Assembly (NCBI GenBank): GCA_949296355.1
Contig: CASFPS010000002.1
Location: forward strand, 10,781-74,780
Direction: 5' to 3'
Source of the DNA: an uncultured bacterium
GTDB lineage: Bacteria > Cyanobacteriota > Vampirovibrionia > Gastranaerophilales > Gastranaerophilaceae
DNA length: 64,000 nt
Shown here: one piece after another, positions 1-64,000 of the stretch
Numbering within the stretch: position 1 is the stretch's first letter
Layout: every line of letters starts with the position of its first letter
Position numbers and translations under genes: made by a program
The notes under the pieces: model-generated
What the model was told of the DNA's origin: nothing
The model's input: the letters and a program-made list of their open reading frames with translations, nothing else
Database searches by the model: none

Positions 1-1
1 T

Positions 2-667
2 AAACCTCAGGTTGCTTACAGAGAAACAATCAGAGGAACTGCCGATCAGGATTCTAAATTCGTTCGTCAGTCAGGCGGTAAAGGTCAGTACGGTCACGTT
101 AAAATCAAAATATCTCCGGCAGAAGAAAATGCAGGATTTGTATTTGAAAACAAAATCGTCGGCGGTGCTATTCCTAAGGAATACATTGAGCCTGCAAGAA
201 AAGGTATGGAAGAAGCTCTTGAAGGCGGTATCTTAGCCGGCTATCCTATGATTGACGTTAAGGTTGAACTTTATGATGGTTCTTACCACGAAGTCGACTC
301 TTCTGAAATGGCGTTCAAGATTGCCGGTTCTATGGCAATCAAAGACGGTGCTAAAAAAGCGCAGCCTTGCATTTTGGAACCTATGATGAAGGTTGAAATT
401 GAAATTCCTGATGAATTTACAGGTACAATCATCGGTGATATTTCAAGAAGAAGAGGACGTGTAGAAGGTCAGGAACCGCAGGGCAATACCGGAAACGTTA
501 TAGTAAGAGCGGTTGTACCTCTTGCTAACATGTTCGGTTACGCAACTGACTTGAGATCTAATACTCAGGGACGCGGAACTTTCTCTATGGAATTCCAGAA
601 ATACGAACAGGTTCCTGCTAACATCGAAAAAGAAATTATCGAAAAAGCGGGAGCGAGCAAAGGCTAA
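2..667 (+). CDS. fusA: Elongation factor G, C-terminal ~220 aa (5' end outside window)
   Basis: Frame open from nt 2 ([33 protein letters not shown]...) and continuous with ORF 206..667 ([52 protein letters not shown]). Stop TAA at 665-667. Confidence 0.95.
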
Positions 668-854
668 TGCCTTTTTGCAGAGATAACAGATTTATTTCTG
701 CAAAAAGCTGTGCCGTATAACGCGAACGACCAAGACAGCGGGAGCGAGCAAAGGCTAATGCCTTTTTGCAGAGATAACAGATTTATTTCTGCAAAAAGCT
801 GTGCCGTATAACGCGAGCGACCAAGACAGCGGGAGCGAGCAAAGGCTAATGCCT
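647..854. repeat. 91-bp tandem repeat, 2.3 copies, each copy starting with the last 18 nt of fusA plus its stop codon
   Basis: GCGGGAGCGAGCAAAGGCTAATGCC starts at 647, 738 and 829 (period 91). Copies 1 and 2 differ by 1 nt. Each unit holds the hairpin TTTTGCAGA-N15-TCTGCAAAA. Confidence 0.9.
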
Positions 855-866
855 AGATAAATATTT

Positions 867-902
867 AAAATCGGCGGATGAAACTTCATCCGCCGATTTT
901 TT
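867..902 (+). terminator. Rho-independent terminator after fusA
   Basis: AAAATCGGCGGATGAA-ac-TTCATCCGCCGATTTT followed by TT. Confidence 0.85.
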
Positions 903-985
903 CCGGAAAACTTTTAGAAACCTCCTGCTTGAAAAATATTTCCGGCTTTGCTAAGATTAAACAAAGTCTTAAGGAGTACATATCA

Positions 986-1594
986 ATGTTAATTCAACCG
1001 ATTAAGGGATATAGAACCGGAGTTGTAAGACCGGTATTCAGGAGTAATGGTGATAATAGTTTGAAATCATCAGATATTACAAAATTAGATTCAAAAGTTG
1101 TAATAGGCAGGGCTCCGGGAAATTGCAGGTATGAGTATCATCAGTATAAAATTGATAATAATATTTTAGACAGAGATTTGCAGTTTTTAAAAAATAATTA
1201 TGGTGTTGATACACTGATTGATTTACGTGCTGAAAAAATTGAAGGGACGGAAATCCGCAAGGAAGCCGGAGCTGCCAAACGGGCAGGAATGAATTATCTT
1301 AACCTGCAGCTCGATGGTGCTATTGCTCCAAAGCCGGAGGAGATTAAGAGTTTTTTCGGCACAATTGATAATGCAAAGGGAAATGTTTACGTTCATTGTC
1401 ATATGGGACATGACAGAACCGGAATTATGTCAGCCTGCTACCTTGCAAAAGTTCATAAACTGAATGAAGAGTACGCTTTTCAAAAAGTTTTTGATGAAAG
1501 AGGAGTAACCCGACTGAAATATATGTACGGTCATCCTGATGAGTGCAAAAAATTGACTAATATGCTTAAGTATTTAAAATTTTTCTGTAAATAA
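986..1594 (+). CDS. Cys-based protein tyrosine/dual-specificity phosphatase family protein
   Basis: CX5R active-site loop VHCHMGHDRTG. Start moved to ATG 986 (AAGGAG 8 nt upstream) because the ORF-track start 878 lies inside the fusA terminator. Confidence 0.7.
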   Translation: MLIQPIKGYRTGVVRPVFRSNGDNSLKSSDITKLDSKVVIGRAPGNCRYEYHQYKIDNNILDRDLQFLKNNYGVDTLIDLRAEKIEGTEIRKEAGAAKRAGMNYLNLQLDGAIAPKPEEIKSFFGTIDNAKGNVYVHCHMGHDRTGIMSACYLAKVHKLNEEYAFQKVFDERGVTRLKYMYGHPDECKKLTNMLKYLKFFCK

Positions 1595-3034
1595 TCAGAT
1601 TAAAGATTTATACATTTCTAAGTATTTTTTAGCACTTTCTCTCCAGCTAAAGTCTGCTTCCATAGCAGATTTTCTCATGGCATTCAGTGTATATTTGTCT
1701 TTGTAAACATACATTGCGGTAAGGATAGCGTCTTTCATTGCCCAACCGTCATAACCCCAGAATTTGAAGCCGGTTGAATTGTCAAGCGGGTAGCCTGTTA
1801 CGGTATCTTCAAGCCCTCCGGTTGCGCGGACGATTGGAAGTGAGCCATAGTGCATTGCAATTAATTGCGAAAGTCCGCAAGGTTCAAATTTTGAAGGCAT
1901 CAGGAAGAAATCAGAGCCGGCATAAATCCGGTTTGCTAAATCTCCTCTGTATCCTACATAAGTTCTTATGTTCGGAGTGTTGTTGGAAAGCCAGATAAAC
2001 AGGTTTTCATACGTTTTATCACCGGAGCCGAGGAAAATAAAATCGGCTTCTAGATTTCTTAAATCATTTTCAACAGAGCGGATTAAATCAAGTCCTTTTT
2101 GTTCTACGAGTCTTGAAATTAGGGCAATAAGCGGTCTTTCAGGGTTATATTTAAGTCCGAAGTATTCAAGAATTTTCTTTTTGTTTTCTTCTTTATTTTC
2201 AATAGAATTTACATCATAATTTTTTACAATTGATTTGTCGGTTTTAGGATTAAAAACATCATAATCAATACCGTTCACAATTCCTACAAGCTTATCAGTA
2301 TGCCCTCTTAAGGTATAATCCATACCTTCACCGTATTCTCCGGTCAGAATTTCTCTTGCATAATTAGGAGAAACCGCAACAATTCTGTCAGCATAATTGA
2401 TTGCGCCTTTCATCCAGTTAACACGTCCGTAGTGCTCGCAGCCCCATTCATTAAAGACAATATCTTTTCTCATATTTGCAAAATCAAGAATATCTTCAAA
2501 CCAGACTCCTTGATAAGCAAGATTATGAATTTCAAACACGTTTTTAGTCTTTGACCAGAATTCGTCAAACTTATAATTTGCTTTTATATACAAAGGTATC
2601 ATTGCAGTGTGCCAGTCGTTAGAGTGAATTATATCAGCCCTAAAATTCAATTGCTTTGCGTATTCTAGCGTTGCAAGAGAGAAGGCAATATATCTTTCGT
2701 GTTCATAGCGCGGGTCAAGCCATTTAGGATAAACTTCCTGAAAGCAGGAAAAATACCAGTCATTTTGGACAAAAAATACGTTAATATTTGTTCCCGGAAG
2801 TTTTGCAATATGGAGTTTAAATTTTTGCGGAGAATAGCCGAAAGTTATCCACATTTCAGAGTTTTCTAATTCTTTTAATCCCCACCTGTTATAATCAATA
2901 CATCCGTGAAGCGGGGTAAAGATTGCAATTTCAGCATCTTTTTCCAACGCTTTAGGTAAACTGCCCACCACATCAGAAAGCCCTCCGGCTTTGGAAAAAG
3001 GCGCAACTTCTGCCGACGCAAACAATATTTTCAT
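1595..3034 (-). CDS. glgA: Glycogen (starch) synthase
   Basis: N-terminus MKILFASAEVAPFSKAGGLSDVVGSLPKAL, 479 aa, GT5/GT1 two-domain length. Confidence 0.92.
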   Translation of the reverse strand: MKILFASAEVAPFSKAGGLSDVVGSLPKALEKDAEIAIFTPLHGCIDYNRWGLKELENSEMWITFGYSPQKFKLHIAKLPGTNINVFFVQNDWYFSCFQEVYPKWLDPRYEHERYIAFSLATLEYAKQLNFRADIIHSNDWHTAMIPLYIKANYKFDEFWSKTKNVFEIHNLAYQGVWFEDILDFANMRKDIVFNEWGCEHYGRVNWMKGAINYADRIVAVSPNYAREILTGEYGEGMDYTLRGHTDKLVGIVNGIDYDVFNPKTDKSIVKNYDVNSIENKEENKKKILEYFGLKYNPERPLIALISRLVEQKGLDLIRSVENDLRNLEADFIFLGSGDKTYENLFIWLSNNTPNIRTYVGYRGDLANRIYAGSDFFLMPSKFEPCGLSQLIAMHYGSLPIVRATGGLEDTVTGYPLDNSTGFKFWGYDGWAMKDAILTAMYVYKDKYTLNAMRKSAMEADFSWRESAKKYLEMYKSLI

Positions 3035-3166
3035 ATATTATACTCCTACTCTCTCTTTGATTTGTGATAAATGATTATAGAATGTTGATTTTTCAAAATC
3101 AAGCAAATGTACGATTTTATTCATATTTGTTAAAGTTTTTATATTTATTTACGTTTTTTATGTGAA

Positions 3167-3466
3167 ATGTATAAAATATTTCAAAAAGTAAATGTCAACA
3201 TCTGTATCCTGATTATTCTTCCCGTACTATTTTATCTGGGAATAGAATTTTTGGTTCACTATAATACACATTCAATTTGTATTTTTAAACTGATAACCGG
3301 TCATAACTGCCCGGGCTGCGGTATGACAAGAGCGTTCAGTGCACTTTTTCAATTAAAGCTCCATCGAGCTTTTGAACTTAACCCCAGAATAATTATTGTT
3401 GCTCCGCTATTAATCTATATATGGATAGCAACCTTAGTAAGAGAAATAAAATATAAAAACAGTTAA
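3167..3466 (+). CDS. DUF2752-like small membrane protein
   Basis: CPGCGMTRA motif flanked by two hydrophobic helices. Confidence 0.55.
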   Translation: MYKIFQKVNVNICILIILPVLFYLGIEFLVHYNTHSICIFKLITGHNCPGCGMTRAFSALFQLKLHRAFELNPRIIIVAPLLIYIWIATLVREIKYKNS

Positions 3467-3511
3467 TGGAAGAGAGCCGATTTTCGGCGCAAGAAAAGAA
3501 AGAGGTTTATT

Positions 3512-3823
3512 ATGCAACAACCAAAAAGCTACACTGCAACACTATTGTTATCATTCTTTTTAGGCGGTTTTGGGATTCATAGATTCTACACCGGCTACAT
3601 AGGAATCGGTATTTTACAGCTTTTAACCGGCGGCGGCTGCGGTATCTGGACACTGATTGATTTTATCAGTATTTGCTTTAACAAATATCAAGACGCTAAC
3701 GGTGAAGATTTAGGCGGTTATAGTGAAACGTTAGGCAAAGTTTTCTTCTTTATCTGGTTAGCACTTTTTGTTCTTACCATTCTGACTTACTCATCAGCAA
3801 TTATAACAGGTTTGAAAGGATAA
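3512..3823 (+). CDS. TM2 domain protein
   Basis: LLSFFLGGFGIHRFYTGYIGIGILQLLTGGGCGIWTLIDFI is the TM2 signature. Confidence 0.75.
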   Translation: MQQPKSYTATLLLSFFLGGFGIHRFYTGYIGIGILQLLTGGGCGIWTLIDFISICFNKYQDANGEDLGGYSETLGKVFFFIWLALFVLTILTYSSAIITGLKG

Positions 3824-3829
3824 TATAAT

Positions 3830-4255
3830 ATGGCTATGAAAAAATGTCCCAATTGCGGTGCGGAAATTCCCGAAGAGGCTACGCGCTGCTATAATTGTAA
3901 AGAATGGATTCAAAATATAAATAACACTCCTGTAGATAATCCTCCGGAATTTCTGGCAACACTTCTTTTTGCCTGGTTTCTCGGATGTTTCGGTGTACAT
4001 CGGTTCTACACGGGAAATATTCCTATAGGTGTGGCTCAACTCCTTACACTCGGCGGATGCGGAATCTGGTCATATATTGACCTTATCTTGATATGCTTTA
4101 ATAAGTTCAAAGACGGCAAAGGAAGATATTTTAAAGACTATAGTCCAAATATCGGCATAACTGTATTTGTAATAAGTCTTATTCCTATCGGATTAATTCT
4201 GTTACTTGTATTTTGCATATTTCTTGCTGTCATAATTCCGGGGGCAGCATCATGA
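3830..4255 (+). CDS. Zinc-ribbon plus TM2 domain protein
   Basis: N-terminal CPNCG...CYNC ribbon, then FLGCFGVHRFYTGNIPIGVAQLLTLGGCGIWSYIDL. Confidence 0.75.
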   Translation: MAMKKCPNCGAEIPEEATRCYNCKEWIQNINNTPVDNPPEFLATLLFAWFLGCFGVHRFYTGNIPIGVAQLLTLGGCGIWSYIDLILICFNKFKDGKGRYFKDYSPNIGITVFVISLIPIGLILLLVFCIFLAVIIPGAAS

Positions 4256-4662
4256 GTAAAATTTTATGTCCTTATTGCAGGCAGGAAATTGAAGATACAG
4301 ACAAAGTATGTCCGTTTTGCACAACCAAACTCGCAAGCAATAATTATAAATCCCTTCTCCTCCCTATGGGGTTGGGGTTAAGTATACTATGGGCTGCTGC
4401 AAATTTAATCGGGTTTATCATACTCGGACATTGTGAGCAGCTTCTGACAATGAAAGATAAAGACGGTGATTTAATGTTTTCACTCGTTGAATATATAGAA
4501 ATATGTATTCAACCGATTGTTGTAGCATTAGTACCGTATATTATTGCAATTATAAAAAAATACAAAACAAAAGAAGCAGTTACCGGCATAGGTATATGTA
4601 TAATTTTGGCGATTATATTTATTACATATTTTATTCATTTGCAGAAACTTGCCGGAGTGTAG
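4252..4662 (+). CDS. Zinc-ribbon membrane protein, unknown function
   Basis: ATGA start/stop overlap with the upstream gene. MSKILCPYCRQEIEDTDKVCPFCTTKL followed by 3 predicted TM helices. Confidence 0.5.
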   Translation: MSKILCPYCRQEIEDTDKVCPFCTTKLASNNYKSLLLPMGLGLSILWAAANLIGFIILGHCEQLLTMKDKDGDLMFSLVEYIEICIQPIVVALVPYIIAIIKKYKTKEAVTGIGICIILAIIFITYFIHLQKLAGV

Positions 4663-4672
4663 AACAAAAGAG

Positions 4673-4703
4673 ATGCGGCGGAGCCAGAATGGCTCCGCCG
4701 CAT
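4673..4703. terminator. Bidirectional hairpin terminator between convergent genes
   Basis: ATGCGGCGGAGCC-agaa-TGGCTCCGCCGCAT. Confidence 0.7.
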
Positions 4704-4705
4704 AT

Positions 4706-5461
4706 TTATCTGCAATCATTTTTATACTCTTCGTAGCACTGCCTCAACTCTCCATAATCAAGATTTGTTTTGGGACGAAAAACAACAAGCCTGTCCTGTT
4801 TTTCAATGATATCCAGATATTTTTCGATTATATGATAATGTTCTCTTTCCGGATAATCGTGAAACAGTATTGTTATATTGCCTTTTGATTCAAGAAGTGA
4901 TTTTAATACGCAGGCAACACGGAATCTTCCGTCAACAAGAATTGTATCAAAGTATGACGGATGGTCTTTAAATACTTCACCAGAGTATTTGTAATAATTA
5001 TCAATCCCTGTATCATCAACCGGAAATCCCCATGCGCCGGTTTTTCCGATATCAATATGAATAAAAGAAAGCCTGCTTGTATTCAGTGCATTTTTAATTA
5101 TCTTCCAGGATGATAAATATTGTATCCAGGTTAAGTCTGATTCAACAGAAAAAATCTTTTTGATATTAGAGATGGTAAGAGCTGTAAAAGTCGAGCCTCC
5201 GGATCCGAATTCCAGATAATATTCAGCATTGTTTAAATATTTCTTTAAAACCCCCAGTTCTTCTTTATTCATTGCGTTCGGGAAGACTGCAGGGCTATCC
5301 TCCTGACAATGGATTTGATATAACATCATATCCTGAATACTCTTCCGCTGTTTTGAAGTCATTTGTTCTAAATCCGCAATCCGTTCTTTTAAAACTGCCG
5401 GATTTTCAATATTTAAACATTTCATTATATATTTTTTAATTTTTTGTTTTAACTTCTTCAT
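4706..5461 (-). CDS. Hypothetical protein, possible class I SAM-methyltransferase-like fold
   Basis: Gly-rich LEFGSGGSTF and a downstream VDGRFRVAC motif only. Weak assignment. Confidence 0.35.
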   Translation of the reverse strand: MKKLKQKIKKYIMKCLNIENPAVLKERIADLEQMTSKQRKSIQDMMLYQIHCQEDSPAVFPNAMNKEELGVLKKYLNNAEYYLEFGSGGSTFTALTISNIKKIFSVESDLTWIQYLSSWKIIKNALNTSRLSFIHIDIGKTGAWGFPVDDTGIDNYYKYSGEVFKDHPSYFDTILVDGRFRVACVLKSLLESKGNITILFHDYPEREHYHIIEKYLDIIEKQDRLVVFRPKTNLDYGELRQCYEEYKNDCR

Positions 5462-5463
5462 TC

Positions 5464-7338
5464 TTATTTCCCGAGCATAACCATTAATACGGAAATATCA
5501 GCCGGCTTAACACCCCCGATACGGGACGCCTGCGCAAGATTCTGCGGTCTGATTTTTTCAAGCTTCTCTCTGGTTTCGGTTGATATGTGCTTAATTTGTG
5601 AATAATCTATATTTGCCGGAATCCTGTATTTTTCAAGCTTTTCACTTGTCTCAACCTGCTGTTCCTGACGCTTAATATAACCGTCATATTTAATCAAAAC
5701 TTCCGCTTCCTCAGAGATGTCGTCACTCAAGTTCAAATTTCTTGTTTCTTCGTCGCATTCTTTAAAAATTTTGTATGTAATATTAGGGCGCTTTAGAAGT
5801 TCAGCAAGGCGCATTCCCCTGTCAATATGCTCGCCGTACTTTGCAAGAACCTGATTGACTTCCTCTGTTGCCGGAAGTTTTGTTTCTTTAAGTCTTTCGA
5901 TTTCTTTTTGAATGCTCTCCTGCTTATTCAAAAATCTTTGATATTGAGCTTCATCAATCAAACCTATTTTATGTCCGATTTCTGTTAATCTCTCATCAGC
6001 ATTATCCTGTCTCAAAAGCAGCCTGTATTCAGAGCGGGAAGTCAACATTCTATAAGGCTCCTGAATATCTTTTGTAACCAAATCGTCAATCAAAGTTCCG
6101 ATATATGATGAAGCCCTTGAAAGTTCCAGAGGCTCTGAATTATTCAGATAATTAACGGAATTTATGCCCGCAATCAATCCCTGCGCCGCGGCTTCTTCGT
6201 ATCCGCTTGTACCGTTAATTTGTCCTGCAAAAAATAGTCCTTCAATATCTTTTGACATCAAAGAATGCTTTGTCTGAACTGCCGGAACGTAGTCGTATTC
6301 TACGGCATAAGCCGGTTTAATAATGTGGGCATTTTCTAATCCCGGAAGCGAGCGGAGCATTTCTACCTGAACGCAAGCAGGAAGGCTTGTAGAAAATCCC
6401 TGAATATAAACTTCATAAGTATTTAACCCTTCCGGCTCAATAAAGATATGATGGGAAGGATTTGAAGCAAACCTTACTATTTTATCCTCTATAGAAGGGC
6501 AATACCTCGGTCCAACGCCTTGAATCAACCCCCGATACATCGGCGACTTGTCCAGATTTGCGCGGATTATTGAATGTGTTTCCTCATTTGTTCTTGTAAG
6601 ATAGCAAGGAACCTGCGGGCGGACAGGGCGGTTCGGCTTAAAAGAATAAAAACTTAACTTTTCATCCCCCGGCTGAACCTCCATTTTCGAATAATCAATT
6701 GTTCTTTTATCAACACGAGCCGGAGTACCTGTTTTAAGCTTTTTGGTTATAATACCGTGGTCTCTTAAAGACTGCGAAAGCCCGATTGCGGCTCTTTCTC
6801 CGAGCCTTCCGCCGGAATAAGCCTGCAAACCTACATACATTTTTCCTTCAAGAGAAGTTCCCGTCGTCAGAATTATTGCACGGCAGGAATATTCAAGCCC
6901 ATACTCATCAATTGCGCCGGTTATTTTTCCGTCCTTGACTTTAATATCTGTAATACAGGTCTGCTTTATCCAGATATTGTCTGTACTTTCCAGAATATGA
7001 CGCATATAATTTGTGTATTCTTTTTTATCCGATTGCGCTCTCAATGCTCTGACTGCCGGACCCTTTGAAGAATTAAGAGTTTTCATCTGGATATAAGTAG
7101 CGTCCGCAACTTCGCCCATAACTCCCCCGAGAGCGTCAATTTCTCTAACAAGAGTAGATTTTGCAGGACCTCCGATTGCAGGGTTACACGGCTGAAGAGC
7201 AATATTATCAACATTTAAAGTGCACAAAAGAACATTGGAGCCTAATTTAGCAGCGCTCAATGCGGCTTCGCACCCTGCGTGTCCCGCACCTACGACGATA
7301 ATATCAAATTTGTTATTTAAATAATCCCGGCTGTTCAT
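5464..7338 (-). CDS. mnmG: tRNA uridine 5-carboxymethylaminomethyl modification enzyme MnmG (GidA)
   Basis: FDIIVVGAGHAGCEAALSAAKLG FAD motif, 624 aa, GPRYCPSIEDK motif. Confidence 0.95.
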   Translation of the reverse strand: MNSRDYLNNKFDIIVVGAGHAGCEAALSAAKLGSNVLLCTLNVDNIALQPCNPAIGGPAKSTLVREIDALGGVMGEVADATYIQMKTLNSSKGPAVRALRAQSDKKEYTNYMRHILESTDNIWIKQTCITDIKVKDGKITGAIDEYGLEYSCRAIILTTGTSLEGKMYVGLQAYSGGRLGERAAIGLSQSLRDHGIITKKLKTGTPARVDKRTIDYSKMEVQPGDEKLSFYSFKPNRPVRPQVPCYLTRTNEETHSIIRANLDKSPMYRGLIQGVGPRYCPSIEDKIVRFASNPSHHIFIEPEGLNTYEVYIQGFSTSLPACVQVEMLRSLPGLENAHIIKPAYAVEYDYVPAVQTKHSLMSKDIEGLFFAGQINGTSGYEEAAAQGLIAGINSVNYLNNSEPLELSRASSYIGTLIDDLVTKDIQEPYRMLTSRSEYRLLLRQDNADERLTEIGHKIGLIDEAQYQRFLNKQESIQKEIERLKETKLPATEEVNQVLAKYGEHIDRGMRLAELLKRPNITYKIFKECDEETRNLNLSDDISEEAEVLIKYDGYIKRQEQQVETSEKLEKYRIPANIDYSQIKHISTETREKLEKIRPQNLAQASRIGGVKPADISVLMVMLGK

Positions 7339-7375
7339 AGGTTAATTATATAATAAAAAGTAATTATGTGAACGC

Positions 7376-7403
7376 TTGAAAAATAAAAAAAATAGGTTAA
7401 AAT
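7376..7403 (+). promoter_or_regulatory. Sigma-70-type promoter TTGAAA-N16-TAAAAT
   Basis: TTGAAA at 7376-7381 and TAAAAT at 7398-7403. It faces the hairpin terminator at 7468-7503, with no ORF in between. Confidence 0.4.
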
Positions 7404-7409
7404 AAGAAT

Positions 7410-7503
7410 ACAGGCAAGGGCAGCGTTAGTGCCCGAGCCCATGTCCTAACTAAAGGACTTTTAGGGTAAGAACTATTATTAGCATTAATAATAGTTCTTT
7501 TTC
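7410..7503 (+). ncRNA. Candidate ~95-nt small RNA (promoter to terminator), unknown family
   Basis: Three predicted hairpins (GGGCA/TGCCC, GTCC/GGAC, and a 14-bp AAGAACTATTATTA stem) followed by a T-run. Antisense to a 23-codon ORF. Confidence 0.3.
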
Positions 7504-7521
7504 GCTAATTTTGACTATCAT
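7450..7521 (-). CDS. Candidate 23-aa hydrophobic peptide upstream of mnmG
   Basis: AAGGAGG 5 nt before ATG 7521. Encodes MIVKISEKELLLMLIIVLTLKVL. Below the ORF-track cutoff. Confidence 0.25.
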   Translation of the reverse strand: MIVKISEKELLLMLIIVLTLKVL

Positions 7522-7665
7522 AAAACCTCCTTTCTTTAGCGAAAATTAGCGTTTTAAATAATCAAAATTTTTAGCCCGTATTCTTTTTTATCTTAATATA
7601 AAACGGAAAATATATCAATTAAAAAATATGTTTTTATACCTGTAATTATATTGTATAATTCTGGT

Positions 7666-8373
7666 ATGAAATATCTCAGGTCATTAATTGCTGTATTTTG
7701 TTTTGGAATATTTGGCACAGGTTCAATTATTCTAAACTTTCTCCTGTTTCCTTTTATTAAAAATAATAAAGAGTTGTGTTCGGATATTATTCATGTAGTC
7801 TGGAAATTTTTTCTGTATCTGATGATGTTTTTTGGACTTTTCAGACTTGATATCAAAAATCTCGGAAAAATTGAAAATAAAATTATTGCAGCAACCCACC
7901 CGAGTTTTATTGATATAGTAATTTTAATCGGGCTTATTCCGAGAACAACCTGCGTTGTAAAAGAGGCGCTTGCGCATAATCCGATTTTGAAACACATTAT
8001 CGGAAGCATTTTTATCACAAATGACGTTGATATTGAGGTTTTGAAAGCAGATTCTAAAAAGATGCTTGATAAAGGGTTTAATTTTGTTGTATTTCCGGCA
8101 GGAAGAAGACATAGAAAAGATGAGCATTTGAAGATGAAAAAAGGCGCCGCTTTAATTGCTCTGAATGCCGGTAAGAACATTGTTCCGGTTAAGATTACTA
8201 ATGACGGAGATTTTTTGTATATCCACGAACCTTTTTATGCGGTAAATAGCAGGTGTATAACTTTTGAACTCGAACAAATGCCTGAAATTAATATAAATGA
8301 TTATTCAAATGATACGGAAATATCTGCAAAACACAAAATTACAAAACAACTTGAAGCAGAATTATATAATTGA
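7666..8373 (+). CDS. Lysophospholipid/1-acyl-glycerol-3-phosphate acyltransferase family protein (ApeD-like)
   Basis: HX4D box (THPSFIDIV) and FPAGRR box. ATG 7666 preferred over the TTG at 7651. Confidence 0.75.
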   Translation: MKYLRSLIAVFCFGIFGTGSIILNFLLFPFIKNNKELCSDIIHVVWKFFLYLMMFFGLFRLDIKNLGKIENKIIAATHPSFIDIVILIGLIPRTTCVVKEALAHNPILKHIIGSIFITNDVDIEVLKADSKKMLDKGFNFVVFPAGRRHRKDEHLKMKKGAALIALNAGKNIVPVKITNDGDFLYIHEPFYAVNSRCITFELEQMPEININDYSNDTEISAKHKITKQLEAELYN

Positions 8374-8482
8374 ACATTTAAAATAAAATATCAAGGGGCA
8401 AACCTGTATCTTTTTAAGAAACGTCAGCACAACAAAATACTTTAGCCATAGGCTGATAGTTTCAAGGAAAGGAGGGCAGATT

Positions 8483-8563
8483 ATGGAAAATATCAATTTA
8501 TGTCTTATGATTTTATTTTTGATTTTATTCATAATAAAAAATGACACCCATCAATTAAGATAG
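8483..8563 (+). CDS. 26-aa hydrophobic peptide, candidate type I toxin (copy 1)
   Basis: AGGAGG 7 nt upstream of ATG. Encodes MENINLCLMILFLILFIIKNDTHQLR. The paralog keeps the same length and hydrophobic core. Confidence 0.5.
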   Translation: MENINLCLMILFLILFIIKNDTHQLR

Positions 8564-8614
8564 ATGTCACTTTAGCCATTTACAGGTTACGGCAGTAGCA
8601 GCTGCCGCCCCGAT
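8534..8614 (-). ncRNA. Candidate antisense antitoxin RNA (copy 1), ~80 nt
   Basis: Driven by TTGAAA-N16-TATAAT. Ends in the hairpin UGACAUCUAUC-uuaauu-GAUGGGUGUCA plus UUUUUU. G.U wobbles occur only in the minus sense. Confidence 0.45.
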
Positions 8615-8620
8615 ATTTTT

Positions 8621-8648
8621 ATTATAACCTATTTTGCGGATTTTTCAA
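8621..8648 (-). promoter_or_regulatory. Sigma-70 promoter TTGAAA-N16-TATAAT for antisense RNA (copy 1)
   Basis: -35 at 8648-8643 and -10 at 8626-8621, read on the minus strand. Confidence 0.55.
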
Positions 8649-8666
8649 CCGCAATAAGTAACTTAA

Positions 8667-8695
8667 TTGATTTAAACTTTTAATTTCAATAAAAT
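8667..8695 (+). promoter_or_regulatory. Sigma-70 promoter TTGATT-N17-TAAAAT for toxin mRNA (copy 2)
   Basis: -35 at 8667-8672 and -10 at 8690-8695. Homology between the two modules begins about 6 nt downstream, at the expected TSS. Confidence 0.55.
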
Positions 8696-8810
8696 AAGAA
8701 TTGAACATTCAAAATAAAATATCAAGGGGCAAACCTGTATTTCTAAAGAACTTCGGCACAACAGATATACTTCGATTTCGGTCGATAGTTCCGAAAGAAA
8801 GGAGGTCATT

Positions 8811-8891
8811 ATGGAGAATATCAATTTAACGTTAGCGTTGATTTTATTGATTTTATTCATAATAAAAAGTAGCACTTACCCGAAAAGATAA
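8811..8891 (+). CDS. 26-aa hydrophobic peptide, candidate type I toxin (copy 2)
   Basis: GGAGG 5 nt upstream of ATG. Encodes MENINLTLALILLILFIIKSSTYPKR. Confidence 0.5.
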   Translation: MENINLTLALILLILFIIKSSTYPKR

Positions 8892-8944
8892 GTGCCACTT
8901 CGATTTCTTAAACAGGTTACGGCAGTAGCAGCTGCCGCCCCGAT
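8863..8944 (-). ncRNA. Candidate antisense antitoxin RNA (copy 2), ~80 nt
   Basis: Promoter at 8978-8951. Terminator is a 12-bp stem (GUGGCACUUAUC/GGUAAGUGCUAC) with two wobble pairs in the minus sense only, then UUUUU. Confidence 0.45.
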
Positions 8945-8950
8945 ATTTTT

Positions 8951-8978
8951 ATTATAACCTATTTTGCGGATTTTTCAA
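8951..8978 (-). promoter_or_regulatory. Sigma-70 promoter TTGAAA-N16-TATAAT for antisense RNA (copy 2)
   Basis: Identical to the copy 1 promoter. Confidence 0.55.
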
Positions 8979-9032
8979 TCTTTTGATAAACAACTTGAAG
9001 AATATTTGTATAGTTTATGATATAATATCACT

Positions 9033-9290
9033 ATGAACAGAAAAGAAGAAATTAAAAAATTAATTATTGAGTCGTTAGCGCTGGAAGAGATTACACCCGA
9101 GGATATTAAGGATGACGAGCCTTTGTTTAACGAGGGTTTAGGGCTTGATTCTATTGACGCGCTTGAACTCGGTATGGCTATCAAGCGTAAATACAACATT
9201 TCAATGGAAGAGGATAAAGATGTAAATAAAAAGCATTTTTATTCAGTGAATACTTTGAGCGAATTTGTGGAGTCGAAAATCAATGGCTGA
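9033..9290 (+). CDS. Acyl carrier protein (ApeE-like)
   Basis: 85 aa, phosphopantetheine site LGLDSIDALEL. Confidence 0.85.
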   Translation: MNRKEEIKKLIIESLALEEITPEDIKDDEPLFNEGLGLDSIDALELGMAIKRKYNISMEEDKDVNKKHFYSVNTLSEFVESKING

Positions 9291-9537
9291 GAAGTTCACA
9301 AAAGAGCAGATTCTTGATGAGTTGAAAAAAATTCTGACAGAAGAGCTGGAAATCGATGAAAATGATATTAAGCCTGAAGCAAATTTATTTCAGGATTTAG
9401 ACCTGGACAGCATTGATGCGGTTGATATTGCCGTACGTATGCAAAAATTTACGGACAAAAAGCTTTCTCCTGCAGAGTTTAAGAAGATTCAAACAATTAA
9501 TGACGTAGTGGAAGCTGTTTATGCACTCCTCGGGTAA
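9283..9537 (+). CDS. Acyl carrier protein (ApeF-like)
   Basis: ATG 9283 overlaps the upstream stop (ATGGCTGA). Encodes MAEKFTKEQILDELKKI...DLDLDSIDAVDIA. Confidence 0.85.
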   Translation: MAEKFTKEQILDELKKILTEELEIDENDIKPEANLFQDLDLDSIDAVDIAVRMQKFTDKKLSPAEFKKIQTINDVVEAVYALLG

Positions 9538-9943
9538 GTTCCGGAAAATAACAAAAGCTCTGGCGCCTTTTATCGGAATGTTTGCGGTAATCGGAATTTT
9601 CCATTTTACGGACTTTATTCTGCTTAAATATTATCCGCCTGTAATGAATTTTTGTCTTTTTATGATATTTTTTTCATCGCTTTTTCAGGAAAGAACGGTT
9701 ATACAAAAAATTGCGCTGGCATCTGATCCGGATTCCAATGAAGCGGTTATGAAATATACAAGAAATCTCACGTATATCTGGGCAGCGTTTACGTTTTTAA
9801 ACTTTCTCGTATCTGTCGGAACAGTCTTTATGTCAGAAAAAATTTGGGCTTTGTATAACGGATTTATTTCTTATCTTCTCGTCGGAATAATTTTTATTAT
9901 AGAATATATAGTAAGAATAAATTTTATGAGGAAGTATGGATAA
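9521..9943 (+). CDS. Small polytopic membrane protein of the lipid locus (ApeG position)
   Basis: Four hydrophobic helices. Overlaps both neighbouring genes, suggesting translational coupling. Confidence 0.55.
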   Translation: MHSSGKFRKITKALAPFIGMFAVIGIFHFTDFILLKYYPPVMNFCLFMIFFSSLFQERTVIQKIALASDPDSNEAVMKYTRNLTYIWAAFTFLNFLVSVGTVFMSEKIWALYNGFISYLLVGIIFIIEYIVRINFMRKYG

Positions 9944-11249
9944 TTTTAAGGAGCTTTTAGACAAATTTTTAACAACGGGAGAAATCTCTTTTCAGACCGG
10001 CGGAACAGTTTCCGACGGCAAGTTTGTAAAGGCTCATCTTGATAAAATGCGCATTGAAATGCAGGATATGAAAGACCAGCTTAAACTGGACGGCGGTTAC
10101 AACTATATTTCAACCACAACTCCAAAACACCGCTGGGGCTTTACGTTTCAAATTCTGTATCCGGCACTTACCGGCGGAAAGATTCTTGAAAAAAGAGTGA
10201 ATTATCCGGAAGATATTAATGTTGAAAACGCGGTTCTTGTAACTACACCTTCATTTCTGGAGGCAATGAGAAAATACGGAGATTTGCCGAAAGTTAAACC
10301 GAAAGTCATAATGTCAGCAGGGGCAAAATTGGAGGATAAGACTTTTGAGTTTGCAAAGAGTATTACAGACAGAGTAATAGAGATTTACGGAAGCTCCGAG
10401 AGCGGAAGTATTGCGTGGAGAGAGGATTACAGGGACAGAATGAAGCTTTTCAGAGGGATGAAAGTCCTTGAAATAGGGGAAGATTGTACAAAAATTTATT
10501 CTGAATACTCTTCCTGCAACCCTGTAATTCTTGAAGACAGAATTAAAGTTTATGATAACGGCGAGATTGAGTTTCTGGAACGCAGAGGAAGAGTTTTAAA
10601 AGTTCAGGAAAAGCGGATTATGTCATCTGATGTTGAAGAAGAGATTAACAAACTGGAATTCGTAAACGAATCATACTGCCTTGAATACGGCGGAAAGCTT
10701 GCTGCTTTATGCGTTTTAAACGACAAAGGCAAAGAATTTTTACAAAATAATGACAAACTAACGCTTGTTAAAAAGCTTAAATCCGAACTCAAAAATAAGT
10801 TTGAAATTATACCCCAGAGATGGAAATTCTTTGATGAAATACCAAGGAAACAGACCGGAAAGATTGACAGAGAGTTTATAAAAGAACTCTTTAGCCTTAA
10901 TCTTTCTCTTCCGCTTATTCTAAACCGCGAAGTTACTGAAGGGGTGACAAAATTTAAACTAACGTTTATTCCCAATAGCAATTTTTTCAAAGGTCATTTT
11001 GAAAATATGCCGATTTTGCCGGGAGTTGTGCAGCTATTTTTTGCAAACTGGTTTACCGGAAGAGCTTTCGGGCTTGATTGCGCACTCGGGCAAATCAGAA
11101 GGATTAAATTTTCGAATATCATTAAACCGCTTGATGTTGTAGAATTGGAGCTTAAAAAAACTGAGTCGGGCGTGAGTTTTAAGTATTATAATGAAGAGAA
11201 AACTTTTTCAACAGGAATTTTGCCGGTAAAGAGTTTTTTGCAGGAATAA
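9936..11249 (+). CDS. Fusion of an AMP-dependent ligase-like domain with a FabA/FabZ-like hotdog dehydratase domain
   Basis: N-terminal part has YGSSESGSIAW and QTGKIDRE, resembling the adenylate-forming core. C-terminal part has FKGHFENMPILPGVVQ, the dehydratase His motif. Confidence 0.65.
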   Translation: MDNFKELLDKFLTTGEISFQTGGTVSDGKFVKAHLDKMRIEMQDMKDQLKLDGGYNYISTTTPKHRWGFTFQILYPALTGGKILEKRVNYPEDINVENAVLVTTPSFLEAMRKYGDLPKVKPKVIMSAGAKLEDKTFEFAKSITDRVIEIYGSSESGSIAWREDYRDRMKLFRGMKVLEIGEDCTKIYSEYSSCNPVILEDRIKVYDNGEIEFLERRGRVLKVQEKRIMSSDVEEEINKLEFVNESYCLEYGGKLAALCVLNDKGKEFLQNNDKLTLVKKLKSELKNKFEIIPQRWKFFDEIPRKQTGKIDREFIKELFSLNLSLPLILNREVTEGVTKFKLTFIPNSNFFKGHFENMPILPGVVQLFFANWFTGRAFGLDCALGQIRRIKFSNIIKPLDVVELELKKTESGVSFKYYNEEKTFSTGILPVKSFLQE

Positions 11250-11252
11250 ATT

Positions 11253-11657
11253 ATGAAAAAAATAGTAACAGAATTAAAAATAAAAGTACCGTTTTACGAT
11301 TTAGACCCGATGAATATTGTCTGGCATGGGAATTATGTAAAATATTTAGAGCAGGCACGGTGTGATTTTTTTGACAAACTCGGATACAACTATATGCAAA
11401 TGCATGCGGACGGGGTAATGTATCCGATTGCGAAGATGGATTTTAAGTTCATCAAGTCTGCAAAATTTAACGATAACCTGATTATCCGCTGTATCCTAAA
11501 GGAACTTGAGCCGGCAATTATTATAAAATATGAAATCATGACGGAATCCGGAGAAAAGATTCTGTCGGCTCATACAATGCAAATAGCCGTTTCGACAAAA
11601 ACGGGCGAAACATTGTACGAAGCGCCGGAAGTTTTGAAGAAGGCGGTTTTGGGGTAA
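11253..11657 (+). CDS. 4HBT/YbgC-type acyl thioesterase
   Basis: VPFYDLDPMNIVWHGNYVKYLEQARCDFFDKLG, 134 aa hotdog fold. Confidence 0.8.
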   Translation: MKKIVTELKIKVPFYDLDPMNIVWHGNYVKYLEQARCDFFDKLGYNYMQMHADGVMYPIAKMDFKFIKSAKFNDNLIIRCILKELEPAIIIKYEIMTESGEKILSAHTMQIAVSTKTGETLYEAPEVLKKAVLG

Positions 11658-11779
11658 ATATTAAAGAGTGACGGGTGAAAAGGCTGGCTGTAACCCGAAG
11701 CTTACCCCCTCCCTAACCCTCCCCGTTGGAGAGGGAACGCGCGCTGATGTTCAATTGGAGTAAGGTATACTTTTTTAAT

Positions 11780-11895
11780 GTTAAAGAGATTCTTCACCCC
11801 TGAATTGTTTCGGGTTCAGAATGACGGCAAATTTGTAGGTTTACTTTCCAAAGTGCCGTCATTCAGAGGGCGTCAGCCCGATGAATCCCTTTAAC
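11780..11895. repeat. MITE-like palindromic element, copy a (116 bp)
   Basis: Terminal inverted repeats GTTAAAGAGATTCTTC...GATGAATCCCTTTAAC. Inner hairpin TCAGAATGACGGCA...TGCCGTCATTCAGA. Confidence 0.85.
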
Positions 11896-11926
11896 TTTGG
11901 AAAAATCTTCTATTCACAATTCACCA

Positions 11927-12096
11927 GTTAAAGAGATTCTTCATCCCTGAATTGCTGTTGGGTTCAGAATGACGGCATACTTGGTGTTTGACCTGCCAGC
12001 CCGATATATTTACGCCTGAAAATGACGGCAAGCTTGTAGGTTTACTTTCCAAAGTGCCGTCATTCAGAGGGCGTAAGCCCGATGAATCCCTTTAAC
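11927..12096. repeat. MITE-like element, copy b (longer, nested)
   Basis: Same termini as copy a, with an extra internal half-element. Confidence 0.8.
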
Positions 12097-12118
12097 TTTT
12101 TTATAATAAAATTATTAT

Positions 12119-12406
12119 ATGAAAGTTGGTTATGTTTATATAATGACAAATAAAATTAACACGGTATTATATACGGGCGTTACATCTAATTTAAGTAAAA
12201 GAATTTATGAACATAAAAATAAGTTTGTTGGTGGTTTTACTAAACAATATAACCTGATAAAGCTTGTATATTATGAAATAGCTCCTTCTATAGAATCCGC
12301 AATCGAACGGGAAAAGCAGATAAAGGGAAAGAGCAGAGCGTATAAAGAAAACCTTATTAATACATTTAATCCTGAATGGCGGGATTTATATGAAGATATC
12401 TTGTGA
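12119..12406 (+). CDS. GIY-YIG nuclease family protein (small, stand-alone)
   Basis: YVYIMTNKINTVLYTGVTSNLSKRIYEHK...REKQIKG, 95 aa. Confidence 0.85.
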   Translation: MKVGYVYIMTNKINTVLYTGVTSNLSKRIYEHKNKFVGGFTKQYNLIKLVYYEIAPSIESAIEREKQIKGKSRAYKENLINTFNPEWRDLYEDIL

Positions 12407-12409
12407 AAA

Positions 12410-12526
12410 GTTAAAGAGATTCTTCACCCCTGAATTGTTGTCGGGTTCAGAATGACGGCAAATTTGTAGGTTTACTTTCCAAAGTGCCGTCATTCAGAGG
12501 GCGTAAGCCCGAAGAATCTCTGTAAC
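12410..12526. repeat. MITE-like element, copy c
   Basis: Near-identical to copy a. Termini GTTAAAGAGATTCTTC...GAAGAATCTCTGTAAC form a better inverted repeat. Confidence 0.85.
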
Positions 12527-12557
12527 TTTTGTAAAATTTTCTATTCACAATTCACCT

Positions 12558-12727
12558 GTTAAGGAGATTCTTCGCCCCTGAATTGTTGTCGGGTTCTGAA
12601 TGACGGTAAGCTTGTCGTTTGACCTACTAACCCAAACATTTACCCCCTCCCTAACCCTCCCCGTTGGAGAGGGGACGCGCTTGTGTCGCCCAATTAGTGC
12701 TGCGGTAAATCTTCGATTTACCGCATT
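12558..12727. repeat. MITE-like element copy d fused to CCCTAACCCTCCCCGTTGGAGAGGG and GCGGTAAATC hairpin modules
   Basis: Shares its 5' half with copies a-c. CCCTCCCTAACCCTCCCCGTTGGAGAGGG also occurs at 11708-11744. Confidence 0.75.
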
Positions 12728-12732
12728 CAACT

Positions 12733-12770
12733 AAACCAAAAGTCCGCAGGGTTTATAAACCCTGCGGACT
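12733..12770 (-). terminator. Rho-independent terminator of the 1111-aa gene
   Basis: AGTCCGCAGGGTTT-ataa-ACCCTGCGGACT followed, in the minus sense, by TTTTGGTTT. Confidence 0.8.
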
Positions 12771-12791
12771 CAAAACCTTTGAGCCAATTAT

Positions 12792-15700
12792 TTACACGCC
12801 TGACTTTTTCAAAACTTCGTTAAGCAGCGCTGCGATTAATCCGTCGAGCTGTTTTGCCGTATCCGAATCATATTTTTCACCGGCTTCATCATTCTGTTTG
12901 AAGTTAAATTTTTCATCCGGCTTAAAGAAATCTGCCAAAGCCTTATATGCTTCTGTATCTTGCAAACCTAATGCTGCAGCTTTTCTCATCAAAGCTTTCG
13001 GGATACGGTTACAGAGCGCCTGTCCCGGTTTTACGCCGGATGACCAGCCGTATTCGTTGGCAATATATTCCATAATGCCTTCATCCGGTGACATCTGGTT
13101 AAATCCGACAAGGATACCGGTTATATTATCAGGAGTAACATAGTTTTCGTAGCCTTCATCTTTTTTGCCTCTGAGCATTTTGGCAATATCACCGGAACCT
13201 GCGCCGTCCAACTCGTTAAACATCGCTATACCGTTAAGATATCCTGTTTTTGAGAGCTTTTTAAGCGACACTGTATCATCTGCTGTTTCAAATTCACCAT
13301 CTGCTCCTTTATAATACCAATTCGTCGCATATAAATTATCGCCGATTAAATACAAATCGTTTCTGACTTTTGTAATCCAGTGTTTCTGGTAAGCCGTTTC
13401 AAAATATTTTGCTCTGTCTTTGTATAATACTCTGTTATCAAATGTACCTTCAAACACTGCGGCTTTGGTTTTGTCATCCCATTTTGCCTGCACGGCATCA
13501 ATTCCGGTAAGTACATCGAACGGAATAACAGATTTATCAAGCTTCATAACATTTTGGATAAATTCATTATCGGAAGTGTTCTCTTTTACAAGCTCACCGA
13601 TTCTTGCTTTTACAGAGTCAGGGTTTTTATCTTTATATCCGGCAATTCTCTCTAAGTCATCTTTCCCGAATACTTTTATAGCTGCTTCAAAGTACTTTTT
13701 AGCGTCGCCTTTTTGGCAATTTCCAGGCAGAACATATTCTATAAAGTGCCTAATATCAGTACCTTCCGGCAGTTTGGTTTTATCAAATGTTACATTGCCT
13801 TTGCCGTCATCTTTCATGCAGAGCTTAGCGAGTACAATTCTGTTAGCATCGGAAATAGTACTACCACTATCAACTTCTTTGAACAGCCGCTTTTTGATAT
13901 CCTCATCATCAGGGAAATTTTCAAGGATTTTATCAAACGGAAGGTTGTAATTTTTCGATACAGAACACTTGTTGTCAATAAAATCAATAACTTCTTCTTT
14001 TGTTTGCATTCCATCTACAAATTCAGCATATCGTTCTCTTATATCATAATTGTTTACTCTATTCTCTATAGCTTCTGAATACTGACCTTTACCCATATCT
14101 TCCAATTTAAGATATTTAAGAAGAGCTAGATCCATGTTAGATGTTGTGTATTGCGACAACCCATCCATCTCTTCATACGTAGGGCGTCTTGACGGATTAA
14201 AGGCGTATGTTTTATTACCCTGCTCATCTGTTGTGACTTCAAAATATGTTTCAAGGATTTCAACTTTAGCCTTATCCTTATCTTCGTAAGACATATCTGT
14301 CTTATCTACCCACTCAAGGTTATTTAAAAATACAGCATTTTCAAGATTGCCTTTGTCTGTTGTATAGATTTCTTTCATTCTTGAGACAACTGCGTCAACA
14401 ACTGCTTTTGAGTATTCTATATCATCATCCGGGCGTGGCAGTTTATTTAAGACTACCATGCCGTTAGCATTAATGAGTGATATAACATCTTCATCCGCAG
14501 CACACAGGGTTTTGGCATTTTCTGCAAGACATTTTGCGAGTTCAGTATCAGTTGTATTAGCGTATTCTTTGAACAAAGCAGCCTTCTTTTCGTCGGTATC
14601 AGCTGCTTGGAGTTTTGTCAAAAATTCATCCAGCAAGGCAGGATCTTTAGCATAATACCAGTTTCCATCAATGTCAACTTGATACATTGGAGTTCCGTCC
14701 AGATTATCATATGACATGTATTTTTCGTAGATACCGTTTTCTTCATCTGCTTCTATTTCATAGCCGCCTTTGCGTTTGTAATCCGCAACAACCTCTTTCA
14801 GGGCAATTTCTTCAGGTGAAAGCATTTCTCCCGCTTTTTCTTTACTTCTTATCTCCTGATACATGCCGGCAACTATCTCATGTGCGGTTTTGTCATTTGT
14901 CAAAACCCTTGAATTTTGATTATCTTCTGCGTCATACAATAGCGCTCTTAGCGCATCAGCGTTTTTGGTAAGCAAAATATCCTGAACAAAAGCTTTATAA
15001 GCGTCTGATTTTCTGTCTACATAATTATCGTCTCGTAGTTTTTCCGCAACATTTTTGATTACCTGAATATTGCCGCCTGAAATTGTTACGAGTTCCTTGA
15101 GGACTGCAAGGTTTTCAGCCTTTCTTGCAGCTGCCGCCTCTTCAGTCTCATCAGCAGGTGCTTCTTTGACTTTATTTATAGTTTCAAGAAATTTAGTTTT
15201 CAACTCCCTTAAAGCTTCCGGAGTCTCGGCAGTTAGTTTTACACCGCTTGATAGTTTTCCTGCATCTTCCTTCCAAACAGTCTGATACATAACCTTATCG
15301 CCGGAAGTGTATTTCATTATACTACCGCCATCTTTATATTTTTGCAGATTATCACCATTCAAGTCCGGAAGAACATTGCCGTCTTTGTCAATATATTGAC
15401 CTGCGCCCATATTCAAACCGTTAGGAGTAACGGTGATTGTAGATTCTTTGCCTTCGAGTACAGGAGGAACTTCTTCTCCGCCTTCCGGCTTAACACCGCC
15501 AGATGGGTTGTTTCCGCCCTCGCCGCCAACAGGATTACTCCCGCCGCCTCCGTGATTTACCGGAGCCGTGCCGCCAAAAGCCGCTGCAGAGTTATTTCCA
15601 GCCTCCTTTACCTTCTGAACACCTTCTTCTGTAAGTTTATAAATTATCTTTGTTCCTACTCTGATATTGTTAACATCATTAATACCATTCAAATTTGCTA

Positions 15701-16127
15701 ACTGCGCAATTCTGTCATTGATTGATTTAAAATCAGTCGGCAGACCTTCTTGCTCCAAAGTTTCTTTTGCAATATCATACAAGGTGTCGCCGTATTTGAT
15801 TTCCCAAACATCAGCCTCACCTGACATATAATAACCTTTCAAAGTTGCCTCATCATACCTTCTCCTCATATTCTGCATTGCATCATTAAAAGCCTTCTTC
15901 GGAGTCTTTCCGTCCGGCGCAAGTTCTACCGTATAATTATTCTCGGCAAGCTTTGTCTTAAGTCCGGCAAGCTCATTTTCATCCAATACACCATTGGTAT
16001 TGCTGTCCAAACCTTCAAAAATATTGTCAACATTACCGCCCAGACGGGTTTTAATATCCTCAATCTTTTCTCCGGCTTTAATAGTAACAACGGTTCCGTC
16101 GCCTAACGTAACATTCAGTCCTGCCAT
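12792..16127 (-). CDS. 1111-aa protein: N-terminal EF-hand loop plus LysM domain, Gly-rich linker, ~850 aa of unknown fold
   Basis: DSNTNGVLDENE (aa 41-52) fits the 12-residue EF-hand loop. LysM: YGDTLYDIAKE...IRVGTKIIYKL. No signal peptide or TM helix. AAAGGAG SD. Confidence 0.85.
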   Translation of the reverse strand: MAGLNVTLGDGTVVTIKAGEKIEDIKTRLGGNVDNIFEGLDSNTNGVLDENELAGLKTKLAENNYTVELAPDGKTPKKAFNDAMQNMRRRYDEATLKGYYMSGEADVWEIKYGDTLYDIAKETLEQEGLPTDFKSINDRIAQLANLNGINDVNNIRVGTKIIYKLTEEGVQKVKEAGNNSAAAFGGTAPVNHGGGGSNPVGGEGGNNPSGGVKPEGGEEVPPVLEGKESTITVTPNGLNMGAGQYIDKDGNVLPDLNGDNLQKYKDGGSIMKYTSGDKVMYQTVWKEDAGKLSSGVKLTAETPEALRELKTKFLETINKVKEAPADETEEAAAARKAENLAVLKELVTISGGNIQVIKNVAEKLRDDNYVDRKSDAYKAFVQDILLTKNADALRALLYDAEDNQNSRVLTNDKTAHEIVAGMYQEIRSKEKAGEMLSPEEIALKEVVADYKRKGGYEIEADEENGIYEKYMSYDNLDGTPMYQVDIDGNWYYAKDPALLDEFLTKLQAADTDEKKAALFKEYANTTDTELAKCLAENAKTLCAADEDVISLINANGMVVLNKLPRPDDDIEYSKAVVDAVVSRMKEIYTTDKGNLENAVFLNNLEWVDKTDMSYEDKDKAKVEILETYFEVTTDEQGNKTYAFNPSRRPTYEEMDGLSQYTTSNMDLALLKYLKLEDMGKGQYSEAIENRVNNYDIRERYAEFVDGMQTKEEVIDFIDNKCSVSKNYNLPFDKILENFPDDEDIKKRLFKEVDSGSTISDANRIVLAKLCMKDDGKGNVTFDKTKLPEGTDIRHFIEYVLPGNCQKGDAKKYFEAAIKVFGKDDLERIAGYKDKNPDSVKARIGELVKENTSDNEFIQNVMKLDKSVIPFDVLTGIDAVQAKWDDKTKAAVFEGTFDNRVLYKDRAKYFETAYQKHWITKVRNDLYLIGDNLYATNWYYKGADGEFETADDTVSLKKLSKTGYLNGIAMFNELDGAGSGDIAKMLRGKKDEGYENYVTPDNITGILVGFNQMSPDEGIMEYIANEYGWSSGVKPGQALCNRIPKALMRKAAALGLQDTEAYKALADFFKPDEKFNFKQNDEAGEKYDSDTAKQLDGLIAALLNEVLKKSGV

Positions 16128-16168
16128 ACAAAAACTCCTTTATCAAATTCTTACATCTTATATCTGGT

Positions 16169-16195
16169 ATATCGGCAGATTTTTCAAAAACTTTA
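16169..16195 (-). promoter_or_regulatory. Sigma-28 (FliA/SigD)-type promoter TAAAGTTT-N11-GCCGATAT
   Basis: Minus-strand read of 16195-16169 gives TAAAGTTTttgaaaaatctGCCGATAT, matching 15 of 16 positions of the E. coli FliA consensus TAAAGTTT-N11-GCCGATAA. The -10 lies 42 nt upstream of the ATG. Confidence 0.75.
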
Positions 16196-16247
16196 ATTAT
16201 TTTGAGAGAAATTTTACAAATCGTTACATATTTATCTGCAGACAGTT

Positions 16248-16276
16248 TTGCATAACCGGCTATTAAGTGCTAAAAT
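16248..16276 (+). promoter_or_regulatory. Sigma-70 promoter TTGCAT-N17-TAAAAT
   Basis: Divergent from the sigma-28 promoter. About 22 nt before ATG 16299. Confidence 0.5.
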
Positions 16277-16298
16277 ACTGATAAGTTGAGGGCTTTTT

Positions 16299-16928
16299 AT
16301 GAAAAGATTTTTCTTAATATTTATATGCTTGTTTCTTACACTTCCGGTTTTTGCAGATACAATGCCTTTTTATGTGGACAGCATTCCTAAAAGCGTTATC
16401 GGAATGTACCAGACCGGAGAAAATATTACAATTTTCTCCCATCCGGAAGCTAATTCTAAGGTGGTTAAAAAAATCGATTTCTCATATAACCCGGAAACCA
16501 TGCCGGATAACGTGTTTGCAGTTTTAATCAACGAAAAAAAACTCGGCTTTCTCTATGTTTCAGATATCGGTGACGACGGCTGGGTAGAAGTGATTTACGA
16601 CAGAGCGACAGGCGCAAAAGGCTGGGTCCTGACAGAAGACAGGCTCCAATTCCTTCCGTGGCTCAATTTTTATAACATGTACGGGCGGAAATACGGGCTT
16701 AGATTTATGAAAGACTCTCCGGACGAACTCGAGATTCTGAAAGCTAAAAGCGAAGATTTATCCCAAACCGTATCAACTTTGAGATATGTTAAACAAATCC
16801 GTGTGACTGCAATCCGCGGCAACTGGGCGCTTGTCTCCGTAGTTGATTTAGATAAAACCCCGAAAATGGGCTACCTGAGATGGCGCGGTGACGACGGAAC
16901 CATTTATGCGTTCCCGAATATAAAATAA
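16299..16928 (+). CDS. Secreted protein with SH3b-like repeats, unknown function
   Basis: Signal peptide MKRFFLIFICLFLTLPVFA. GWVEV...GAKGWVLTED and GNWALVSV...GYLRW segments resemble bacterial SH3. Confidence 0.5.
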   Translation: MKRFFLIFICLFLTLPVFADTMPFYVDSIPKSVIGMYQTGENITIFSHPEANSKVVKKIDFSYNPETMPDNVFAVLINEKKLGFLYVSDIGDDGWVEVIYDRATGAKGWVLTEDRLQFLPWLNFYNMYGRKYGLRFMKDSPDELEILKAKSEDLSQTVSTLRYVKQIRVTAIRGNWALVSVVDLDKTPKMGYLRWRGDDGTIYAFPNIK

Positions 16929-16952
16929 GGGCTGCAAAATAAAGCAAACTTT

Positions 16953-17303
16953 TTATTGCCAGAAAGAAAGAATAATACAGGTTAAAATATATAAAACAAA
17001 AAAGCTGTCATAAAGCCGGACAGGTTTATTTAACTTGTCAGGAGAAAATTTGTTCAGAATTACAACCTGATAAAAATCCCACAATCCTTTAAAAAGAATA
17101 ATTGCGCCCGTAATAAATACAATAAAAGCAAAAGTTATCAAAATATTATTGTTTACAATATCTCCGCCCAGAACTTTTACAAGAATATTAAAAGTTACCT
17201 GCCAGATTAGAAACATTAGAGCCGCGCAGGACAGGTATTTATAAGAATTTGAATGCATTCTGAAATTATTCAGACACCTGAATACTGGAACTAAATTATT
17301 CAC
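16953..17303 (-). CDS. Hypothetical membrane protein
   Basis: 116 aa with 3 hydrophobic helices. No recognisable motif. Confidence 0.4.
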   Translation of the reverse strand: MNNLVPVFRCLNNFRMHSNSYKYLSCAALMFLIWQVTFNILVKVLGGDIVNNNILITFAFIVFITGAIILFKGLWDFYQVVILNKFSPDKLNKPVRLYDSFFVLYILTCIILSFWQ

Positions 17304-17312
17304 CCTCTTCTC

Positions 17313-18701
17313 CTAAACAGTTGCCATTTTTTCCTGAAGAGTATGCGCAGACTCTTCATAACCCGCTCTTCCCATAAGCGCGTATGTATAATTCTTTGCC
17401 TGCTCAACTCCCGGCTGGCTGAATGTATCAATGTTATACAATTCTCCGGCTATAGCTGTCTGAACCTCCAGCATATAAAGAAGCTGGGCTATATTATATT
17501 CATCAATTCTTTCAAGAGAAATTGTCATTGTAGGACGTGAATAATCGGCAAGCGCAACTCTTGTAGAATCCGCTTCCGCATTAATCAAATCATTAATTGT
17601 TTTGCCGCCCAGATACCCTATGCCTGTATAATCAAAAATTTTAGGAATCTCAAGCGTTGTATCAAAGTTTTCAACACGGATAAATGTAATAACTTTGTTA
17701 TTAGGTCCTTCGTTATAAAGCTGGATTTGCGAGTGCTGGTCTGTTGCTCCGAGAGCCTTAATAGGAGTAGGACCTATATTAACCTTTTCGCCGTTATTAT
17801 TGTATTCTTTGCCCAGAGACTCTGCCCACAATTGCACAAACCAATCGGAAACATATTTGAGCCTGCTTGAATACGGCATCATAACAGAAAGATTCTTCCC
17901 TTTTTTGGTATCAAGAAGATATTGTACCAGAGCCCCTTGAGCCGCAATATTCTGGTGAATATCAGTGTTTTTAAGAGCCAGGTCCATGTCCTTGATTCCG
18001 TTCATAATCCGGTCAATATCAAGCCCGACAAGCGCAAACGGAACAAGCCCTACTGCAGAAAATACCGAAAATCTTCCGCCGACATCATCCGGAACAACAA
18101 AAGTTTTGTATCCCTCCTGATCGGCAAGCTGTCTTAAAACACCGACTTTTTTATCTGTAGTTGCAACAATATTGCGTCTGTAATTGTCGCCGAGTTCTCG
18201 CTCCAGGCGGTCTTTAATTATCATATACTGGGACATAGTCTCAGCCGTAGAGCCGGATTTTGTTATAACATTTACAAGGGTTTTTTTAAGGTCAAGAATG
18301 TCCAAAAGTCCGTTCATCGAATCAGGGTCGATATTGTCAAGAAAGAAAATCCTCGGGAGTCCTTTTCTCTGCTCCGGCGAAAGAAGATTCCAGTAAGGTT
18401 TCAAAAGAGCCTCTGTTACGGCAAGTCCGCCGAGAGCCGAGCCGCCGATTCCGAGAACCAGAATGTTATCAAACCTGCCTTCCACCATTGAAGCAAATTC
18501 TTTAACATACCAGACCGTTTCTTCATTGTAGCCTAAATTCATCCATTGAAGCCACTGTCCCGGTTTATCTTTCCTCTGGTTTAAACTCTTGATAATGTCG
18601 GAAATTTTGTCTTTGTAATTTTCAAATTCCTCTTTCAGGTTTAACCCGTCAGCCTCTCCGATAATTTGAGAGTCAGTGTTTCTAATGTTTAATTTAAGCA
18701 T
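17313..18701 (-). CDS. pgi: Glucose-6-phosphate isomerase
   Basis: GIGGSALG and TKSGSTAET SIS motifs, 462 aa. Confidence 0.85.
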   Translation of the reverse strand: MLKLNIRNTDSQIIGEADGLNLKEEFENYKDKISDIIKSLNQRKDKPGQWLQWMNLGYNEETVWYVKEFASMVEGRFDNILVLGIGGSALGGLAVTEALLKPYWNLLSPEQRKGLPRIFFLDNIDPDSMNGLLDILDLKKTLVNVITKSGSTAETMSQYMIIKDRLERELGDNYRRNIVATTDKKVGVLRQLADQEGYKTFVVPDDVGGRFSVFSAVGLVPFALVGLDIDRIMNGIKDMDLALKNTDIHQNIAAQGALVQYLLDTKKGKNLSVMMPYSSRLKYVSDWFVQLWAESLGKEYNNNGEKVNIGPTPIKALGATDQHSQIQLYNEGPNNKVITFIRVENFDTTLEIPKIFDYTGIGYLGGKTINDLINAEADSTRVALADYSRPTMTISLERIDEYNIAQLLYMLEVQTAIAGELYNIDTFSQPGVEQAKNYTYALMGRAGYEESAHTLQEKMATV

Positions 18702-18841
18702 TCCCCGACCTTTCTCTACTTATAATATCCTTATTTTAATTGTACTATTAACATTAATTTTTTCAAGCGTCAGAGGTTTAGTAATAACGGACTATTGAGG
18801 GGTATAGAAATTTTAAAAATTTTTGTAGTAAAATACAAAAT

Positions 18842-19180
18842 GTGAATATAATTTTAAGAATATTATTTATATTTATTTGTTTCATATTTTTGCAGGGAGC
18901 TTATAACCAAAATGTGACCTGCCGGACTTTTATCCCCCAAAATTATATTCAAACCGGAAGTTCAAATACTGTATTAACCTCTAATCAGATAAAAGATACA
19001 GAAATTGCAATAAGTAATATCAAAAATGAACAAACCGTTTCAAATAGTGAAAAGTACGGAACACTTTCTAATAATGTTTTTAACCGGAATAATAATTGCA
19101 TTTGCCTGAAAAGCAAACAATATGACCTTTATAATCTCACAACACGTTTAAAACAAAATCCGGCAATCAGAGCTCCTTAG
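18842..19180 (+). CDS. Hypothetical secreted protein
   Basis: GTG start, hydrophobic N-terminus, Asn/Ser-rich. No motif recognised. Confidence 0.35.
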   Translation: MNIILRILFIFICFIFLQGAYNQNVTCRTFIPQNYIQTGSSNTVLTSNQIKDTEIAISNIKNEQTVSNSEKYGTLSNNVFNRNNNCICLKSKQYDLYNLTTRLKQNPAIRAP

Positions 19181-19237
19181 AATACTTTCTTTTTTATTAA
19201 TAAAATTGGTACATATAAAAAAGAAGGAGAAAATATT

Positions 19238-19492
19238 ATGGACATGTCTTTATGGAAAGATGCCTTATTTGTAATGGTAATAGGTATGGGAACTGTTTTT
19301 GTATTCCTGACAGTTATGATATGGGCAATGGATTTTAACGGAAAAGTTTTGCAGTTTGTAAATAAAATCTGGCCGGAAGAACTTCCGCAGGAAGCAAAAC
19401 CGGCAAGAAGAACGGCTCAGACTTCCGATGATGAAGAAGTAGCTCTGGCAATTGCCTGCGCTATGGCTAAAGCAGGCAAACACGCCGCATAA
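19238..19492 (+). CDS. OadG-family (Na+-decarboxylase gamma/delta-like) small membrane protein
   Basis: MVIGMGTVFVFLTVMIWAM helix followed by an acidic/Ala-rich tail, 84 aa. Confidence 0.6.
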   Translation: MDMSLWKDALFVMVIGMGTVFVFLTVMIWAMDFNGKVLQFVNKIWPEELPQEAKPARRTAQTSDDEEVALAIACAMAKAGKHAA

Positions 19493-19512
19493 TAGAATTG
19501 ATTTATTAAAAC

Positions 19513-19546
19513 AAAAAGGGGCGGATAAATTATCCGCCCCTTTTTA
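19513..19546 (+). terminator. Rho-independent terminator
   Basis: AGGGGCGGATA-aat-TATCCGCCCCT plus TTTT. Confidence 0.85.
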
Positions 19547-19557
19547 TGATTTAAAGA

Positions 19558-19593
19558 TATAAAAAGGCGGCGGGGTTTCACCCCGCCGCCTTT
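19558..19593 (-). terminator. Rho-independent terminator of dnaK
   Basis: AGGCGGCGGGG-tttca-CCCCGCCGCCT with a T-run in the minus sense. Confidence 0.8.
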
Positions 19594-19619
19594 CGAATGG
19601 TCTTTTCCGGAGAAAGTGA

Positions 19620-21570
<1,951 letters not shown>

Positions 21571-21685
21571 TATCATTAAACCACTCTTTTTTATCAATCT
21601 TTAAAAAATAAACAAAAAATTAATATTTTAAATTTGAGCAGTTTTCATTTAAGATTTACAGCAAAACAACTTTACCAATTTACCC

Positions 21686-22537
21686 TTATTCTTTGTTTAC
21701 GGAAAAATACACATCCTTTAATCTTTTTTTGCTTATATGCGTATAAAGCTGGGTTGTAGCAACATCACTGTGTCCGAGAAGTTCCTGAACAACTCTCAAA
21801 TCCGCCCCGTTTTCAAGAAGATGGGTTGCAAAACTATGTCTTAATGTATGCGGAGAAATATTTTTGTGGATTAATTTTCCCTGTTCGTGAATAAATGTAT
21901 AAACATCCTGCCTTGTAGTCTGCCTGCCGTTTGGACAAATAAGCAGGGATTTTGTATTCAGGTTATATTTTTTTGTTAACAATTCCCTTTGCGGTAAATA
22001 CTCTTTTATAACATTTTTTGCAGTTTCACCCATCGGAATAATCCGTTCTTTTGAGCCTTTTCCAAAGCAGCGTACGTATTTGGAATTAAGGTCAATGTCA
22101 TTTAGTTTTAAATTAACAAGTTCCGAGACTCTTAATCCGCAGCTGTAAAGAAGTTCCATAATGACATGTTCTAAGGGGGTGAGATTGTTATGAAGCATCT
22201 CTTCAATCTCTTTTATAGAAACAACTTTCGGAAGCCTCTGAGGAACTTTCGGCTGCTCAAGAGTTGAAGCGGGATTTCTTGTAATGATTCCGGCTGACGC
22301 CGCCCATTTGAAAAATCCGCGCAAAGAAGCTATTTTTCTTATTATACTTGTAGATGCAAGTTTCTCTTCCCTGAGTTTTCTTATAAAAGAATTTATTGTC
22401 ATTCTGTCAATTTTTTGAATATCATCAATCCCGCGGGAAAATTCCGAAAGGTCGCGCCTGTACGCGTCTATCGTGTTTTGCGAAAGACCTTTTTCAAGTT
22501 CGAGATATTCTAAATATTGAGCAATTATCTGATACAT
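21686..22537 (-). CDS. xerD: Tyrosine recombinase XerC/XerD family
   Basis: N-terminal SAM-like domain (LSQNTIDAYRRDL) and C-terminal HTLRHSFATHLLENGADLRVVQELLGHSDVATTQLYTH. Confidence 0.85.
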   Translation of the reverse strand: MYQIIAQYLEYLELEKGLSQNTIDAYRRDLSEFSRGIDDIQKIDRMTINSFIRKLREEKLASTSIIRKIASLRGFFKWAASAGIITRNPASTLEQPKVPQRLPKVVSIKEIEEMLHNNLTPLEHVIMELLYSCGLRVSELVNLKLNDIDLNSKYVRCFGKGSKERIIPMGETAKNVIKEYLPQRELLTKKYNLNTKSLLICPNGRQTTRQDVYTFIHEQGKLIHKNISPHTLRHSFATHLLENGADLRVVQELLGHSDVATTQLYTHISKKRLKDVYFSVNKE

Positions 22538-22539
22538 AA

Positions 22540-23880
22540 TTATAATCTCAAATAAGCTTCACGAATAAAATAATCTTCAAGAGATTTCATGTCGGAAATT
22601 GTTGCGGTTGTGTCGTTTATTATAATGCAGAAAGCGTATTTATTCCCCTTTTTTGTGGTTAAATATCCGGCAATAGAGCTTAAATCCCCGTGAGTTCCGG
22701 TTTTAGCTTTCAAATTATCCTTAAGCGGAAGCATTCTCTGTGTGAGCGTTCCTTCTCCCGCTGCCGGAAGGTTTTGCATAAGCGGATTGTCTTTGGTCTT
22801 AACCAGAAATTCCGAGATAAAATCAGCGTTTATTAAATTGTTTTTAGAAACTCCGCTTGCGTCAACAATACGGATTCTCGAAGTATCAAGCCCTAATTTT
22901 TTGCAGTAGTTATTAAAAACTTTTATTCCGTTGATATCCGTTCCCCTGTCCTCATAAACTTTTCCGCCTGCAAGCTTTGATAGGGTTTCGGAGGCGAGAT
23001 TGCTGCTGTTTTTCAGAATATCCTCCACTGCCTGAGATATTGGATGGGTAATTTTATCAAGCTCTGTATCATCTTCTGTAACTTTATCCGCAATAAGATT
23101 TTGTTTCAGATAAATATTTTTATCGTGAATGGTATTCGTAAATCTTATGTCAAAATATCTTTTTAAATTATTAGCCGGAATTCTTACAATATACGGTTTA
23201 TTTACAGTTCCGCTTAAAGAAAGCGTGTTTGCGGAAATCGAATTGTCACGTGATACAGTAACCTCGTTTTTGTCTCCGGTTATAACATTATTCAAAAATA
23301 CAAACGGATACTTGCTCGGATTTATAATCAAAGCCGGCTCGCCTTTCCCTGCAGGCATTAAAGTTAGTTTTATCAGATTCCCGTCAAGGTTGTATGAATT
23401 GAATCGCGGCATAAGAACATTCATATCATCATCCCACTGCCAGCCCTCGCCCCAGCTTTTCTTTTCCAGAATACTGTCATCTACATAAATCTTCTTAACA
23501 GTTTCGCGGTCAATATTGTTTACAAGGCTCTTTAAATCCGAAGAGGTTAAATACGGGTCAGCGCCGAGTTTTATGACATAACTGTCATCCCCTCGTTTAT
23601 ATATTGTTGTTGTAAATTCATAATCCTCCCCCAGAGCCTCTACTGCCGGAAGAAGAGTCAAAACTTTTTGTACAGACGCCGGATGCATAAGAATTTTTTC
23701 GTTTAATTCATATACGGGCTTTCCTGTATTCACATCCTTGACAGAAATTGCAACAGAATTTTTTTCGACTCCCGAATCATTTATTACAGACGCAAAATCA
23801 GCCTTTTGTGGTTTAGCACCGCGGGCTTGGACGGATAACGCCATAAAAAATACCAGAATTGCCGCAAAAATTTTCTTCAT
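22540..23880 (-). CDS. dacB: D-alanyl-D-alanine carboxypeptidase/endopeptidase, PBP4 (S13) family
   Basis: Signal peptide, SxxK (PASVQKV) and KTG (KAKTGTH) motifs. Confidence 0.8.
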   Translation of the reverse strand: MKKIFAAILVFFMALSVQARGAKPQKADFASVINDSGVEKNSVAISVKDVNTGKPVYELNEKILMHPASVQKVLTLLPAVEALGEDYEFTTTIYKRGDDSYVIKLGADPYLTSSDLKSLVNNIDRETVKKIYVDDSILEKKSWGEGWQWDDDMNVLMPRFNSYNLDGNLIKLTLMPAGKGEPALIINPSKYPFVFLNNVITGDKNEVTVSRDNSISANTLSLSGTVNKPYIVRIPANNLKRYFDIRFTNTIHDKNIYLKQNLIADKVTEDDTELDKITHPISQAVEDILKNSSNLASETLSKLAGGKVYEDRGTDINGIKVFNNYCKKLGLDTSRIRIVDASGVSKNNLINADFISEFLVKTKDNPLMQNLPAAGEGTLTQRMLPLKDNLKAKTGTHGDLSSIAGYLTTKKGNKYAFCIIINDTTATISDMKSLEDYFIREAYLRL

Positions 23881-24698
23881 TTTTTTATTACCTCGTAAGA
23901 CTCCTTTACATCATTCAAAATATTACAGTTGGCTCTGAATTTATACATATCCTCTAAATCTATTTCCGCATAAATTCCGCCTTCATTTTCCTCTATTTCA
24001 TCTAAGATTTTCCCGTTATAATCAATAATCATTGAATGCCCGAGATTCTCCGCCCCGTCTGCCAGCAATCCTGTCTGGGTAAGCGCTGTCATATATGTCT
24101 GATTTTCAATCGCTCTTGCAAGAGCAAGCGTATCCCAGTGAACTTTTCTTGACTTAGGCCATGCTGCCATATTAACCAGAATATCAGCGCCGGCTTTTCT
24201 GTACGCTCTGTATATTTCAGGGAAACGAATATCATAGCATATTGAAATTCCGAGTTTAACCCCTTCAATTTCAACCATTACAGGGTTGGAGCCTGCTGTT
24301 ATATAGCTGTTTTCCGTATCTCCGTTATATGAATACAGATGGTTTTTGTTATATATACAAACAACCTCACCGTCCCTGTTGATTACGGGACAGGTATTGA
24401 AGAGTTTATCTCCCTCTTTTCTCACAAAACTTCCGCCTAAAATATTAACTCTGTATTCTTTTGCAATTTCCATAAGCATTTTTACCGCGCGCGAATCTTC
24501 AAGAGTTTCCGCACTCTCCGGAAACGACGGGCAGTCCCAGCCAACAGTCCACAATTCCGGCAAGAATACAAAATCAACATTCCCGTATTTCTCAAGATTT
24601 GCCCTGAGTAAATTCCGGACTGTTTCAATATTCAAATCCAAATTACCGATTGCAGATTCCATTTGAATTGCAAGAAGTTTTATTTTTTTCTTCTCCAT
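23877..24698 (-). CDS. Carbon-nitrogen hydrolase (nitrilase superfamily)
   Basis: Glu-Lys-Cys triad context: FLPELW, NKNHLY, ICYDIRFPE. Confidence 0.8.
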   Translation of the reverse strand: MEKKKIKLLAIQMESAIGNLDLNIETVRNLLRANLEKYGNVDFVFLPELWTVGWDCPSFPESAETLEDSRAVKMLMEIAKEYRVNILGGSFVRKEGDKLFNTCPVINRDGEVVCIYNKNHLYSYNGDTENSYITAGSNPVMVEIEGVKLGISICYDIRFPEIYRAYRKAGADILVNMAAWPKSRKVHWDTLALARAIENQTYMTALTQTGLLADGAENLGHSMIIDYNGKILDEIEENEGGIYAEIDLEDMYKFRANCNILNDVKESYEVIKK

Positions 24699-25351
24699 AT
24701 TCCGAATTTGTATACCTCATCAAACGCTTTCGGAGCTTTTTGTTCAAGTTCTTCGAGACTTTTTTGTAACTTCAGGCGCGCTTCTTCTTCATCCCCGTCA
24801 GGAGAAATATAAATCGGCTCACCGTAAATATTAATCAAGTTGGTTGCAAAAATAGGGCTTCGCATATTATCCCACGAATTAAATTTTGCCCAGGTAAAAT
24901 TCTTAGAATACCAGAAAACAGGAACAACCGGAACTCCGGCAAGTTTTGCAATTTTAATGGCTCCGTCTTTAGCAACTCTTGCGGGACCTCGCGGACCGTC
25001 AACCATCATTGCACAATTCTCGCCGCGCTTAAGTGCTTCAATCATCTGCATGCTGGCTTCCACCGCACCCTTTTTACCTTTGGATCCGCGGATTGTCTTA
25101 AATCCCCATCTTTCCACAACATCTGCTATAACATCCCCGTCTTTTGAGCGGCTTATCAAAACATTTGTATTTGCCCTCTCCGGAAGCCCGTGTATACAAA
25201 ATTGATGACAATGCCACATTGCATAAACACAAGGTTTTATGTTAGGATTACCTACCTCTATTATTCTTGTAAAAAGCTCCTGGGTTTTTAAAATTCTAAA
25301 TACCAGCTTTGATATTATTTCTGTATTTTTTCCGTCTAATATTCTAACCAT
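24680..25351 (-). CDS. DUF374 lysophospholipid acyltransferase-like protein
   Basis: ISRSKDGDVIA...RGSKGKKGAVEA...MMVDGPRGP...GVPVVPV. Confidence 0.75.
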   Translation of the reverse strand: MVRILDGKNTEIISKLVFRILKTQELFTRIIEVGNPNIKPCVYAMWHCHQFCIHGLPERANTNVLISRSKDGDVIADVVERWGFKTIRGSKGKKGAVEASMQMIEALKRGENCAMMVDGPRGPARVAKDGAIKIAKLAGVPVVPVFWYSKNFTWAKFNSWDNMRSPIFATNLINIYGEPIYISPDGDEEEARLKLQKSLEELEQKAPKAFDEVYKFGIWRRKK

Positions 25352-25479
25352 AGAACTTATTATACTATAAAATCAACCGGCATACCAAACACGCTCTTTT
25401 CGCAAAGAAAATTGAAATAATTCTAATAACCTTATATATCATGTAAACTTTTGTAACAAAGCCCCTTATATTTTCCTTA

Positions 25480-25515
25480 AAAAGGCAATTTTTATTGAAA
25501 CGAAGACTTTATATA
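25480..25515 (+). promoter_or_regulatory. AAGGCA-ATTTTT upstream box (degenerate sigma-28-like), copy A
   Basis: AAAAGGCA-N11-AACGAAGA-CTTTATATA. The CGA core occupies the same register as the copy at 50034..50069. Confidence 0.4.
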
Positions 25516-25547
25516 AGTAAGGTTAGATAAATATAGGTTAGGTTGGT

Positions 25548-26177
25548 ATGATTAATAATATTACGACTACTATGGACGTGCGTCCGCAGATGGCGGTTGC
25601 AAAGCCGACACCGTCTGTTTCGGGCTTTACAATGCCTCCGATATTGGGGTTTAAGTCAATTCCTTTAAAGGAGAAGGCGCAGATAAGGATTAAAAAAATT
25701 AAAAGGGGAGATAATTTAATTGTCCCCGGGGATATAGATGATGATTATGTTGATATTGTTGAAGAAACTATTTCCAACAATAGCGGCGGGAACTTTTTTG
25801 CGTCGCAGGATATTATCCAGCCCGTGTTTAAACGGAAGATGAAGTATTTGAAAAATTGTTATATTATAGACTATATTCAATCTCCGAAACAACGATGCGG
25901 ACTGGGAACCGAGGCTGTAAAAAATCTGGCTGAAAAAGCCATGTTTGATCCGAAAGCCGAAGGGAGGATTGTGACTTTTTCAGCGCCGCTTGTAAAAGAG
26001 TCATCACCCGCGTTATTCTTTTACAAACTCGGGTTCAGGTTTACAAGTCCGGAGGCTAACGAGCGTATGGAGGAATGTATAGTCAAAAAAATACCGGATA
26101 TTCCGGCTCAGGTAGGAATGATGTATTTACCTAAAAGCCGTCTGCATAAACTTTTGAGATACGGAGAATTATTCTAA
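25548..26177 (+). CDS. GNAT-fold acetyltransferase-like protein with ~90-aa unknown N-terminal extension
   Basis: IDYIQSPKQRCGLGTEAVKNLAEKA (motif A, Q/RxxGxG/A) and FFYKLGFRF. Confidence 0.55.
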   Translation: MINNITTTMDVRPQMAVAKPTPSVSGFTMPPILGFKSIPLKEKAQIRIKKIKRGDNLIVPGDIDDDYVDIVEETISNNSGGNFFASQDIIQPVFKRKMKYLKNCYIIDYIQSPKQRCGLGTEAVKNLAEKAMFDPKAEGRIVTFSAPLVKESSPALFFYKLGFRFTSPEANERMEECIVKKIPDIPAQVGMMYLPKSRLHKLLRYGELF

Positions 26178-26480
26178 ATGAGTGAAATCGGAAACAATAT
26201 TTTAGATAGTCATTATTCAACACAAACAAAAGTTAAACCCTCAAAAAGAGCGGTTGCCCAGGCGCCTGCGGTTTTACCCAAACACAAGTTGTTTTCTAAT
26301 GAAGAAGCAGAACAAAAAATAAATTCCATAAACAACGATATTTATACAGGAACTGTAAACGAGAAGAAGAAAAAAGAATTTAACCGCTCTTTGTATTTCA
26401 AAATTTTCGGAGGTGTTGCGCTTGCAGCTGCAGGAATTGCAGGGATTAATAAAATCAAAAGTTTCTTTAAGTCATCTTAA
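26178..26480 (+). CDS. Hypothetical tail-anchored protein
   Basis: 100 aa with a single C-terminal TM (FKIFGGVALAAAGIAGI). ATG 26178 immediately follows the upstream stop (TAAATG), with no overlap. Confidence 0.45.
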   Translation: MSEIGNNILDSHYSTQTKVKPSKRAVAQAPAVLPKHKLFSNEEAEQKINSINNDIYTGTVNEKKKKEFNRSLYFKIFGGVALAAAGIAGINKIKSFFKSS

Positions 26481-26518
26481 ATTACAGCTCACGCCGGGAA
26501 GGAGGCAAGCCGTTTATT

Positions 26519-27139
26519 CTATTTGCTCAGGGCTTTTGATACAATAATAAATAAATTAACCATCATAAATCCGAGAAACATTCCTGCAATAACATCAACA
26601 GGATAATGAACTCCGAGCCAGAGGCGTGAAATTCCCACGAGCAGAATCCATACGCCGAACAGAGTTGTTAAAAAATATCTCCAGAAATCGGATTTTGCAT
26701 AATGCAGAACAAGATAAATTAAAATTCCGTAAAAACACATTGTAGTTGAAGAGTGTCCTGACGGAAAACTGAAACTTGAATCAATACAAGGGCGTTCGCG
26801 ACATACAAAATTCTTTATAACATCCGTAAGAACATAAGTTGCCTGAGTAAAAAATATCAAAAGAAAAGCTTTCATATATCTCTTTTCAGAGATTAACACG
26901 CTTCCTGCAGCAATTTGAGGCCAGATCATGTGGTAAGAACGTCCAAACTCCGTTATAAAAGTTGCAATATAGACAGGATAAGGCGAGAGCGCAAGCCTTA
27001 TGGAGTGCAGAACATTTGAATCGAATTTTGTCAATCCCGGCATATAAAGCACAAGTATTGTTAGTATTACAAATACTACAATAGAGACTATTACATAATT
27101 CCAGTTCAATGCTGCTCCGTATTCCTTCTGTCGGCTCAT
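26519..27139 (-). CDS. PAP2-family lipid phosphatase
   Basis: KxxxxxxRP (KNFVCRERP), PSGHS, SRLWLGVHYPVDV. Confidence 0.85.
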   Translation of the reverse strand: MSRQKEYGAALNWNYVIVSIVVFVILTILVLYMPGLTKFDSNVLHSIRLALSPYPVYIATFITEFGRSYHMIWPQIAAGSVLISEKRYMKAFLLIFFTQATYVLTDVIKNFVCRERPCIDSSFSFPSGHSSTTMCFYGILIYLVLHYAKSDFWRYFLTTLFGVWILLVGISRLWLGVHYPVDVIAGMFLGFMMVNLFIIVSKALSK

Positions 27140-27177
27140 TATTTCTCCTTATTATTTTGGGCGGCAAGCTGCTATCA

Positions 27178-27264
27178 GTTTAGGAGTTGAGAAGATTTTG
27201 TATTCACTTATAAACTATCAGTAAACTTCTTCTAAACTTCTAAACTTATCCTCTTCTAAACTCC
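27178..27264. repeat. Inverted short-tandem-repeat hairpin element (CTTCTAAA family)
   Basis: GTTTAGGAGTTGAGAAG ... AAACTTCTTCTAAACTTCTAAACTTATCCTCTTCTAAACTCC. The same 17-mer recurs at 36337-36353. Confidence 0.8.
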
Positions 27265-27265
27265 G

Positions 27266-27766
27266 CTAAATTCCCCCTCTGACTTTCACTGCAAGATCCA
27301 GAAACTTATTAACCCCTGCCATAACAAGCGGTGATATCTCGCTTACACAAATTGCAAAGAAAAATAAAGCTGAAATTGCCGCAATAAGTTTTTGAATATC
27401 AGAAAACATAAAAACTTTTTTGCCTCTGTATTCGTCAATTCCCTGATATTCGTCGGTGAATGGTTTTACAGGAAATTTTTCTTCAATTTTTTCTATTACA
27501 TTTGCATACTTGATTTTAATAAGTGTGTTGTAAGAATCAACATTCATCCACCACAAAGCGCTTATTGAAACACCTAAAAGCGCAAAAACCAGAGTTGCGG
27601 TGATTAAATTTATGAAAACTACGTTTCCTGTATATATCATGGCAATTATTATCACAAAAATTGCTGCCATATAGAATTTATTAGTATTAAAATTTCTGTC
27701 AATAAAATTTTCTTTTTGTTCGCAATATGTCTTGTATTCTTGAAATATCAGCTCTTCTCTGTCCAT
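27266..27766 (-). CDS. Hypothetical membrane protein (3 TM)
   Basis: Amphipathic N-terminus (EYKTYCEQKENFIDRNFNTNKFY) then hydrophobic helices. Family uncertain. Confidence 0.45.
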   Translation of the reverse strand: MDREELIFQEYKTYCEQKENFIDRNFNTNKFYMAAIFVIIIAMIYTGNVVFINLITATLVFALLGVSISALWWMNVDSYNTLIKIKYANVIEKIEEKFPVKPFTDEYQGIDEYRGKKVFMFSDIQKLIAAISALFFFAICVSEISPLVMAGVNKFLDLAVKVRGGI

Positions 27767-27852
27767 TTATAATCTCCTATATTTAGTTATTGTCGGGCTA
27801 AAGCCCGACCTGCTTATCAATTCTGTCAAGTAATGCCGAACCTGCCAGAGTG

Positions 27853-28140
27853 CTGTCATTGCGAGACGCGTGAGCGTCGTGGCAATCCATTTTTATTCAA
27901 TTGTCAAATTTGTTATAGATTGCTTCGGGCTGAATGGCTGTCCCCTCGCAATGACGCCCGACTTGTAGGCTTACTTCCTGACTGAAATCATTTACCCTCG
28001 CAATGACGCTAAGCTTGTAGTCACACTTACCAACCTAATTCATTTACCCCCGCAATGACGCTAAGCTTGTAGTCACACTTACCAACCTAATTCATTTACC
28101 CCCGCAATGACGCCAAATTTGTAGTCTTACTTACCTATCC
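27853..28140. repeat. Array of GTCATTGCGAG / CATTTACCCCCGCAATGACG modules including 52-bp tandem units
   Basis: CATTTACCC starts at 27989, 28041 and 28093 (period 52). Units two and three are identical. Confidence 0.9.
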
Positions 28141-28160
28141 GACATTAATTTATTCCTTTC

Positions 28161-28195
28161 TCAGTCACTTAGTCACTTAATCACTCGGTCACTAA
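28161..28195. repeat. Heptamer repeats (TCACTNA)
   Basis: TCAGTCACTTAGTCACTTAATCACTCGGTCACTAA. Confidence 0.8.
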
Positions 28196-28210
28196 TAAAA
28201 GACCCCTCCT

Positions 28211-30097
28211 TTACCCCTCTTGCTCAGTTTCAGAATTGCGCTTGTTCCTGACTTCATTCATCAAATCTTCAAATTCTTTTTCGTCAAGAGTTTCTTTTTC
28301 AAGCAGGTTTTTAGAAATATATTCAAGCATATCTCTGTTGTCGTTCAAAAGCTGCTTAGCTTCTTCGTATTGTTTATCAACAATCTTCTTGACTTCTTTA
28401 TCAATATCAGCAGCAATTTCTTCCGAAAAGTCTCTTGTGTTACCGAAATTTCTGCCCATAAAGATATGTTCCTGCTCTTTTCCGTAAGCTAAGTTGCCCA
28501 TTTTTTCGCTCATACCATAGGTTGTAACCATGCTTCTTGCAAGCGCGGAAACTTTTTCCAAGTCATTTGATGCGCCTGTTGTAACATTATCTTTTCCGTA
28601 GATAAGTTCTTCTGCAACACGTCCGCCGAGAATCATTGTAATTCTGTCAAGAAGCTGGTTCTTGCGCATTGTAAGATGATCTTTTTCAGGAAGCGTAAGC
28701 GTGATACCGAGTGCCATTCCTCTTGGAATAATGGAAACTTTGTGTAAAGGATCGCAATTTTTAAGAAGTTTTGCAAGAAGAGCATGCCCAACTTCGTGGT
28801 AAGCTGTGTTTTCTTTTTCTTCGTCTGAAATAATTCTGCTTTTCTTTTCAGGTCCTGCCATAACTTTATCAATAGCTTCTTCCAAGTCAGGCATTTCTAT
28901 TTCAGACTTATCATGTCTTGCCGCAAGCAAAGCCGCTTCATTAAGAAGGTTTTGTAAATCTGCACCGGTAAATCCCGGTGTACGCTTTGCAAGAGTTTTT
29001 AAATCCACTTCTTTTGCAAGCGGTTTGTTTTTAGCATGAACATTAAGAATCTGCTCTCTTCCGAGAACGTCAGGTTTATTGATAACGATTTGCCTGTCGA
29101 ATCTTCCCGGTCTTAAAAGAGCGTTATCTAAGATATCCGGTCTGTTAGTTGCAGCGAGAATAATTATATTCGTATTTTCATCAAAACCATCCATTTCAAC
29201 AAGGAGCTGGTTAAGGGTCTGTTCTCTTTCATCGTGACCGCCGCCTAATCCTGCACCTCTCTGGCGTCCTACGGCATCAATTTCATCAATAAATACAATA
29301 CAAGGCTGGTGCTTTTTTGCCTGCTCAAATAAGTCTCGAACACGGGAAGCACCTACACCAACGAACATTTCAACGAAATCAGAACCGCTTATTGAAAAGA
29401 ACGGAACGCCGGCTTCTCCTGCAACTGCTTTTGCCATAAGTGTTTTACCCGTACCCGGAGCGCCCACAAGGAGAACACCTTTTGGAATTTTTGCGCCGAG
29501 TTTTACGTATTTGTCTGAATGTTTTAAGAAATCAACAATCTCTTCAAGTTCTTTTCTCTCTTCATCAATCCCCGCAACATCGGCAAATGTTGTCTTAACT
29601 TTGTTATCCATAAGCATTTTTGCTCGGCTTTTTCCGAAGGACATTGCCTGCGCGCCGCCTGCCTGAATGGATTTTATTATGAGCATAATAAAACCCAGAA
29701 CAAGAAGTATCGTTATAAGAGATGACCCCATTGAAAAAGCCGAACTTGAATCGCTTGAACGCTTAGCATTAATCTCAACATTGTTTTCTTCAAGTTTTGC
29801 AAGTACATCAGAGTTTTCCGGAAGAAGAACTTTGTACTGTAATTTTGGCGGCTTTACTTCTCCATACAAAGGATTTGTATTAGACTTTTTTGCCTCCGGC
29901 TGTTTTACGGGAAGAGCAATTAAAGAATCTCTTCCTATATCAACACTTTTAATCTCTTTATTTTCAACTTTTTGTATAAAGTTTGTGTAAGACAATTCCT
30001 GTGTGCTGGAAGTCGGTCCGGAAAAAAGCATTGAAATAAACGCTAAGACCATAATACCAAGGATTACATACATCCCGATTGATTGATTTTTGTTCAT
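28211..30097 (-). CDS. ftsH: ATP-dependent zinc metalloprotease FtsH
   Basis: Walker [19 protein letters not shown] zinc motif, 628 aa. Confidence 0.97.
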
Positions 30098-30178
30098 AGT
30101 TCTCCTTCTCTACTGTTATTTCATTATAACAAAAAAAGGGTATATGGTAAATCGGGAGCAAATGTAACTTTTTGTTTA

Positions 30179-30216
30179 CAAAAGGTCAATTTTTTCACTG
30201 ATAGAAACTTTATATA
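30179..30216 (+). promoter_or_regulatory. AAGG(T)CA-ATTTTT upstream box, copy E
   Basis: AAAAGGTCAATTTTTTCACTGATAGAAACTTTATATA. Same length frame as copies A and B. Possible -10 CTGATAGA. Confidence 0.35.
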
Positions 30217-30241
30217 TATAAGGATTATTACAGGGATATTT

Positions 30242-31282
30242 ATGAGCGCACATAATTTCTGGAACAATTTCACACACGGTTTTATGCACGGAGTATTTAA
30301 CAATAATCCGTTTTTTGGTTGTATGAACTGGGGCTGGTCCTTCAACAGCTGGTGTAATCCCTTCAACAGCTGCTTTGCACCTTTCCCTGCAATGATGTAT
30401 ACTTATCCGAATGTAATGTCACCTGTAAGTATTTTCCCTTTGATGCCAAGTATCCCTATGCCTCAATTTCCGGATGTGAAGATTGATATTAATGAACTTT
30501 TCCCGCCGGATAAATGGACTGCTCCGACATACTCAGACTTTAGTATGGGAGATACATTTGTAAGTTCAACGACATCTAATCCGATTACATCAATTCCGAA
30601 TTCAAATTATAATTTTAGTTTTATCGGACAGACTCCGTCTGCTCCGTCGGCTCCATCTGTTGCGTCTGCTCCGTCTGTTGCACCTGCTGTCTCATCAGCT
30701 CCTGCAACACGTCATACTTCTTCAACAACACGAAGCTCATCGGTAAGTTCATCGTCTCTTGCAGCATTAAAAGGCAAACACTGGACAGAGATGACAGATT
30801 CTGAGATGAGACAGGTTTACGGCGATTATACAAGAGATATTACTAAGCCTTATAATGGCACGGCAGAGGATTTAAATAAATATCTTAAAGGCAAAGGCGT
30901 TCTTGAAGGTCAGGGACAGGCATTTATAGATGCGCAGAAAAAATACGGCATAAGCGCTTCTGTACTGGTTGGTATTGCAATGAATGAATCCGGCGGCGGC
31001 AAAAGTAAAAATGCAAGAGAAAAGAACAACGTAGGCGGTGTACGTATTCCGGGGTCTACAACATTTAAAACGTATTCTTCTGTTGCAGAATGTATAAGTG
31101 ATATGGCAAGATTTTTAAAATCCGGTTATGTAAACAATAACGGGCGTCCGCTTACAAAATTGTATCAAATAAATGCAAAATACTGCCCTAGTTCTGACCC
31201 GACAGATAGAGATAATGTAAACTCTTTCTGGGCAAGAAATGTAGACAGATATACTTCCGAGGTAGAAACTGCTCTGGTTTAA
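30242..31282 (+). CDS. Glucosaminidase (GH73/FlgJ-C-like) peptidoglycan hydrolase with Pro/Ser-rich N-terminal region
   Basis: C-terminal ...LVGIAMNESGGGKSKNAREKNNVGGVR...YCPSSD. Start moved to ATG 30242 because the track ORF overlaps the ftsH start. Confidence 0.75.
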   Translation: MSAHNFWNNFTHGFMHGVFNNNPFFGCMNWGWSFNSWCNPFNSCFAPFPAMMYTYPNVMSPVSIFPLMPSIPMPQFPDVKIDINELFPPDKWTAPTYSDFSMGDTFVSSTTSNPITSIPNSNYNFSFIGQTPSAPSAPSVASAPSVAPAVSSAPATRHTSSTTRSSSVSSSSLAALKGKHWTEMTDSEMRQVYGDYTRDITKPYNGTAEDLNKYLKGKGVLEGQGQAFIDAQKKYGISASVLVGIAMNESGGGKSKNAREKNNVGGVRIPGSTTFKTYSSVAECISDMARFLKSGYVNNNGRPLTKLYQINAKYCPSSDPTDRDNVNSFWARNVDRYTSEVETALV

Positions 31283-31366
31283 TTTACGGGTGAAAAGTAA
31301 GCATTCCGGCACCCTATTCAGTTATTGCCGGATTTCACCTGACCAACAATACTTTCCTGTATGTTG

Positions 31367-32203
31367 TCATTGATTCGTTTCACACTTTTCACCCAGCCCG
31401 AAAAGTTTTGCAGCATTACCGTACATTAAATTATCTAATAATTCTTTATCCCTGAAATGTTCGTATATACCGGTTTGAAATTCTGCTAAATTTTTCAAAT
31501 ACAATTCTCTTTTCTGGTTAAACTCACCCACCGGAACATCAGAAGCCCAGAGAATACGATTAGTGAAATCTCCGCGTTTTGTATTTTTTAATTTTTCAAT
31601 AAGCATAATTGAATCTTCCACCCCTACCCAGGAAACATCGGCGTACAAAGTTGCGGTTTCATTTTCTATAGACTCAACCATAATTTCTATTGCTCTTTCG
31701 TGGCATTCTCTTGTTGTTGTGGACAAATGCCCGAGAATAACAGGAACCTCCGGAAACTGCTTTGCTTTTTTATAAATTAATTCCGGAGAAGAAAATCCGG
31801 ATTTTATATGACCTGAATGATACAGGCAGGGCTTTTTAAACTCACGCGCGGCTTTCAAATAATCATCATATTTGTCTGAGTCTGCCGCCAGCTTTGTAAA
31901 CTCCGGATGAAACTTAAGTCCTATAAATTCCGGATGTTCTGAAAGAAGCTGTCTGATTTTATCCGCGTTTTCAGTTCTATCAACTTCACAAACTGCAAGC
32001 GATTTAATTTTCGGATATTTTTTAGAAGCCTTAAGCATATCAAGATTGCATTCAATCTCGTCCTTGCCGGTATAACTGTCGATTCCTTCAAGGTTGGAAC
32101 AAATTAAAATATCAACATCATCTCCGGTAATATCAAGAAGATATTCAGGCGAAAACTGCCCCCAGAAAGAATTTCCGATATGTGTATGTGCATCAATTAT
32201 CAT
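31367..32203 (-). CDS. Metal-dependent amidohydrolase-fold (TIM barrel) hydrolase
   Basis: MIIDAHTHIG start motif, later HLS and D(V)P residues. Confidence 0.55.
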   Translation of the reverse strand: MIIDAHTHIGNSFWGQFSPEYLLDITGDDVDILICSNLEGIDSYTGKDEIECNLDMLKASKKYPKIKSLAVCEVDRTENADKIRQLLSEHPEFIGLKFHPEFTKLAADSDKYDDYLKAAREFKKPCLYHSGHIKSGFSSPELIYKKAKQFPEVPVILGHLSTTTRECHERAIEIMVESIENETATLYADVSWVGVEDSIMLIEKLKNTKRGDFTNRILWASDVPVGEFNQKRELYLKNLAEFQTGIYEHFRDKELLDNLMYGNAAKLFGLGEKCETNQ

Positions 32204-32327
32204 GTTTATCTCCTGTTATTATTTAATTATACATCCTGCTGATTTTTTCGCCACCACATCAGCTACCCCTTCAGATAATTTGATGCGGTAAATCAAAGAT
32301 TTACCGCATCATTTTTACTTTACCCCT

Positions 32328-33836
32328 TTACCCCTTTACCCCTCTTGTGATTGCTTCAAGAATTTTTCGCACTTTTACAACCTCAATTCCTTTAATCTCT
32401 TCCTGCAATTCATTCGCTGCCGGGATAATTATCCGCTTAAATCCGAGTTTTTGGGCTTCCGTTATTCTCCTTTCAATATGATTAACAGCCCGTATTTCAC
32501 CTGAAAGTCCGATTTCTCCCACTATTGCCGTGTGGGAATCAAAAACAACGTCTCTTACACAGGTGACGATTGCAAGCGCAATTCCCAGATCTGCAGCCGG
32601 CTCATTAACATCAATTCCGCCGATAACGTTTACATAAACATCCTGCTTTGATAAATTTAGCCCGATTCTTTTTTCAAGAACCGCAAGAATCTGCAAGACT
32701 CTTCCCGTATCAACTCCGTTTGCAATCCTTCTCGGCGCCGGATACGGAGTTGTTCCGACAAGCGCCTGAATTTCTACTAAAAGAGGTCTGGTTCCTTCGC
32801 TTGTTACAATAATCGTACTCCCCGGAGTCTGGGTCTGGTTGTATTCTTTTAAGAAAAGTTCACTCGGATTAATAACTTCTCTCAAGCCTTTAGTTTCCAT
32901 CTCAAAAATCCCGACTTCGGAGGTATTTCCGAAACGGTTTTTAATCGAACGCAAAATCCTGTAGGATTTATATTTATCCCCTTCAAACTGAATAACCGTA
33001 TCAACCATGTGTTCAAGAACCTTCGGTCCCGCAATATTTCCTTCCTTTGTAACATGCCCGATTACAATTATTGAAATATTTTTGGTTTTTGCAATTTGCA
33101 TAAGCATATTGCAGCATTCCCTGATTTGAGAAACGCTTCCGGCTGAACTCTGGATTTGTGAAGTATAAATAGCCTGAATACTGTCCACAATAACTAAATC
33201 AGGCATCATCTCTTCAATATGCTTTTTTATTAATTCAAGATTTGTCTGGGGGTAAATGTAAAGATTATCAGATTTTACCTCCAGCCTTTCAGCCCTTAAT
33301 TTAATCTGACCTGCTGATTCTTCCGCTGAAATATAGAGAACTTTTTTCCCGCTTTTGCATAATTCGCCGGCGGTTTGCAATAAAAGTGTTGACTTACCGA
33401 TTCCCGGATCTCCTGCAAGTAAGACGAGCGAGCCTTTAACAATCCCTTGTGATTTAGATTCAGCCCCTTTCCCTAACCCTCTCCCCGAAGGGGCGAGGGA
33501 AGACTCACTGCCGAAGGTATTTTTAATACATTTACCCCCGTTTGATAACGCCACATCTGTAGCCTCGTCAGCCGCCCTAATACATTTACCCCCGCCTAAG
33601 ACTCTGTCAAATTCTGAAATATTAGTACTCATCCTGATTTCAGAATTCATTTCAATCTCGTCAAGTCTCATCGGCGGTAAATCATCCGGAAGCTCGGTTT
33701 GTGCAGCCTTTTTGACCGGAGTATCTAACTCTTCAACAAATGTTCCCCAGCTTCCGCATTCCGGACATTTGCCAAGATAACCCGCTGTTTCATATCCGCA
33801 GCTCTGACATACATATTTTGATTTGACTTTAGCCAT
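32328..33836 (-). CDS. radA: DNA repair protein RadA with a 48-aa repeat-derived insertion
   Basis: C4 zinc finger CQSCGYE...CPECG, Walker A GDPGIGKST, KNRFG, Lon-like C-terminus. Extra aa 84-131 lie between VLGGG and IVKGS. Confidence 0.93.
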   Translation of the reverse strand: MAKVKSKYVCQSCGYETAGYLGKCPECGSWGTFVEELDTPVKKAAQTELPDDLPPMRLDEIEMNSEIRMSTNISEFDRVLGGGKCIRAADEATDVALSNGGKCIKNTFGSESSLAPSGRGLGKGAESKSQGIVKGSLVLLAGDPGIGKSTLLLQTAGELCKSGKKVLYISAEESAGQIKLRAERLEVKSDNLYIYPQTNLELIKKHIEEMMPDLVIVDSIQAIYTSQIQSSAGSVSQIRECCNMLMQIAKTKNISIIVIGHVTKEGNIAGPKVLEHMVDTVIQFEGDKYKSYRILRSIKNRFGNTSEVGIFEMETKGLREVINPSELFLKEYNQTQTPGSTIIVTSEGTRPLLVEIQALVGTTPYPAPRRIANGVDTGRVLQILAVLEKRIGLNLSKQDVYVNVIGGIDVNEPAADLGIALAIVTCVRDVVFDSHTAIVGEIGLSGEIRAVNHIERRITEAQKLGFKRIIIPAANELQEEIKGIEVVKVRKILEAITRGVKG

Positions 33837-33839
33837 AAA

Positions 33840-34400
33840 CTATTGATTCATAGGGATGATTAACTTTTGACCGATTGACAAAGCGTTCGGATTAGCCATT
33901 TTGTTGGCTTCCTGAATTAAATTAACTTTATTCATATCAAAAGAACCGTAAAATCTTATTACAATACTTTCTAAAGTATCGCCTTCTTTAACTGTATATT
34001 CTTCGTTCAAAGATACAGGTGCGGTAATTTTTTTAGAAGAAGTATTGTCGGCAGGGATAAATGAAAATCTTCCCGAAGATTCTGCTACAGGCTTAGAAGC
34101 CGGTATTGCACCGTCATCTTTCGGAGTTGAAAAATTAATGAGTAAACTTACAAATGTGGTGATAAGTAATGTTATGATAACTCCCGCAATCAAACCTGTA
34201 ACAAAATAAACCTGAGGAGCTTTTTCACTCTTTTGCGGTTTTACGCCAAATTGCTGCCATAGAGCATCAAGTTCTCTGTTCTTGCTTTGTGCTCTGTAAT
34301 AATCTTCATCCTGATGGGTTCTGTTATAACGGTTCAGAGCCTCCATCATAGCAACTTTTTCTCTTGTAATATTCGATCTTCTCAGCGTTGTACTCTTCAT
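33840..34400 (-). CDS. LysM domain membrane protein
   Basis: Central TM helix. C-terminal YTVKEGDTLESIVIRFYG...SIGQKLIIP. Confidence 0.75.
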   Translation of the reverse strand: MKSTTLRRSNITREKVAMMEALNRYNRTHQDEDYYRAQSKNRELDALWQQFGVKPQKSEKAPQVYFVTGLIAGVIITLLITTFVSLLINFSTPKDDGAIPASKPVAESSGRFSFIPADNTSSKKITAPVSLNEEYTVKEGDTLESIVIRFYGSFDMNKVNLIQEANKMANPNALSIGQKLIIPMNQ

Positions 34401-34490
34401 AAATCCTCACCACATTAGTTATAATGAAAATTTATCATAAAATCCAAAATAGCGCAAATTTGTAAAGAAAAATGTTAAATTATATTAAGT

Positions 34491-36281
34491 TTATGCGTTG
34501 CGTTGAAAGAATTTTGCAATATCTTTGTGCTCAATAATTTTGGATATCGGGCGTCCGTGCGGACAGGTGAACGGTTTTTCGCAAGTACGCCAGTTTTTGA
34601 TAATCTCCTGCATCTGGAACCGGTTTAGATATGTATTAGCTTTAACAGCAGCTTTGCAGGAAGTTGTTATAAGAATGCTTTCTTCTATATTATCAATATT
34701 TCCTGATATGTTTTCCAAAATATCTGCGAGTATTTCTTTTGGCGAAACTTTGGATATAAGCTGCGGAACTTTTCGGAAAATAGCTTCTGTGTCTGAAAGA
34801 AAATCTATCTCGTATCCGAATTTTTCAAGCTTATCTTTGTTTACCTCCAAAAGCTCTTTGTCACTCGGTGAGACCGGCAGAACATCCGAGATAAAAAGAA
34901 GCTGGCAGTCAATATTTTTTGATTTTTTTAGTTTTTCGTAAATATACCTTTCTTCTGCAATGTGCTGGTCTACAATCTCAAGCCCCTCTTCTCTTTCAAT
35001 AAGAATATATGTTTTTCTGTACTGTCCGATTATAATCTCTTCCTGTTCTACGTGCTTTTCTTCTATAAACTTTGTCTGTTCAAAAGTTTTTTGTTCAGAC
35101 TTAGCAGTCTCAGGACTTTTTTCAGGCTTAAGCTTAGCAGTATTTTGCACCGGAAAAGATATAATTTTTTCTTTATCCTCTTTCTCTTGTTTTTCTGCTT
35201 CTTCCCGCGGTTTGTTAAAAATCCGGTTCAAATCAATGCTTCCGCTCACATAAGCAGTATCAGGAATTTCCGCTTCCTCTTTTTTTTCTTTTTCCACAAT
35301 TCCTGAAAGCGCCATATCAACTGCTGAATAAATAAAATTAAATACCTGATTAGGGTTTTTGTACCTCACTTCTTTTTTGGACGGGTGAACATTAACATCC
35401 ACATCCTCAGGCGGGATTTCAAGGTTAAGAATAATAAACGGATAGCGGGAGCCTATTAGGTTTTTGTACACCATATCAATCGCTTTTTGGAAAACAGGAC
35501 ATTTTACAATCCGTGAATTTACATATGTATAATAATCTTTTTTACTTGCTCTCATATAATCCGGCGTGCTCACATAGCCCGAAAGTTTAAGCCCGGACAT
35601 TTTATCTGTTTTTAGAACTTTTCTCAAATTTTTTGAAATATCTTCTGCAAAAACTTCTTTTAATGTTTGTAATGTATCGCCCTGCCCTGTAGTTTTAATA
35701 ACAATTTTGCCGTTATTTTTGAGTTCAAACGCAATATCCGGATGAACAAGTGTCAGAGATTGAACAAGTTCACTTATATATGCAAATTCTGTTTTAGCTG
35801 ATTTTAGGAATTTGAGTCTTGCCGGAATATTGTAAAATAAATCTCTGACTTCCATAATTGTACCGACCGCGCAGCCGGTTTTTGCCTGTTTCACTTCCGA
35901 GTTTTCGCATTCTACTTTTGTTCCGCAGTCAAAATCTTTCGTTCTTGTAATACAGGTAAGCTTAGAAATAGAAATTATACTCGCAAGCGCCTCACCCCTG
36001 AATCCCATTGTTTTAACGGAATACAAATCCTCGCTTGTAGAGATTTTGCTTGTGGCATGCTTTGAAAACGCAAGTAAAATATCATCAGGATGAATTCCGG
36101 ATCCGTTATCCGCAATACGAATATTTCTGCACTCGTTTGAAATTTCAATGCTGATTCTGGAAGCTCCTGCATCAACAGAATTTTCAACAAGTTCTTTAAC
36201 AACGGAATACGGGCGTTCAATAACTTCTCCCGCTGCTATCTGGTTTATTAAATGTTTTGAAAGCTGAACGATTCTCCCCAT
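34491..36281 (-). CDS. mutL: DNA mismatch repair protein MutL
   Basis: INQIAAGEVIERPYSVVKELVENSVDAG, GFRGEAL, 596 aa. Confidence 0.95.
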   Translation of the reverse strand: MGRIVQLSKHLINQIAAGEVIERPYSVVKELVENSVDAGASRISIEISNECRNIRIADNGSGIHPDDILLAFSKHATSKISTSEDLYSVKTMGFRGEALASIISISKLTCITRTKDFDCGTKVECENSEVKQAKTGCAVGTIMEVRDLFYNIPARLKFLKSAKTEFAYISELVQSLTLVHPDIAFELKNNGKIVIKTTGQGDTLQTLKEVFAEDISKNLRKVLKTDKMSGLKLSGYVSTPDYMRASKKDYYTYVNSRIVKCPVFQKAIDMVYKNLIGSRYPFIILNLEIPPEDVDVNVHPSKKEVRYKNPNQVFNFIYSAVDMALSGIVEKEKKEEAEIPDTAYVSGSIDLNRIFNKPREEAEKQEKEDKEKIISFPVQNTAKLKPEKSPETAKSEQKTFEQTKFIEEKHVEQEEIIIGQYRKTYILIEREEGLEIVDQHIAEERYIYEKLKKSKNIDCQLLFISDVLPVSPSDKELLEVNKDKLEKFGYEIDFLSDTEAIFRKVPQLISKVSPKEILADILENISGNIDNIEESILITTSCKAAVKANTYLNRFQMQEIIKNWRTCEKPFTCPHGRPISKIIEHKDIAKFFQRNA

Positions 36282-36331
36282 AAATTTTATTATACTCCAA
36301 AATCTTTTAATTGTGGTATGATGATATAGGT

Positions 36332-36408
36332 GAGAAGTTTAGGAGTTGAGAAGACAATTATAAATAAGCACCGGCTGACTTTTGGAACTTCTACTAAACT
36401 TCTCAACT
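36332..36408. repeat. Inverted short-tandem-repeat hairpin element (GAGAAG/CTTCT family)
   Basis: GAGAAGTTTAGGAGTTGAGAAG ... CTTCTACTAAACTTCTCAACTC. Confidence 0.8.
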
Positions 36409-36426
36409 CAAAAGAGGGATAAATAA

Positions 36427-37554
36427 ATGGCAAAGAATAAAAAAATCAAAGTAGCATTTCCGCATATGGGGACAATATCAATAGCGTGGTCTGCAGGGCT
36501 CAGGAAAATCGGAGTAGAGCCTTACGTTCCGCCTTATACAAGCAAAAAGACCCTGTCTTACGGTACAAAAAATTCTCCGGAGGCTATATGCCTGCCTTAT
36601 AAACTTATTTTGGGTAACTTTATAGAAGCTATCCAGGGCGGGGCGGATTATGTTGCAATGATTACCTCACCGGGGATTTGCCGTCTCGGAGAATACGGAA
36701 CAAATATCCACACTACGCTTAAAGATTTAGGGTACAATGCAAACTACATTGAACTCTCTCTTTACGACGGAATAAAAGGCTTGTATAAATTCTTAAAAGA
36801 AATTTCAGGCAAGAATGATCCGATTTTGATTCTGCGTGCAATAAATATTACTATGCGCAAAATCTTTGCAATTGATGATCTGGATACGGCGCTTTCATAC
36901 TACAGAGCCCGTGAAGTAAGATTCGGCGAGGCTGAAAAGAATTATAAAAAGGCGCTTAAACTTATTGACAAAGCTGATTCGACACATGATCTTAAAAAAG
37001 CGTATGAAAGAGCATTAAAAGAAATTGAAAAAACGGAAATCGATCCGAACAGGGAAGTTTTGAACGTTGATATTACAGGTGAAATTTTCCTTGTAAACGA
37101 CGAGTTTTCTAACCAGAATATAGAACGCGAACTCGGCAGAATGGGAGTTCAGACAAGAAGAAGCCTGACTGTCGGAAGCTTCCTTAAAGACGCAATTATC
37201 CCTAAAGCTTTCAGACCGCCGGAAACTCACCTCCAGAGAGCAGAGAGAATGGCTAAACCTTACCTGATGCGTGATATAGGCGGTGATGCATTGGAATGTG
37301 TCTCTGATGTAGTTTTTGCAGATGAAAAAGGCAAGGACGGAATTATCCATATTTCTCCGTTCACCTGCATGCCGGAGATTATGTCTCAAAATATTTTCCC
37401 TACAATGAGAGAAGAGCATGAGATACCTATTTTGACTCTTATTATGGACGAGCAGACCGGTAAAGCCGGATATATAACCCGTCTTGAAGCGTTTGTTGAT
37501 TTAATGCGCCGTAAGAAACGTGCAAAATTAGGTAAACAAAAAACAAGAATATAA
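36427..37554 (+). CDS. Acyl-CoA dehydratase activase-related (DUF2229-like) protein
   Basis: Recognised from memory only by the N-terminal pattern FPHMGTISIAWSAGLRKIGVEPYVPP...AICLPYKLILGNF. Confidence 0.45.
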   Translation: MAKNKKIKVAFPHMGTISIAWSAGLRKIGVEPYVPPYTSKKTLSYGTKNSPEAICLPYKLILGNFIEAIQGGADYVAMITSPGICRLGEYGTNIHTTLKDLGYNANYIELSLYDGIKGLYKFLKEISGKNDPILILRAINITMRKIFAIDDLDTALSYYRAREVRFGEAEKNYKKALKLIDKADSTHDLKKAYERALKEIEKTEIDPNREVLNVDITGEIFLVNDEFSNQNIERELGRMGVQTRRSLTVGSFLKDAIIPKAFRPPETHLQRAERMAKPYLMRDIGGDALECVSDVVFADEKGKDGIIHISPFTCMPEIMSQNIFPTMREEHEIPILTLIMDEQTGKAGYITRLEAFVDLMRRKKRAKLGKQKTRI

Positions 37555-37603
37555 ATTTTTCAAGATTGTATAAAATCTGAAACGCCGGATTTCACTCCGG
37601 TCT

Positions 37604-38596
37604 TTAGCCGGGAACATTAACACTGCCGTCGCAGAATTGGTCAAGAATTGTAAATCTGCCGGTACGAACTTGATCTTTGATTATCCGTGCGGAAGAATTT
37701 GTTAAAACAATCTGGTTCTGAACACATTCAAACCGGTGTTCCATAAATAATTGTTCGTATTTTTCACCAAGCTGGGTGTATTTTTTTGTTTTCACAAAAA
37801 TATTAAATGTTTTCTGCCGCTTTTGAACCTGTTTTATTCCAAAATTTATTACCGCACTTATATCAATATCCATCCACGAGGACTGGATAATATCAAAAAT
37901 ATAGTTTTCATTATCAGAGGTTTTAATTGAAATATAGCCTGAAATATTTTTTGATTTTCTATCCTCAATAACAAATTTGTATTCGCTGAAGAATGACAGA
38001 CCTCTGAACGCCGCTTCTCTAAACTCTCCTGTATCGCTGCTTAAGAGCGGTCTGAAATGCGGAAGCAGGGATTCATTATAGAGAGATGAAATTGTTGAAG
38101 CGTCAGAGTTTCTAAATTCTCTGAAATCTTTTTTATCAAACTCCAATTTTTCCGGTACCGGAATTTTCCATAAACGCTCATACGAAAGCTGGCTGAATCC
38201 GCATTTGGAAACAAAAACTCTCAATAAATCAGGGAGTGTATCATCTACCCTCACAATAAAAGATATGGCGCCGAGAGCTTTGTATTTTGAAACAGCGTAT
38301 TGAATAAGTTCATACGCATCCTCATAACAATTTTCTTCAAAAAACAAACGCAGAATTTCAAGCCGTTTTACGGGACACTTAGACGGCGCAACAGTAATAA
38401 GCCCTTTTATCTCTTTTTTATCCTTTAAAACATAAGATTCCGGCAGAAACTTGAATTTCAGAGGAAGCAGATGATGCAGGGGAAGAAGCGGATTAAACAT
38501 AATATTGCTTATGAAAGCGTCTCTGTTATTCAGAAACGAAATCATTTCCTGCATGTTTTTCTTATCAAAATAATAAAGCTTTCTGATTCTGCTCAT
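37604..38596 (-). CDS. Hypothetical protein, possibly tandem GNAT-like folds
   Basis: 330 aa. Weak GNAT-like segments (AISFIVRVDD...VSKCGFSQ). Confidence 0.35.
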   Translation of the reverse strand: MSRIRKLYYFDKKNMQEMISFLNNRDAFISNIMFNPLLPLHHLLPLKFKFLPESYVLKDKKEIKGLITVAPSKCPVKRLEILRLFFEENCYEDAYELIQYAVSKYKALGAISFIVRVDDTLPDLLRVFVSKCGFSQLSYERLWKIPVPEKLEFDKKDFREFRNSDASTISSLYNESLLPHFRPLLSSDTGEFREAAFRGLSFFSEYKFVIEDRKSKNISGYISIKTSDNENYIFDIIQSSWMDIDISAVINFGIKQVQKRQKTFNIFVKTKKYTQLGEKYEQLFMEHRFECVQNQIVLTNSSARIIKDQVRTGRFTILDQFCDGSVNVPG

Positions 38597-38627
38597 AAGA
38601 CAATTATAGCATAATTAAAGATTTAAT

Positions 38628-39143
38628 TTACCAATCCTTAAATTGAGACAGTATTGCAGTCACTTTTTCAGCTTTCTTTTGATCCATGTTTTTGATTGTC
38701 AGAATCTGATTTTTCTTTGGATTAACAATACAGAAGTCACCGCACATATCTCTGAAATCAATGTAAGCGATTACTCCCTGCTGTGTAGGAAAAGCTTTTG
38801 TTACTGCAGCTGCTTCAGGATGGAAGAAATATGCGGAAGTATATTCCTGCTTTTCATTGAGCGGCTCAATTGTGTTTGCTAACACTTCGGCAAAAGGGCA
38901 TTCTTTGCCTGTATAGTAAATGGCAATTTTCTTCTCGCCGTATGAGTCGGAAATATCCTTCTGGGATTTTAAGTACCCGAGTACATTTTTCGGAATAGCA
39001 CTTGTTGAATATTTAACACCGCCGACTCCGTTAATACGAAGACTTTTCTTAATAATGCCGTTATTACAAACTTGTACTATAAAGAAAATAAATGCGCATA
39101 CGATTAGAACCAGCATAACTAATATAAATTTTTCTCTTTTCAT
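38628..39143 (-). CDS. Hypothetical N-terminally anchored protein
   Basis: ATG 39143 preceded by AGAGGA, preferred over the TTG at 39161. Single TM then a soluble domain. Confidence 0.45.
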   Translation of the reverse strand: MKREKFILVMLVLIVCAFIFFIVQVCNNGIIKKSLRINGVGGVKYSTSAIPKNVLGYLKSQKDISDSYGEKKIAIYYTGKECPFAEVLANTIEPLNEKQEYTSAYFFHPEAAAVTKAFPTQQGVIAYIDFRDMCGDFCIVNPKKNQILTIKNMDQKKAEKVTAILSQFKDW

Positions 39144-39316
39144 AAAATATCCTCTGCTCAATTATAACTTTTTATCTATTATACAATATTTTTTCCGTAT
39201 TGTTAAATCATATAAAAAGAGTATCCCGGATTATCAACCATACTTAAGGATGAGTGCAATTTTTATTCAAATTTGATAAAATAATGTTAAACGAAAGAGA
39301 AGGAACAGGAGGTTAT

Positions 39317-40555
39317 ATGTCTATAGATGACGCATTGGTTATGATTTTAGCCGGCGGAGAAGGAAAACGTCTTTTCCCGCTGACGCAGGACAGGGCAAAA
39401 CCCGCAGTACCGTTTGGCGGCAGATATAGAATAATTGACTTTGTTTTAAATAATTTTATAAATTCCGGTTTCTATAAAATAAAAGTTTTAACCCAGTATA
39501 AATCAGATTCATTAAACAAACATATTTCAAAGGGCTGGGCGCTTTCTCCGTTTTTAAACCAGTATGTTGACCTTGTTCCCGCCCAGATGAGAACCGGCGG
39601 AACCTGGTATCAGGGAACGGCGGATGCTGTTTATCAGAATGCGTTTCATATTCATGACGAAGACCCTGATTATGTATGTGTTTTTGGCGGAGACCACGTT
39701 TACAAAATGGATGTTTCCCAGATGCTCAAATTTCATAAAAGGAATCAGTCAGATTTAACAATATCCGCAATACCTATTCCGATTGAAGAAGCCCATGAAT
39801 TCGGGATTATAGAAGTTGACGAGGATTGGAGACTTACCGGATTTGTAGAAAAACCTGCAACTCCTCCAAAAGCAATGCCTAATAATCCTAATATGTGTCT
39901 TGCCTCTATGGGAAATTATATTTTTAATAAAGATATTCTGCTTGGAGCGCTTGAAGAAGATGCAAGGATTGAAACCTCAAACCATGACTTTGGTAAAAAC
40001 GTCATTCCTATGCTTTTGAAGCAGGAAAAGAGAATTTTTATATACAATTTTAATGAAAATTATTTTCCGGGAATGACAGAAAAAGAAAAAGGCTACTGGC
40101 GTGATGTAGGCGGAATTGATGCTTACTGGCAGGCAAACATGGATTTGCTCGACTATGAGCCGGAATTAAATTTATACTCAAAAGAATGGCCTATTAGAAC
40201 ATTCAATTACAACTATCCCCCTGCAAAATTCATCTGGCAGCAGGGTGACAGAGTCGGGATGGCAACAAACTCAATGGTTTCTGAAGGGTGTATTGTATCA
40301 GGAGGCATGCTCTCAAGATGTGTTCTCTCGCCGGAAGTTAAAATTAACAGCTATTCTCAGGTATATGACAGCATCCTGATGGAAAATGTTAATGTCGGCA
40401 GGTATTCTGAAATCAGAAAAGCAATCATTGATAAAAATGTTATTATACCTCCGTATACAAAAATCGGCATAGACCGGGAAGATGATATCCGGAGGGGCTT
40501 CTATGTATCAGAAGGCGGAGTTACTGTTGTAAGAAAGAATGCACGGCTTTCTTAG
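39317..40555 (+). CDS. glgC: Glucose-1-phosphate adenylyltransferase
   Basis: ILAGGEGKRLFPLTQDRAKPAVPFGGRYRIIDF. ATG 39317 preceded by AGGAGG. Confidence 0.93.
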   Translation: MSIDDALVMILAGGEGKRLFPLTQDRAKPAVPFGGRYRIIDFVLNNFINSGFYKIKVLTQYKSDSLNKHISKGWALSPFLNQYVDLVPAQMRTGGTWYQGTADAVYQNAFHIHDEDPDYVCVFGGDHVYKMDVSQMLKFHKRNQSDLTISAIPIPIEEAHEFGIIEVDEDWRLTGFVEKPATPPKAMPNNPNMCLASMGNYIFNKDILLGALEEDARIETSNHDFGKNVIPMLLKQEKRIFIYNFNENYFPGMTEKEKGYWRDVGGIDAYWQANMDLLDYEPELNLYSKEWPIRTFNYNYPPAKFIWQQGDRVGMATNSMVSEGCIVSGGMLSRCVLSPEVKINSYSQVYDSILMENVNVGRYSEIRKAIIDKNVIIPPYTKIGIDREDDIRRGFYVSEGGVTVVRKNARLS

Positions 40556-40628
40556 AAGTAAAATATTGTCTATTATTAATCTTTGTAACAAATGCTTGCA
40601 TGAAAAAAGTTTTATGCAATAATTAATT

Positions 40629-41333
40629 ATGGACATAAAGTGTAATACTAACCCTTATTATTTTAACAAATATTATTATCCCCCGCAAAGTGAAGGGACA
40701 GTATTTCAGGGAGCATACAAATTACCTCCGAGGGATTTAAGGAAAAGTGTGGATATTTTTGTGAGAAGACCGGCTGACGCAGAACGCGCTGCCGGTCTTC
40801 CGGACATTAAGCCGGTTGTGATTAAACCGAAAACATCTGTCTTACAAAAAATTGGAAACTACGCAAAAAACTATGTTAAAAATATCAAACATACTTATGA
40901 GCATAAAGTTGTTTTTGCCCTTGTAGAAAGAGAACTTTTTGGCGGAAACACGATTGACAGTGTTACACATGATTTAGATAAGATGATATTGTACCTTCTT
41001 GGTTTTCCAAAATCTTTTGTCTCAAAATTTCACCGGACTCATTCAGCGCACCATCCGGAAAGCGGAAAGACAATGAATCTCAGAAGTATGTTATGTGATA
41101 ACATTGCATCTTCGCCGGAATTTAAGCCGGAAAAGAAACGCTCATTAAGAGAACATTACAGAACCTGCAAAATGCTGCAGAATGTCGACGGGTTTAAAAA
41201 TGTTCTTGAAAGATACAACTACGGCGAAGATTTAAACTTCCAAAAAATTAATGAAGAAAAGAATTCAAAATATATGAACTTAAAAGGGTTTATGCTTGTA
41301 ACAAGTAAACTTGCTTTACTGAACCTCTTTTAA
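40629..41333 (+). CDS. Hypothetical protein with HD-like His/Asp motifs
   Basis: YEHK...THDLDKM...HRTHSAHHPE. Tyr/Pro-rich N-terminus. Family not recognised. Confidence 0.4.
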   Translation: MDIKCNTNPYYFNKYYYPPQSEGTVFQGAYKLPPRDLRKSVDIFVRRPADAERAAGLPDIKPVVIKPKTSVLQKIGNYAKNYVKNIKHTYEHKVVFALVERELFGGNTIDSVTHDLDKMILYLLGFPKSFVSKFHRTHSAHHPESGKTMNLRSMLCDNIASSPEFKPEKKRSLREHYRTCKMLQNVDGFKNVLERYNYGEDLNFQKINEEKNSKYMNLKGFMLVTSKLALLNLF

Positions 41334-42095
41334 CTGAGCCCAGATTGAAGGATTTTCAGTATCATAGTCCATTAAATCAATAATCCTGTATTGCGGAAGC
41401 CCTGCAGTTGTTATATGCGTTATTCCGTTAAGATTTTTTTCACTGTTAACGCCAAAATGTCCTGAAATTATTGCTTTTACATTTTTGTGCTTTGCAAGAA
41501 CAGCCATGTAATTCTCCGGTTTAAATGTGTAATATGTTTCTTTTGCCTCAGGAGGAATCAGCGGAAAATGCTGGAATATTATCACATGGTTTTCGGGATA
41601 TTTTGCAAGTTCTCCGTCAAGCCAAGCCAGCACGTCATCTTTGTAATACCCGTTTGTGCCAGGTATGACTTCTTTTGAACCGTCAGCAACAATAAATACA
41701 ACTCCGTGTTTTTCAAAAGTATAATTAGGCTTTTCAGGTTTATATTTTCTTACATTTTTCTTTATGGTTCTAATATAATCAACTTTGCTTAAGTGTTTAA
41801 GTTTATTAACATCTTTGTCTCCAAGCACTATATAAAAAGGACACTTGAGCTTTTTTGCTTCCTCCAGAAAAGATTTCAGAAGCTCTTCCGAGGGCTTGGA
41901 AATATTATCGCCGGTAAATACAACAAACTCCACATCTTTTTGTTTGTTAATATCTTTGACAGCTTCTTTTAGCGCAGTATTTTCCGAAGCGTCAGAAAAT
42001 CTTGCATCGCTTATTTGTGCAAACCTTAAATCCTTTGCCTGAACTGCTGATACAAAAAATAAAAATGTTAAAAATAAACTTAAAAGTCTTTTCAT
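41316..42095 (-). CDS. Secreted calcineurin-like metallophosphoesterase
   Basis: Signal peptide, DxH-like (ISDARF), GDN (FTGDN), GH (SGHFG). Confidence 0.75.
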   Translation of the reverse strand: MKRLLSLFLTFLFFVSAVQAKDLRFAQISDARFSDASENTALKEAVKDINKQKDVEFVVFTGDNISKPSEELLKSFLEEAKKLKCPFYIVLGDKDVNKLKHLSKVDYIRTIKKNVRKYKPEKPNYTFEKHGVVFIVADGSKEVIPGTNGYYKDDVLAWLDGELAKYPENHVIIFQHFPLIPPEAKETYYTFKPENYMAVLAKHKNVKAIISGHFGVNSEKNLNGITHITTAGLPQYRIIDLMDYDTENPSIWAQLKEVQ

Positions 42096-42190
42096 TCCTA
42101 CCTCAACAAAATGATTTTAGCATAAAAATACTATACTTTTTTCAAAAATAGTTTATAATGTACATGCAATGTATAATTTAGGACATAATT

Positions 42191-42451
42191 ATGTCTTTTG
42201 ATTTTAGTAATATCAACCCGATCAACAAAGCTCAATCAGCGTATAAAGACGGCAGCGGTATGGGCGGCGGCGGAATGTATTTTCGCCAGCGCGGTAAGCG
42301 CAAAGGTGAAGAAGATGACGACATGTTTGAACGCAGTGACGATAAAGACCCGAATGAGATTGAGTTTGAAACCGAACTTAAGGAAGAAGAAATTCCTAAA
42401 GACAATCTGGTAAATAAGTTTGTAAACTGGTTCAGAATCCGGAAAAAATAG
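42191..42451 (+). CDS. 86-aa acidic, probably disordered protein
   Basis: MSFDFSNINPINKAQSAYKD...EEDDDMFERSDD...LVNKFVNWFRIRKK. See the FlgM-like finding. Confidence 0.45.
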   Translation: MSFDFSNINPINKAQSAYKDGSGMGGGGMYFRQRGKRKGEEDDDMFERSDDKDPNEIEFETELKEEEIPKDNLVNKFVNWFRIRKK

Positions 42452-42458
42452 CCGGAAT

Positions 42459-43088
42459 TTATACGGTTTGCAGCTTCGCAAAATGTTTTTTCAGGAAAGA
42501 CGGGCGGTGGTATTTACAAAGCCCGTACTTATCAATTGCGTCTAAATGTTCTTTTGTTAAATATCCGGCATTTTTCGCCCAATTGTACATCGGAAATTCT
42601 TCATGGAGCTTTGTCATATATCTGTCGCGGCTGACTTTTGCAAGAACACTTGCGGCTGCAATAGAGGCAGACTTTGAATCCCCTTTTATAATAAACTGCT
42701 GGTCATATTGAAAGTTTTTGATTAATTTATTTCCGTCAACCAGAACAAGAGAATCCGGTCGGGTAATTACTGCAGAGCAGGCAATATTCATTGCTTTAAG
42801 CGAGGAGTTAAGTATATTAATTTTTTCAATTTCATCAACTTCTACGCAGACAATCTTGTTTCTGGTGTTATTTTTGATTATGCCATAGATAGATTCGCGC
42901 TTTTTTGGAGTAAGTTTTTTTGAATCATTGAGAATACTTAAATCTTTTATTAACCCGGCGGTAATATCTTCAAACTCTACAGCGGCAGCAAAAACCCCGC
43001 CTGCTGCCGGTCCTCTGCCGGCTTCGTCAGTACCTATTATCGGCTTGTTAAAATTTTTATCAAATTCAAAAAGAAGTTCAGAAGTCAT
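42459..43088 (-). CDS. rnhB: Ribonuclease HII
   Basis: GTDEAGRGPAAGGVFAAAV, DSKKL. Confidence 0.92.
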   Translation of the reverse strand: MTSELLFEFDKNFNKPIIGTDEAGRGPAAGGVFAAAVEFEDITAGLIKDLSILNDSKKLTPKKRESIYGIIKNNTRNKIVCVEVDEIEKINILNSSLKAMNIACSAVITRPDSLVLVDGNKLIKNFQYDQQFIIKGDSKSASIAAASVLAKVSRDRYMTKLHEEFPMYNWAKNAGYLTKEHLDAIDKYGLCKYHRPSFLKKHFAKLQTV

Positions 43089-43138
43089 AGCTGTATTTTA
43101 GCATGAATGCGTAAAAAAATCGGCTGCCTATAACTGGC

Positions 43139-43167
43139 TTGATTTTTTAGTATTTAGTTGATAATAT
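43139..43167 (+). promoter_or_regulatory. Sigma-70 promoter TTGATT-N17-TAATAT upstream of the repeat array and tRNA
   Basis: -35 at 43139-43144, -10 at 43162-43167. Confidence 0.45.
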
Positions 43168-43169
43168 AA

Positions 43170-43650
43170 ATTTTGTTAGCGGAGGCAGGCTCTGAGTAAA
43201 AGTGAAGAGGAAGCCTTGTTGAAAAACAAATATTAAAGTCGTCACGGGTCTGTGGCACTCTGCCGAGCAAAAGTTGACTAAATGTCAAGTTTTGTGAGAG
43301 GTAGGAAGCGCACACGGAGCGGAAGCGTAGTCAGCGCTACCGCAAGCCCGAGATTGAAAATCAAATATCTAAGTCGTCGCGGGCCTGTGGCACTCTGCCG
43401 AGCAAAAGTTGACTAAACGTCAAGTTTTGCGAGAGGTAGGGAGCGCACACGGAGCGGAAGCGGAGTCAGCGCTAACGCAAGCCCGAGATTGAAATTTAAA
43501 TATCTAAGTCGTCACGGGCCTGTGGCACTCTGCCGAGCAAAAGTTGACTAAATGTCAAGTTTTGCGAGAGGTAGGGAGCGCACACGGAGCGAATGCGGAG
43601 TCAGCGCTAACGCAAGCCCGAGATTGAAATTTAAATATCTAAGTCGTCAC
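43170..43650 (+). repeat. 135-bp tandem repeat (3 full units plus a degenerate partial unit), each unit reusing the tRNA leader and first 11 nt
   Basis: GGG(C/T)CTGTGGC starts at 43246, 43381, 43516 and 43651 (period 135). The last one is the genuine tRNA 5' end. Confidence 0.9.
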
Positions 43651-43722
43651 GGGCCTGTGGCGCAGCGGTAGCGCAGAGGACTCATAATCCTTTGGTCGTG
43701 GGTTCGAATCCCTCCGGGCCCA
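43651..43722 (+). tRNA. tRNA with CAT anticodon (Met or lysidine-type Ile2)
   Basis: Manual cloverleaf: acceptor GGGCCTG/CGGGCCC, D stem GCGC/GCGC, anticodon arm GAGGA-CTCATAA-TCCTT, T arm GTGGG-TTCGAAT-CCCTC (one U.U mismatch). Confidence 0.8.
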
Positions 43723-43730
43723 AATTTTAT

Positions 43731-43756
43731 AAAAAGAGCCTTTTAGGCTCTTTTTT
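43731..43756 (+). terminator. Rho-independent terminator after the tRNA
   Basis: AAGAGCC-tttt-AGGCTCTT plus TTTT. Confidence 0.8.
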
Positions 43757-43991
43757 AGTGTCCTGTTAAGCTGTATTTTAAAGCCCCGTGTATTTTAATG
43801 TCCGATTTGTATATAAGCTGTAAACTGTCGGTTGGGCATACCTGTCAAAAATAATCAATTCAAGTGTCAATTTACTGTCCGGCTTATTGTTAATCCAATA
43901 ACCTGTCGACCGGGCTTAGAGAAAGTTTTTGACAAAATCGGAATTATGAACGACAGCATTGCTAAAAAATGTAATGAAGCAAGTGAAAAAA

Positions 43992-45722
43992 TCAGACCTT
44001 AGCCGGGTGTAAAATTGTATTAACAAACCCGAATTTATTCGTATCAAAAACCCCTTTATCCGTGACTTTCAGTTCAGGAATTACAGGCAGAGACAAAAAT
44101 CCCATTGTCATAAACGGATCGTTTAATGTACATCCGATTGAGGAAGCAGCCCTATTTAGCTCTTCGCACTTATCTACAACATAATCAAACTCTTTATCCG
44201 ACATCAAGCCTGCAATCGGAAGCGAAAGCTGCGATAAGATTTCTCCGTTATTAACTACAACCTTGCCGCCCTGACATTTGATTAAAGCAACTGCAGCCTC
44301 GTACATGTCTGCATCATTTGTACCTATAACAATCATGTTATGTGAATCGTGAGCAACGGTTGAGGCTATAGCACCGCATTTGAGATTAAACCCTTTAACA
44401 AAGCCTTTGCCGATATTTCCGGTTGCCCTATGTCTTTCAATAACACAAATTTTCAAAGTATCGTTGTCTAAATTGCTTACAGCGTTGCCGTTTACGACTC
44501 TGACTTCCGACTCAACCGACTTAGTAATCAATTGATGAGGAATGACTTCTATTGTACGGACTTTTATATTTCCGCTCTCAACTCCCGCCTCGATTTTGAA
44601 GTCCTCCGGAGTAATCCATCTTACATTAACCGAGTTTCTCATGGAAAGCTCTTCGTTTTCCCTGAGCGGAGCCGTCAGTTTGCCGTTTTGTGCAACTATA
44701 TTGCCGTTTTTTATTACAACATCCGGTTTAAAACTCTTCAAATCCGGCAAAATAAGCATATCCGCTTTATACCCCGGAGCAATTGCACCGAGATTGTTCA
44801 GCCCAAAATACTCTGCTGTATTCAAGCTTGCGACCTGAACCGCTTTTATCGGATCTACTCCCGCTTCAACCGCGCGTCTTACCATACCGTTAATATGTTC
44901 TTTTAAATCTGCAGGATGTCTGTCATCCGTTACAAAAATGCATTTTCTTGTATTGCAGTTTTTAAGAACCGGAATAAGCGCGTCCAAATCCTTAGCAGCC
45001 GTGCCTTCTCTAATCATGACGTACATTCCAAGCCGGATTCTTTCTATGGCTTCCTCCGGAGTTGTGCATTCATGATCGGATTTCACTCCGCTTGCAATGT
45101 AAGCGCACAAGTCTTTTCCGCCCAGATACGGCGCATGACCGTCAATTCTCTTGTCTTTAGATTTTGCAAGTTCTAATTTTGCCATAACGTTTTTATCTAA
45201 ATTCAAAACCCCCGGAAAATTCATCATCTCCGCAATACCTAAAACCCACGGCTTATCAATCAAAAGCGACAGGTCATAACTGTTTAGGTCAAAACCTGAT
45301 GTCTCATAAGGTGTAGCCGGAACGCAGGACGGAAGCATTGTATAAACATCAATCGGAAGATTTCTGACTGCCTCGTGCATAAAGCTTATTCCGTGAAGTC
45401 CGAGTACGTTTGAAATCTCATGCGGGTCAATAATTACGGTTGTAGTACCGGCAGGAAGAACAATTTTTGCAAACTCACGCGGAAGCATCATCGTACTTTC
45501 CAGATGCACATGTCCGTCAATAAATGCAGGGGTCACATATGCGCCGTTTATATCAATCTCTTTTTCGCCTTGATAATCCCTGCCGATTCCTGCAATTATT
45601 CCGTCAGTAATTGCAATATCACATTTGTGTATTTCTTCTGACAAAACATTTACAAGGTTTGCATTTTTTATAACTAAATCCGCTTTTTCTATACCGCGCG
45701 CAACATTTATTAAATTCGCCAT
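43992..45722 (-). CDS. ade: Adenine deaminase
   Basis: FIDGHVHLESTM, 576 aa, two-domain amidohydrolase. Confidence 0.88.
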   Translation of the reverse strand: MANLINVARGIEKADLVIKNANLVNVLSEEIHKCDIAITDGIIAGIGRDYQGEKEIDINGAYVTPAFIDGHVHLESTMMLPREFAKIVLPAGTTTVIIDPHEISNVLGLHGISFMHEAVRNLPIDVYTMLPSCVPATPYETSGFDLNSYDLSLLIDKPWVLGIAEMMNFPGVLNLDKNVMAKLELAKSKDKRIDGHAPYLGGKDLCAYIASGVKSDHECTTPEEAIERIRLGMYVMIREGTAAKDLDALIPVLKNCNTRKCIFVTDDRHPADLKEHINGMVRRAVEAGVDPIKAVQVASLNTAEYFGLNNLGAIAPGYKADMLILPDLKSFKPDVVIKNGNIVAQNGKLTAPLRENEELSMRNSVNVRWITPEDFKIEAGVESGNIKVRTIEVIPHQLITKSVESEVRVVNGNAVSNLDNDTLKICVIERHRATGNIGKGFVKGFNLKCGAIASTVAHDSHNMIVIGTNDADMYEAAVALIKCQGGKVVVNNGEILSQLSLPIAGLMSDKEFDYVVDKCEELNRAASSIGCTLNDPFMTMGFLSLPVIPELKVTDKGVFDTNKFGFVNTILHPAKV

Positions 45723-45723
45723 T

Positions 45724-46314
45724 TTATACCTGCAAAATCAAATTTTTGTAATCACAGAGTCTGGAAAGATTTTTCCCCTCCAGAACTTCTTCAATTATAT
45801 CCTTGAATTTCTCAGCCCCTTCTGTTTTCATTCCCCGAGGAAGTTTAATATCAGTATTTGTTTTAGTATTCACAAACCCTTTATTTATAACCAGAAACTC
45901 CCTGTACATTTCAAGGACTTTTAAATCTTCCTGATTAACATTGTAGCTGATTCCGAGAAAATATTTCATATCTTTAGGCAAAAGTTCCAGAAACTTAATC
46001 ATAAAATCAGTTTCGGAAGTGTTTTCTTCTTCATTGTATTCTCCCCCGAGGCAGTGATTATCCAGAATTTCCTGCTCCGGCTGCGTCTTAATATAAGCTG
46101 CCCACATAAGACATCCGATATAAAAACCTAAATTATTATATAAAAGTTCCAGAAATTTTTTGTAATACTGCCGGAATTTCATTTTTCTCTGGGAAAGATT
46201 TTTAAATCTGTTAATATCAAGATAAAGATACTCGACCGTGCCTCTGAACGCCAGAATATACGGCGCAAACCCCGGATCAAATTCCAAGCCTTTTAATTTT
46301 GTTTCCATAAACAT
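45724..46314 (-). CDS. Hypothetical protein, abuts ade
   Basis: 196 aa with no recognisable motif. Its stop is 1 nt before the ade ATG. Confidence 0.45.
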   Translation of the reverse strand: MFMETKLKGLEFDPGFAPYILAFRGTVEYLYLDINRFKNLSQRKMKFRQYYKKFLELLYNNLGFYIGCLMWAAYIKTQPEQEILDNHCLGGEYNEEENTSETDFMIKFLELLPKDMKYFLGISYNVNQEDLKVLEMYREFLVINKGFVNTKTNTDIKLPRGMKTEGAEKFKDIIEEVLEGKNLSRLCDYKNLILQV

Positions 46315-46519
46315 TTCCCTTTCGGTATTTATAATATATTATCACAAAAAGTGGGAAATCGTACGGAAATATCTTCTCTCTTAGCAAAATTAATCCTCTT
46401 TACATCGCTTCCCGTTTATGCTCTAATAAAAAGAGGTTTGACACTATATTCAGGGGAAATCGGGATTAAAATTATTTAGTCCGGTTTCGCAAACTGATAA
46501 AATTTAAGTAGGAGAGGTT

Positions 46520-46999
46520 ATGAAAACAGAAGAAAGAACATTTGTTGCGATTAAGCCGGACGGCGTAAAAAGAGGTATGATAGGCAAAATTCTTGAAAGG
46601 TTTGAAAACAAGGGTTTCAAGATTGTCGCAATGAAATTACTTCAGGTAACACCTGATTTGGCTGCAAAACATTATGAAGAACATCAGGGTAAACCTTTTT
46701 ATAACAGACTTGTACACTATATTACAAGCGGTCCTATTGTTGCAATGGTTGTGGAAGGATATGAGGCAATAGAAAGCGTTCGCCATATTGTCGGAGCAAC
46801 AAACCCGCAAAAAGCTGATGTCGGAACGATTAGAGCGGATTTTGCACAGGTTATGGAATACAATATTATCCACGCTTCTGACTCTCCTGAAAGCGCTCAG
46901 AGAGAAATTAATCTCTACTTCAAGCCGGAAGAAATTTATGACAACTGGCAGTCTATGCTTGAAATGATTACTTTTGACGAAGAAAGATTTCAGGGCTAA
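46520..46999 (+). CDS. ndk: Nucleoside diphosphate kinase
   Basis: ERTFVAIKPDGV, NIIHASDS active-site His. Confidence 0.95.
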   Translation: MKTEERTFVAIKPDGVKRGMIGKILERFENKGFKIVAMKLLQVTPDLAAKHYEEHQGKPFYNRLVHYITSGPIVAMVVEGYEAIESVRHIVGATNPQKADVGTIRADFAQVMEYNIIHASDSPESAQREINLYFKPEEIYDNWQSMLEMITFDEERFQG

Positions 47000-47082
47000 A
47001 GAGTATTTTGCCGGTGTAATTTGAACATTCACAATAAAAATGCTGGTCGGGCTTTGCGTGACAAAAACATTAATTATAATGG

Positions 47083-49255
<2,173 letters not shown>

Positions 49256-49271
49256 ACACACTCCTTTTAGC

Positions 49272-49307
49272 ATATTTAAATTCCGTAAATATAAAAAATT
49301 GCCTTTT
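49272..49307 (-). promoter_or_regulatory. AAGGCA-ATTTTT upstream box, copy C
   Basis: The minus-strand read (49308-49272) is AAAAAGGCAATTTTTTATATTTACGGAATTTAAATAT. Confidence 0.3.
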
Positions 49308-49363
49308 TATTATTAATTGTTAAAAAATGTTAAAAATATGTTATAATAAAGAAGAGGTGTAGT

Positions 49364-49609
49364 ATGAAAAAAATCTGCTCTTTAATTTTGTGTGTTTCTG
49401 TAGTTATGCTTATTACATCTGCCTGTACAGTTAAGCAGACAGGTTCTATGATAAAATCTCAGAGACGCTTTGCAAAATACATTGAACCTCAAAAAGATGA
49501 GACGCAGGGCGGTGTAGTGGATTTATCAGAAGGACCAAAGCTTAAGTATGAAGCAAATTTTGGTCCAAAAACTCCGGATTTTGACTTTAAGATAGAAAAT
49601 CCTTATTAA
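49364..49609 (+). CDS. Small lipoprotein
   Basis: Lipobox LITSAC after a hydrophobic signal. Confidence 0.6.
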   Translation: MKKICSLILCVSVVMLITSACTVKQTGSMIKSQRRFAKYIEPQKDETQGGVVDLSEGPKLKYEANFGPKTPDFDFKIENPY

Positions 49610-49615
49610 ATTATT

Positions 49616-49969
49616 ATGGAAGATATAAAAAACAGAAAATATGTAGGCAGACTGATTTATTCAGTTTTGGCGGAAAGAAAGAAGGTTAGGGAAGCTCTTT
49701 TACTTTTTCCGGAAAGTTCTGATAAAAGTATTGAATGCGCTTATCACGCGCTTGTACATTTTGAGGCGGATGAAGATTTAAGATACAAAGATTTTGACTA
49801 CCGGGAAGAACAGAATGACTATTTAGAATTCATTGCCCAGACTCTTTCTGCAGGGAAAAGCCTCCCCAGAAACATTATTGCCGATTATGAACCTTATTAC
49901 AAAGGGATTGCCCGAAAATGGGAACAAGGCGGTTTTTGGAAAGAATTTTTGAGATTTATTAATTTATAA
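49616..49969 (+). CDS. Hypothetical protein
   Basis: 117 aa, soluble, no motif recognised. Confidence 0.4.
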   Translation: MEDIKNRKYVGRLIYSVLAERKKVREALLLFPESSDKSIECAYHALVHFEADEDLRYKDFDYREEQNDYLEFIAQTLSAGKSLPRNIIADYEPYYKGIARKWEQGGFWKEFLRFINL

Positions 49970-50033
49970 TTGTTTTGGAATCTTTATCTGCCGAACTTAA
50001 CTTATCTTTACATTTCCTTATAAAATCATGATT

Positions 50034-50060
50034 TCAAGGCAATTTTTTGTAAGCCGATTA
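50034..50060 (+). promoter_or_regulatory. Sigma-28-type promoter TCAAGGCA-N11-GCCGATTA
   Basis: Spacing identical to the FliA consensus. The -10 matches GCCGATAA at 7 of 8 positions. TCAAG-type -35 boxes are known for FliA in some proteobacteria. Confidence 0.6.
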
Positions 50061-50104
50061 CTTTATATATTTAGTTAGGTTTATTTTTGTAAAGGTTTAT
50101 TGTT

Positions 50105-52330
50105 GTGTCACAAATTAATCCGAATATAAATAATCAATATAATCAGGAACAGGCAATGCTTATGCAGCAGCCGCAGCAGCCGCGCCCTCAGCAAATGCAG
50201 CCGGTTCGTTTACCTAACTATTATTATGTTCCTGATACGTACAGACCGAGTGCAAAAGAGATGATTAAAGAGAATCCGATGTACGACATGTTCTTAAAAC
50301 CTTTTATAGAACATCCGCTTGCGCTTCTCGGCACATGGCTGGGGCTGGGAATCGGGCTTGATGCGTATTCAAGAGCTTGCGGGGGAGAGTACGACAAGAG
50401 CCTGGTAAAGAAAGCTGCAGATTTCGGAGACAACATTCAAAACTCAAAATTCGTACAGAGCAAGCCTGTTCAAACAGTAATAAGCGGGTTTAATGCTGCA
50501 GGAAAAGCCGGACATAAAGCGGTTCAAAACAGTGCAATTCTGCGTGCTATGAAAGAAACTCCGACAATGCCGGAATGGGCTATGGTTAAGTCTCAAATGT
50601 TTAACCAGAAACAGGAAATCGTGCAGGAATTTTTGAAAATCACGGATACATTAAAACTCGAAAATGCCGAAATTCCTAAACTAAAAAATCTCGGACTTAA
50701 TGATTATGAAAAATCAATGCTCAAGAAAGTTTTTAATGTCCAAAAAATCTCACAAATTCCGGAGCAGGAAGCGGTTAATCAAATTCTTTTGAACCGTCTG
50801 GGAAAATCTCCGGAAGAAATTCAAAAGATACAGAAACTCGGCGCAATATCAACAAAGACCGTAAAAGAAGAAATCCTAAAAGAAATGGGTTTAACGACAG
50901 ACAAGCTTAAACTCATTAAAGATGATGTTTACGGAAACTATATTAACGATGTTAAGACTGCTGCCGAGAAAGTAAAAGGCAAAGTCAGAATCGGAGCCGG
51001 TCATTATCCGTGGCTGGGAGCTTTCACTAAGCCTTTTGAAAGAACAATCGGATGTGATGAGGTTTATAATAAACTTCACAGTATTATGGAAGGTCCTAAA
51101 ACCGCAACCGGAAGATTTACTTCAAAGCTTATGCAGATGGTACACCGCGGATTTACCTTCGGCGGCGGTAAACTCGGGGCTTTAATATTTATTGCGCCTC
51201 TTCTTGTTGAACTCGGAGTCAATGTTAAAAAGGCAGACAAAGACCAGAAAGTCGGAACTGCTGCAAACGGTTTTGTTGATAATATCTCGTGGGTATTCAC
51301 TTTCCCTCTGGCGCTTAGAATGCTGCACGCTATAGGCGGTATTAAACATGCCGGCATGGGAAAAGATAAAGTTGAACAGGTTAGAAAACTTACGGAAGAG
51401 TTTAACAAACGTGTTGAAACAACTATAGTAAAAGACGGTGTAAAAATTCCTAATCCGAACACCTTCAAGAATAAATTAGAATATGATCTTGCAAGGGCTC
51501 AGGTTGAAAAACAAATCAAAGCTTTGAAAAAAGTTGAAGGTCAGAATATTTTCACAAAAGGTATAAGAAAGCTTGCCGGAATTTTGACTCCTGATTTATG
51601 CCGCCTGAACAGTTACAGAAATTCTAATGCTATTGCAAATACAACCCGTAAACTTCCTGCCTTCTTTAGAAACTGCGCCGGTATTCCGATAAGAGTCGCA
51701 GCTTGGGCAGCTTTATCTATGGGAGTTCTGGGCGCAGCGCTTACGAAATGCACAACGGCAATTTTTGGAAAGTCTTATGATTCAATGAAACAGGACGAAA
51801 GAAAAGATAACTTGAAAGCCCAGCAAAAATTCCTGAAAGATGATTTAAACGAACGTTTATACGAACTCCAGCGTATAAAACAGTACGGAAATACTCCCGC
51901 AAGGCAGGTAATACCTCAAGGACAAATGATAGTTTCAAGAGGCAGGTCAGAGAACGGGATGAATATAACTTCTCCGGAAATAGAAAATAATACGGTTGAT
52001 AATTATACTTATATCCCGTCTCAAGACAACAAAATCCCTTATATTCCGGAAAACAACAGTGTAGATAATTATACCTATATTCCGTCTCAGGACTCAAAGA
52101 TTCAGTCTCCGGTTAAAGACGGTAAAACGGATAATTACACTTACATACCATCTTGGGAAAATAAAATAAAACCGGAGCCGGAGAAGAGCAGATATATTCC
52201 GTCCCAGAAGGCTGCAAATATCCAAAAAACTTTTGATAACTCCGGAATTCAGGGAGTTCTGGACAGAGCACAAAAAGCGGAAGACAAAGCTTTGAGGGTT
52301 CTTGCGGGAAACTTTGACGGAATGGTATAA
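50105..52330 (+). CDS. 741-aa polytopic membrane protein: Q/P-rich N-terminus, C-terminal DNYTYIPSQ repeats
   Basis: GTG 50105 (alternative ATG 50156 has the better SD, AGGAACAGG). At least 4 hydrophobic helices. Four copies of the YIPS(Q/W) motif between nt 51990 and 52215. Confidence 0.6.
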   Translation: MSQINPNINNQYNQEQAMLMQQPQQPRPQQMQPVRLPNYYYVPDTYRPSAKEMIKENPMYDMFLKPFIEHPLALLGTWLGLGIGLDAYSRACGGEYDKSLVKKAADFGDNIQNSKFVQSKPVQTVISGFNAAGKAGHKAVQNSAILRAMKETPTMPEWAMVKSQMFNQKQEIVQEFLKITDTLKLENAEIPKLKNLGLNDYEKSMLKKVFNVQKISQIPEQEAVNQILLNRLGKSPEEIQKIQKLGAISTKTVKEEILKEMGLTTDKLKLIKDDVYGNYINDVKTAAEKVKGKVRIGAGHYPWLGAFTKPFERTIGCDEVYNKLHSIMEGPKTATGRFTSKLMQMVHRGFTFGGGKLGALIFIAPLLVELGVNVKKADKDQKVGTAANGFVDNISWVFTFPLALRMLHAIGGIKHAGMGKDKVEQVRKLTEEFNKRVETTIVKDGVKIPNPNTFKNKLEYDLARAQVEKQIKALKKVEGQNIFTKGIRKLAGILTPDLCRLNSYRNSNAIANTTRKLPAFFRNCAGIPIRVAAWAALSMGVLGAALTKCTTAIFGKSYDSMKQDERKDNLKAQQKFLKDDLNERLYELQRIKQYGNTPARQVIPQGQMIVSRGRSENGMNITSPEIENNTVDNYTYIPSQDNKIPYIPENNSVDNYTYIPSQDSKIQSPVKDGKTDNYTYIPSWENKIKPEPEKSRYIPSQKAANIQKTFDNSGIQGVLDRAQKAEDKALRVLAGNFDGMV

Positions 52331-52338
52331 TAAGAGGC

Positions 52339-52812
52339 ATGGAAAAAAAGATTGCAAAAATATTGACGGAAAGAGGGCTTACAATCTCTACGGCAGAATC
52401 CTGTACCGGCGGGCTTTTAAGTTCTAAACTTACCGACGTCAGCGGAAGCTCCGCTTTTGTTACGCTTAATGTCGTGACTTACGCAAACGAAGCAAAACAT
52501 AAAATCCTCGGCGTGAGCCTTGAAACTTTGAACACAAAAGGCGCTGTAAGCGAAGAATGCGCTTTAGAGATGGCAGAAGGTCTTTATAAATTAACGGGGT
52601 CGGATATTTGTGTCTCGACAACAGGCATTGCCGGACCGACAGGCGGAAGTGAAGAAAAACCCGTAGGTCTTATGTATTCCGCTATTTATACAAAAGACAA
52701 ACATCAGGTTTACAAAATTTTACTTTCGCCAAACATTGACAGAGTCATAATGAAAGAAAAATTTGCAGAAGCTGTACTTAATAATATTTACACTTTTCTG
52801 GCTTTTGTATAA
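52339..52812 (+). CDS. pncC: CinA-C/PncC nicotinamide-nucleotide amidohydrolase family
   Basis: LTISTAESCTGGLLSSKLTDVSGSS, TGIAGPTGG. Confidence 0.85.
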   Translation: MEKKIAKILTERGLTISTAESCTGGLLSSKLTDVSGSSAFVTLNVVTYANEAKHKILGVSLETLNTKGAVSEECALEMAEGLYKLTGSDICVSTTGIAGPTGGSEEKPVGLMYSAIYTKDKHQVYKILLSPNIDRVIMKEKFAEAVLNNIYTFLAFV

Positions 52813-52821
52813 AATAAGTAT

Positions 52822-53613
52822 ATGGGAGTAGGTATCAAAAATGTTATTTTATTTTGCATAAGTCTTATGCTTATTTGTCCTGCCGGAGTTTTTGCAGACG
52901 ATAACAGTGATTTTTCCGGCTATATGACAGTCTTGCAGGGTAAAATCCAGAAAAGCTGGAATCCGCCCGAGTGTATGGAGCGTGACGGGCATGCAACAGT
53001 AAAATTCAGTATTACACGGAGCGGAGATGTTTACGCAAGTGAAATTGCAGAAAGCTCCGGAGATCCGGTTTTTGATGAATCAGCTCTTGAAGCAATTAGA
53101 AAAGCCTCTCCTTTTGAACATTTTCCCGCAAGTACATCAAGAGGCTCGCTTACTATAAAATATTCTTTTGATACCTCTATTGTTAAGACTTATGATATGC
53201 AAGGTTATCTTGCCAATGCCGACAAGTTCTACAATGTAAATAATAAAATGGCTCTTGATTACATAAATAAAGCCATTAATGAAGTCGAAGGCGATACAAA
53301 CGCATATTTTCTTTACGGCAAGAGAAGCAAGATAAAACGGGCACTCGGTGATACTCAGGGCGCTGAAGAGGATTTGAACGAATCAAAAAGATTAAAAGCA
53401 AAATACGACCAGAAACGAATTATGGCAAGCCGACTAATTGCAGAGATGGAGCAGTCTCCTTATTCTTATTTTAACCTCGCGCATTCATACGAGATTGCAG
53501 GAGAGTACGAAAAAGCAATTGAGGCAATAGATAAAGCCATTGCGCTTACGGAATTAAATAATAATTACAAACGCTACAGAAACGACCTTGTTAATAAACA
53601 GGCTTCTTTATAA
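52822..53613 (+). CDS. TolA/TonB C-terminal domain protein with TPR repeats
   Basis: Signal/anchor, then IQKSWNPP...ATVKFSITRSGDV...SSGDPVFDESALEAIRKASPF, then TPR-like helices. Confidence 0.65.
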   Translation: MGVGIKNVILFCISLMLICPAGVFADDNSDFSGYMTVLQGKIQKSWNPPECMERDGHATVKFSITRSGDVYASEIAESSGDPVFDESALEAIRKASPFEHFPASTSRGSLTIKYSFDTSIVKTYDMQGYLANADKFYNVNNKMALDYINKAINEVEGDTNAYFLYGKRSKIKRALGDTQGAEEDLNESKRLKAKYDQKRIMASRLIAEMEQSPYSYFNLAHSYEIAGEYEKAIEAIDKAIALTELNNNYKRYRNDLVNKQASL

Positions 53614-53623
53614 TTCAGCTTGC

Positions 53624-54508
53624 TTAATATTCCCCGCGGACTCTTGCAAATTTTGTGTTAGCATAAAAATATTTAAGAATCTGATAAGCATTATACCCTC
53701 TTTTTGCAAGGTTATTTGCACCGTACTGACTCATTCCGACTCCGTGACCGTTCTTTTTTATTCCGTCATCAAATGAGGGTACTGATTTTAAAAACGGTAA
53801 ATCTGCAGACCAAACCTGCCCTCCTGTTTTGGTCTTTCCGCCAGCCGAGGCTGAATAATATGCAGGAACAATTTTCCCCTGACAAACAAGAACAATTCCG
53901 GAGGTCTCTTCTACCGCGGAATTTGTATTGGTCTTTTCTGCACTTGCCCCGCCGTAAGCCTGATCTTCCGGAGTATCTTTGAGATCATATCCGTATTTGG
54001 CACGCTTTCCCCTGTTTGCAATAGCGTAACTCCTTGCCGCAATTGCCTGAGCTTTGTGGGCTTCGTGTTCCCAGCCGGAAGGCATTTCAGAAGGAACGAC
54101 TCCCTGCAGATATTTTTCAAGCGGAATATCATTAATTACGGTTAATCCCGGACCGTCATTTATGACTTTTAAATTTCCTCTGTACCATTTGCGCTTAACG
54201 CTTACAAAGCCGCCTTCTTCCGGTTTGATAACGATTTTATCGGCTTTCATTTTGTTCCATTGCCCGTCAACTTTGATAGCAATAACACCCCTGTAGGGTT
54301 TCATCTCGTAACCTTTCATCTTTTCCATCACGAAAATAAGCTTGTTTGTGTCGCAATTTATTATTTCCGCTTTTGTTGAAGCTCCGATAAATGTTTTGTT
54401 AACCTGCGTCTGAAGTCCTATTTTTATTGCAAAACAAGGACAACATAATGTTATAAATGTAATAAAAAATACTAAAGCTTTTCTCATCCCCATAAAAATA
54501 TTATACAA
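53624..54508 (-). CDS. SpoIID/LytB domain protein
   Basis: LEKYLQGVVPSEMP...HEAHKAQAIAARSYA...GHGVGMSQYGA. Confidence 0.85.
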   Translation of the reverse strand: MYNIFMGMRKALVFFITFITLCCPCFAIKIGLQTQVNKTFIGASTKAEIINCDTNKLIFVMEKMKGYEMKPYRGVIAIKVDGQWNKMKADKIVIKPEEGGFVSVKRKWYRGNLKVINDGPGLTVINDIPLEKYLQGVVPSEMPSGWEHEAHKAQAIAARSYAIANRGKRAKYGYDLKDTPEDQAYGGASAEKTNTNSAVEETSGIVLVCQGKIVPAYYSASAGGKTKTGGQVWSADLPFLKSVPSFDDGIKKNGHGVGMSQYGANNLAKRGYNAYQILKYFYANTKFARVRGEY

Positions 54509-54540
54509 CGGAATTTTCTTAGTGAATAGTAATTCTGTCT

Positions 54541-56346
54541 TTACTTTGTTTTCTTTGCGGCTCTAAGCGCGTTAAGAATCGCAATCAGTGAGATTCCGAC
54601 ATCTGCAAACACCGCTCCCCACATTGTCATCATACCGAACGCACCGAGCGCGAGAAATGCAGCTTTTACTCCGAGTGCAAATACGATATTTTGTTTAACT
54701 ATTACCATTGTTTTTCTTGAAATTTTGACAGCGTCTGCAACTTTAGACGGCTTGTCGTCCATAATTACTACATCCGCCGCTTCAATTGCCGCGTCAGAAC
54801 CTAATCCGCCCATTGCGATCCCCACATCGGCTCTTGTAAGAACAGGCGCATCGTTAATACCGTCACCTGCAAATATTACACTGCCTTTAGCCTCTTCGAT
54901 AACCTCTTCGACTTTATTTACCTTATCCTCAGGCAAAAGCTCGGCATAAACTTTATCTACTCCAAGCTCCTGACGTACTTTTTCAGCGGTCTTATACGTA
55001 TCTCCCGTCAAGATTTCAGTTGAAACTCCGAGTTTTTTCAAATCACATATTGCTTCTTTTGAATCCTCTTTTACTTCGTCTGAAATTACAATATACCCCT
55101 CATATTTTCCGTCAACTGAAACGTATACAACAGTTCCGTCCCTGTCTGCAGGCTCGCATCCGATAAATCCTGCATTACCAGCCAGAACTTTTTTACCGTC
55201 AACTTCAGCTTCTACCCCGTGTCCGGCAATTTCTTTTACAGAAGAAAGTTCCGGAATTTCTTTACCGTATTCTTTTCTTATTGCGGCTGCAATCGGATGG
55301 GATGAAGCGCTTTCTGCATAAGCAGCATATTTTAAAAGTTCAGGATTCTCGGAAACAACCTCTGTCACTTTAAATACACCTTTTGTAAGAGTGCCGGTTT
55401 TGTCAAAAAGAACTGCAGAAGGATTTGCAAGTGTTTCGATAAATGTACTGCCTTTGATTAATATACCCTGCTTTGAAGCGCCTCCGATTCCGGCAAAAAA
55501 GCTCAACGGAATTGATATTACAAGCGCACACGGACAGGAGATTACAAGGAATGTCAAAGCTCTTGCAACCCAGTTTCCCGGAACGGATAAAGCCCAGGGT
55601 ACAAATGCAATTAAAGCCGCAAGCCCGACAACTGCCGGAGTGTAATATCTTGCAAATTTTGTTATAAAGTTTTCGGTTTTTGCTTTCTTAGAAGAAGCGT
55701 TTTCTACAAGCTCAAGAATTTTTGAAACGGTAGATTCGCCAAACTCTTTAGTTACACGGACTTTTAAAACCCCGTCAAGATTAATACAGCCGCTTATTAC
55801 ACTATCTCCGGTTTTTACAGCCCGCGGAGCTGATTCACCAGTAAGCGCGGAAGTGTCAACTGACGCAAGACCGGATATTACAACCCCGTCAAGCGGAATT
55901 TTCTCACCCGGCTTAACAGTTATAACATCTCCGACTTTTACTGTATCAGGCGCAACCTTTTCCCCGCCAAGGTTTGCATAATCAGGTCTTATATCCATAA
56001 GCTCCGCTATTGAATGACGGGACTTCTCAACGGCTCTGTGCTGAAAATATTCGCCAATCTGATAAAGAACCATTACCATAACCGCTTCCGGATACTCTTT
56101 TATCGCAAGCGCTCCGACTGTTGCCGTACTCATAAGAAAATTTTCGTCAAAAACCTTACCTTTGACAACATTTTTTGCAGCTTTATACAAAACATCAGCC
56201 CCCGCAATTACATAAGCTAAAGCAAAGAGCGGTTTAAGCTTAAACCCGGCTGCAAAAATAAGCAGTGACAAAATAATTCTTCCGACAACATAAGGGTCGT
56301 GTTTGTGGTCATGTTCGTGTTCGTCGTGGTCGCACATTTTAAGCAC
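54541..56346 (-). CDS. cadA: Heavy-metal (Cd/Zn/Co-type) P1B ATPase
   Basis: His-rich N-terminus CDHDEHEHDHKHD, CPC (SCPCALV), DKTGTLT, GDGINDAP. Confidence 0.9.
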   Translation of the reverse strand: MLKMCDHDEHEHDHKHDPYVVGRIILSLLIFAAGFKLKPLFALAYVIAGADVLYKAAKNVVKGKVFDENFLMSTATVGALAIKEYPEAVMVMVLYQIGEYFQHRAVEKSRHSIAELMDIRPDYANLGGEKVAPDTVKVGDVITVKPGEKIPLDGVVISGLASVDTSALTGESAPRAVKTGDSVISGCINLDGVLKVRVTKEFGESTVSKILELVENASSKKAKTENFITKFARYYTPAVVGLAALIAFVPWALSVPGNWVARALTFLVISCPCALVISIPLSFFAGIGGASKQGILIKGSTFIETLANPSAVLFDKTGTLTKGVFKVTEVVSENPELLKYAAYAESASSHPIAAAIRKEYGKEIPELSSVKEIAGHGVEAEVDGKKVLAGNAGFIGCEPADRDGTVVYVSVDGKYEGYIVISDEVKEDSKEAICDLKKLGVSTEILTGDTYKTAEKVRQELGVDKVYAELLPEDKVNKVEEVIEEAKGSVIFAGDGINDAPVLTRADVGIAMGGLGSDAAIEAADVVIMDDKPSKVADAVKISRKTMVIVKQNIVFALGVKAAFLALGAFGMMTMWGAVFADVGISLIAILNALRAAKKTK

Positions 56347-56421
56347 CTCTGTTTAGTTGAATTGCGGAAAAGTTGAATAGCCATTTACTTCAATCATCAA
56401 TTTTCCTTATATTCATATTAT

Positions 56422-56441
56422 AGTTGAACAACTGTTCAACT
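56422..56441. promoter_or_regulatory. Putative ArsR/SmtB operator, perfect 9-2-9 inverted repeat
   Basis: AGTTGAACA-ac-TGTTCAACT in the cadA/arsR divergent region. Extra AGTTGAA half-sites at 56356-56380 and a related TTCAACT at 56505-56511. Confidence 0.6.
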
Positions 56442-56521
56442 GTCAAGAGAGAAAGATGCCAAGTTTAACAATTTGTTACAATGGTTTGACATTTGAGCAA
56501 CTATTCAACTATAATTTAAAT

Positions 56522-56851
56522 ATGGAGAATGTTGATTTAGATACAGTAAATAAAGTTAAACCTAAAATGCCTGATACAACATTGTTGTACGAACTTTCCG
56601 ATTTTTTTAAGCTAATGGGAGATTCTACCAGAATCCAGCTTTTGTGGGCGCTTGAGGAGAATGAAATGTGCGTCGGGGAGCTTGCACTTCTTCTCAATAT
56701 GACAAAATCCGCAGTTTCGCACCAACTTAAGACCTTAAGGAGTGCAAAACTTGTCAAGGCGCAAAAGAGGGGCAAAAACGTATTTTATGCGCTTTCTGAC
56801 CATCACGTAAGAACAGTTCTGGAAATGGCACTTGAACACGTTGCCGAGTAG
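56522..56851 (+). CDS. ArsR/SmtB-family metalloregulator
   Basis: FKLMGDSTRIQLLWAL..EMCVGELALLLNMTKSAVSHQLKTLR. ATG 56522 preferred. Confidence 0.85.
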   Translation: MENVDLDTVNKVKPKMPDTTLLYELSDFFKLMGDSTRIQLLWALEENEMCVGELALLLNMTKSAVSHQLKTLRSAKLVKAQKRGKNVFYALSDHHVRTVLEMALEHVAE

Positions 56852-56980
56852 GAGAGTTTAAGTATAGTCAAGGCGGGTATTTTTATTTTCTGCTTTGTGA
56901 GGTATTATAAGCGGGTAGTGAAGAAAGATTGACAACTAAATAAAATGGATTGGGTTGAAGTTCAACCTGTTACTACTTAA

Positions 56981-57020
56981 TCCACTTGATCACCTGATCA
57001 CCTGGTCACTTGATCACTTC
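56981..57020. repeat. Heptamer repeats (TCACYTG variant)
   Basis: CCACTTGATCACCTGATCACCTGGTCACTTGATCACTTC, just upstream of the SD of the next gene. Confidence 0.8.
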
Positions 57021-57035
57021 AAAAAAGGAGACCTT

Positions 57036-57431
57036 ATGAACAGAAATATTATCATCATTTTACTAATTTTTCTTGTACCGCTTGCAGTGTACTTCGGGCT
57101 TACAAGAGACAAGCTGACAACTCTGCCTTCTATAGCTTCGGAAGGGGTGCAGGTTATTAAATTTTCATCTCCTATGTGCTACGAATGTCAGGAACTGGAA
57201 AAGGTATTTGATGAAGTGTTCCCTAAATTTGAGAAAGATGTTACACTGAGAAAAATTGATGTGACTCAAAAAAGCAAAGATACAAAGGCTTTAATAAGAG
57301 AATATGAGGTTAAACTTGTACCGACTACCGTGTTTAAAGACAAAGACGGAAATACAACAAGACGTATTGAAGGCAATATGCAGCCTCAAATATTAGAAAA
57401 CTATTTAAAAGAGATTACAAATAATGGATAA
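57036..57431 (+). CDS. Membrane-anchored thioredoxin-fold protein
   Basis: AAGGAG SD, N-terminal TM helix, CxxC (CYEC). Confidence 0.7.
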   Translation: MNRNIIIILLIFLVPLAVYFGLTRDKLTTLPSIASEGVQVIKFSSPMCYECQELEKVFDEVFPKFEKDVTLRKIDVTQKSKDTKALIREYEVKLVPTTVFKDKDGNTTRRIEGNMQPQILENYLKEITNNG

Positions 57432-58134
57432 TCTGGTACAAATATTTTCGACAAATTCAACCGGATTGGGTGTCTGGGCATTAATGTTTGCAGCATCTTT
57501 AGCAGGCGGGGTAATTGCATCTATCTCTCCCTGTTCGCTTGCAATGCTGCCTTTGATTGTCGGGTATGTAGGCGGATATTCTAAAGAAACACCTTTGAGA
57601 ACTTTTGTTCAGTTATGTTTCTTCATTTTTGGAACCGCAATAGTATTTTCTATTATCGGTATAATATGCGCTGTAACCGGAAGCGTTTTCGCTTCGACTA
57701 TGGGCGGATATTTCACCCTCATTATGGCGTCACTTTTGCTTGTGATGGGGCTAAAGCTTACGGATATATTAGACTTTGACATGCCGGTAATAATAAAAGC
57801 AATGCCGTCAAACTCCACAAACTCACTGTTTTTGTATCCGGTTTTATTAGGTATAGCTTTCGCGCTTGCCGGAACACCCTGTTCAACACCGATTTTAGCG
57901 GGGATTATGGCTTTTGCTGCAATGGGGAAAAATTTGTGGGCTGCTGTTATTATGCTGTTTCTCTTTGCTCTCGGGCAAGGTTTGATTCTGATTGTGGCAG
58001 GCTTATTCACCTCGGGAGTAAAAAATCTGAAAAAATTTGCGGGATTTTCGGAAATCTTACTCAAAGTAAGCGGGGTTTTATTAATACTGGTTGCGCTTTA
58101 CCTTTATTACAAAACTTTTGCACCTTTAATTTAA
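57424..58134 (+). CDS. ccdA: Cytochrome c biogenesis/thiol-disulfide transporter CcdA (DsbD family)
   Basis: ISPCSLAMLPLIVGYV and GTPCSTPIL motifs, 6 TM helices. Confidence 0.85.
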   Translation: MDNLVQIFSTNSTGLGVWALMFAASLAGGVIASISPCSLAMLPLIVGYVGGYSKETPLRTFVQLCFFIFGTAIVFSIIGIICAVTGSVFASTMGGYFTLIMASLLLVMGLKLTDILDFDMPVIIKAMPSNSTNSLFLYPVLLGIAFALAGTPCSTPILAGIMAFAAMGKNLWAAVIMLFLFALGQGLILIVAGLFTSGVKNLKKFAGFSEILLKVSGVLLILVALYLYYKTFAPLI

Positions 58135-58572
58135 AAGCCTGTTTTCAATAATTTCCGCAGCAATCCGGATGCAGTTTTCACACGGGCGCTCTTTATAGTA
58201 TTGCTCTGTACGCTTGGAAGGTTCAGGCGAATCCGCCCCCTCCGGCAGTCCCAGAAGTTCACGGCAGATTATTGAGCCGCATTTTGATTGAAATTCTTTT
58301 CCAAGCTCCTGTATCAAAGCGTAATGAGCCCCTTTGATTTCATCATTGTTCGGCGCGGTGTACCCTCTTAATAAGCCGGCTATCATAAACATTGAACTTA
58401 CAGCTCCGCAAACTTCCCTTAGCCTGCCCATCCCGCCGCCAAAAGAGGAAGATAGCTTGAGCGAAGTCTCTTTATCAAAACCGGTTACATCTGAAAAAGC
58501 AAGAAAAACTGCCTGAGCGCAGTTATATCCTTCTCTAAAATTTTTACAAGCTTTGTCTGCATATATTCCCAT
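58126..58572 (-). CDS. C_GCAxxG_C_C family protein
   Basis: YNCAQAV...CGAV...C..C pattern. Confidence 0.75.
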   Translation of the reverse strand: MGIYADKACKNFREGYNCAQAVFLAFSDVTGFDKETSLKLSSSFGGGMGRLREVCGAVSSMFMIAGLLRGYTAPNNDEIKGAHYALIQELGKEFQSKCGSIICRELLGLPEGADSPEPSKRTEQYYKERPCENCIRIAAEIIENRLLN

Positions 58573-58696
58573 AAAAATATTTTAATCGAAAAATGAACAA
58601 TAAAAAATAAAAATCGTTAATGTAGTGTAGGTTTAAAACTTAAAAAAATAATATTATAATCAGGAACATAGTCCTGAAACGTAAAGGAGAGTATTT

Positions 58697-59026
58697 ATGA
58701 CAGAAGAAAACAAAATCGAAGAAGAACACAAATGCTTTTGCCGGAGCAAAAGTTTTAAAAAGTTTTTGATTACAACTTGCGGAACATTTGTAGGCGTGTT
58801 TCTGGCATTATGCCTGTTTGCAGCAACACACAAACCGCCGATGCCGGCTCCGATGCCGATGGTTCCTTGCCCTTGTGCCGGTTATCACCAGATGATAAGA
58901 CCTTACGGTCCGCCGCCACATCACCATCATTTTGATAAAGGTCACAGAGGTGATTTCCACAAGAAAATGATGAAACAACGAATGGAACATCAAGGACCGG
59001 GACCTGTTCAAAGGATTGATGACTAA
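58697..59026 (+). CDS. His/Pro/Met-rich small membrane protein (possible metal binding)
   Basis: One TM helix, then PMPAPMPMVPCPCAGYH...PPPHHHHFDKGHRGDFH. Confidence 0.45.
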   Translation: MTEENKIEEEHKCFCRSKSFKKFLITTCGTFVGVFLALCLFAATHKPPMPAPMPMVPCPCAGYHQMIRPYGPPPHHHHFDKGHRGDFHKKMMKQRMEHQGPGPVQRIDD

Positions 59027-59139
59027 TTGGTAAGGCGGAAACTTTTATAAAAGTTTCCGCCTTTTTGTCCCATACTCTTGAAATTAAAAAATGTTTATGA
59101 GAAGATTAACTGGTGACAATTGAATAGGTTCTAATTTAT

Positions 59140-59213
59140 GGCAAGGTAGCTCAGTTGGTGAGAGCGCACGGCTCATACCCGTGAGGTCGAGAGTTCGAAT
59201 CTCTCCCTTGCTA
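59140..59213 (+). tRNA. tRNA-Met (CAT), elongator-like
   Basis: Manual cloverleaf: GGCAAGG/CCTTGCT (G1.U72), D arm GCTC-AGTTGGTGA-GAGC, anticodon arm CACGG-CTCATAC-CCGTG, T arm GAGAG-TTCGAAT-CTCTC. Confidence 0.88.
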
Positions 59214-59296
59214 TTTTTTATTGACTGCTAACGGGTAATTCGCCGTACGCAGATTTTCTAAATCCCATTCGCGCCGGACTCAGGGTTTCGTCCGGC

Positions 59297-59393
59297 TCTC
59301 TTGGAGCGCACGGCTCCCTCTCGCAAAACGATAATCAATCGTTTTGCTTCGGCACAGTCCGTGAGATCGAGAGTTCGAATCTCTCCCTTGCTA
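59297..59393 (+). pseudogene. Partial tRNA-Met copy (D arm to 3' end) with 42 nt replacing the anticodon loop
   Basis: GCTC-tcttg-GAGCGCACGGCTC [42 nt with hairpin GCAAAACGAT/ATCGTTTTGC] CCGTGAGATCGAGAGTTCGAATCTCTCCCTTGCTA. No 5' acceptor strand. Confidence 0.7.
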
Positions 59394-59436
59394 TTTTTTA
59401 TTGGGTCTGTCGGTTGGGTAGCCCAATTACTTGAAA

Positions 59437-59523
59437 AGTAGTGTGGAGCTTGCTCCACAAAATTTGAATTATAAAAACAGATAAAATTTTACACAATGCT
59501 TGTGGAGCAAGCTCCACACTACT
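59437..59523. repeat. Perfect 23-bp inverted repeat with 41-bp spacer
   Basis: AGTAGTGTGGAGCTTGCTCCACA ... TGTGGAGCAAGCTCCACACTACT. Each arm is itself palindromic. Confidence 0.9.
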
Positions 59524-59592
59524 GATGTTTTTAAGGAACACATAATTATATCCCGCCAATAATTCCGGTAATTATAATCAATGAGCTGCTAA

Positions 59593-62094
59593 CTACTTTT
59601 TCTTTAAATATTTCCCGGTAAGACTTTCCTTGCAGTCAATAATTTCTTCCGGCGTTCCTGACACAACTATTTTCCCGCCGTCTTCACCGCCTCCGGGTCC
59701 CATATCTATTATGAAATCAGCATTTCTTATTACATCCAAATCGTGTTCAATAACTATAACAGTTGCGCCGCTTTCTATAAGTTTTTGAAACACTCCGATA
59801 AGCGAGCGTACATCCAGTGGATGAAGTCCTATTGTCGGCTCATCAAATACAAATACAGAATCTTCCTGCCTGCGTCCCATCTCGGAAGCCAGTTTCAGTC
59901 TCTGAGCTTCGCCGCCGGAAAGACTCGGTGTTGCTTCCCCTAAAGTTAAATACCCCAGCCCTAAGTCTTTCAATACCTGAAGCCTCTGCCTTACGGTATT
60001 TAAATCTTTGCAGGCATTAAGGGCGTGATTTATATCCATTGCCATAATTTCCGGCAGTGAATACTCTTCTTTTGCTTTATTTACGTACTTTATGCTTTCT
60101 GCCTGTTTAGAATACCGCGAACCTCTGCAATCAGGGCAGGCAACTTCCACATCCGGCAAAAACTGAACATCAAGGCTTATACTGCCTGTTCCGTCACATG
60201 TAGGACAGCGGAGCGAGCCTGTATTATACGAAAAGTCACCGGCTTTATATCCCGCTTCTTTAGCAGCCGGAGTTCTTGCAAAAACTTTTCTGAGTTCGTC
60301 GTGAACATTTGCATAAGTTGCAACAGTTGAACGAATATTTATTCCGATCGGCGTTGCATCAATAAGTTTTACCTGTTTAATACCTTCTGCTTCAATGTTT
60401 TTAACATGCGCCGGAAGCGGCTTATCGGAAATTTTATTTTCAAGTGCAGGTATAAGACTTTCCAGTACAAGGGTAGTTTTGCCGGAGCCTGAAACACCTG
60501 TAATTACTGTCAATCGTCCTTTTGGAATCCGGACTTCAAGAGGTTTTACGGTGTGGATAGAGGAAGTCGAAAGATTAATTTCACCGTTTTTAAACAATTC
60601 ATTTTGTTTTGCTCTTGTGCGGATTTCTGTCTTTGCAGTGCCGGAAAGAAAAGGCGCAATTTTTGAGCTTTTGCTTTTGCTAATTTGAGGAATAGATCCT
60701 TCATTAATTACTTCTCCTCCGTCAAAACCGGAATCAGGACCCATTTCAATAATCCAGTCTGACTCCGACAGGATTTGAGTGTCGTGGTCAACCAGAATAA
60801 CGGAATTTCCGTCTGATACAAGGTCGTGCATAACTGCATTCAAGCCGGTAATATTTGCAGGATGCAGACCGATAGACGGCTCATCCAGAACGTACAGAAC
60901 TCCTGTAGTACGGTTTCTGACAGAACGCGCAAGCTGCATTCTCTGCCGCTCTCCGGTTGAAAGTGTTGAAGCTGCGCGGTCAAGAGAAAGATATCCCAGC
61001 CCTAAATCCATTAAGCGTCTTGCAGTTGCCTGAAAAGATTCGCAAATAGATTCAGCCATCGGGCGCATTTTCTCCGGAAGCGACTCCGGAACTCCGCCTA
61101 CCCATTTTACAAGTTCCGAAAGCGTCATCTCGCAAGCTTTATCAAGTGAGATTCCTCTGAGTTTCGGCGCTCTTGCGGCTTCTGACAAACGCGTACCATG
61201 ACATGCTGGACAAATATCTTCTTTCAAAAACTTTTCCACGCGCTTCATGCCGGTCTCATCTTTAACTTTCTTAAGCGCATTTTCTACGGTATAAACGGCA
61301 TTATAGTAAGTAAAATCAATTTCTCCCGCCTGATTTGAGTTTTTTGCTTTGTAAAAAATATGTTTTTTCTCTGCAGGTCCGTGGAAAACAATTTCTCTTT
61401 CTTCTTTTGTAAGCTCCCTAAACGGAACATTTGTACGCACGCCCATCTCACGGCAAACATCCGTCATAAGCGACCACATCAGAGAGTTCCACGGTGCAAC
61501 TGCGCCTTGGTCAATCGTAAGTGATTCGTCAGGTACGAGGGTTGATTCATCGACAGTTCTTATTGTTCCGACTCCGCCGCAGCGCTCGCATGCGCCCTGA
61601 GAGTTGAAAGCAAGCTCTTCTGCCCCCGGAGCGTAAAAATGCGCGCCGCATTCAGGGCAAACAAGCTCCTTTTCTGCCGCAACGGCAAGGGTTGGTTCAA
61701 GATAATGTCCGTTAGGGCATCTATGGCTTGCAAGTCTTGAGTACATAAGCCTCAAACTGTTTAAAAGCTCCGTTCCTGTTCCGAAAGTGCTTCGTATTCC
61801 CGGAACACCGGGACGCTGGTGGAGCGCAAGCGCTGCCGGCACGTATAAGACTTCATCTACGCGGGCTTTTGCAGCCTGAGTCATACGGCGTCTTGTATAT
61901 GTGGATAAAGCTTCCAGATACCTTCTTGAGCCTTCGGCATACAAAACTCCGAGGGCAAGCGAGGATTTTCCCGAACCCGAAACTCCCGCTATACCTACAA
62001 TTTTATTCAGCGGAATATCGACATCAATATTCTTTAAATTATGTACTTTTGCCCCGCGTACAAGTATTTTATCCGGCTGTATGTTTTTCTCCAT
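59593..62094 (-). CDS. uvrA: UvrA-like ABC ATPase, short (833 aa) paralog
   Basis: VRGAKVHNLKNIDVDIPLNKIVGIAGVSGSGKSSLA, two ABC modules, zinc-finger Cys pairs. About 100 aa shorter than canonical UvrA. Confidence 0.85.
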   Translation of the reverse strand: MEKNIQPDKILVRGAKVHNLKNIDVDIPLNKIVGIAGVSGSGKSSLALGVLYAEGSRRYLEALSTYTRRRMTQAAKARVDEVLYVPAALALHQRPGVPGIRSTFGTGTELLNSLRLMYSRLASHRCPNGHYLEPTLAVAAEKELVCPECGAHFYAPGAEELAFNSQGACERCGGVGTIRTVDESTLVPDESLTIDQGAVAPWNSLMWSLMTDVCREMGVRTNVPFRELTKEEREIVFHGPAEKKHIFYKAKNSNQAGEIDFTYYNAVYTVENALKKVKDETGMKRVEKFLKEDICPACHGTRLSEAARAPKLRGISLDKACEMTLSELVKWVGGVPESLPEKMRPMAESICESFQATARRLMDLGLGYLSLDRAASTLSTGERQRMQLARSVRNRTTGVLYVLDEPSIGLHPANITGLNAVMHDLVSDGNSVILVDHDTQILSESDWIIEMGPDSGFDGGEVINEGSIPQISKSKSSKIAPFLSGTAKTEIRTRAKQNELFKNGEINLSTSSIHTVKPLEVRIPKGRLTVITGVSGSGKTTLVLESLIPALENKISDKPLPAHVKNIEAEGIKQVKLIDATPIGINIRSTVATYANVHDELRKVFARTPAAKEAGYKAGDFSYNTGSLRCPTCDGTGSISLDVQFLPDVEVACPDCRGSRYSKQAESIKYVNKAKEEYSLPEIMAMDINHALNACKDLNTVRQRLQVLKDLGLGYLTLGEATPSLSGGEAQRLKLASEMGRRQEDSVFVFDEPTIGLHPLDVRSLIGVFQKLIESGATVIVIEHDLDVIRNADFIIDMGPGGGEDGGKIVVSGTPEEIIDCKESLTGKYLKKK

Positions 62095-62150
62095 ATAAAA
62101 CCTGCCTCTAAAAAATTATATCATAATTTTTTGTATGGTATAATCTACTT

Positions 62151-62933
62151 ATGAAATATCCGAACTTAGAAAAACTGGTTGATATAATAGCTGTATTAAG
62201 GAGCGAAAACGGATGCGAGTGGGACAGAGAACAGACTCATAAAACTCTGCGCCCGAATATGCTTGAAGAAGCTTATGAAGCTGTAGACGCAATTGATGAC
62301 GGGGATATTGCGAACCTCAGAGAAGAACTCGGAGATGTACTTTTGCAGGTTGTATTGCATTCCCAGATTGCAAAAGACAACGGAGAATTTGATATAGAAG
62401 ATGTTGCAAAAGAATTAAGCGACAAACTCATTCACAGACACCCGCATGTTTTCGGTAATCAAAAAGTCAATTCGACTCAAGAGATTTTAGATAACTGGGA
62501 CAAACTTAAAAAAGAAGAAAAGACTTACAGAAAATCCGTTCTGGACGGGATATCAAGAGCGCAATCAGCTTTAATGGCAGCGCAAAAAATCAGCAAGAAA
62601 GTTGTAAAAGTCGGGTTTGAATGGGATTCTGTAGAAAGTTTAAAAGATTGTATAAAATCCGAATACAAAGAATTTGAGGAAGCGGTTAAGACAGATGACA
62701 GAGAAAAAATGGAAGACGAGATGGGAGATATTTTCTTTGCAACCGTTAACCTTGCAAGATGGTATAAAATAGATGCGGAGCAGGCGCTTTTGAGAGCAAA
62801 TAAAAAATTCACAAAACGGTTCAAAAAAATGGAAGAAATTAAAGAAAAACCGTTTGAAGAGTATACTTATGACGAATTTAACGATTTGTGGAAACGGGCT
62901 AAAATCTTAGTCATGGATGAAAGTAATTCATAG
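62151..62933 (+). CDS. mazG: Nucleoside triphosphate pyrophosphohydrolase MazG
   Basis: CEWDREQTHKTLRPNMLEEAYEAVDAI and EELGDVLLQVV. Tandem MazG domains. Confidence 0.9.
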   Translation: MKYPNLEKLVDIIAVLRSENGCEWDREQTHKTLRPNMLEEAYEAVDAIDDGDIANLREELGDVLLQVVLHSQIAKDNGEFDIEDVAKELSDKLIHRHPHVFGNQKVNSTQEILDNWDKLKKEEKTYRKSVLDGISRAQSALMAAQKISKKVVKVGFEWDSVESLKDCIKSEYKEFEEAVKTDDREKMEDEMGDIFFATVNLARWYKIDAEQALLRANKKFTKRFKKMEEIKEKPFEEYTYDEFNDLWKRAKILVMDESNS

Positions 62934-62949
62934 AGAAGGAGTTTTATTT

Positions 62950-63306
62950 ATGAAAAAATTTACAGCGATTTTATTTTTATTGACAGCATTTGCAATTCCT
63001 GTACTTGCAGCTGATAAAGAAAATGAAATTACAACCGTTTGCGCAAATCATATTCTTGTTCCGACGGAGATGGAAGCTATTAAACTTAAAAGTGATATAA
63101 AAAGTTTTGAAGACTTTCAGGCTTATGCAAAACTTTATTCAACCTGTCCTTCCGGACGAAACGGCGGTGATTTAGGCTGCTTTGAAAGAGGACAGATGGT
63201 AAAACCGTTTGAAGATGCGGCATTTAACGGAAATATCGGAGAGGTTTCAAATCCTGTAAAAACGGATTATGGATATCATCTCCTCTGGGTAACAAAGAAA
63301 TATTAA
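62950..63306 (+). CDS. Parvulin-type peptidyl-prolyl isomerase, secreted
   Basis: Signal peptide. ANHILV...CPSGRNGGDLGCFERGQMVKPFEDAAF...GYHLLWV. Confidence 0.85.
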   Translation: MKKFTAILFLLTAFAIPVLAADKENEITTVCANHILVPTEMEAIKLKSDIKSFEDFQAYAKLYSTCPSGRNGGDLGCFERGQMVKPFEDAAFNGNIGEVSNPVKTDYGYHLLWVTKKY

Positions 63307-63309
63307 AGT

Positions 63310-64000
63310 ATGAAAAATAAAATCCTTGCAAATCTGGCATTATTAATGACCGCCCTTATCTGGGGGCTGTCGTTTGTTGCACAACGCGAGAGTATGGACC
63401 ATATAGGTCCTTTTACGTTTAATGCGGTAAGGAGCTTTTTAGGCTGTCTGAGTCTTTTACCGTTGATTTTCTGGGTAAAAATATCACGTCCTGATAAACG
63501 TACAAGAAGGATGAAACGGTATCAGCACATGAATCTTGCAAGGGCAGGAATCGGCTGCGGGCTGGCTCTTTTTACCGCGATGAGTATCCAGCAATACTGT
63601 ATGCAGTATGTAACCGCCGGAAAAGCAGGGTTTATAACCGCGCTTTATATAATTTTTGTACCTCTGATTGCGGTTTTGCAGGGTAAAAAACTGGAAAAAA
63701 ATATTATCCTCAGTGTAATTATTGCAGTAATAGGATTGTATTTTTTATGCTACAAACCAGGAGGCGGATTTAATATCTATGACTTTTTCCTGTTGATAGG
63801 CGCATTCTTCTACGGACTCCAGATTCTTGTTGTAAATTATTATTCGGAAAAAGTTAATCCGATAAAAGCTTCGTGCGCCCAGTTCTTTGTAGTCGGAGTA
63901 ATGTCTCTTCTTCTGACCGCAATGTTTGAACACCCGACTTTATCCGGAATTATCGACTGCAGGGTTTCAATATTTTATGCCGGCGTCTTAACCTGCGGGG
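63310..64000 (+). CDS. EamA/DMT-family transporter (3' end outside window)
   Basis: Hand translation from ATG 63310 stays open to the window end: MKNKILANLALLMTALIWGLSFVAQR...AGKAGFITALYIIFVPLI. Not in the ORF track because it has no stop. Confidence 0.75.
   Translation, partial: MKNKILANLALLMTALIWGLSFVAQRESMDHIGPFTFNAVRSFLGCLSLLPLIFWVKISRPDKRTRRMKRYQHMNLARAGIGCGLALFTAMSIQQYCMQYVTAGKAGFITALYIIFVPLIAVLQGKKLEKNIILSVIIAVIGLYFLCYKPGGGFNIYDFFLLIGAFFYGLQILVVNYYSEKVNPIKASCAQFFVVGVMSLLLTAMFEHPTLSGIIDCRVSIFYAGVLTCG

Follow-up and report, generated by a model that had tools for sequence, protein, structure and literature searches.

[quoted passage not shown] In par (Fst/RNA II of E. faecalis pAD1, with homologues including SprA1/SprA1AS of S. 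aureus), the toxin and antitoxin promoters converge, the antitoxin is encoded on the 3' side of the toxin gene and regulates by contacting a second site in the 5' region of the mRNA. This contact depends on DNA direct repeats that are read from opposing strands; their low sequence conservation is thought to prevent cross-talk between co-resident systems. Fst-type peptides consist of a hydrophobic domain, a PXXXG(C) motif and a charged tail (PMC7472228). The antisense RNAs of BsrG/SR4 and TxpA/RatA from Bacillus subtilis overlap the toxin mRNA at its 3' end and reach into the last part of the ORF, and the BsrG/SR4 antitoxin both promotes decay and, acting remotely, tightens a helix that sequesters the Shine-Dalgarno (SD) sequence (PMC3834814; PMC8594479). 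A different principle is used by hok/Sok (plasmid R1) and aapA1/IsoA1 (Helicobacter pylori), in which long-distance pairing of 5' and 3' ends closes the toxin mRNA and the RBS is sequestered, so that the full-length transcript is stable and translationally inert (Franch et al. 1997 as cited in PMC8594479; PMC6733600). Finally, the antitoxins of tisB/IstR-1 and zorO/OrzO (E. coli) bind the 5' UTR at a considerable distance upstream of a buried RBS, the target in tisB being a single-stranded ribosome standby site (PMC4147584).

Here, we analysed a 64-kb window, i.e. the whole stretch of DNA under study, from a Gastranaerophilales (Melainabacteria) genome. It carries two paralogous modules with 85% identity and an indel-free ORF alignment, while searches for the fold-back arms, the repeat and the sRNA covariance model yielded no third copy in the 64-kb window. 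A sequence-only reading had described both modules as type I toxin-antitoxin-like loci. Every feature listed there was recovered in its place, and the interpretation, in which transcription, toxicity and repression are predicted, gains support from a comparison with relatives. Both sequence hallmarks of type I systems are present, the antisense RNA gene as a predicted sRNA based on sequence signals. We consider it likely that each module constitutes a type I toxin-antitoxin-like unit complete in itself and that the two belong to a previously undescribed family. For the comparison, we assembled 30 distinct homologous modules, which derive from the genomes of 11 species and from gut metagenomes; four further copies were added via the sRNA covariance model.

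Both modules encode the peptides previously read from the sequence, each behind a strong SD. In module 1, the SD AAAGGAGG (8468..8475, plus strand) precedes the 26-codon ORF of a putative membrane toxin, MENINLCLMILFLILFIIKNDTHQLR (8483..8563, plus strand); in module 2, AAAGGAGG is found at 8798..8805 and the 26-codon ORF MENINLTLALILLILFIIKSSTYPKR at 8811..8891 (both plus strand). ORF length is 26 codons in 28 of 30 modules. AAAGGAGG stands 5-8 nt upstream of the ORF in 28 of 30 as well, a conservation that, like that of codons 1-5 and, in the genome scan, of Leu6, Leu8 and FIIK, is partly by construction, since most loci were gathered by ORF-based patterns and the genome scan also required these residues. 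The family peptides are hydrophobic at positions 6-18 and continue into a basic or polar tail. The hydrophobic stretch is short (13-15 residues), a point against the toxin-antitoxin reading. No family member has Pro or Gly in the helix, and there is no PXXXG motif. Synonymous variation is seen in the stop codon, which varies at one position (TAA, TAG, TGA), and in the codon for Leu8 (TTA, CTT, CTA); in one member, 3 nt are deleted in frame, and the remaining reading frames are closed across the family. Relatives lacking a conserved ORF had been named as a finding that would speak against the interpretation as a whole. We found 26 codons, RBS and hydrophobic core kept family-wide, and the same conservation applies to copies located via the sRNA alone, which retain intact 26-codon ORFs with diverged N-termini.

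The signals described for the opposite strand, a near-consensus promoter and an RNA of about 80 nt ending in a hairpin and U-tract within the last codons, are present in both modules. Minus-strand TTGAAA-N16-TATAAT promoters, each with 11/12 matches to the consensus, were called by promoter scan at 8621..8648 (module 1, also conserved in the family) and 8951..8978 (module 2). The predicted antisense sRNAs span about 81 nt in module 1 (8534..8614, minus strand; covariance model 92.2 bits) and about 83 nt in module 2 (8862..8944, minus strand; 92.1 bits); folded as RNAs of 83 and 85 nt, they give z-scores of -6.9 and -6.3, respectively. In module 1, a 5' hairpin is followed by a linker with the anti-repeat and by an intrinsic terminator (8573..8538) located in toxin codons 19-26, and a terminator-like hairpin with T-run lies at 8901..8866 on the minus strand of module 2; two minus-strand terminators were found compared to 0.5 in shuffles. 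Across the family, 22 of 30 modules have a TTGAAA-N16/17-TATAAT promoter. The sRNA structure is 89% paired with compensatory changes in 14 of 24 pairs, and its covariation score of 0.404 compares to 0.226 after shuffling (0/500) and to at most 0.144 when slid. A preference of the terminator stem for the minus sense through G.U wobbles, claimed for the two window copies, extends to 30/30 modules, all of which fold more stably in this sense (-19.0 compared to -9.9 kcal/mol in the plus sense); read in the minus sense, about 80 G.U cells face a single A.C cell in the family alignment, and the hairpin co-varies. All family loci reach 38-92 bits with the covariance model, which returned nothing with E < 0.03 in about 100 unrelated loci. 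Promoter, covariation and strand-specific terminator together define a predicted minus-strand sRNA gene.

The toxin mRNA is less sharply delimited. A weak candidate for its promoter in module 1 is one or more -10-like boxes (TAAAAT) at 8379..8389 on the plus strand; in family members such a box (TAAAAT, GAAAAT, GATAAT, TATAAT) ends 7-14 nt before GGGG, and it was not called by the promoter scan. As the terminator scan of the modules called none on the plus strand either, we infer both mRNA ends. The 5'-3' fold-back already recognised in the sequence-only reading has arms that lie where described, pair in both mRNA folds and co-vary in the family. In module 1, the 5' arm (GGGGC + AACCTGT; presumed mRNA 5' end) maps to 8395..8407 with an exact stretch at 8388-8408, and the 3' arm (ACAGGTT ... 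GCCCC) to 8582..8611, enclosing a hairpin CGGCAG..CTGCCG (8590-8607); the counterparts in module 2 are 8726..8738 (exact stretch 8719-8739; likewise the presumed mRNA 5' end) and 8912..8941 with its hairpin, all on the plus strand. Since the 3' arm lies beyond the sRNA terminator hairpin, the mRNA must read through the latter. Each arm occurs exactly and only twice in the window (0 expected by chance), and in both mRNAs the minimum-energy fold joins the 5' end to the 3' end (z = -4.9 and -6.1). With anchored arms, double changes were counted in 10 of 12 pairs, 6 of 20 distinct fold-backs being unanchorable. Own arms pair better than swapped ones (-15.6 vs -10.2 and -10.3 vs -6.3 kcal/mol). When RNAalifold was applied to the full-length MAFFT alignment, register shifts made it miss the fold-back and pair GGG with CCC inside the ORF; anchored arms were then used for the re-analysis. 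Further inside, a U-rich tract (8410..8415, plus strand, module 1) is predicted to base-pair with the SD region as a putative anti-SD, and stem-loop P2 (8419..8462, plus strand, module 1) presents a conserved CACAACA and the 5' repeat in its loop. P2 is backed by covariation of columns 42-51 with 78-88, with GC/AU swaps in 10-12 of 29 sequences. Over 30 mRNAs, the predicted probability of being unpaired is 0.18 for the SD and 0.04 for the AUG, compared to 0.75 for the 5' repeat.

The repeat was noted at the outset as an 11-nt sequence, identical within a module and differing at 7 of 11 positions between modules, and this holds exactly: ACTTTAGCCAT at 8439..8449 recurs at 8569..8579 in module 1, and ACTTCGATTTC at 8769..8779 recurs at 8897..8907 in module 2 (plus strand throughout). 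The complement of the 3' copy lies in the single-stranded linker of the module 1 sRNA fold, and the accessible 5' copy is a putative second sRNA target. This 5' copy (11-12 nt) occupies positions -45 to -34 relative to the start codon; with the SD about 20 nt downstream of it, direct RBS occlusion as in par is not evident. A lack of co-variation between 5' and 3' copies would have spoken against the interpretation; they co-vary through at least 17 sequence classes, and the differences between copies in loci L011, L012, L022, L062, L073, L093 and L108b all give G.U pairs with the sRNA. In 21 distinct sequences, each of the six core pairs forms without exception (100%) and shows 2-9 double changes; this percentage is inflated, as for the fold-back, because repeat and fold-back windows were registered by each sequence's own best match or fold. 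The second-site covariation score is 0.486, compared to 0.245 after shuffling (0/500) and at most 0.148 when slid. An alternative statistic, the longest wobble-tolerant run, did not discriminate (11.0 observed vs 7.8 shuffled) because T-rich sequence yields long chance runs, and was replaced by per-column pair counts; an additional contact near the start codon, suggested by duplexfold for module 1, was dropped for lack of conservation between classes. Repeat classes differ within all five tandem pairs, and the cognate duplex is stronger than the non-cognate one in seven of eight comparisons. Covariation thus shows selection for pairing of the predicted sRNA at the second site.

Taken as a type I unit, each module might work as follows. 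The plus strand would give rise to an mRNA of about 226 nt, from which the 26-residue peptide with its single hydrophobic helix is made. The mRNA ends would pair to form a closed 'panhandle' while local helices conceal RBS and start codon, and the full-length mRNA should hence be stable and poorly translated. From the near-consensus promoter on the minus strand, an sRNA of about 80 nt would be made that terminates within the last toxin codons. Its complementarity to the 3' end of the mRNA is complete, while its single-stranded linker would also pair with the loop-exposed 5' repeat over 11-12 nt. Pairing at this second site may block ribosome loading by a standby-site or structure-locking effect, the long 3' duplex would mark the mRNA for RNase III-type decay, and the variable repeat would serve as an address by which co-resident copies remain orthogonal.

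But, is the peptide a toxin at all? It could be a harmless small membrane protein, such as an accessory subunit or regulator of a membrane complex, that is tuned by a cis-antisense RNA without being part of a toxin-antitoxin pair. Many bacterial one-helix peptides of 20-30 residues are non-toxic, the toxicity of this one is a prediction, and its neighbours are housekeeping genes, with no mobile-element genes near the modules in our neighbourhood survey. However, no conserved partner gene accompanies the modules in more than 20 unrelated housekeeping neighbourhoods, where they lie in either orientation beside genes for threonine synthase-like protein, FabF, Der GTPase, trigger factor, DXS or amylase, among others. 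The same site carries 0, 1 or 2 modules depending on the strain, even within one species, tandem copies have mutually exclusive address repeats, one locus consists of an orphan sRNA beside a decayed toxin gene, and the translation start is heavily sequestered. These traits are typical of type I toxin loci and not of a housekeeping subunit, which renders the harmless protein rather unlikely. Judged by sequence comparison, presence and absence, the many contexts and the orphan sRNA are the behaviour of a selfish element.

Such behaviour also fits a MITE-like non-autonomous element, in which the fold-back would represent terminal inverted repeats and ORF, repeats and antisense signals would be incidental. 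The unit of about 270 bp is multicopy, strain-variable and spread over many intergenic sites, it contains a co-varying inverted repeat, and its outermost boundaries TTGAAAAT ... ATTTTCAA are inverted, too. Yet, the co-varying inverted repeat is internal with the conserved sRNA promoter outside of it, and no flanking target-site duplication was seen at 20 loci. The helix tolerates G.U over A.C in the plus sense (25 vs 2 cells; 8 vs 1 with anchored arms), the ORF is conserved at the amino-acid level, and neither a minus-only terminator nor co-variation of direct repeats has a role in transposition. We therefore regard a mere MITE as very improbable. The modules may move in addition, which is compatible with all of these observations.

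How do the modules relate to the described families? The analogy drawn earlier to the repeats of par/fst and the fold-backs of hok and aapA1 proved apt as a working principle, but the locus belongs to neither family. It resembles par in each of the respects outlined above, i.e. convergent promoters, an antitoxin on the 3' side, a (here predicted) contact at a second site via oppositely transcribed repeats and poor repeat conservation. Unlike par, whose two repeats DRa and DRb cover SD and start codon, it has a single repeat upstream of the SD; its terminator is minus-sense-specific instead of shared and bidirectional, and the mRNA 5' end pairs with the 3' end instead of forming a local upstream helix. 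Other than in Fst/RNA II, the sRNA overlaps the last 7-8 toxin codons (contrast from PMC8594479). A true par member that has diverged beyond recognition could account for a weak Rfam match to EF0408_EF0409, the best of the insignificant matches that relaxed filters gave over 8300-9050. At 15.3 bits (E = 0.15), this match is far under the threshold of 440 bits, and in view of the differing architecture and of a peptide that lacks PXXXG and matches no Fst model in Pfam or NCBIfam, we give this explanation very little credence. Overlap with the 3' end is shared with BsrG/SR4 and TxpA/RatA, which differ in having neither the repeat-based second site nor the 5'-3' panhandle predicted here and show no sequence homology to the modules in Pfam, NCBIfam or Rfam. 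Toxins of the BsrG/TxpA type are also longer (38-59 aa). The closed mRNA with its sequestered RBS is shared with hok/Sok and aapA1/IsoA1, in which, however, the antisense RNA pairs at the 5' side, while here it covers the 3' arm of the fold-back. Hok further needs a mok reading frame and 3' trimming, whereas an activating processing step is not known here, and no Hok/Gef peptide (Pfam) or Sok (Rfam) was found, the sRNA lying at the 3' end. A target well upstream of a buried RBS is shared with tisB/IstR-1 and zorO/OrzO, the antitoxins of which are divergently encoded without overlapping the toxin gene; by analogy, we hypothesise that the exposed CACAACA and repeat loop could act as a standby site.

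The statement that no described type I family contains this peptide agrees with our searches, in which peptide and RNA remained without match. Rfam gave nothing at gathering thresholds over the whole window, the peptides were without match in Pfam (E <= 1) and NCBIfam (E <= 10), and PADLOC and PHROGs returned nothing for them (best: a PHROG of unknown function, E = 0.064). Among six peptides looked up exactly in a collection of 15 billion proteins, only a 30-aa read-through variant was present, unnamed. Viral contigs contained no module match, nor did plasmids and phages in a distant blastn search, and no papers on type I toxin-antitoxin systems or antisense RNA in Melainabacteria/Gastranaerophilales were found. 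That the modules lie directly upstream of acyl-carrier-protein (ACP) genes on the same strand in the window might suggest a cis-acting leader or attenuator of the downstream lipid operon, but this is barely credible given that modules elsewhere flank unrelated genes in either orientation and that the same operon occurs with one or two modules depending on the strain and, in L004, with none.

The best reading of these comparisons is a new family that appears to unite what had been known from different families: repeat contact as in par, 3' overlap as in BsrG/TxpA and a panhandle as in hok. It therefore lends itself to studying how the specificity of antisense RNAs and the inertness of toxin mRNAs evolve. 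Its known range so far is confined to Gastranaerophilales (Melainabacteria) from animal and human guts, and it would add a family from uncultured, non-photosynthetic cyanobacterial relatives inhabiting such environments. Genome annotation misses the 26-residue peptides, as these are absent from protein databases according to the six looked up. The comparative evidence is unusually complete: the predicted sRNA, the architecture of the mRNA and the contact between the two molecules are all defined by covariation, which also provides naturally occurring 'compensatory mutants' of the second site as well as orthogonal pairs that can be used as they are. More tentatively, at least 17 mutually incompatible labels in one bacterial order and two differing labels per tandem pair raise the possibility that the repeat is a fast-evolving 'address label' and that the modules are orthogonal, self-addressed killer/antidote units under diversifying selection, whose sRNA would act via a loop-displayed standby site on a closed-panhandle mRNA. 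If true, no type I system described to date would combine standby site and panhandle mRNA in this way, the cyanobacterial lineage would gain its first system of this kind, and the modules may serve, for example, in strain-level exclusion, addiction of chromosomal regions or abortive phage defence.

In the interval from an acyltransferase gene (7651-8373) to a pair of acyl-carrier-protein (ACP) genes (from 9033), the window holds two paralogous ~280-bp units, modules 1 and 2, which share 85% identity and whose 26-codon ORFs (8483-8563 and 8811-8891, + strand), each behind a strong Shine-Dalgarno (SD) box, align without indels. On the minus strand, near-consensus TTGAAA-N16-TATAAT promoters (8648..8621 and 8978..8951; 11/12 matches in both) for a predicted small RNA (sRNA) are aimed at the ORF 3' ends, followed by hairpin-plus-T-run terminators (8573..8538 and 8901..8866). 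An 11-nt repeat is present in exact copies within each module (8439-8449/8569-8579 in module 1, 8769-8779/8897-8907 in module 2). These features and the complementary 5' and 3' segments had led the sequence-only reading to propose twin type I toxin-antitoxin loci, and all were found where it had placed them. Folds of the predicted sRNAs and mRNAs of both modules beat shuffles by a wide margin (z = -4.9 to -6.9).

Relatives were collected with a degenerate-codon pattern in one genome per species, which returned 12 loci (eight titled Gastranaerophilales, Melainabacteria or 'Vampirovibrio', four with generic names only), and with a metagenome pattern of SD plus first five codons only, which gave many gut-derived family loci mixed with chance matches; duplicate removal left 30 distinct modules. 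A covariance-model search, as already advised by the sequence-only reading, employed a model built from the sRNA alone: all family loci reached 38-92 bits, no hit among about 100 unrelated loci had an E below 0.03, and four extra tandem copies missed by the ORF patterns were recovered.

The ORF has exactly 26 codons in 28/30 modules, with a constant stop position filled by TAA, TAG or TGA and with Leu8 written TTA, CTT or CTA and Leu6 TTG, TTA or CTT. One alternative frame is closed in 28/28 and the other in 24/28 cases, and one family member carries an in-frame 3-nt deletion. AAAGGAGG precedes the ORF by 5-8 nt in 28/30, conservation of the SD and codons 1-5 being partly by construction as the search patterns demanded them; the same holds for Leu6, Leu8 and FIIK, additionally demanded by the genome scan. 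The sRNA-model copies are free of this bias, and in three of the four the 26-codon ORF is intact while its N-terminus has diverged (MNDININLLILFLIIFIIKNDTQLKR at two loci, MDKFNISLLLIFLILFVLKNGSHFNK), which bears out the expected ORF conservation. The fourth (L022, 6174-6256 plus about 170 nt on the ORF side; 76.5 bits) is an antitoxin-like sRNA gene that has become an orphan and lies in tandem with a complete module; the 5' half of its adjoining toxin gene is replaced, leaving the last ~11 toxin codons next to unrelated sequence. Two contigs of one MAG (L013 861-1160 and L014 7094-7393) share an identical module and flanks, in which a mutated stop codon extends the ORF to 30 codons, ending inside the 3' repeat. 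When six peptides were looked up in a 15-billion-protein collection, this 30-aa variant, an unnamed entry, was the sole family peptide found; the 26-aa peptides were absent by exact look-up. At the level of comparative evidence, the ORF is shown to be a translated gene of 26 codons; we infer a membrane toxin as its product.

The sRNA promoter (TTGAAA-N16/17-TATAAT) recurs in 22/30 modules. The predicted sRNA consists of a 5' hairpin with extension, a linker and a terminator located inside toxin codons 19-26; across a 16-sequence alignment this structure is 89% paired, with compensatory changes in 14 of its 24 pairs and a covariation score of 0.404; column shuffles gave 0.226 (0/500) and slid partners no more than 0.144. 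The argument that G.U wobbles favour the terminator stem in the minus sense holds family-wide: in that sense the stem contains some 80 G.U cells and a single A.C cell, and the hairpin reaches -19.0 kcal/mol in the minus versus -9.9 in the plus sense, the former being more stable in 30/30 modules. Given its plus-sense instability, the hairpin is not bidirectional. By comparative evidence, the structured minus-strand RNA, equipped with a putative promoter and terminator, is real in the evolutionary sense.

The sRNA linker contains the complement of the 3' repeat. To assess the 5' repeat as a second pairing site, its window was joined to the reverse complement of the same module's 3' window. The six core pairs form in 21/21 distinct sequences, with 2-9 double changes apiece, counts for which the 5' register was set by each sequence's own best match; four more pairs flanking them form in most cases. 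The score of 0.486, with shuffles at 0.245 (0/500) and slid windows at no more than 0.148, confirms that the two repeats co-vary among homologues. The 30 modules contain 15 different 3' 11-mers and the extra tandem copies contribute CTTGACTTC and TCTGACTTTC, hence at least 17 repeat classes. Core differences between the copies (L011, L012, L022, L062, L073, L093 and L108b) place G or U in the 5' copy where the 3' copy has A or C, the sole direction retaining G.U with the sRNA; L103, with one C.A, is the only exception. Tandem pairs differ in repeat class in 5/5 cases, and cognate sRNA-to-5'UTR duplexes (-17.9 to -25.2 kcal/mol) are stronger than non-cognate ones (-10.6 to -18.2) in 7/8 comparisons. 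Comparative evidence thereby shows selection for pairing between the predicted sRNA and a loop-displayed 5' UTR site. An origin of the repeat as target-site duplication is excluded, since homology between loci extends to the sequence beyond the repeats.

The displaying stem-loop, P2, spans 8419-8462 in module 1 and covaries, 10-12 of 29 sequences showing GC/AU swaps. In the loop of ~22 nt, an invariant or nearly invariant CACAACA (8429-8435 and 8759-8765; alignment A2 columns 52-58) lies directly 5' of the variable repeat; this CA-rich motif may serve in ribosome standby or as an enhancer. The proposed 5'-3' fold-back was likewise recovered: both mRNA ends pair in the minimum-energy folds of modules 1 and 2, and among relatives two helices around a covarying hairpin form a three-way junction. 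Among its arm classes are GGGGC/GCCCC, AGGGT/ACCCT, AGGGC/GCCCT and GGAGC/GCTCC, and AACCTGT/ACAGGTT, GATACTC/GAGTATC, GATGCTC/GAGCATC and GTCTGTT/AACAGAC. Own arms outperform swapped ones (-15.6 vs -10.2 and -10.3 vs -6.3 kcal/mol), and double changes affect 10/12 pairs in windows anchored by each sequence's own fold, 6/20 distinct fold-backs not being anchorable. In 30 predicted mRNAs of 218-240 nt, the mean unpaired probability (partition function) was 0.40 overall, 0.18 at the SD, 0.04 at the AUG and 0.75 at the 5' repeat. Codons 16-17 form an invariant helix with the start codon, for which reading of two diverged copies suggests compensation. A -10-like box ending 7-14 nt 5' of GGGG is a candidate promoter element; as the mRNA promoter is not clear and the terminator scan called none on the + strand of the modules, both mRNA ends are predictions. 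Comparative evidence shows selection for a closed mRNA fold that sequesters the TIR.

Modules occupy more than 20 unrelated intergenic contexts, in either orientation, beside housekeeping genes (PALP enzyme, FabF, radical-SAM activase, TPR protein, MFS transporter, DXS, Der GTPase, trigger factor, HD-GYP protein, amylase); plasmid, phage and viral collections yielded no module match. That they are MITE-like elements is unlikely: the covarying inverted repeat lies within the conserved unit, none of 20 loci examined had a flanking target duplication, the + sense inverted repeat tolerates G.U far more than A.C (25 vs 2), the ORF's amino-acid sequence is conserved, and a minus-sense-only terminator and covarying direct repeat would be of no use in transposition. 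The varied contexts and orientations also argue against a leader of the ACP operon.

Same-species strains, recognised by an identical ACP protein, have one or two modules at the ACP site; one related contig has none there and a different upstream gene. In single-module strains (window 8612-8700 vs L001-L010), the module 1 body directly abuts the module 2 downstream flank, consistent with deletion or duplication via recombination between the identical 67-nt 3' shells of tandem copies (ACAGGTT...TTTTTCAA). The inter-module spacer differs among strains by an 18-nt indel. Immediately 5' of the ACP gene lies an insertion hot spot, empty in the window (~8995-9017), with inserts or remnants at L006 3585-3990, L009 3097-3990 and L010 3923-3964: one or two small HTH_3 (Xre-type) genes or a 42-nt remnant in some strains. 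Each insert has a duplicated 23-nt GAAGAATATTTGTATAGTTTATG at its borders and GGCTGGGCGGTTGGGCATACCTG-like ends, which gives it the look of a small integrating cassette. A third, similarly built module with a different peptide occupies 7376-7625: a TTGAAA-N16-TAAAAT promoter (7376-7403, +; 82% identity over 38 nt to the family sRNA promoter), a predicted ~95-nt RNA with three hairpins (7411-7508, +; z = -5.9) and, convergent with it, a 23-codon ORF MIVKISEKELLLMLIIVLTLKVL with SD GAAAGGAGG (7521..7450, -). Substitutions in its second allele from other strains, MIVKISARELVLLIILILIIEAL, cluster in the overlap and are compensatory in both sRNA hairpins; its mRNA ends AAGAATACGGGC and GCCC..GTATTCTT could fold back. 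Further downstream (11700-12700), a 95-aa GIY-YIG ORF (12119-12406), present or absent depending on the strain, lies among repeats of 100-190 nt, in three or four copies, each with a long palindrome (TCAGAATGACGGCA...TGCCGTCATTCAGA).

Rfam, Pfam, NCBIfam, PADLOC and PHROG models recognised neither peptide nor sRNA, and we found no paper connecting Melainabacteria with type I systems. Closest in organisation are Fst/RNA II and SprA1/SprA1AS, in which the antisense RNA lies at the 3' side and makes functional contact outside the overlap (PMC8594479; PMC7472228). Membership in the Fst/RNA II family fails, however, on a peptide without PXXXG or model match, a terminator that is not bidirectional, repeats of different number and position, and the lack of an Rfam match. 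In overlapping the ORF 3' end, the sRNA is similar to the antitoxins of BsrG/SR4 and TxpA/RatA, and the mRNA panhandle is similar to hok and aapA1. We propose that the sRNA would repress the peptide by occupying the exposed 5' UTR loop, via a standby-site effect as for IstR-1/tisB (PMC4147584) or structure locking as for SR4/bsrG (PMC3834814), while the ~80-bp 3' duplex would make the mRNA accessible to RNase III. The repeat would serve as an address insulating co-resident copies from each other, as proposed for DRa/DRb of par (PMC7472228). Our comparisons support the view that the modules represent a new, architecturally hybrid family of the type I toxin-antitoxin kind, whose members would be transcribed, toxic and repressed by their own sRNA.

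Follow-up and report, generated by a model that had tools for sequence, protein, structure and literature searches.

Class III flagellar promoters, which are read by sigma factors of the FliA/SigD/WhiG type, have flagellin as their archetypal target, and in the characterised sigma-28 promoters transcription starts about 6-9 nt downstream of the -10 octamer. In Campylobacter jejuni, the flagellum secretes the non-flagellar Fed and Cia proteins, and Fed, Cia and FlaC are co-expressed through sigma-28. The SigD autolysins of Bacillus subtilis comprise LytF, which contains LysM repeats, LytC and LytD (GH73). FlgJ, the rod-cap muramidase, takes the flagellar type III export route and has no Sec signal, and HubP/FimV are large, very acidic polar landmarks with an N-terminal LysM domain that organise polar flagella, chemotaxis arrays or pili. 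The Gastranaerophilales, an uncultured group that is related to the cyanobacteria but does not photosynthesise, are frequent in the guts of non-industrialised human populations, and their biology is known from gene inventories only. Flagellar genes are known from this clade, and full flagellar gene sets have been found in only ~25% of its genomes.

The locus described here belongs to a Gastranaerophilales (Melainabacteria) genome and was analysed within a 64-kb stretch of DNA (hereafter, the window). The gene, which encodes a protein of 1111 aa and is followed by an intrinsic terminator (Table 1), is best explained as a self-contained monocistronic transcription unit that belongs to the FliA (sigma-28) regulon of a Gastranaerophilales bacterium. 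The open reading frame and the AAAGGAG Shine-Dalgarno sequence reported in the first-pass annotation of this DNA can be read directly, and the Shine-Dalgarno region, GAAAGGAG, is conserved across homologues. The same annotation had proposed a near-perfect sigma-28 promoter, which our analysis upholds: the minus-strand read of 16195..16169 matches 15 of the 16 positions of the enterobacterial-type consensus used (TAAAGTTT-N11-GCCGATAA, spacer of 11, up to 12, nt), with the exact N11 spacing (ttgaaaaatct). With at most one mismatch, this is the single match in the window, and none of the 100 dinucleotide shuffles contained any; with at most three mismatches, there are 3 matches against 1.7 expected in the window, so that this count is uninformative. 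The -10 element was measured to lie 41 nt from the ATG; the 42 nt given previously counts one end. No sigma-70-like site was found upstream of the gene on the same strand.

Table 1. Features of the locus, in window coordinates except for fliA, which is placed in locus L025
Feature	Position	Strand	Basis or remark
HLR1-like direct repeat, TTTACAAA-TC-GTTACATA	16213..16230	+	candidate OmpR/RpaB-type activator site
-35 element, sigma-28, TAAAGTTT	16188..16195	-	little or no variation across the homologues
-10 element, sigma-28, GCCGATAT	16169..16176	-	direct read and homologue alignment
Predicted transcription start zone	16158..16163	-	inferred from typical sigma-28 spacing
Shine-Dalgarno, AAAGGAG	16135..16141	-	7 nt upstream of ATG
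Start codon, ATG	16125..16127	-	
CDS, 1111 aa	12792..16127	-	stop codon 12792..12794
EF-hand-type Ca-binding loop, DSNTNGVLDENE, residues 41-52	15972..16007	-	PS00018 pattern
LysM domain (PF01476), residues 110-162	15642..15800	-	Pfam
Gly-rich linker, residues 187-220	15468..15569	-	modelled disordered
Conserved core, residues 226-1111 (~880 aa)	12795..15452	-	AF2 and alignment
Intrinsic terminator	12740..12771	-	strong; 14-bp stem (8 G-C pairs) closed by a 4-nt loop and followed by a T-rich tail; 21 nt past the stop
fliA	L025 5007..5849		passes TIGR02479 and NF005413

Every homologue with a covered 5' end has a sigma-28-type motif in the equivalent upstream position, down to ~33% protein identity, including all 19 first-pass homologues and the distant members L021 and L024. 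The clade consensus is CCTAAAGTTTTT-N9-TGCCGTAA, with the -10 element in the form GCCGTAA(A/T). The spacer is 11 nt at this locus and 12 nt in some homologues; in L005, L007, L008 and L023, the motif has either an N12 spacer or a degenerate form, the latter being confined to L008 and L023. Information content peaks only at an upstream direct repeat, the -35 and the -10, and the flanking DNA diverges. The retention of the motif in position across homologues while the surrounding DNA drifts indicates that the sigma-28 promoter is real and conserved, in line with its original assignment. Furthermore, a FliA/WhiG family sigma factor is encoded in the clade (233.9 bits for TIGR02479, against a cut-off of 189.6), with more than 120 FliA clusters that are 83-95% identical to the FliA of L025. 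The family gene is head-to-head with fliA in six loci (L019, L021, L025, L026, L151 and L152), of which L151 and L152 were retrieved through FliA alone. In L006, where the orthologue is 79% identical, fliA shares its contig at a distance of 3 kb, and in three loci (L016, L025 and L026) flagellin genes are located within 6 kb of the gene. The first-pass annotation had called for fliA and flagellar genes to be confirmed in the genome; the 64-kb window contains neither, fliA was found in relatives from the clade, and its presence in the genome of the window is presumed. No synteny with flagellar structural genes is conserved across the loci, and no chaperone gene is conserved nearby. Altogether, we consider the FliA dependence of the gene highly probable.

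When metagenomes were scanned with the motif pattern, the sites retrieved from other bacteria included those preceding flagellin and FlgM genes; retrieval of these promoters from unrelated organisms indicates that the pattern marks genuine sigma-28 promoters. The first-pass annotation had expected the motif at flagellin, mot and che genes of the host lineage as well, an expectation that failed. The flagellin genes in L016, L025 and L026 lack the motif and carry a sigma-70-like TATAAT or TATAGAAT instead, no mot or che genes were found behind it, and in clade-like contigs (low GC plus the TGTAA repeat) it does not precede any recognisable flagellar gene; in L031, a low-GC contig without the repeat, FlgM is located behind the motif. 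In the clade-like contigs, the genes behind the motif are instead orphans without annotation, several in number, and in ~417 kb of clade DNA its strict form was detected only upstream of the LysM/EF-hand family studied here and of two or three other orphan families. The absence of the motif from clade flagellin genes implies that the regulon is not a classical late flagellar one, and hence co-expression with a working export apparatus is an assumption.

The direct repeat upstream of the promoter reads TGTAA-N5-TGTAA on the gene strand and begins 33 nt 5' of the -35 octamer. The HLR1 consensus consists of two (G/T)TTACA(T/A)(T/A) octamers, 2 nt apart (PMC6525291), and the published activating range for the HLR1/RpaB box is -66 to -45. 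The sequence at 16213..16230 fits this consensus with no mismatches and is the sole perfect match in the window; with one mismatch allowed, there are 4 matches against 0.39 expected. The repeat stands at exactly -33 in 21 of the 33 sigma-28 sites and at -23 in one more, and is degenerate in others. Judging from the sequence, a regulator that binds this HLR1-like repeat, centred near -60, probably assists transcription by FliA. A tblastn search with an approximate RpaB-like query identified no RpaB orthologue, only generic OmpR-family similarity (38% in L018). In L018, this generic OmpR-type regulator adjoins the gene.

The repeat also precedes housekeeping genes, e.g., rpoB and pheS, and its TTGTAA is located 18 nt upstream of a TAAAGT in nearly all copies. 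Both observations would fit a housekeeping-sigma promoter in which TTGTAA is the -35, TAAAGT the -10 and 18 nt the spacer, with GCCGTAA serving as an operator or an initial transcribed element. We consider such a promoter very improbable because, at rpoB, pheS and flagellin, no TAAAGT follows the repeat at that distance, whereas upstream of the family genes the full 16-position sigma-28 consensus is conserved at 11-12 nt spacing, GCCG included. The recovery of flagellin and FlgM promoters by the same pattern and the six loci in which fliA adjoins the gene also speak against it.

The encoded protein is large and acidic (pI 4.73; 197 D+E against 143 K+R), as originally described, and contains no hydrophobic segment (maximum Kyte-Doolittle 19-residue mean 1.07), hence neither a Sec signal peptide nor a transmembrane helix. 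Its N-terminus is modelled as a beta-hairpin with pLDDT of 65-73, and residues 1-70 form a module that combines this hairpin with a helix-loop-helix. In this module, residues 41-53, DSNTNGVLDENE(L), fit the EF-hand pattern PS00018 (checked both by hand and by regular expression), as do 13 other type-A homologue sequences. An EF-hand has a 12-residue Ca-binding loop, with ligands at positions 1, 3, 5, 9 and 12, between two helices. Among 85 homologues, D41 and E52 never vary and at least 90% retain G46, and the AF2 model places flanking helices at 34-37 and 50-62. Sequence profiles of calbindin and other EF-hand chains match weakly (E 0.01-0.05). The first-pass annotation called this a canonical 12-residue EF-hand loop; the 12-residue loop, the PS00018 match and the helices stand, but the match to Pfam EF-hand_1 is below the cut-off (12 bits vs 25.4) and there is one loop only, with no paired hand. 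In the type-B subfamily, the loop is longer. On this sequence evidence, the element is best called EF-hand-like or dockerin-like.

The remainder of the N-terminal part agrees with the original description of one LysM domain followed by a Gly-rich linker. The LysM domain is recognised with E 2.3e-6 (27.9 bits against a cut-off of 20.9) and adopts the beta-alpha-alpha-beta arrangement in the AF2 model (strands 107-109 and 160-162, helices 116-126 and 133-147). Some family members, namely those in L005 and L007, lack LysM and a frameshift breaks it in one common allele, suggesting that wall binding is not essential to the function of the core. The linker has pLDDT of 24-28, i.e., below 50, and is variable in both length and sequence.

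In the core, a small beta domain (about 229-300) accompanies a large domain that is predominantly helical, and the model has pLDDT mostly above 90 here (mean 87.7 for the whole protein). The invariant motifs of the core include SRRPTxEE (646-653), EDMGKGQY (676-683), DFIDNK (715-720) and PFDKIxEKF (730-738), and the C-terminal ~150 residues (about 960-1106) are a separable module that occurs alone or duplicated elsewhere. The ~850 residues that previously could not be assigned to any family correspond to these ~880 residues, which have no match in Pfam, NCBIfam, PHROG or PADLOC. Foldseek searches of PDB and BFVD matched no PDB or viral structure (best TM-score ≤0.15) and returned generic alpha-solenoid scaffolds only, and a profile search detected a weak ARM-repeat-like stretch at residues 541-578. 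The family includes at least 157 homologues, is under purifying selection (dN/dS 0.14-0.32) and diverges to about 40% identity, against 83-95% for FliA. Its alleles are mosaics of recombinant blocks, a pattern that, at the sequence level, would be expected of an exposed protein.

The confidently folded core, several invariant motifs of which bear Asp or Glu, might have gone unrecognised as a hydrolase or lytic transglycosylase. In that case, the protein would be a new motility-coupled wall-remodelling enzyme and a counterpart of the SigD autolysins, targeted to peptidoglycan by LysM and with a candidate active site among the invariant E626, E653, D677, D715, D732 and E736; the combination of LysM with a sigma-28 promoter mirrors the logic of LytF. 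Nevertheless, we regard such an enzyme as quite improbable. No catalytic domain was found with Pfam, NCBIfam, PDB sequence profiles or Foldseek (NlpC/P60, amidase, GH73, SLT and other hydrolases all being unmatched by Pfam or NCBIfam), which leaves the autolysin analogy without direct support; furthermore, LytC, LytD and LytF have a signal peptide, which is missing here, and members without LysM exist.

Our preferred explanation is that the gene is a FliA-regulon unit whose product is exported through the flagellar gate and held at the wall; taken as a whole, this is a plausible scheme that falls just short of probable. FliA-bearing RNA polymerase would start transcription ~35 nt upstream of the ATG, helped by a regulator bound to the HLR1-like repeat near -60. 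The leaderless acidic product would be exported independently of Sec, and the most plausible route is the flagellar type III apparatus, with which FliA-dependent genes are co-expressed. The N-terminal module may then bind Ca2+ via its single EF-hand loop, LysM would hold the protein on peptidoglycan or another GlcNAc polymer, and the flexible linker would present the ~880-residue core. Flagellar export with wall or surface anchoring, considered separately, is a tentative proposal that we hold to be possible but somewhat doubtful. Several observations count against this scheme: the N-terminus is modelled as a beta-hairpin, whereas flagellar export substrates typically have a disordered tail, and a well-folded protein of 1111 aa is a demanding type III substrate. 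The motif-free flagellin genes, the small share of genomes with full flagellar sets, the members without LysM and the lack of conserved synteny with flagellar structural genes count against it as well.

The ordered N-terminus would be more readily accommodated if the protein were FliA-dependent but cytoplasmic, where it would scaffold or regulate a programme under FliA control (motility, cell-cycle or differentiation), with its LysM-like domain binding a cytoplasmic glycan, a precursor or another protein. WhiG in Streptomyces and sigma-28 in Chlamydia provide parallels. The helical, solenoid-like core with generic alpha-solenoid scaffolds as its Foldseek returns, the ARM-repeat-like stretch, the lack of any detected export signal, the position of flagellin outside the regulon and the dispensability of LysM in some members are all compatible with a cytoplasmic role. 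However, the usual targets of LysM domains, peptidoglycan and chitin, are extracytoplasmic, and both the mosaic recombination of alleles, which suggests external selection, and the rapid divergence of the family compared to FliA argue otherwise, so that we consider a cytoplasmic protein unlikely, albeit deserving of serious consideration.

Beyond the single gene, the locus points to a flagellum-linked set of orphan, possibly secreted, proteins in Gastranaerophilales. An extension of the preferred explanation, which is more speculative and which we consider rather unlikely, is that FliA has become a master switch for leaderless orphan proteins specific to this lineage, which are exported by the flagellar gate and co-activated through an HLR1/RpaB-type element. 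This set would include the ~1100-aa LysM/EF-hand family, a 136-aa family, the 'MGLAASQARLL' family, which has more than 1100 members, and others; most Gastranaerophilales would keep only part of the flagellar machinery, the exported proteins would act as surface or host-interaction factors, and the RpaB-type regulator would date back to the ancestor shared with photosynthetic cyanobacteria. If the proteins are indeed exported by the flagellar apparatus, candidate host-interaction factors would have been identified, and the retention of FliA and export genes without complete flagella in many genomes would be explained. The locus supplies a FliA promoter consensus for Gastranaerophilales and, with it, a concrete handle on regulation, and it shows this promoter driving a large, fast-evolving, recombining family with an orphan fold rather than flagellin. 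It also brings to light a further promoter element at a fixed position, which has the sequence of the RpaB box of cyanobacteria; should the link to HLR1 prove real, an RpaB-type regulatory code would extend beyond photosynthetic lineages.

Compared to class III flagellar promoters, the same elements and spacing are found here, with the site immediately upstream of a monocistronic gene and a cognate FliA/WhiG family sigma factor in the clade, often next door. The differences are the clade preference for GCCGTAA(A/T) over GCCGATAA at the -10, the HLR1-like repeat fixed 33 nt upstream, and the lack of the motif at flagellin. The upstream element resembles the HLR1/RpaB box of photosynthetic cyanobacteria in its perfect consensus and in an inferred centre, near -60, within the activating range, but the host is non-photosynthetic, the promoter paired with the box is of the sigma-28 type, and housekeeping genes have the box upstream as well.

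At the protein level, HubP/FimV share the large size, the acidity, the single N-terminal LysM and the connection with motility; they differ in possessing a signal or transmembrane segment, which makes LysM periplasmic and the acidic region cytoplasmic. The protein described here lacks a transmembrane segment and gave no FimV-type Pfam match at E up to 1, and was not assigned to this group. The SigD autolysins share a sigma-28-type promoter that drives a peptidoglycan-binding protein (here, through LysM), but they carry Sec signals and recognised catalytic domains, neither of which was detected in the 1111-aa protein with the searches described above, and the identification as a SigD-type autolysin was rejected. 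FlgJ, similarly to what is proposed here, is a leaderless wall-directed protein that takes the flagellar route to peptidoglycan; however, it combines a rod-binding domain with a GH73 glucosaminidase and is not encoded by a sigma-28 late gene, and no homology was found. Fed, Cia and FlaC of C. jejuni show no sequence or fold kinship to the present family, and Fed and Cia are small, in contrast to 1111 aa with LysM here. Nevertheless, as leaderless proteins of a gut flagellate that have no role in building the flagellum and leave the cell through flagellar type III export, they are, by analogy, the best functional counterpart for the proposed export route.

The first-pass annotation had placed a near-perfect sigma-28 promoter upstream of the gene for the 1111-aa LysM protein, and this claim holds. 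The site (for coordinates of all features, see the table, in which L-numbers designate related or fetched loci) matches 15 of the 16 positions of the sigma-28 consensus TAAAGTTT-N11-GCCGATAA, and it is the only match with at most one mismatch in the 64 kb of the window, whereas none of 100 shuffled sequences yielded one; with three mismatches allowed, the count is uninformative (3 matches vs 1.7 expected in the window). Given that a terminator follows the stop codon and that a search for a sigma-70-like site upstream on the same strand returned none, the gene forms a monocistronic unit. A CsrA-type site in its 5' UTR was considered and rejected, the sole GGA being that of the Shine-Dalgarno sequence.

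Table. Coordinates of promoter elements, genes, repeats and protein segments
Feature	Locus	Position	Strand	Remark
-35 element	window	16195..16188	-	TAAAGTTT
Spacer between -35 and -10	window		-	ttgaaaaatct, 11 nt
-10 element	window	16176..16169	-	GCCGATAT
Shine-Dalgarno	window	16141..16135	-	AAAGGAG
Start codon	window	16127	-	ATG
Target ORF	window	12792..16127	-	1111 aa
Terminator	window	12771..12740	-	14-bp stem, 21 nt past stop codon
Beta-hairpin, helix-loop-helix	target protein	residues 1-70		AlphaFold2
LysM fold	target protein	residues 105-165		AlphaFold2; passes Pfam cut-off
Gly-rich linker	target protein	residues 187-220		AlphaFold2; disordered
Small beta domain	target protein	residues ~229-300		AlphaFold2
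Large, mainly helical domain	target protein	up to C-terminus		AlphaFold2
HLR1-like repeat (target)	window	16213..16230	+	TTTACAAA-TC-GTTACATA
HLR1-like repeat	window	25440..25457		
HLR1-like repeat, rpoB	L020	~5643	-	
HLR1-like repeat, rpoB	L022	~9663	+	
HLR1-like repeat, pheS	L006	~5959	+	
HLR1-like repeat, flagellin	L025	~1520	-	
HLR1-like repeat, flagellin	L026	~1547	-	
AAAAGGCAATTTT(T)A site	window	25458..25547		
AAAAGGCAATTTT(T)A site	L015	~13910..13975		
AAAAGGCAATTTT(T)A site	L029	~17815..17880		
Flagellin upstream region	L025	1346..1530	-	without sigma-28 motif
Flagellin upstream region	L026	1372..1560	-	without sigma-28 motif
Flagellin upstream region	L016	6887..7030	-	without sigma-28 motif
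FliA gene	L025	5007..5849		
710-aa fliA-adjacent relative	L151	7703..9835	-	N-terminal module, LysM, two copies of last ~150-residue module
MGLAASQARLL family	L029	14072..15277	-	
MGLAASQARLL family	L015	~10201..11373	-	
MGLAASQARLL family	L017	~10840..12042	-	
MGLAASQARLL family	L037, L038, L074, L081, L130			
136-aa orphan	L011	5399..5809	-	MAE(S/T)FNLN...
136-aa orphan	L014	5400..5807	-	
136-aa orphan	L002	5380..5787	-	
136-aa orphan	L067, L121			
Orphan, N-terminal EF-hand-pattern loop	L034	333..1772	-	
Orphan, same loop	L119	313..966	+	
Orphan, same loop	L043	2973..3443	+	
Orphan, same loop	L141			
1038-aa Flagellin_C protein	L020	11308..14424	-	
OmpR-type regulator	L018	4684..5340	+	
Lipid or aryl-polyene-like cluster	window	7651..11657	+	
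Same cluster	L027	14331..17992		
399-aa GH73 protein	window	30083..31282	+	
741-aa protein	window	50105..52330	+	Gln/Pro-rich N-terminus

When the upstream DNA of all homologues with the 5' end present was aligned, the motif was found 37-50 nt before the start in 19 of 19 first-pass loci, with the clade consensus CCTAAAGTTTTT-N9-TGCCGTAA(A/T). It extends to L021 and L024, the members furthest removed (33-37% identity); two members (L005 and L007) have a 12-nt spacer, and in two others (L008 and L023) the -10 is degenerate. The information-content profile of 21 non-redundant promoters is flat outside three blocks, namely TGTAA..TTGTAA (-33 to -19, counted from the T of TAAAG), C-TAAAGTTTTT and TGCCGTAA. 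Within the ~417 kb of DNA examined from the clade, strict matches to the motif lie only upstream of the target family and three other kinds of genes (the 136-aa gene, a gene of 391-401 aa and one further gene in L013). In a metagenome motif scan of at least 120 loci, which gives no regulon proportions, the target family was not among the matches listed; the clade-style pattern also matched genes for flagellin and FlgM in unrelated bacteria of higher G+C and therefore marks genuine sigma-28 promoters. That the conserved block is read by sigma-70 instead is highly improbable, and FliA-dependent transcription of the target gene can be considered well supported and very probable.

The genomic context points in the same direction. 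A gene product in L025 passes the FliA/WhiG model TIGR02479 (233.9 bits vs the cut-off of 189.6), and fliA is located head-to-head with a family member in L019, L021, L025 and L026; in L006, it lies 3 kb from an orthologue 79% identical to the window protein. In two loci fetched via FliA alone (L151 and L152), the divergent neighbor is again a family member with the same sigma-28 promoter, that of L152 being 1183 aa long, 38-42% identical over the full length and with a LysM match of 23.5 bits. FliA itself is highly conserved, with more than 120 clade clusters 83-95% identical to that of L025, and flagellin genes are found within 6 kb of a family member in L016, L025 and L026. Because no fliA or flagellar genes were detected among the window ORFs, we infer the presence of fliA in the genome of this particular organism from its relatives. 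Complete flagellar gene sets were reported in three of nine such genomes (PMC4040986) and, in another study, in ~25% of genomes, the others retaining flhB, fliI and flgG (bioRxiv 10.64898/2026.04.24.720558). In L020, a 1038-aa protein with GGxGxD-like repeats and a C-terminal Flagellin_C domain (Pfam, 27 bits; no Flagellin_N match reported) is encoded 2.3 kb from a family member.

No synteny is kept around the family members, and the housekeeping neighbors vary by lineage. Downstream of the target gene, the window encodes a small lipid or aryl-polyene-like cluster, also found in L027. It comprises an acyltransferase, a thioesterase and an AMP-binding/ApeI-dehydratase fusion, together with two acyl-carrier proteins that are seen in L027. 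A 399-aa ORF, which has a GH73 glucosaminidase domain at its C-terminus, shares 15 nt with the end of ftsH and has no sigma-28 motif upstream.

The expectation that flagellin would carry the sigma-28 motif was not borne out at L016, L025 and L026, where the flagellin genes instead have a sigma-70-like -10 (TATAAT or TATAGAAT). Their leaders, of ~100-120 nt, contain AGGGA or AAGGA motifs, one of which overlaps the ribosome-binding site, and resemble the CsrA-controlled flagellin leaders of other bacteria. Among the matches listed for 36 low-G+C metagenome contigs with the clade repeat, nearly all motif-bearing genes are unannotated, and thus the clade FliA regulon appears to be dominated by lineage-specific orphans. 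Examples are the 136-aa family, the MGLAASQARLL family and one marked by the motif SYAxKCW, together with several very small ORFs and giants of 744-1947 aa. Pfam searches with ten representative motif-bearing genes identified no family except for a single FlgM, which came from a contig without the upstream repeat. Members of the FliA-driven MGLAASQARLL family (320-685 aa, including the 401-aa gene) start with MGLAASQARLL(T/S)LTAR and combine helical N- and C-termini with a variable middle; all 1163 homologues are unnamed or annotated as "hypothetical", and there was no match in Pfam, NCBIfam or PDB. The 136-aa orphan is preceded by a sigma-28 promoter and an HLR1-like repeat of its own, arranged back-to-back with the target-family promoter in a common intergenic region of ~190 bp. 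Additionally, an EF-hand-pattern loop occurs within the first ~60 residues of several other orphans whose genes follow a sigma-28 promoter or share a contig with one, which hints that sigma-28-linked orphans might share an N-terminal Ca-binding module.

The first conserved block corresponds to a direct repeat, TGTAA-N5-TGTAA. In 21 of 33 sigma-28 sites, the distance from its start to TAAAGTTT downstream is exactly 33 nt; one further site has it at -23, and some of the remaining sites carry a degenerate form. The repeat resembles the HLR1 box bound by RpaB in cyanobacteria, (G/T)TTACA(T/A)(T/A)-NN-repeat (PMC6525291). Read on the opposite strand, the copy upstream of the target gene matches the HLR1 consensus perfectly, and no other perfect match occurs in the window; when one mismatch is allowed, 4 matches are found vs 0.39 expected. 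Transcription from sigma-28 promoters starts 6-9 nt past the -10. If this applies here, the box would be centered near -60, which lies between -66 and -45, the positions published as activating. Because it is also located upstream of the housekeeping genes rpoB and pheS, of flagellin and of other genes, the repeat is an upstream promoter element of general use in the clade and not a sigma-28 accessory. An NtcA/CRP-type palindrome was rejected because the two halves are repeated in the same direction, with a period of 10 bp. A search with an approximate RpaB-like sequence returned generic OmpR-family similarity only. In L018, a gene for an OmpR-type regulator (Response_reg and Trans_reg_C) is located immediately upstream of a family member, and its product is a candidate binder of the repeat. 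The sequence AAAAGGCAATTTT(T)A, common to two small genes that are unrelated, lies downstream of an HLR1-like repeat and is loosely reminiscent of a sigma-54 -24/-12 element.

The target family is small and confined to the clade. All 25 related loci listed from species-representative genomes (25/25) belong to Gastranaerophilales, Melainabacteria or Vampirovibrio MAGs; the G+C content is ~38%. The family includes at least 157 homologues, and 62 of 1.84 billion representatives matched its profile at E <=1e-30. Nine of the additional matches from this search showed only LysM or a sub-threshold EF-hand in Pfam. The L005 and L007 members lack LysM and have a different EF-like N-terminus, whereas others carry N-terminal extensions of ~750 aa. 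The last ~150-residue module, alone or duplicated in some members, is an independent unit, as follows from its two copies behind the N-terminal module and LysM of the L151 relative. The dN/dS is 0.14-0.32. In alignment A1 (P0001, P0005, P0010, P0012 and P0016), a given pair alternates between 98-100% and 53-76% identity along the sequence, and in mosaic alleles, 100%-identical blocks abut blocks of 53-58%, indicating frequent recombination within the gene. In a cluster from a prevalent gut species (P0022, P0383, P0384), the commonest allele of one orthologue has a frameshift in LysM that yields ORFs of 150 and 851 aa; the pieces are found on 221 and 134 contigs, whereas one intact member of 1019 aa is found on 23. 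The frameshift could reflect gene decay, phase variation or a split that is functional.

At the protein level, the description of a large acidic protein without leader or TM helix, with a LysM domain, a Gly-rich linker and a core assignable to no family, agrees with our results: the pI is 4.73, and there is no hydrophobic segment anywhere. The claim of a canonical EF-hand stands in part: residues 41-52 fit the PROSITE pattern and the loop is kept in the type-A subfamily, but it scores below the Pfam cut-off and is unpaired. LysM is the only match above threshold in Pfam, NCBIfam, PHROGs and PADLOC; those to EF-hand, Tricorn_C1, DUF7151 and flavodoxin fall below it. PHROGs, PADLOC and the neighborhood lend no support to a phage, defence or mobile-element origin. 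The PDB profile search gave nothing significant for the core; its match to designed armadillo repeats is inflated, each repeat being weak, and those to EF-hands are marginal. The AlphaFold2 model, built with 85 homologues, has a mean pLDDT of 87.7 and a pTM of 0.66. Foldseek comparison of this confident model with PDB and BFVD (viral models) produced TM-scores <=0.15, all matches being generic helical solenoids, so that no fold assignment is possible.

How such a product might act can be only tentatively proposed. LysM acts outside the cytoplasm, the protein has no leader, and its gene is tied to fliA; furthermore, its alleles recombine as in exposed proteins, and the Fed and Cia proteins of Campylobacter jejuni are a precedent for flagellar export of non-flagellar proteins. 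For these reasons we favor, as one possibility, that the protein would leave the cell without Sec, via the flagellar type III apparatus, and that LysM would then retain it on peptidoglycan or another GlcNAc polymer. The ordered N-terminus, the protein size, the dispensability of LysM and the lack of co-regulation with flagellin argue against export. A cytoplasmic scaffold under FliA control, which would involve no export, seems unlikely. A new wall hydrolase is still more doubtful, given that no catalytic signature was found in the protein.

With respect to known systems, the promoter is of a type already known. No name, family or paper was found for the -10 variant of the clade, for the fixed placement of an HLR1-like box relative to the promoter, for an orphan-rich regulon that excludes flagellin or for the fold-less LysM/EF-hand family, all of which appear to be undescribed. 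The HLR1-like repeat is the reverse complement of the RpaB box of photosynthetic cyanobacteria, although the clade itself is non-photosynthetic.
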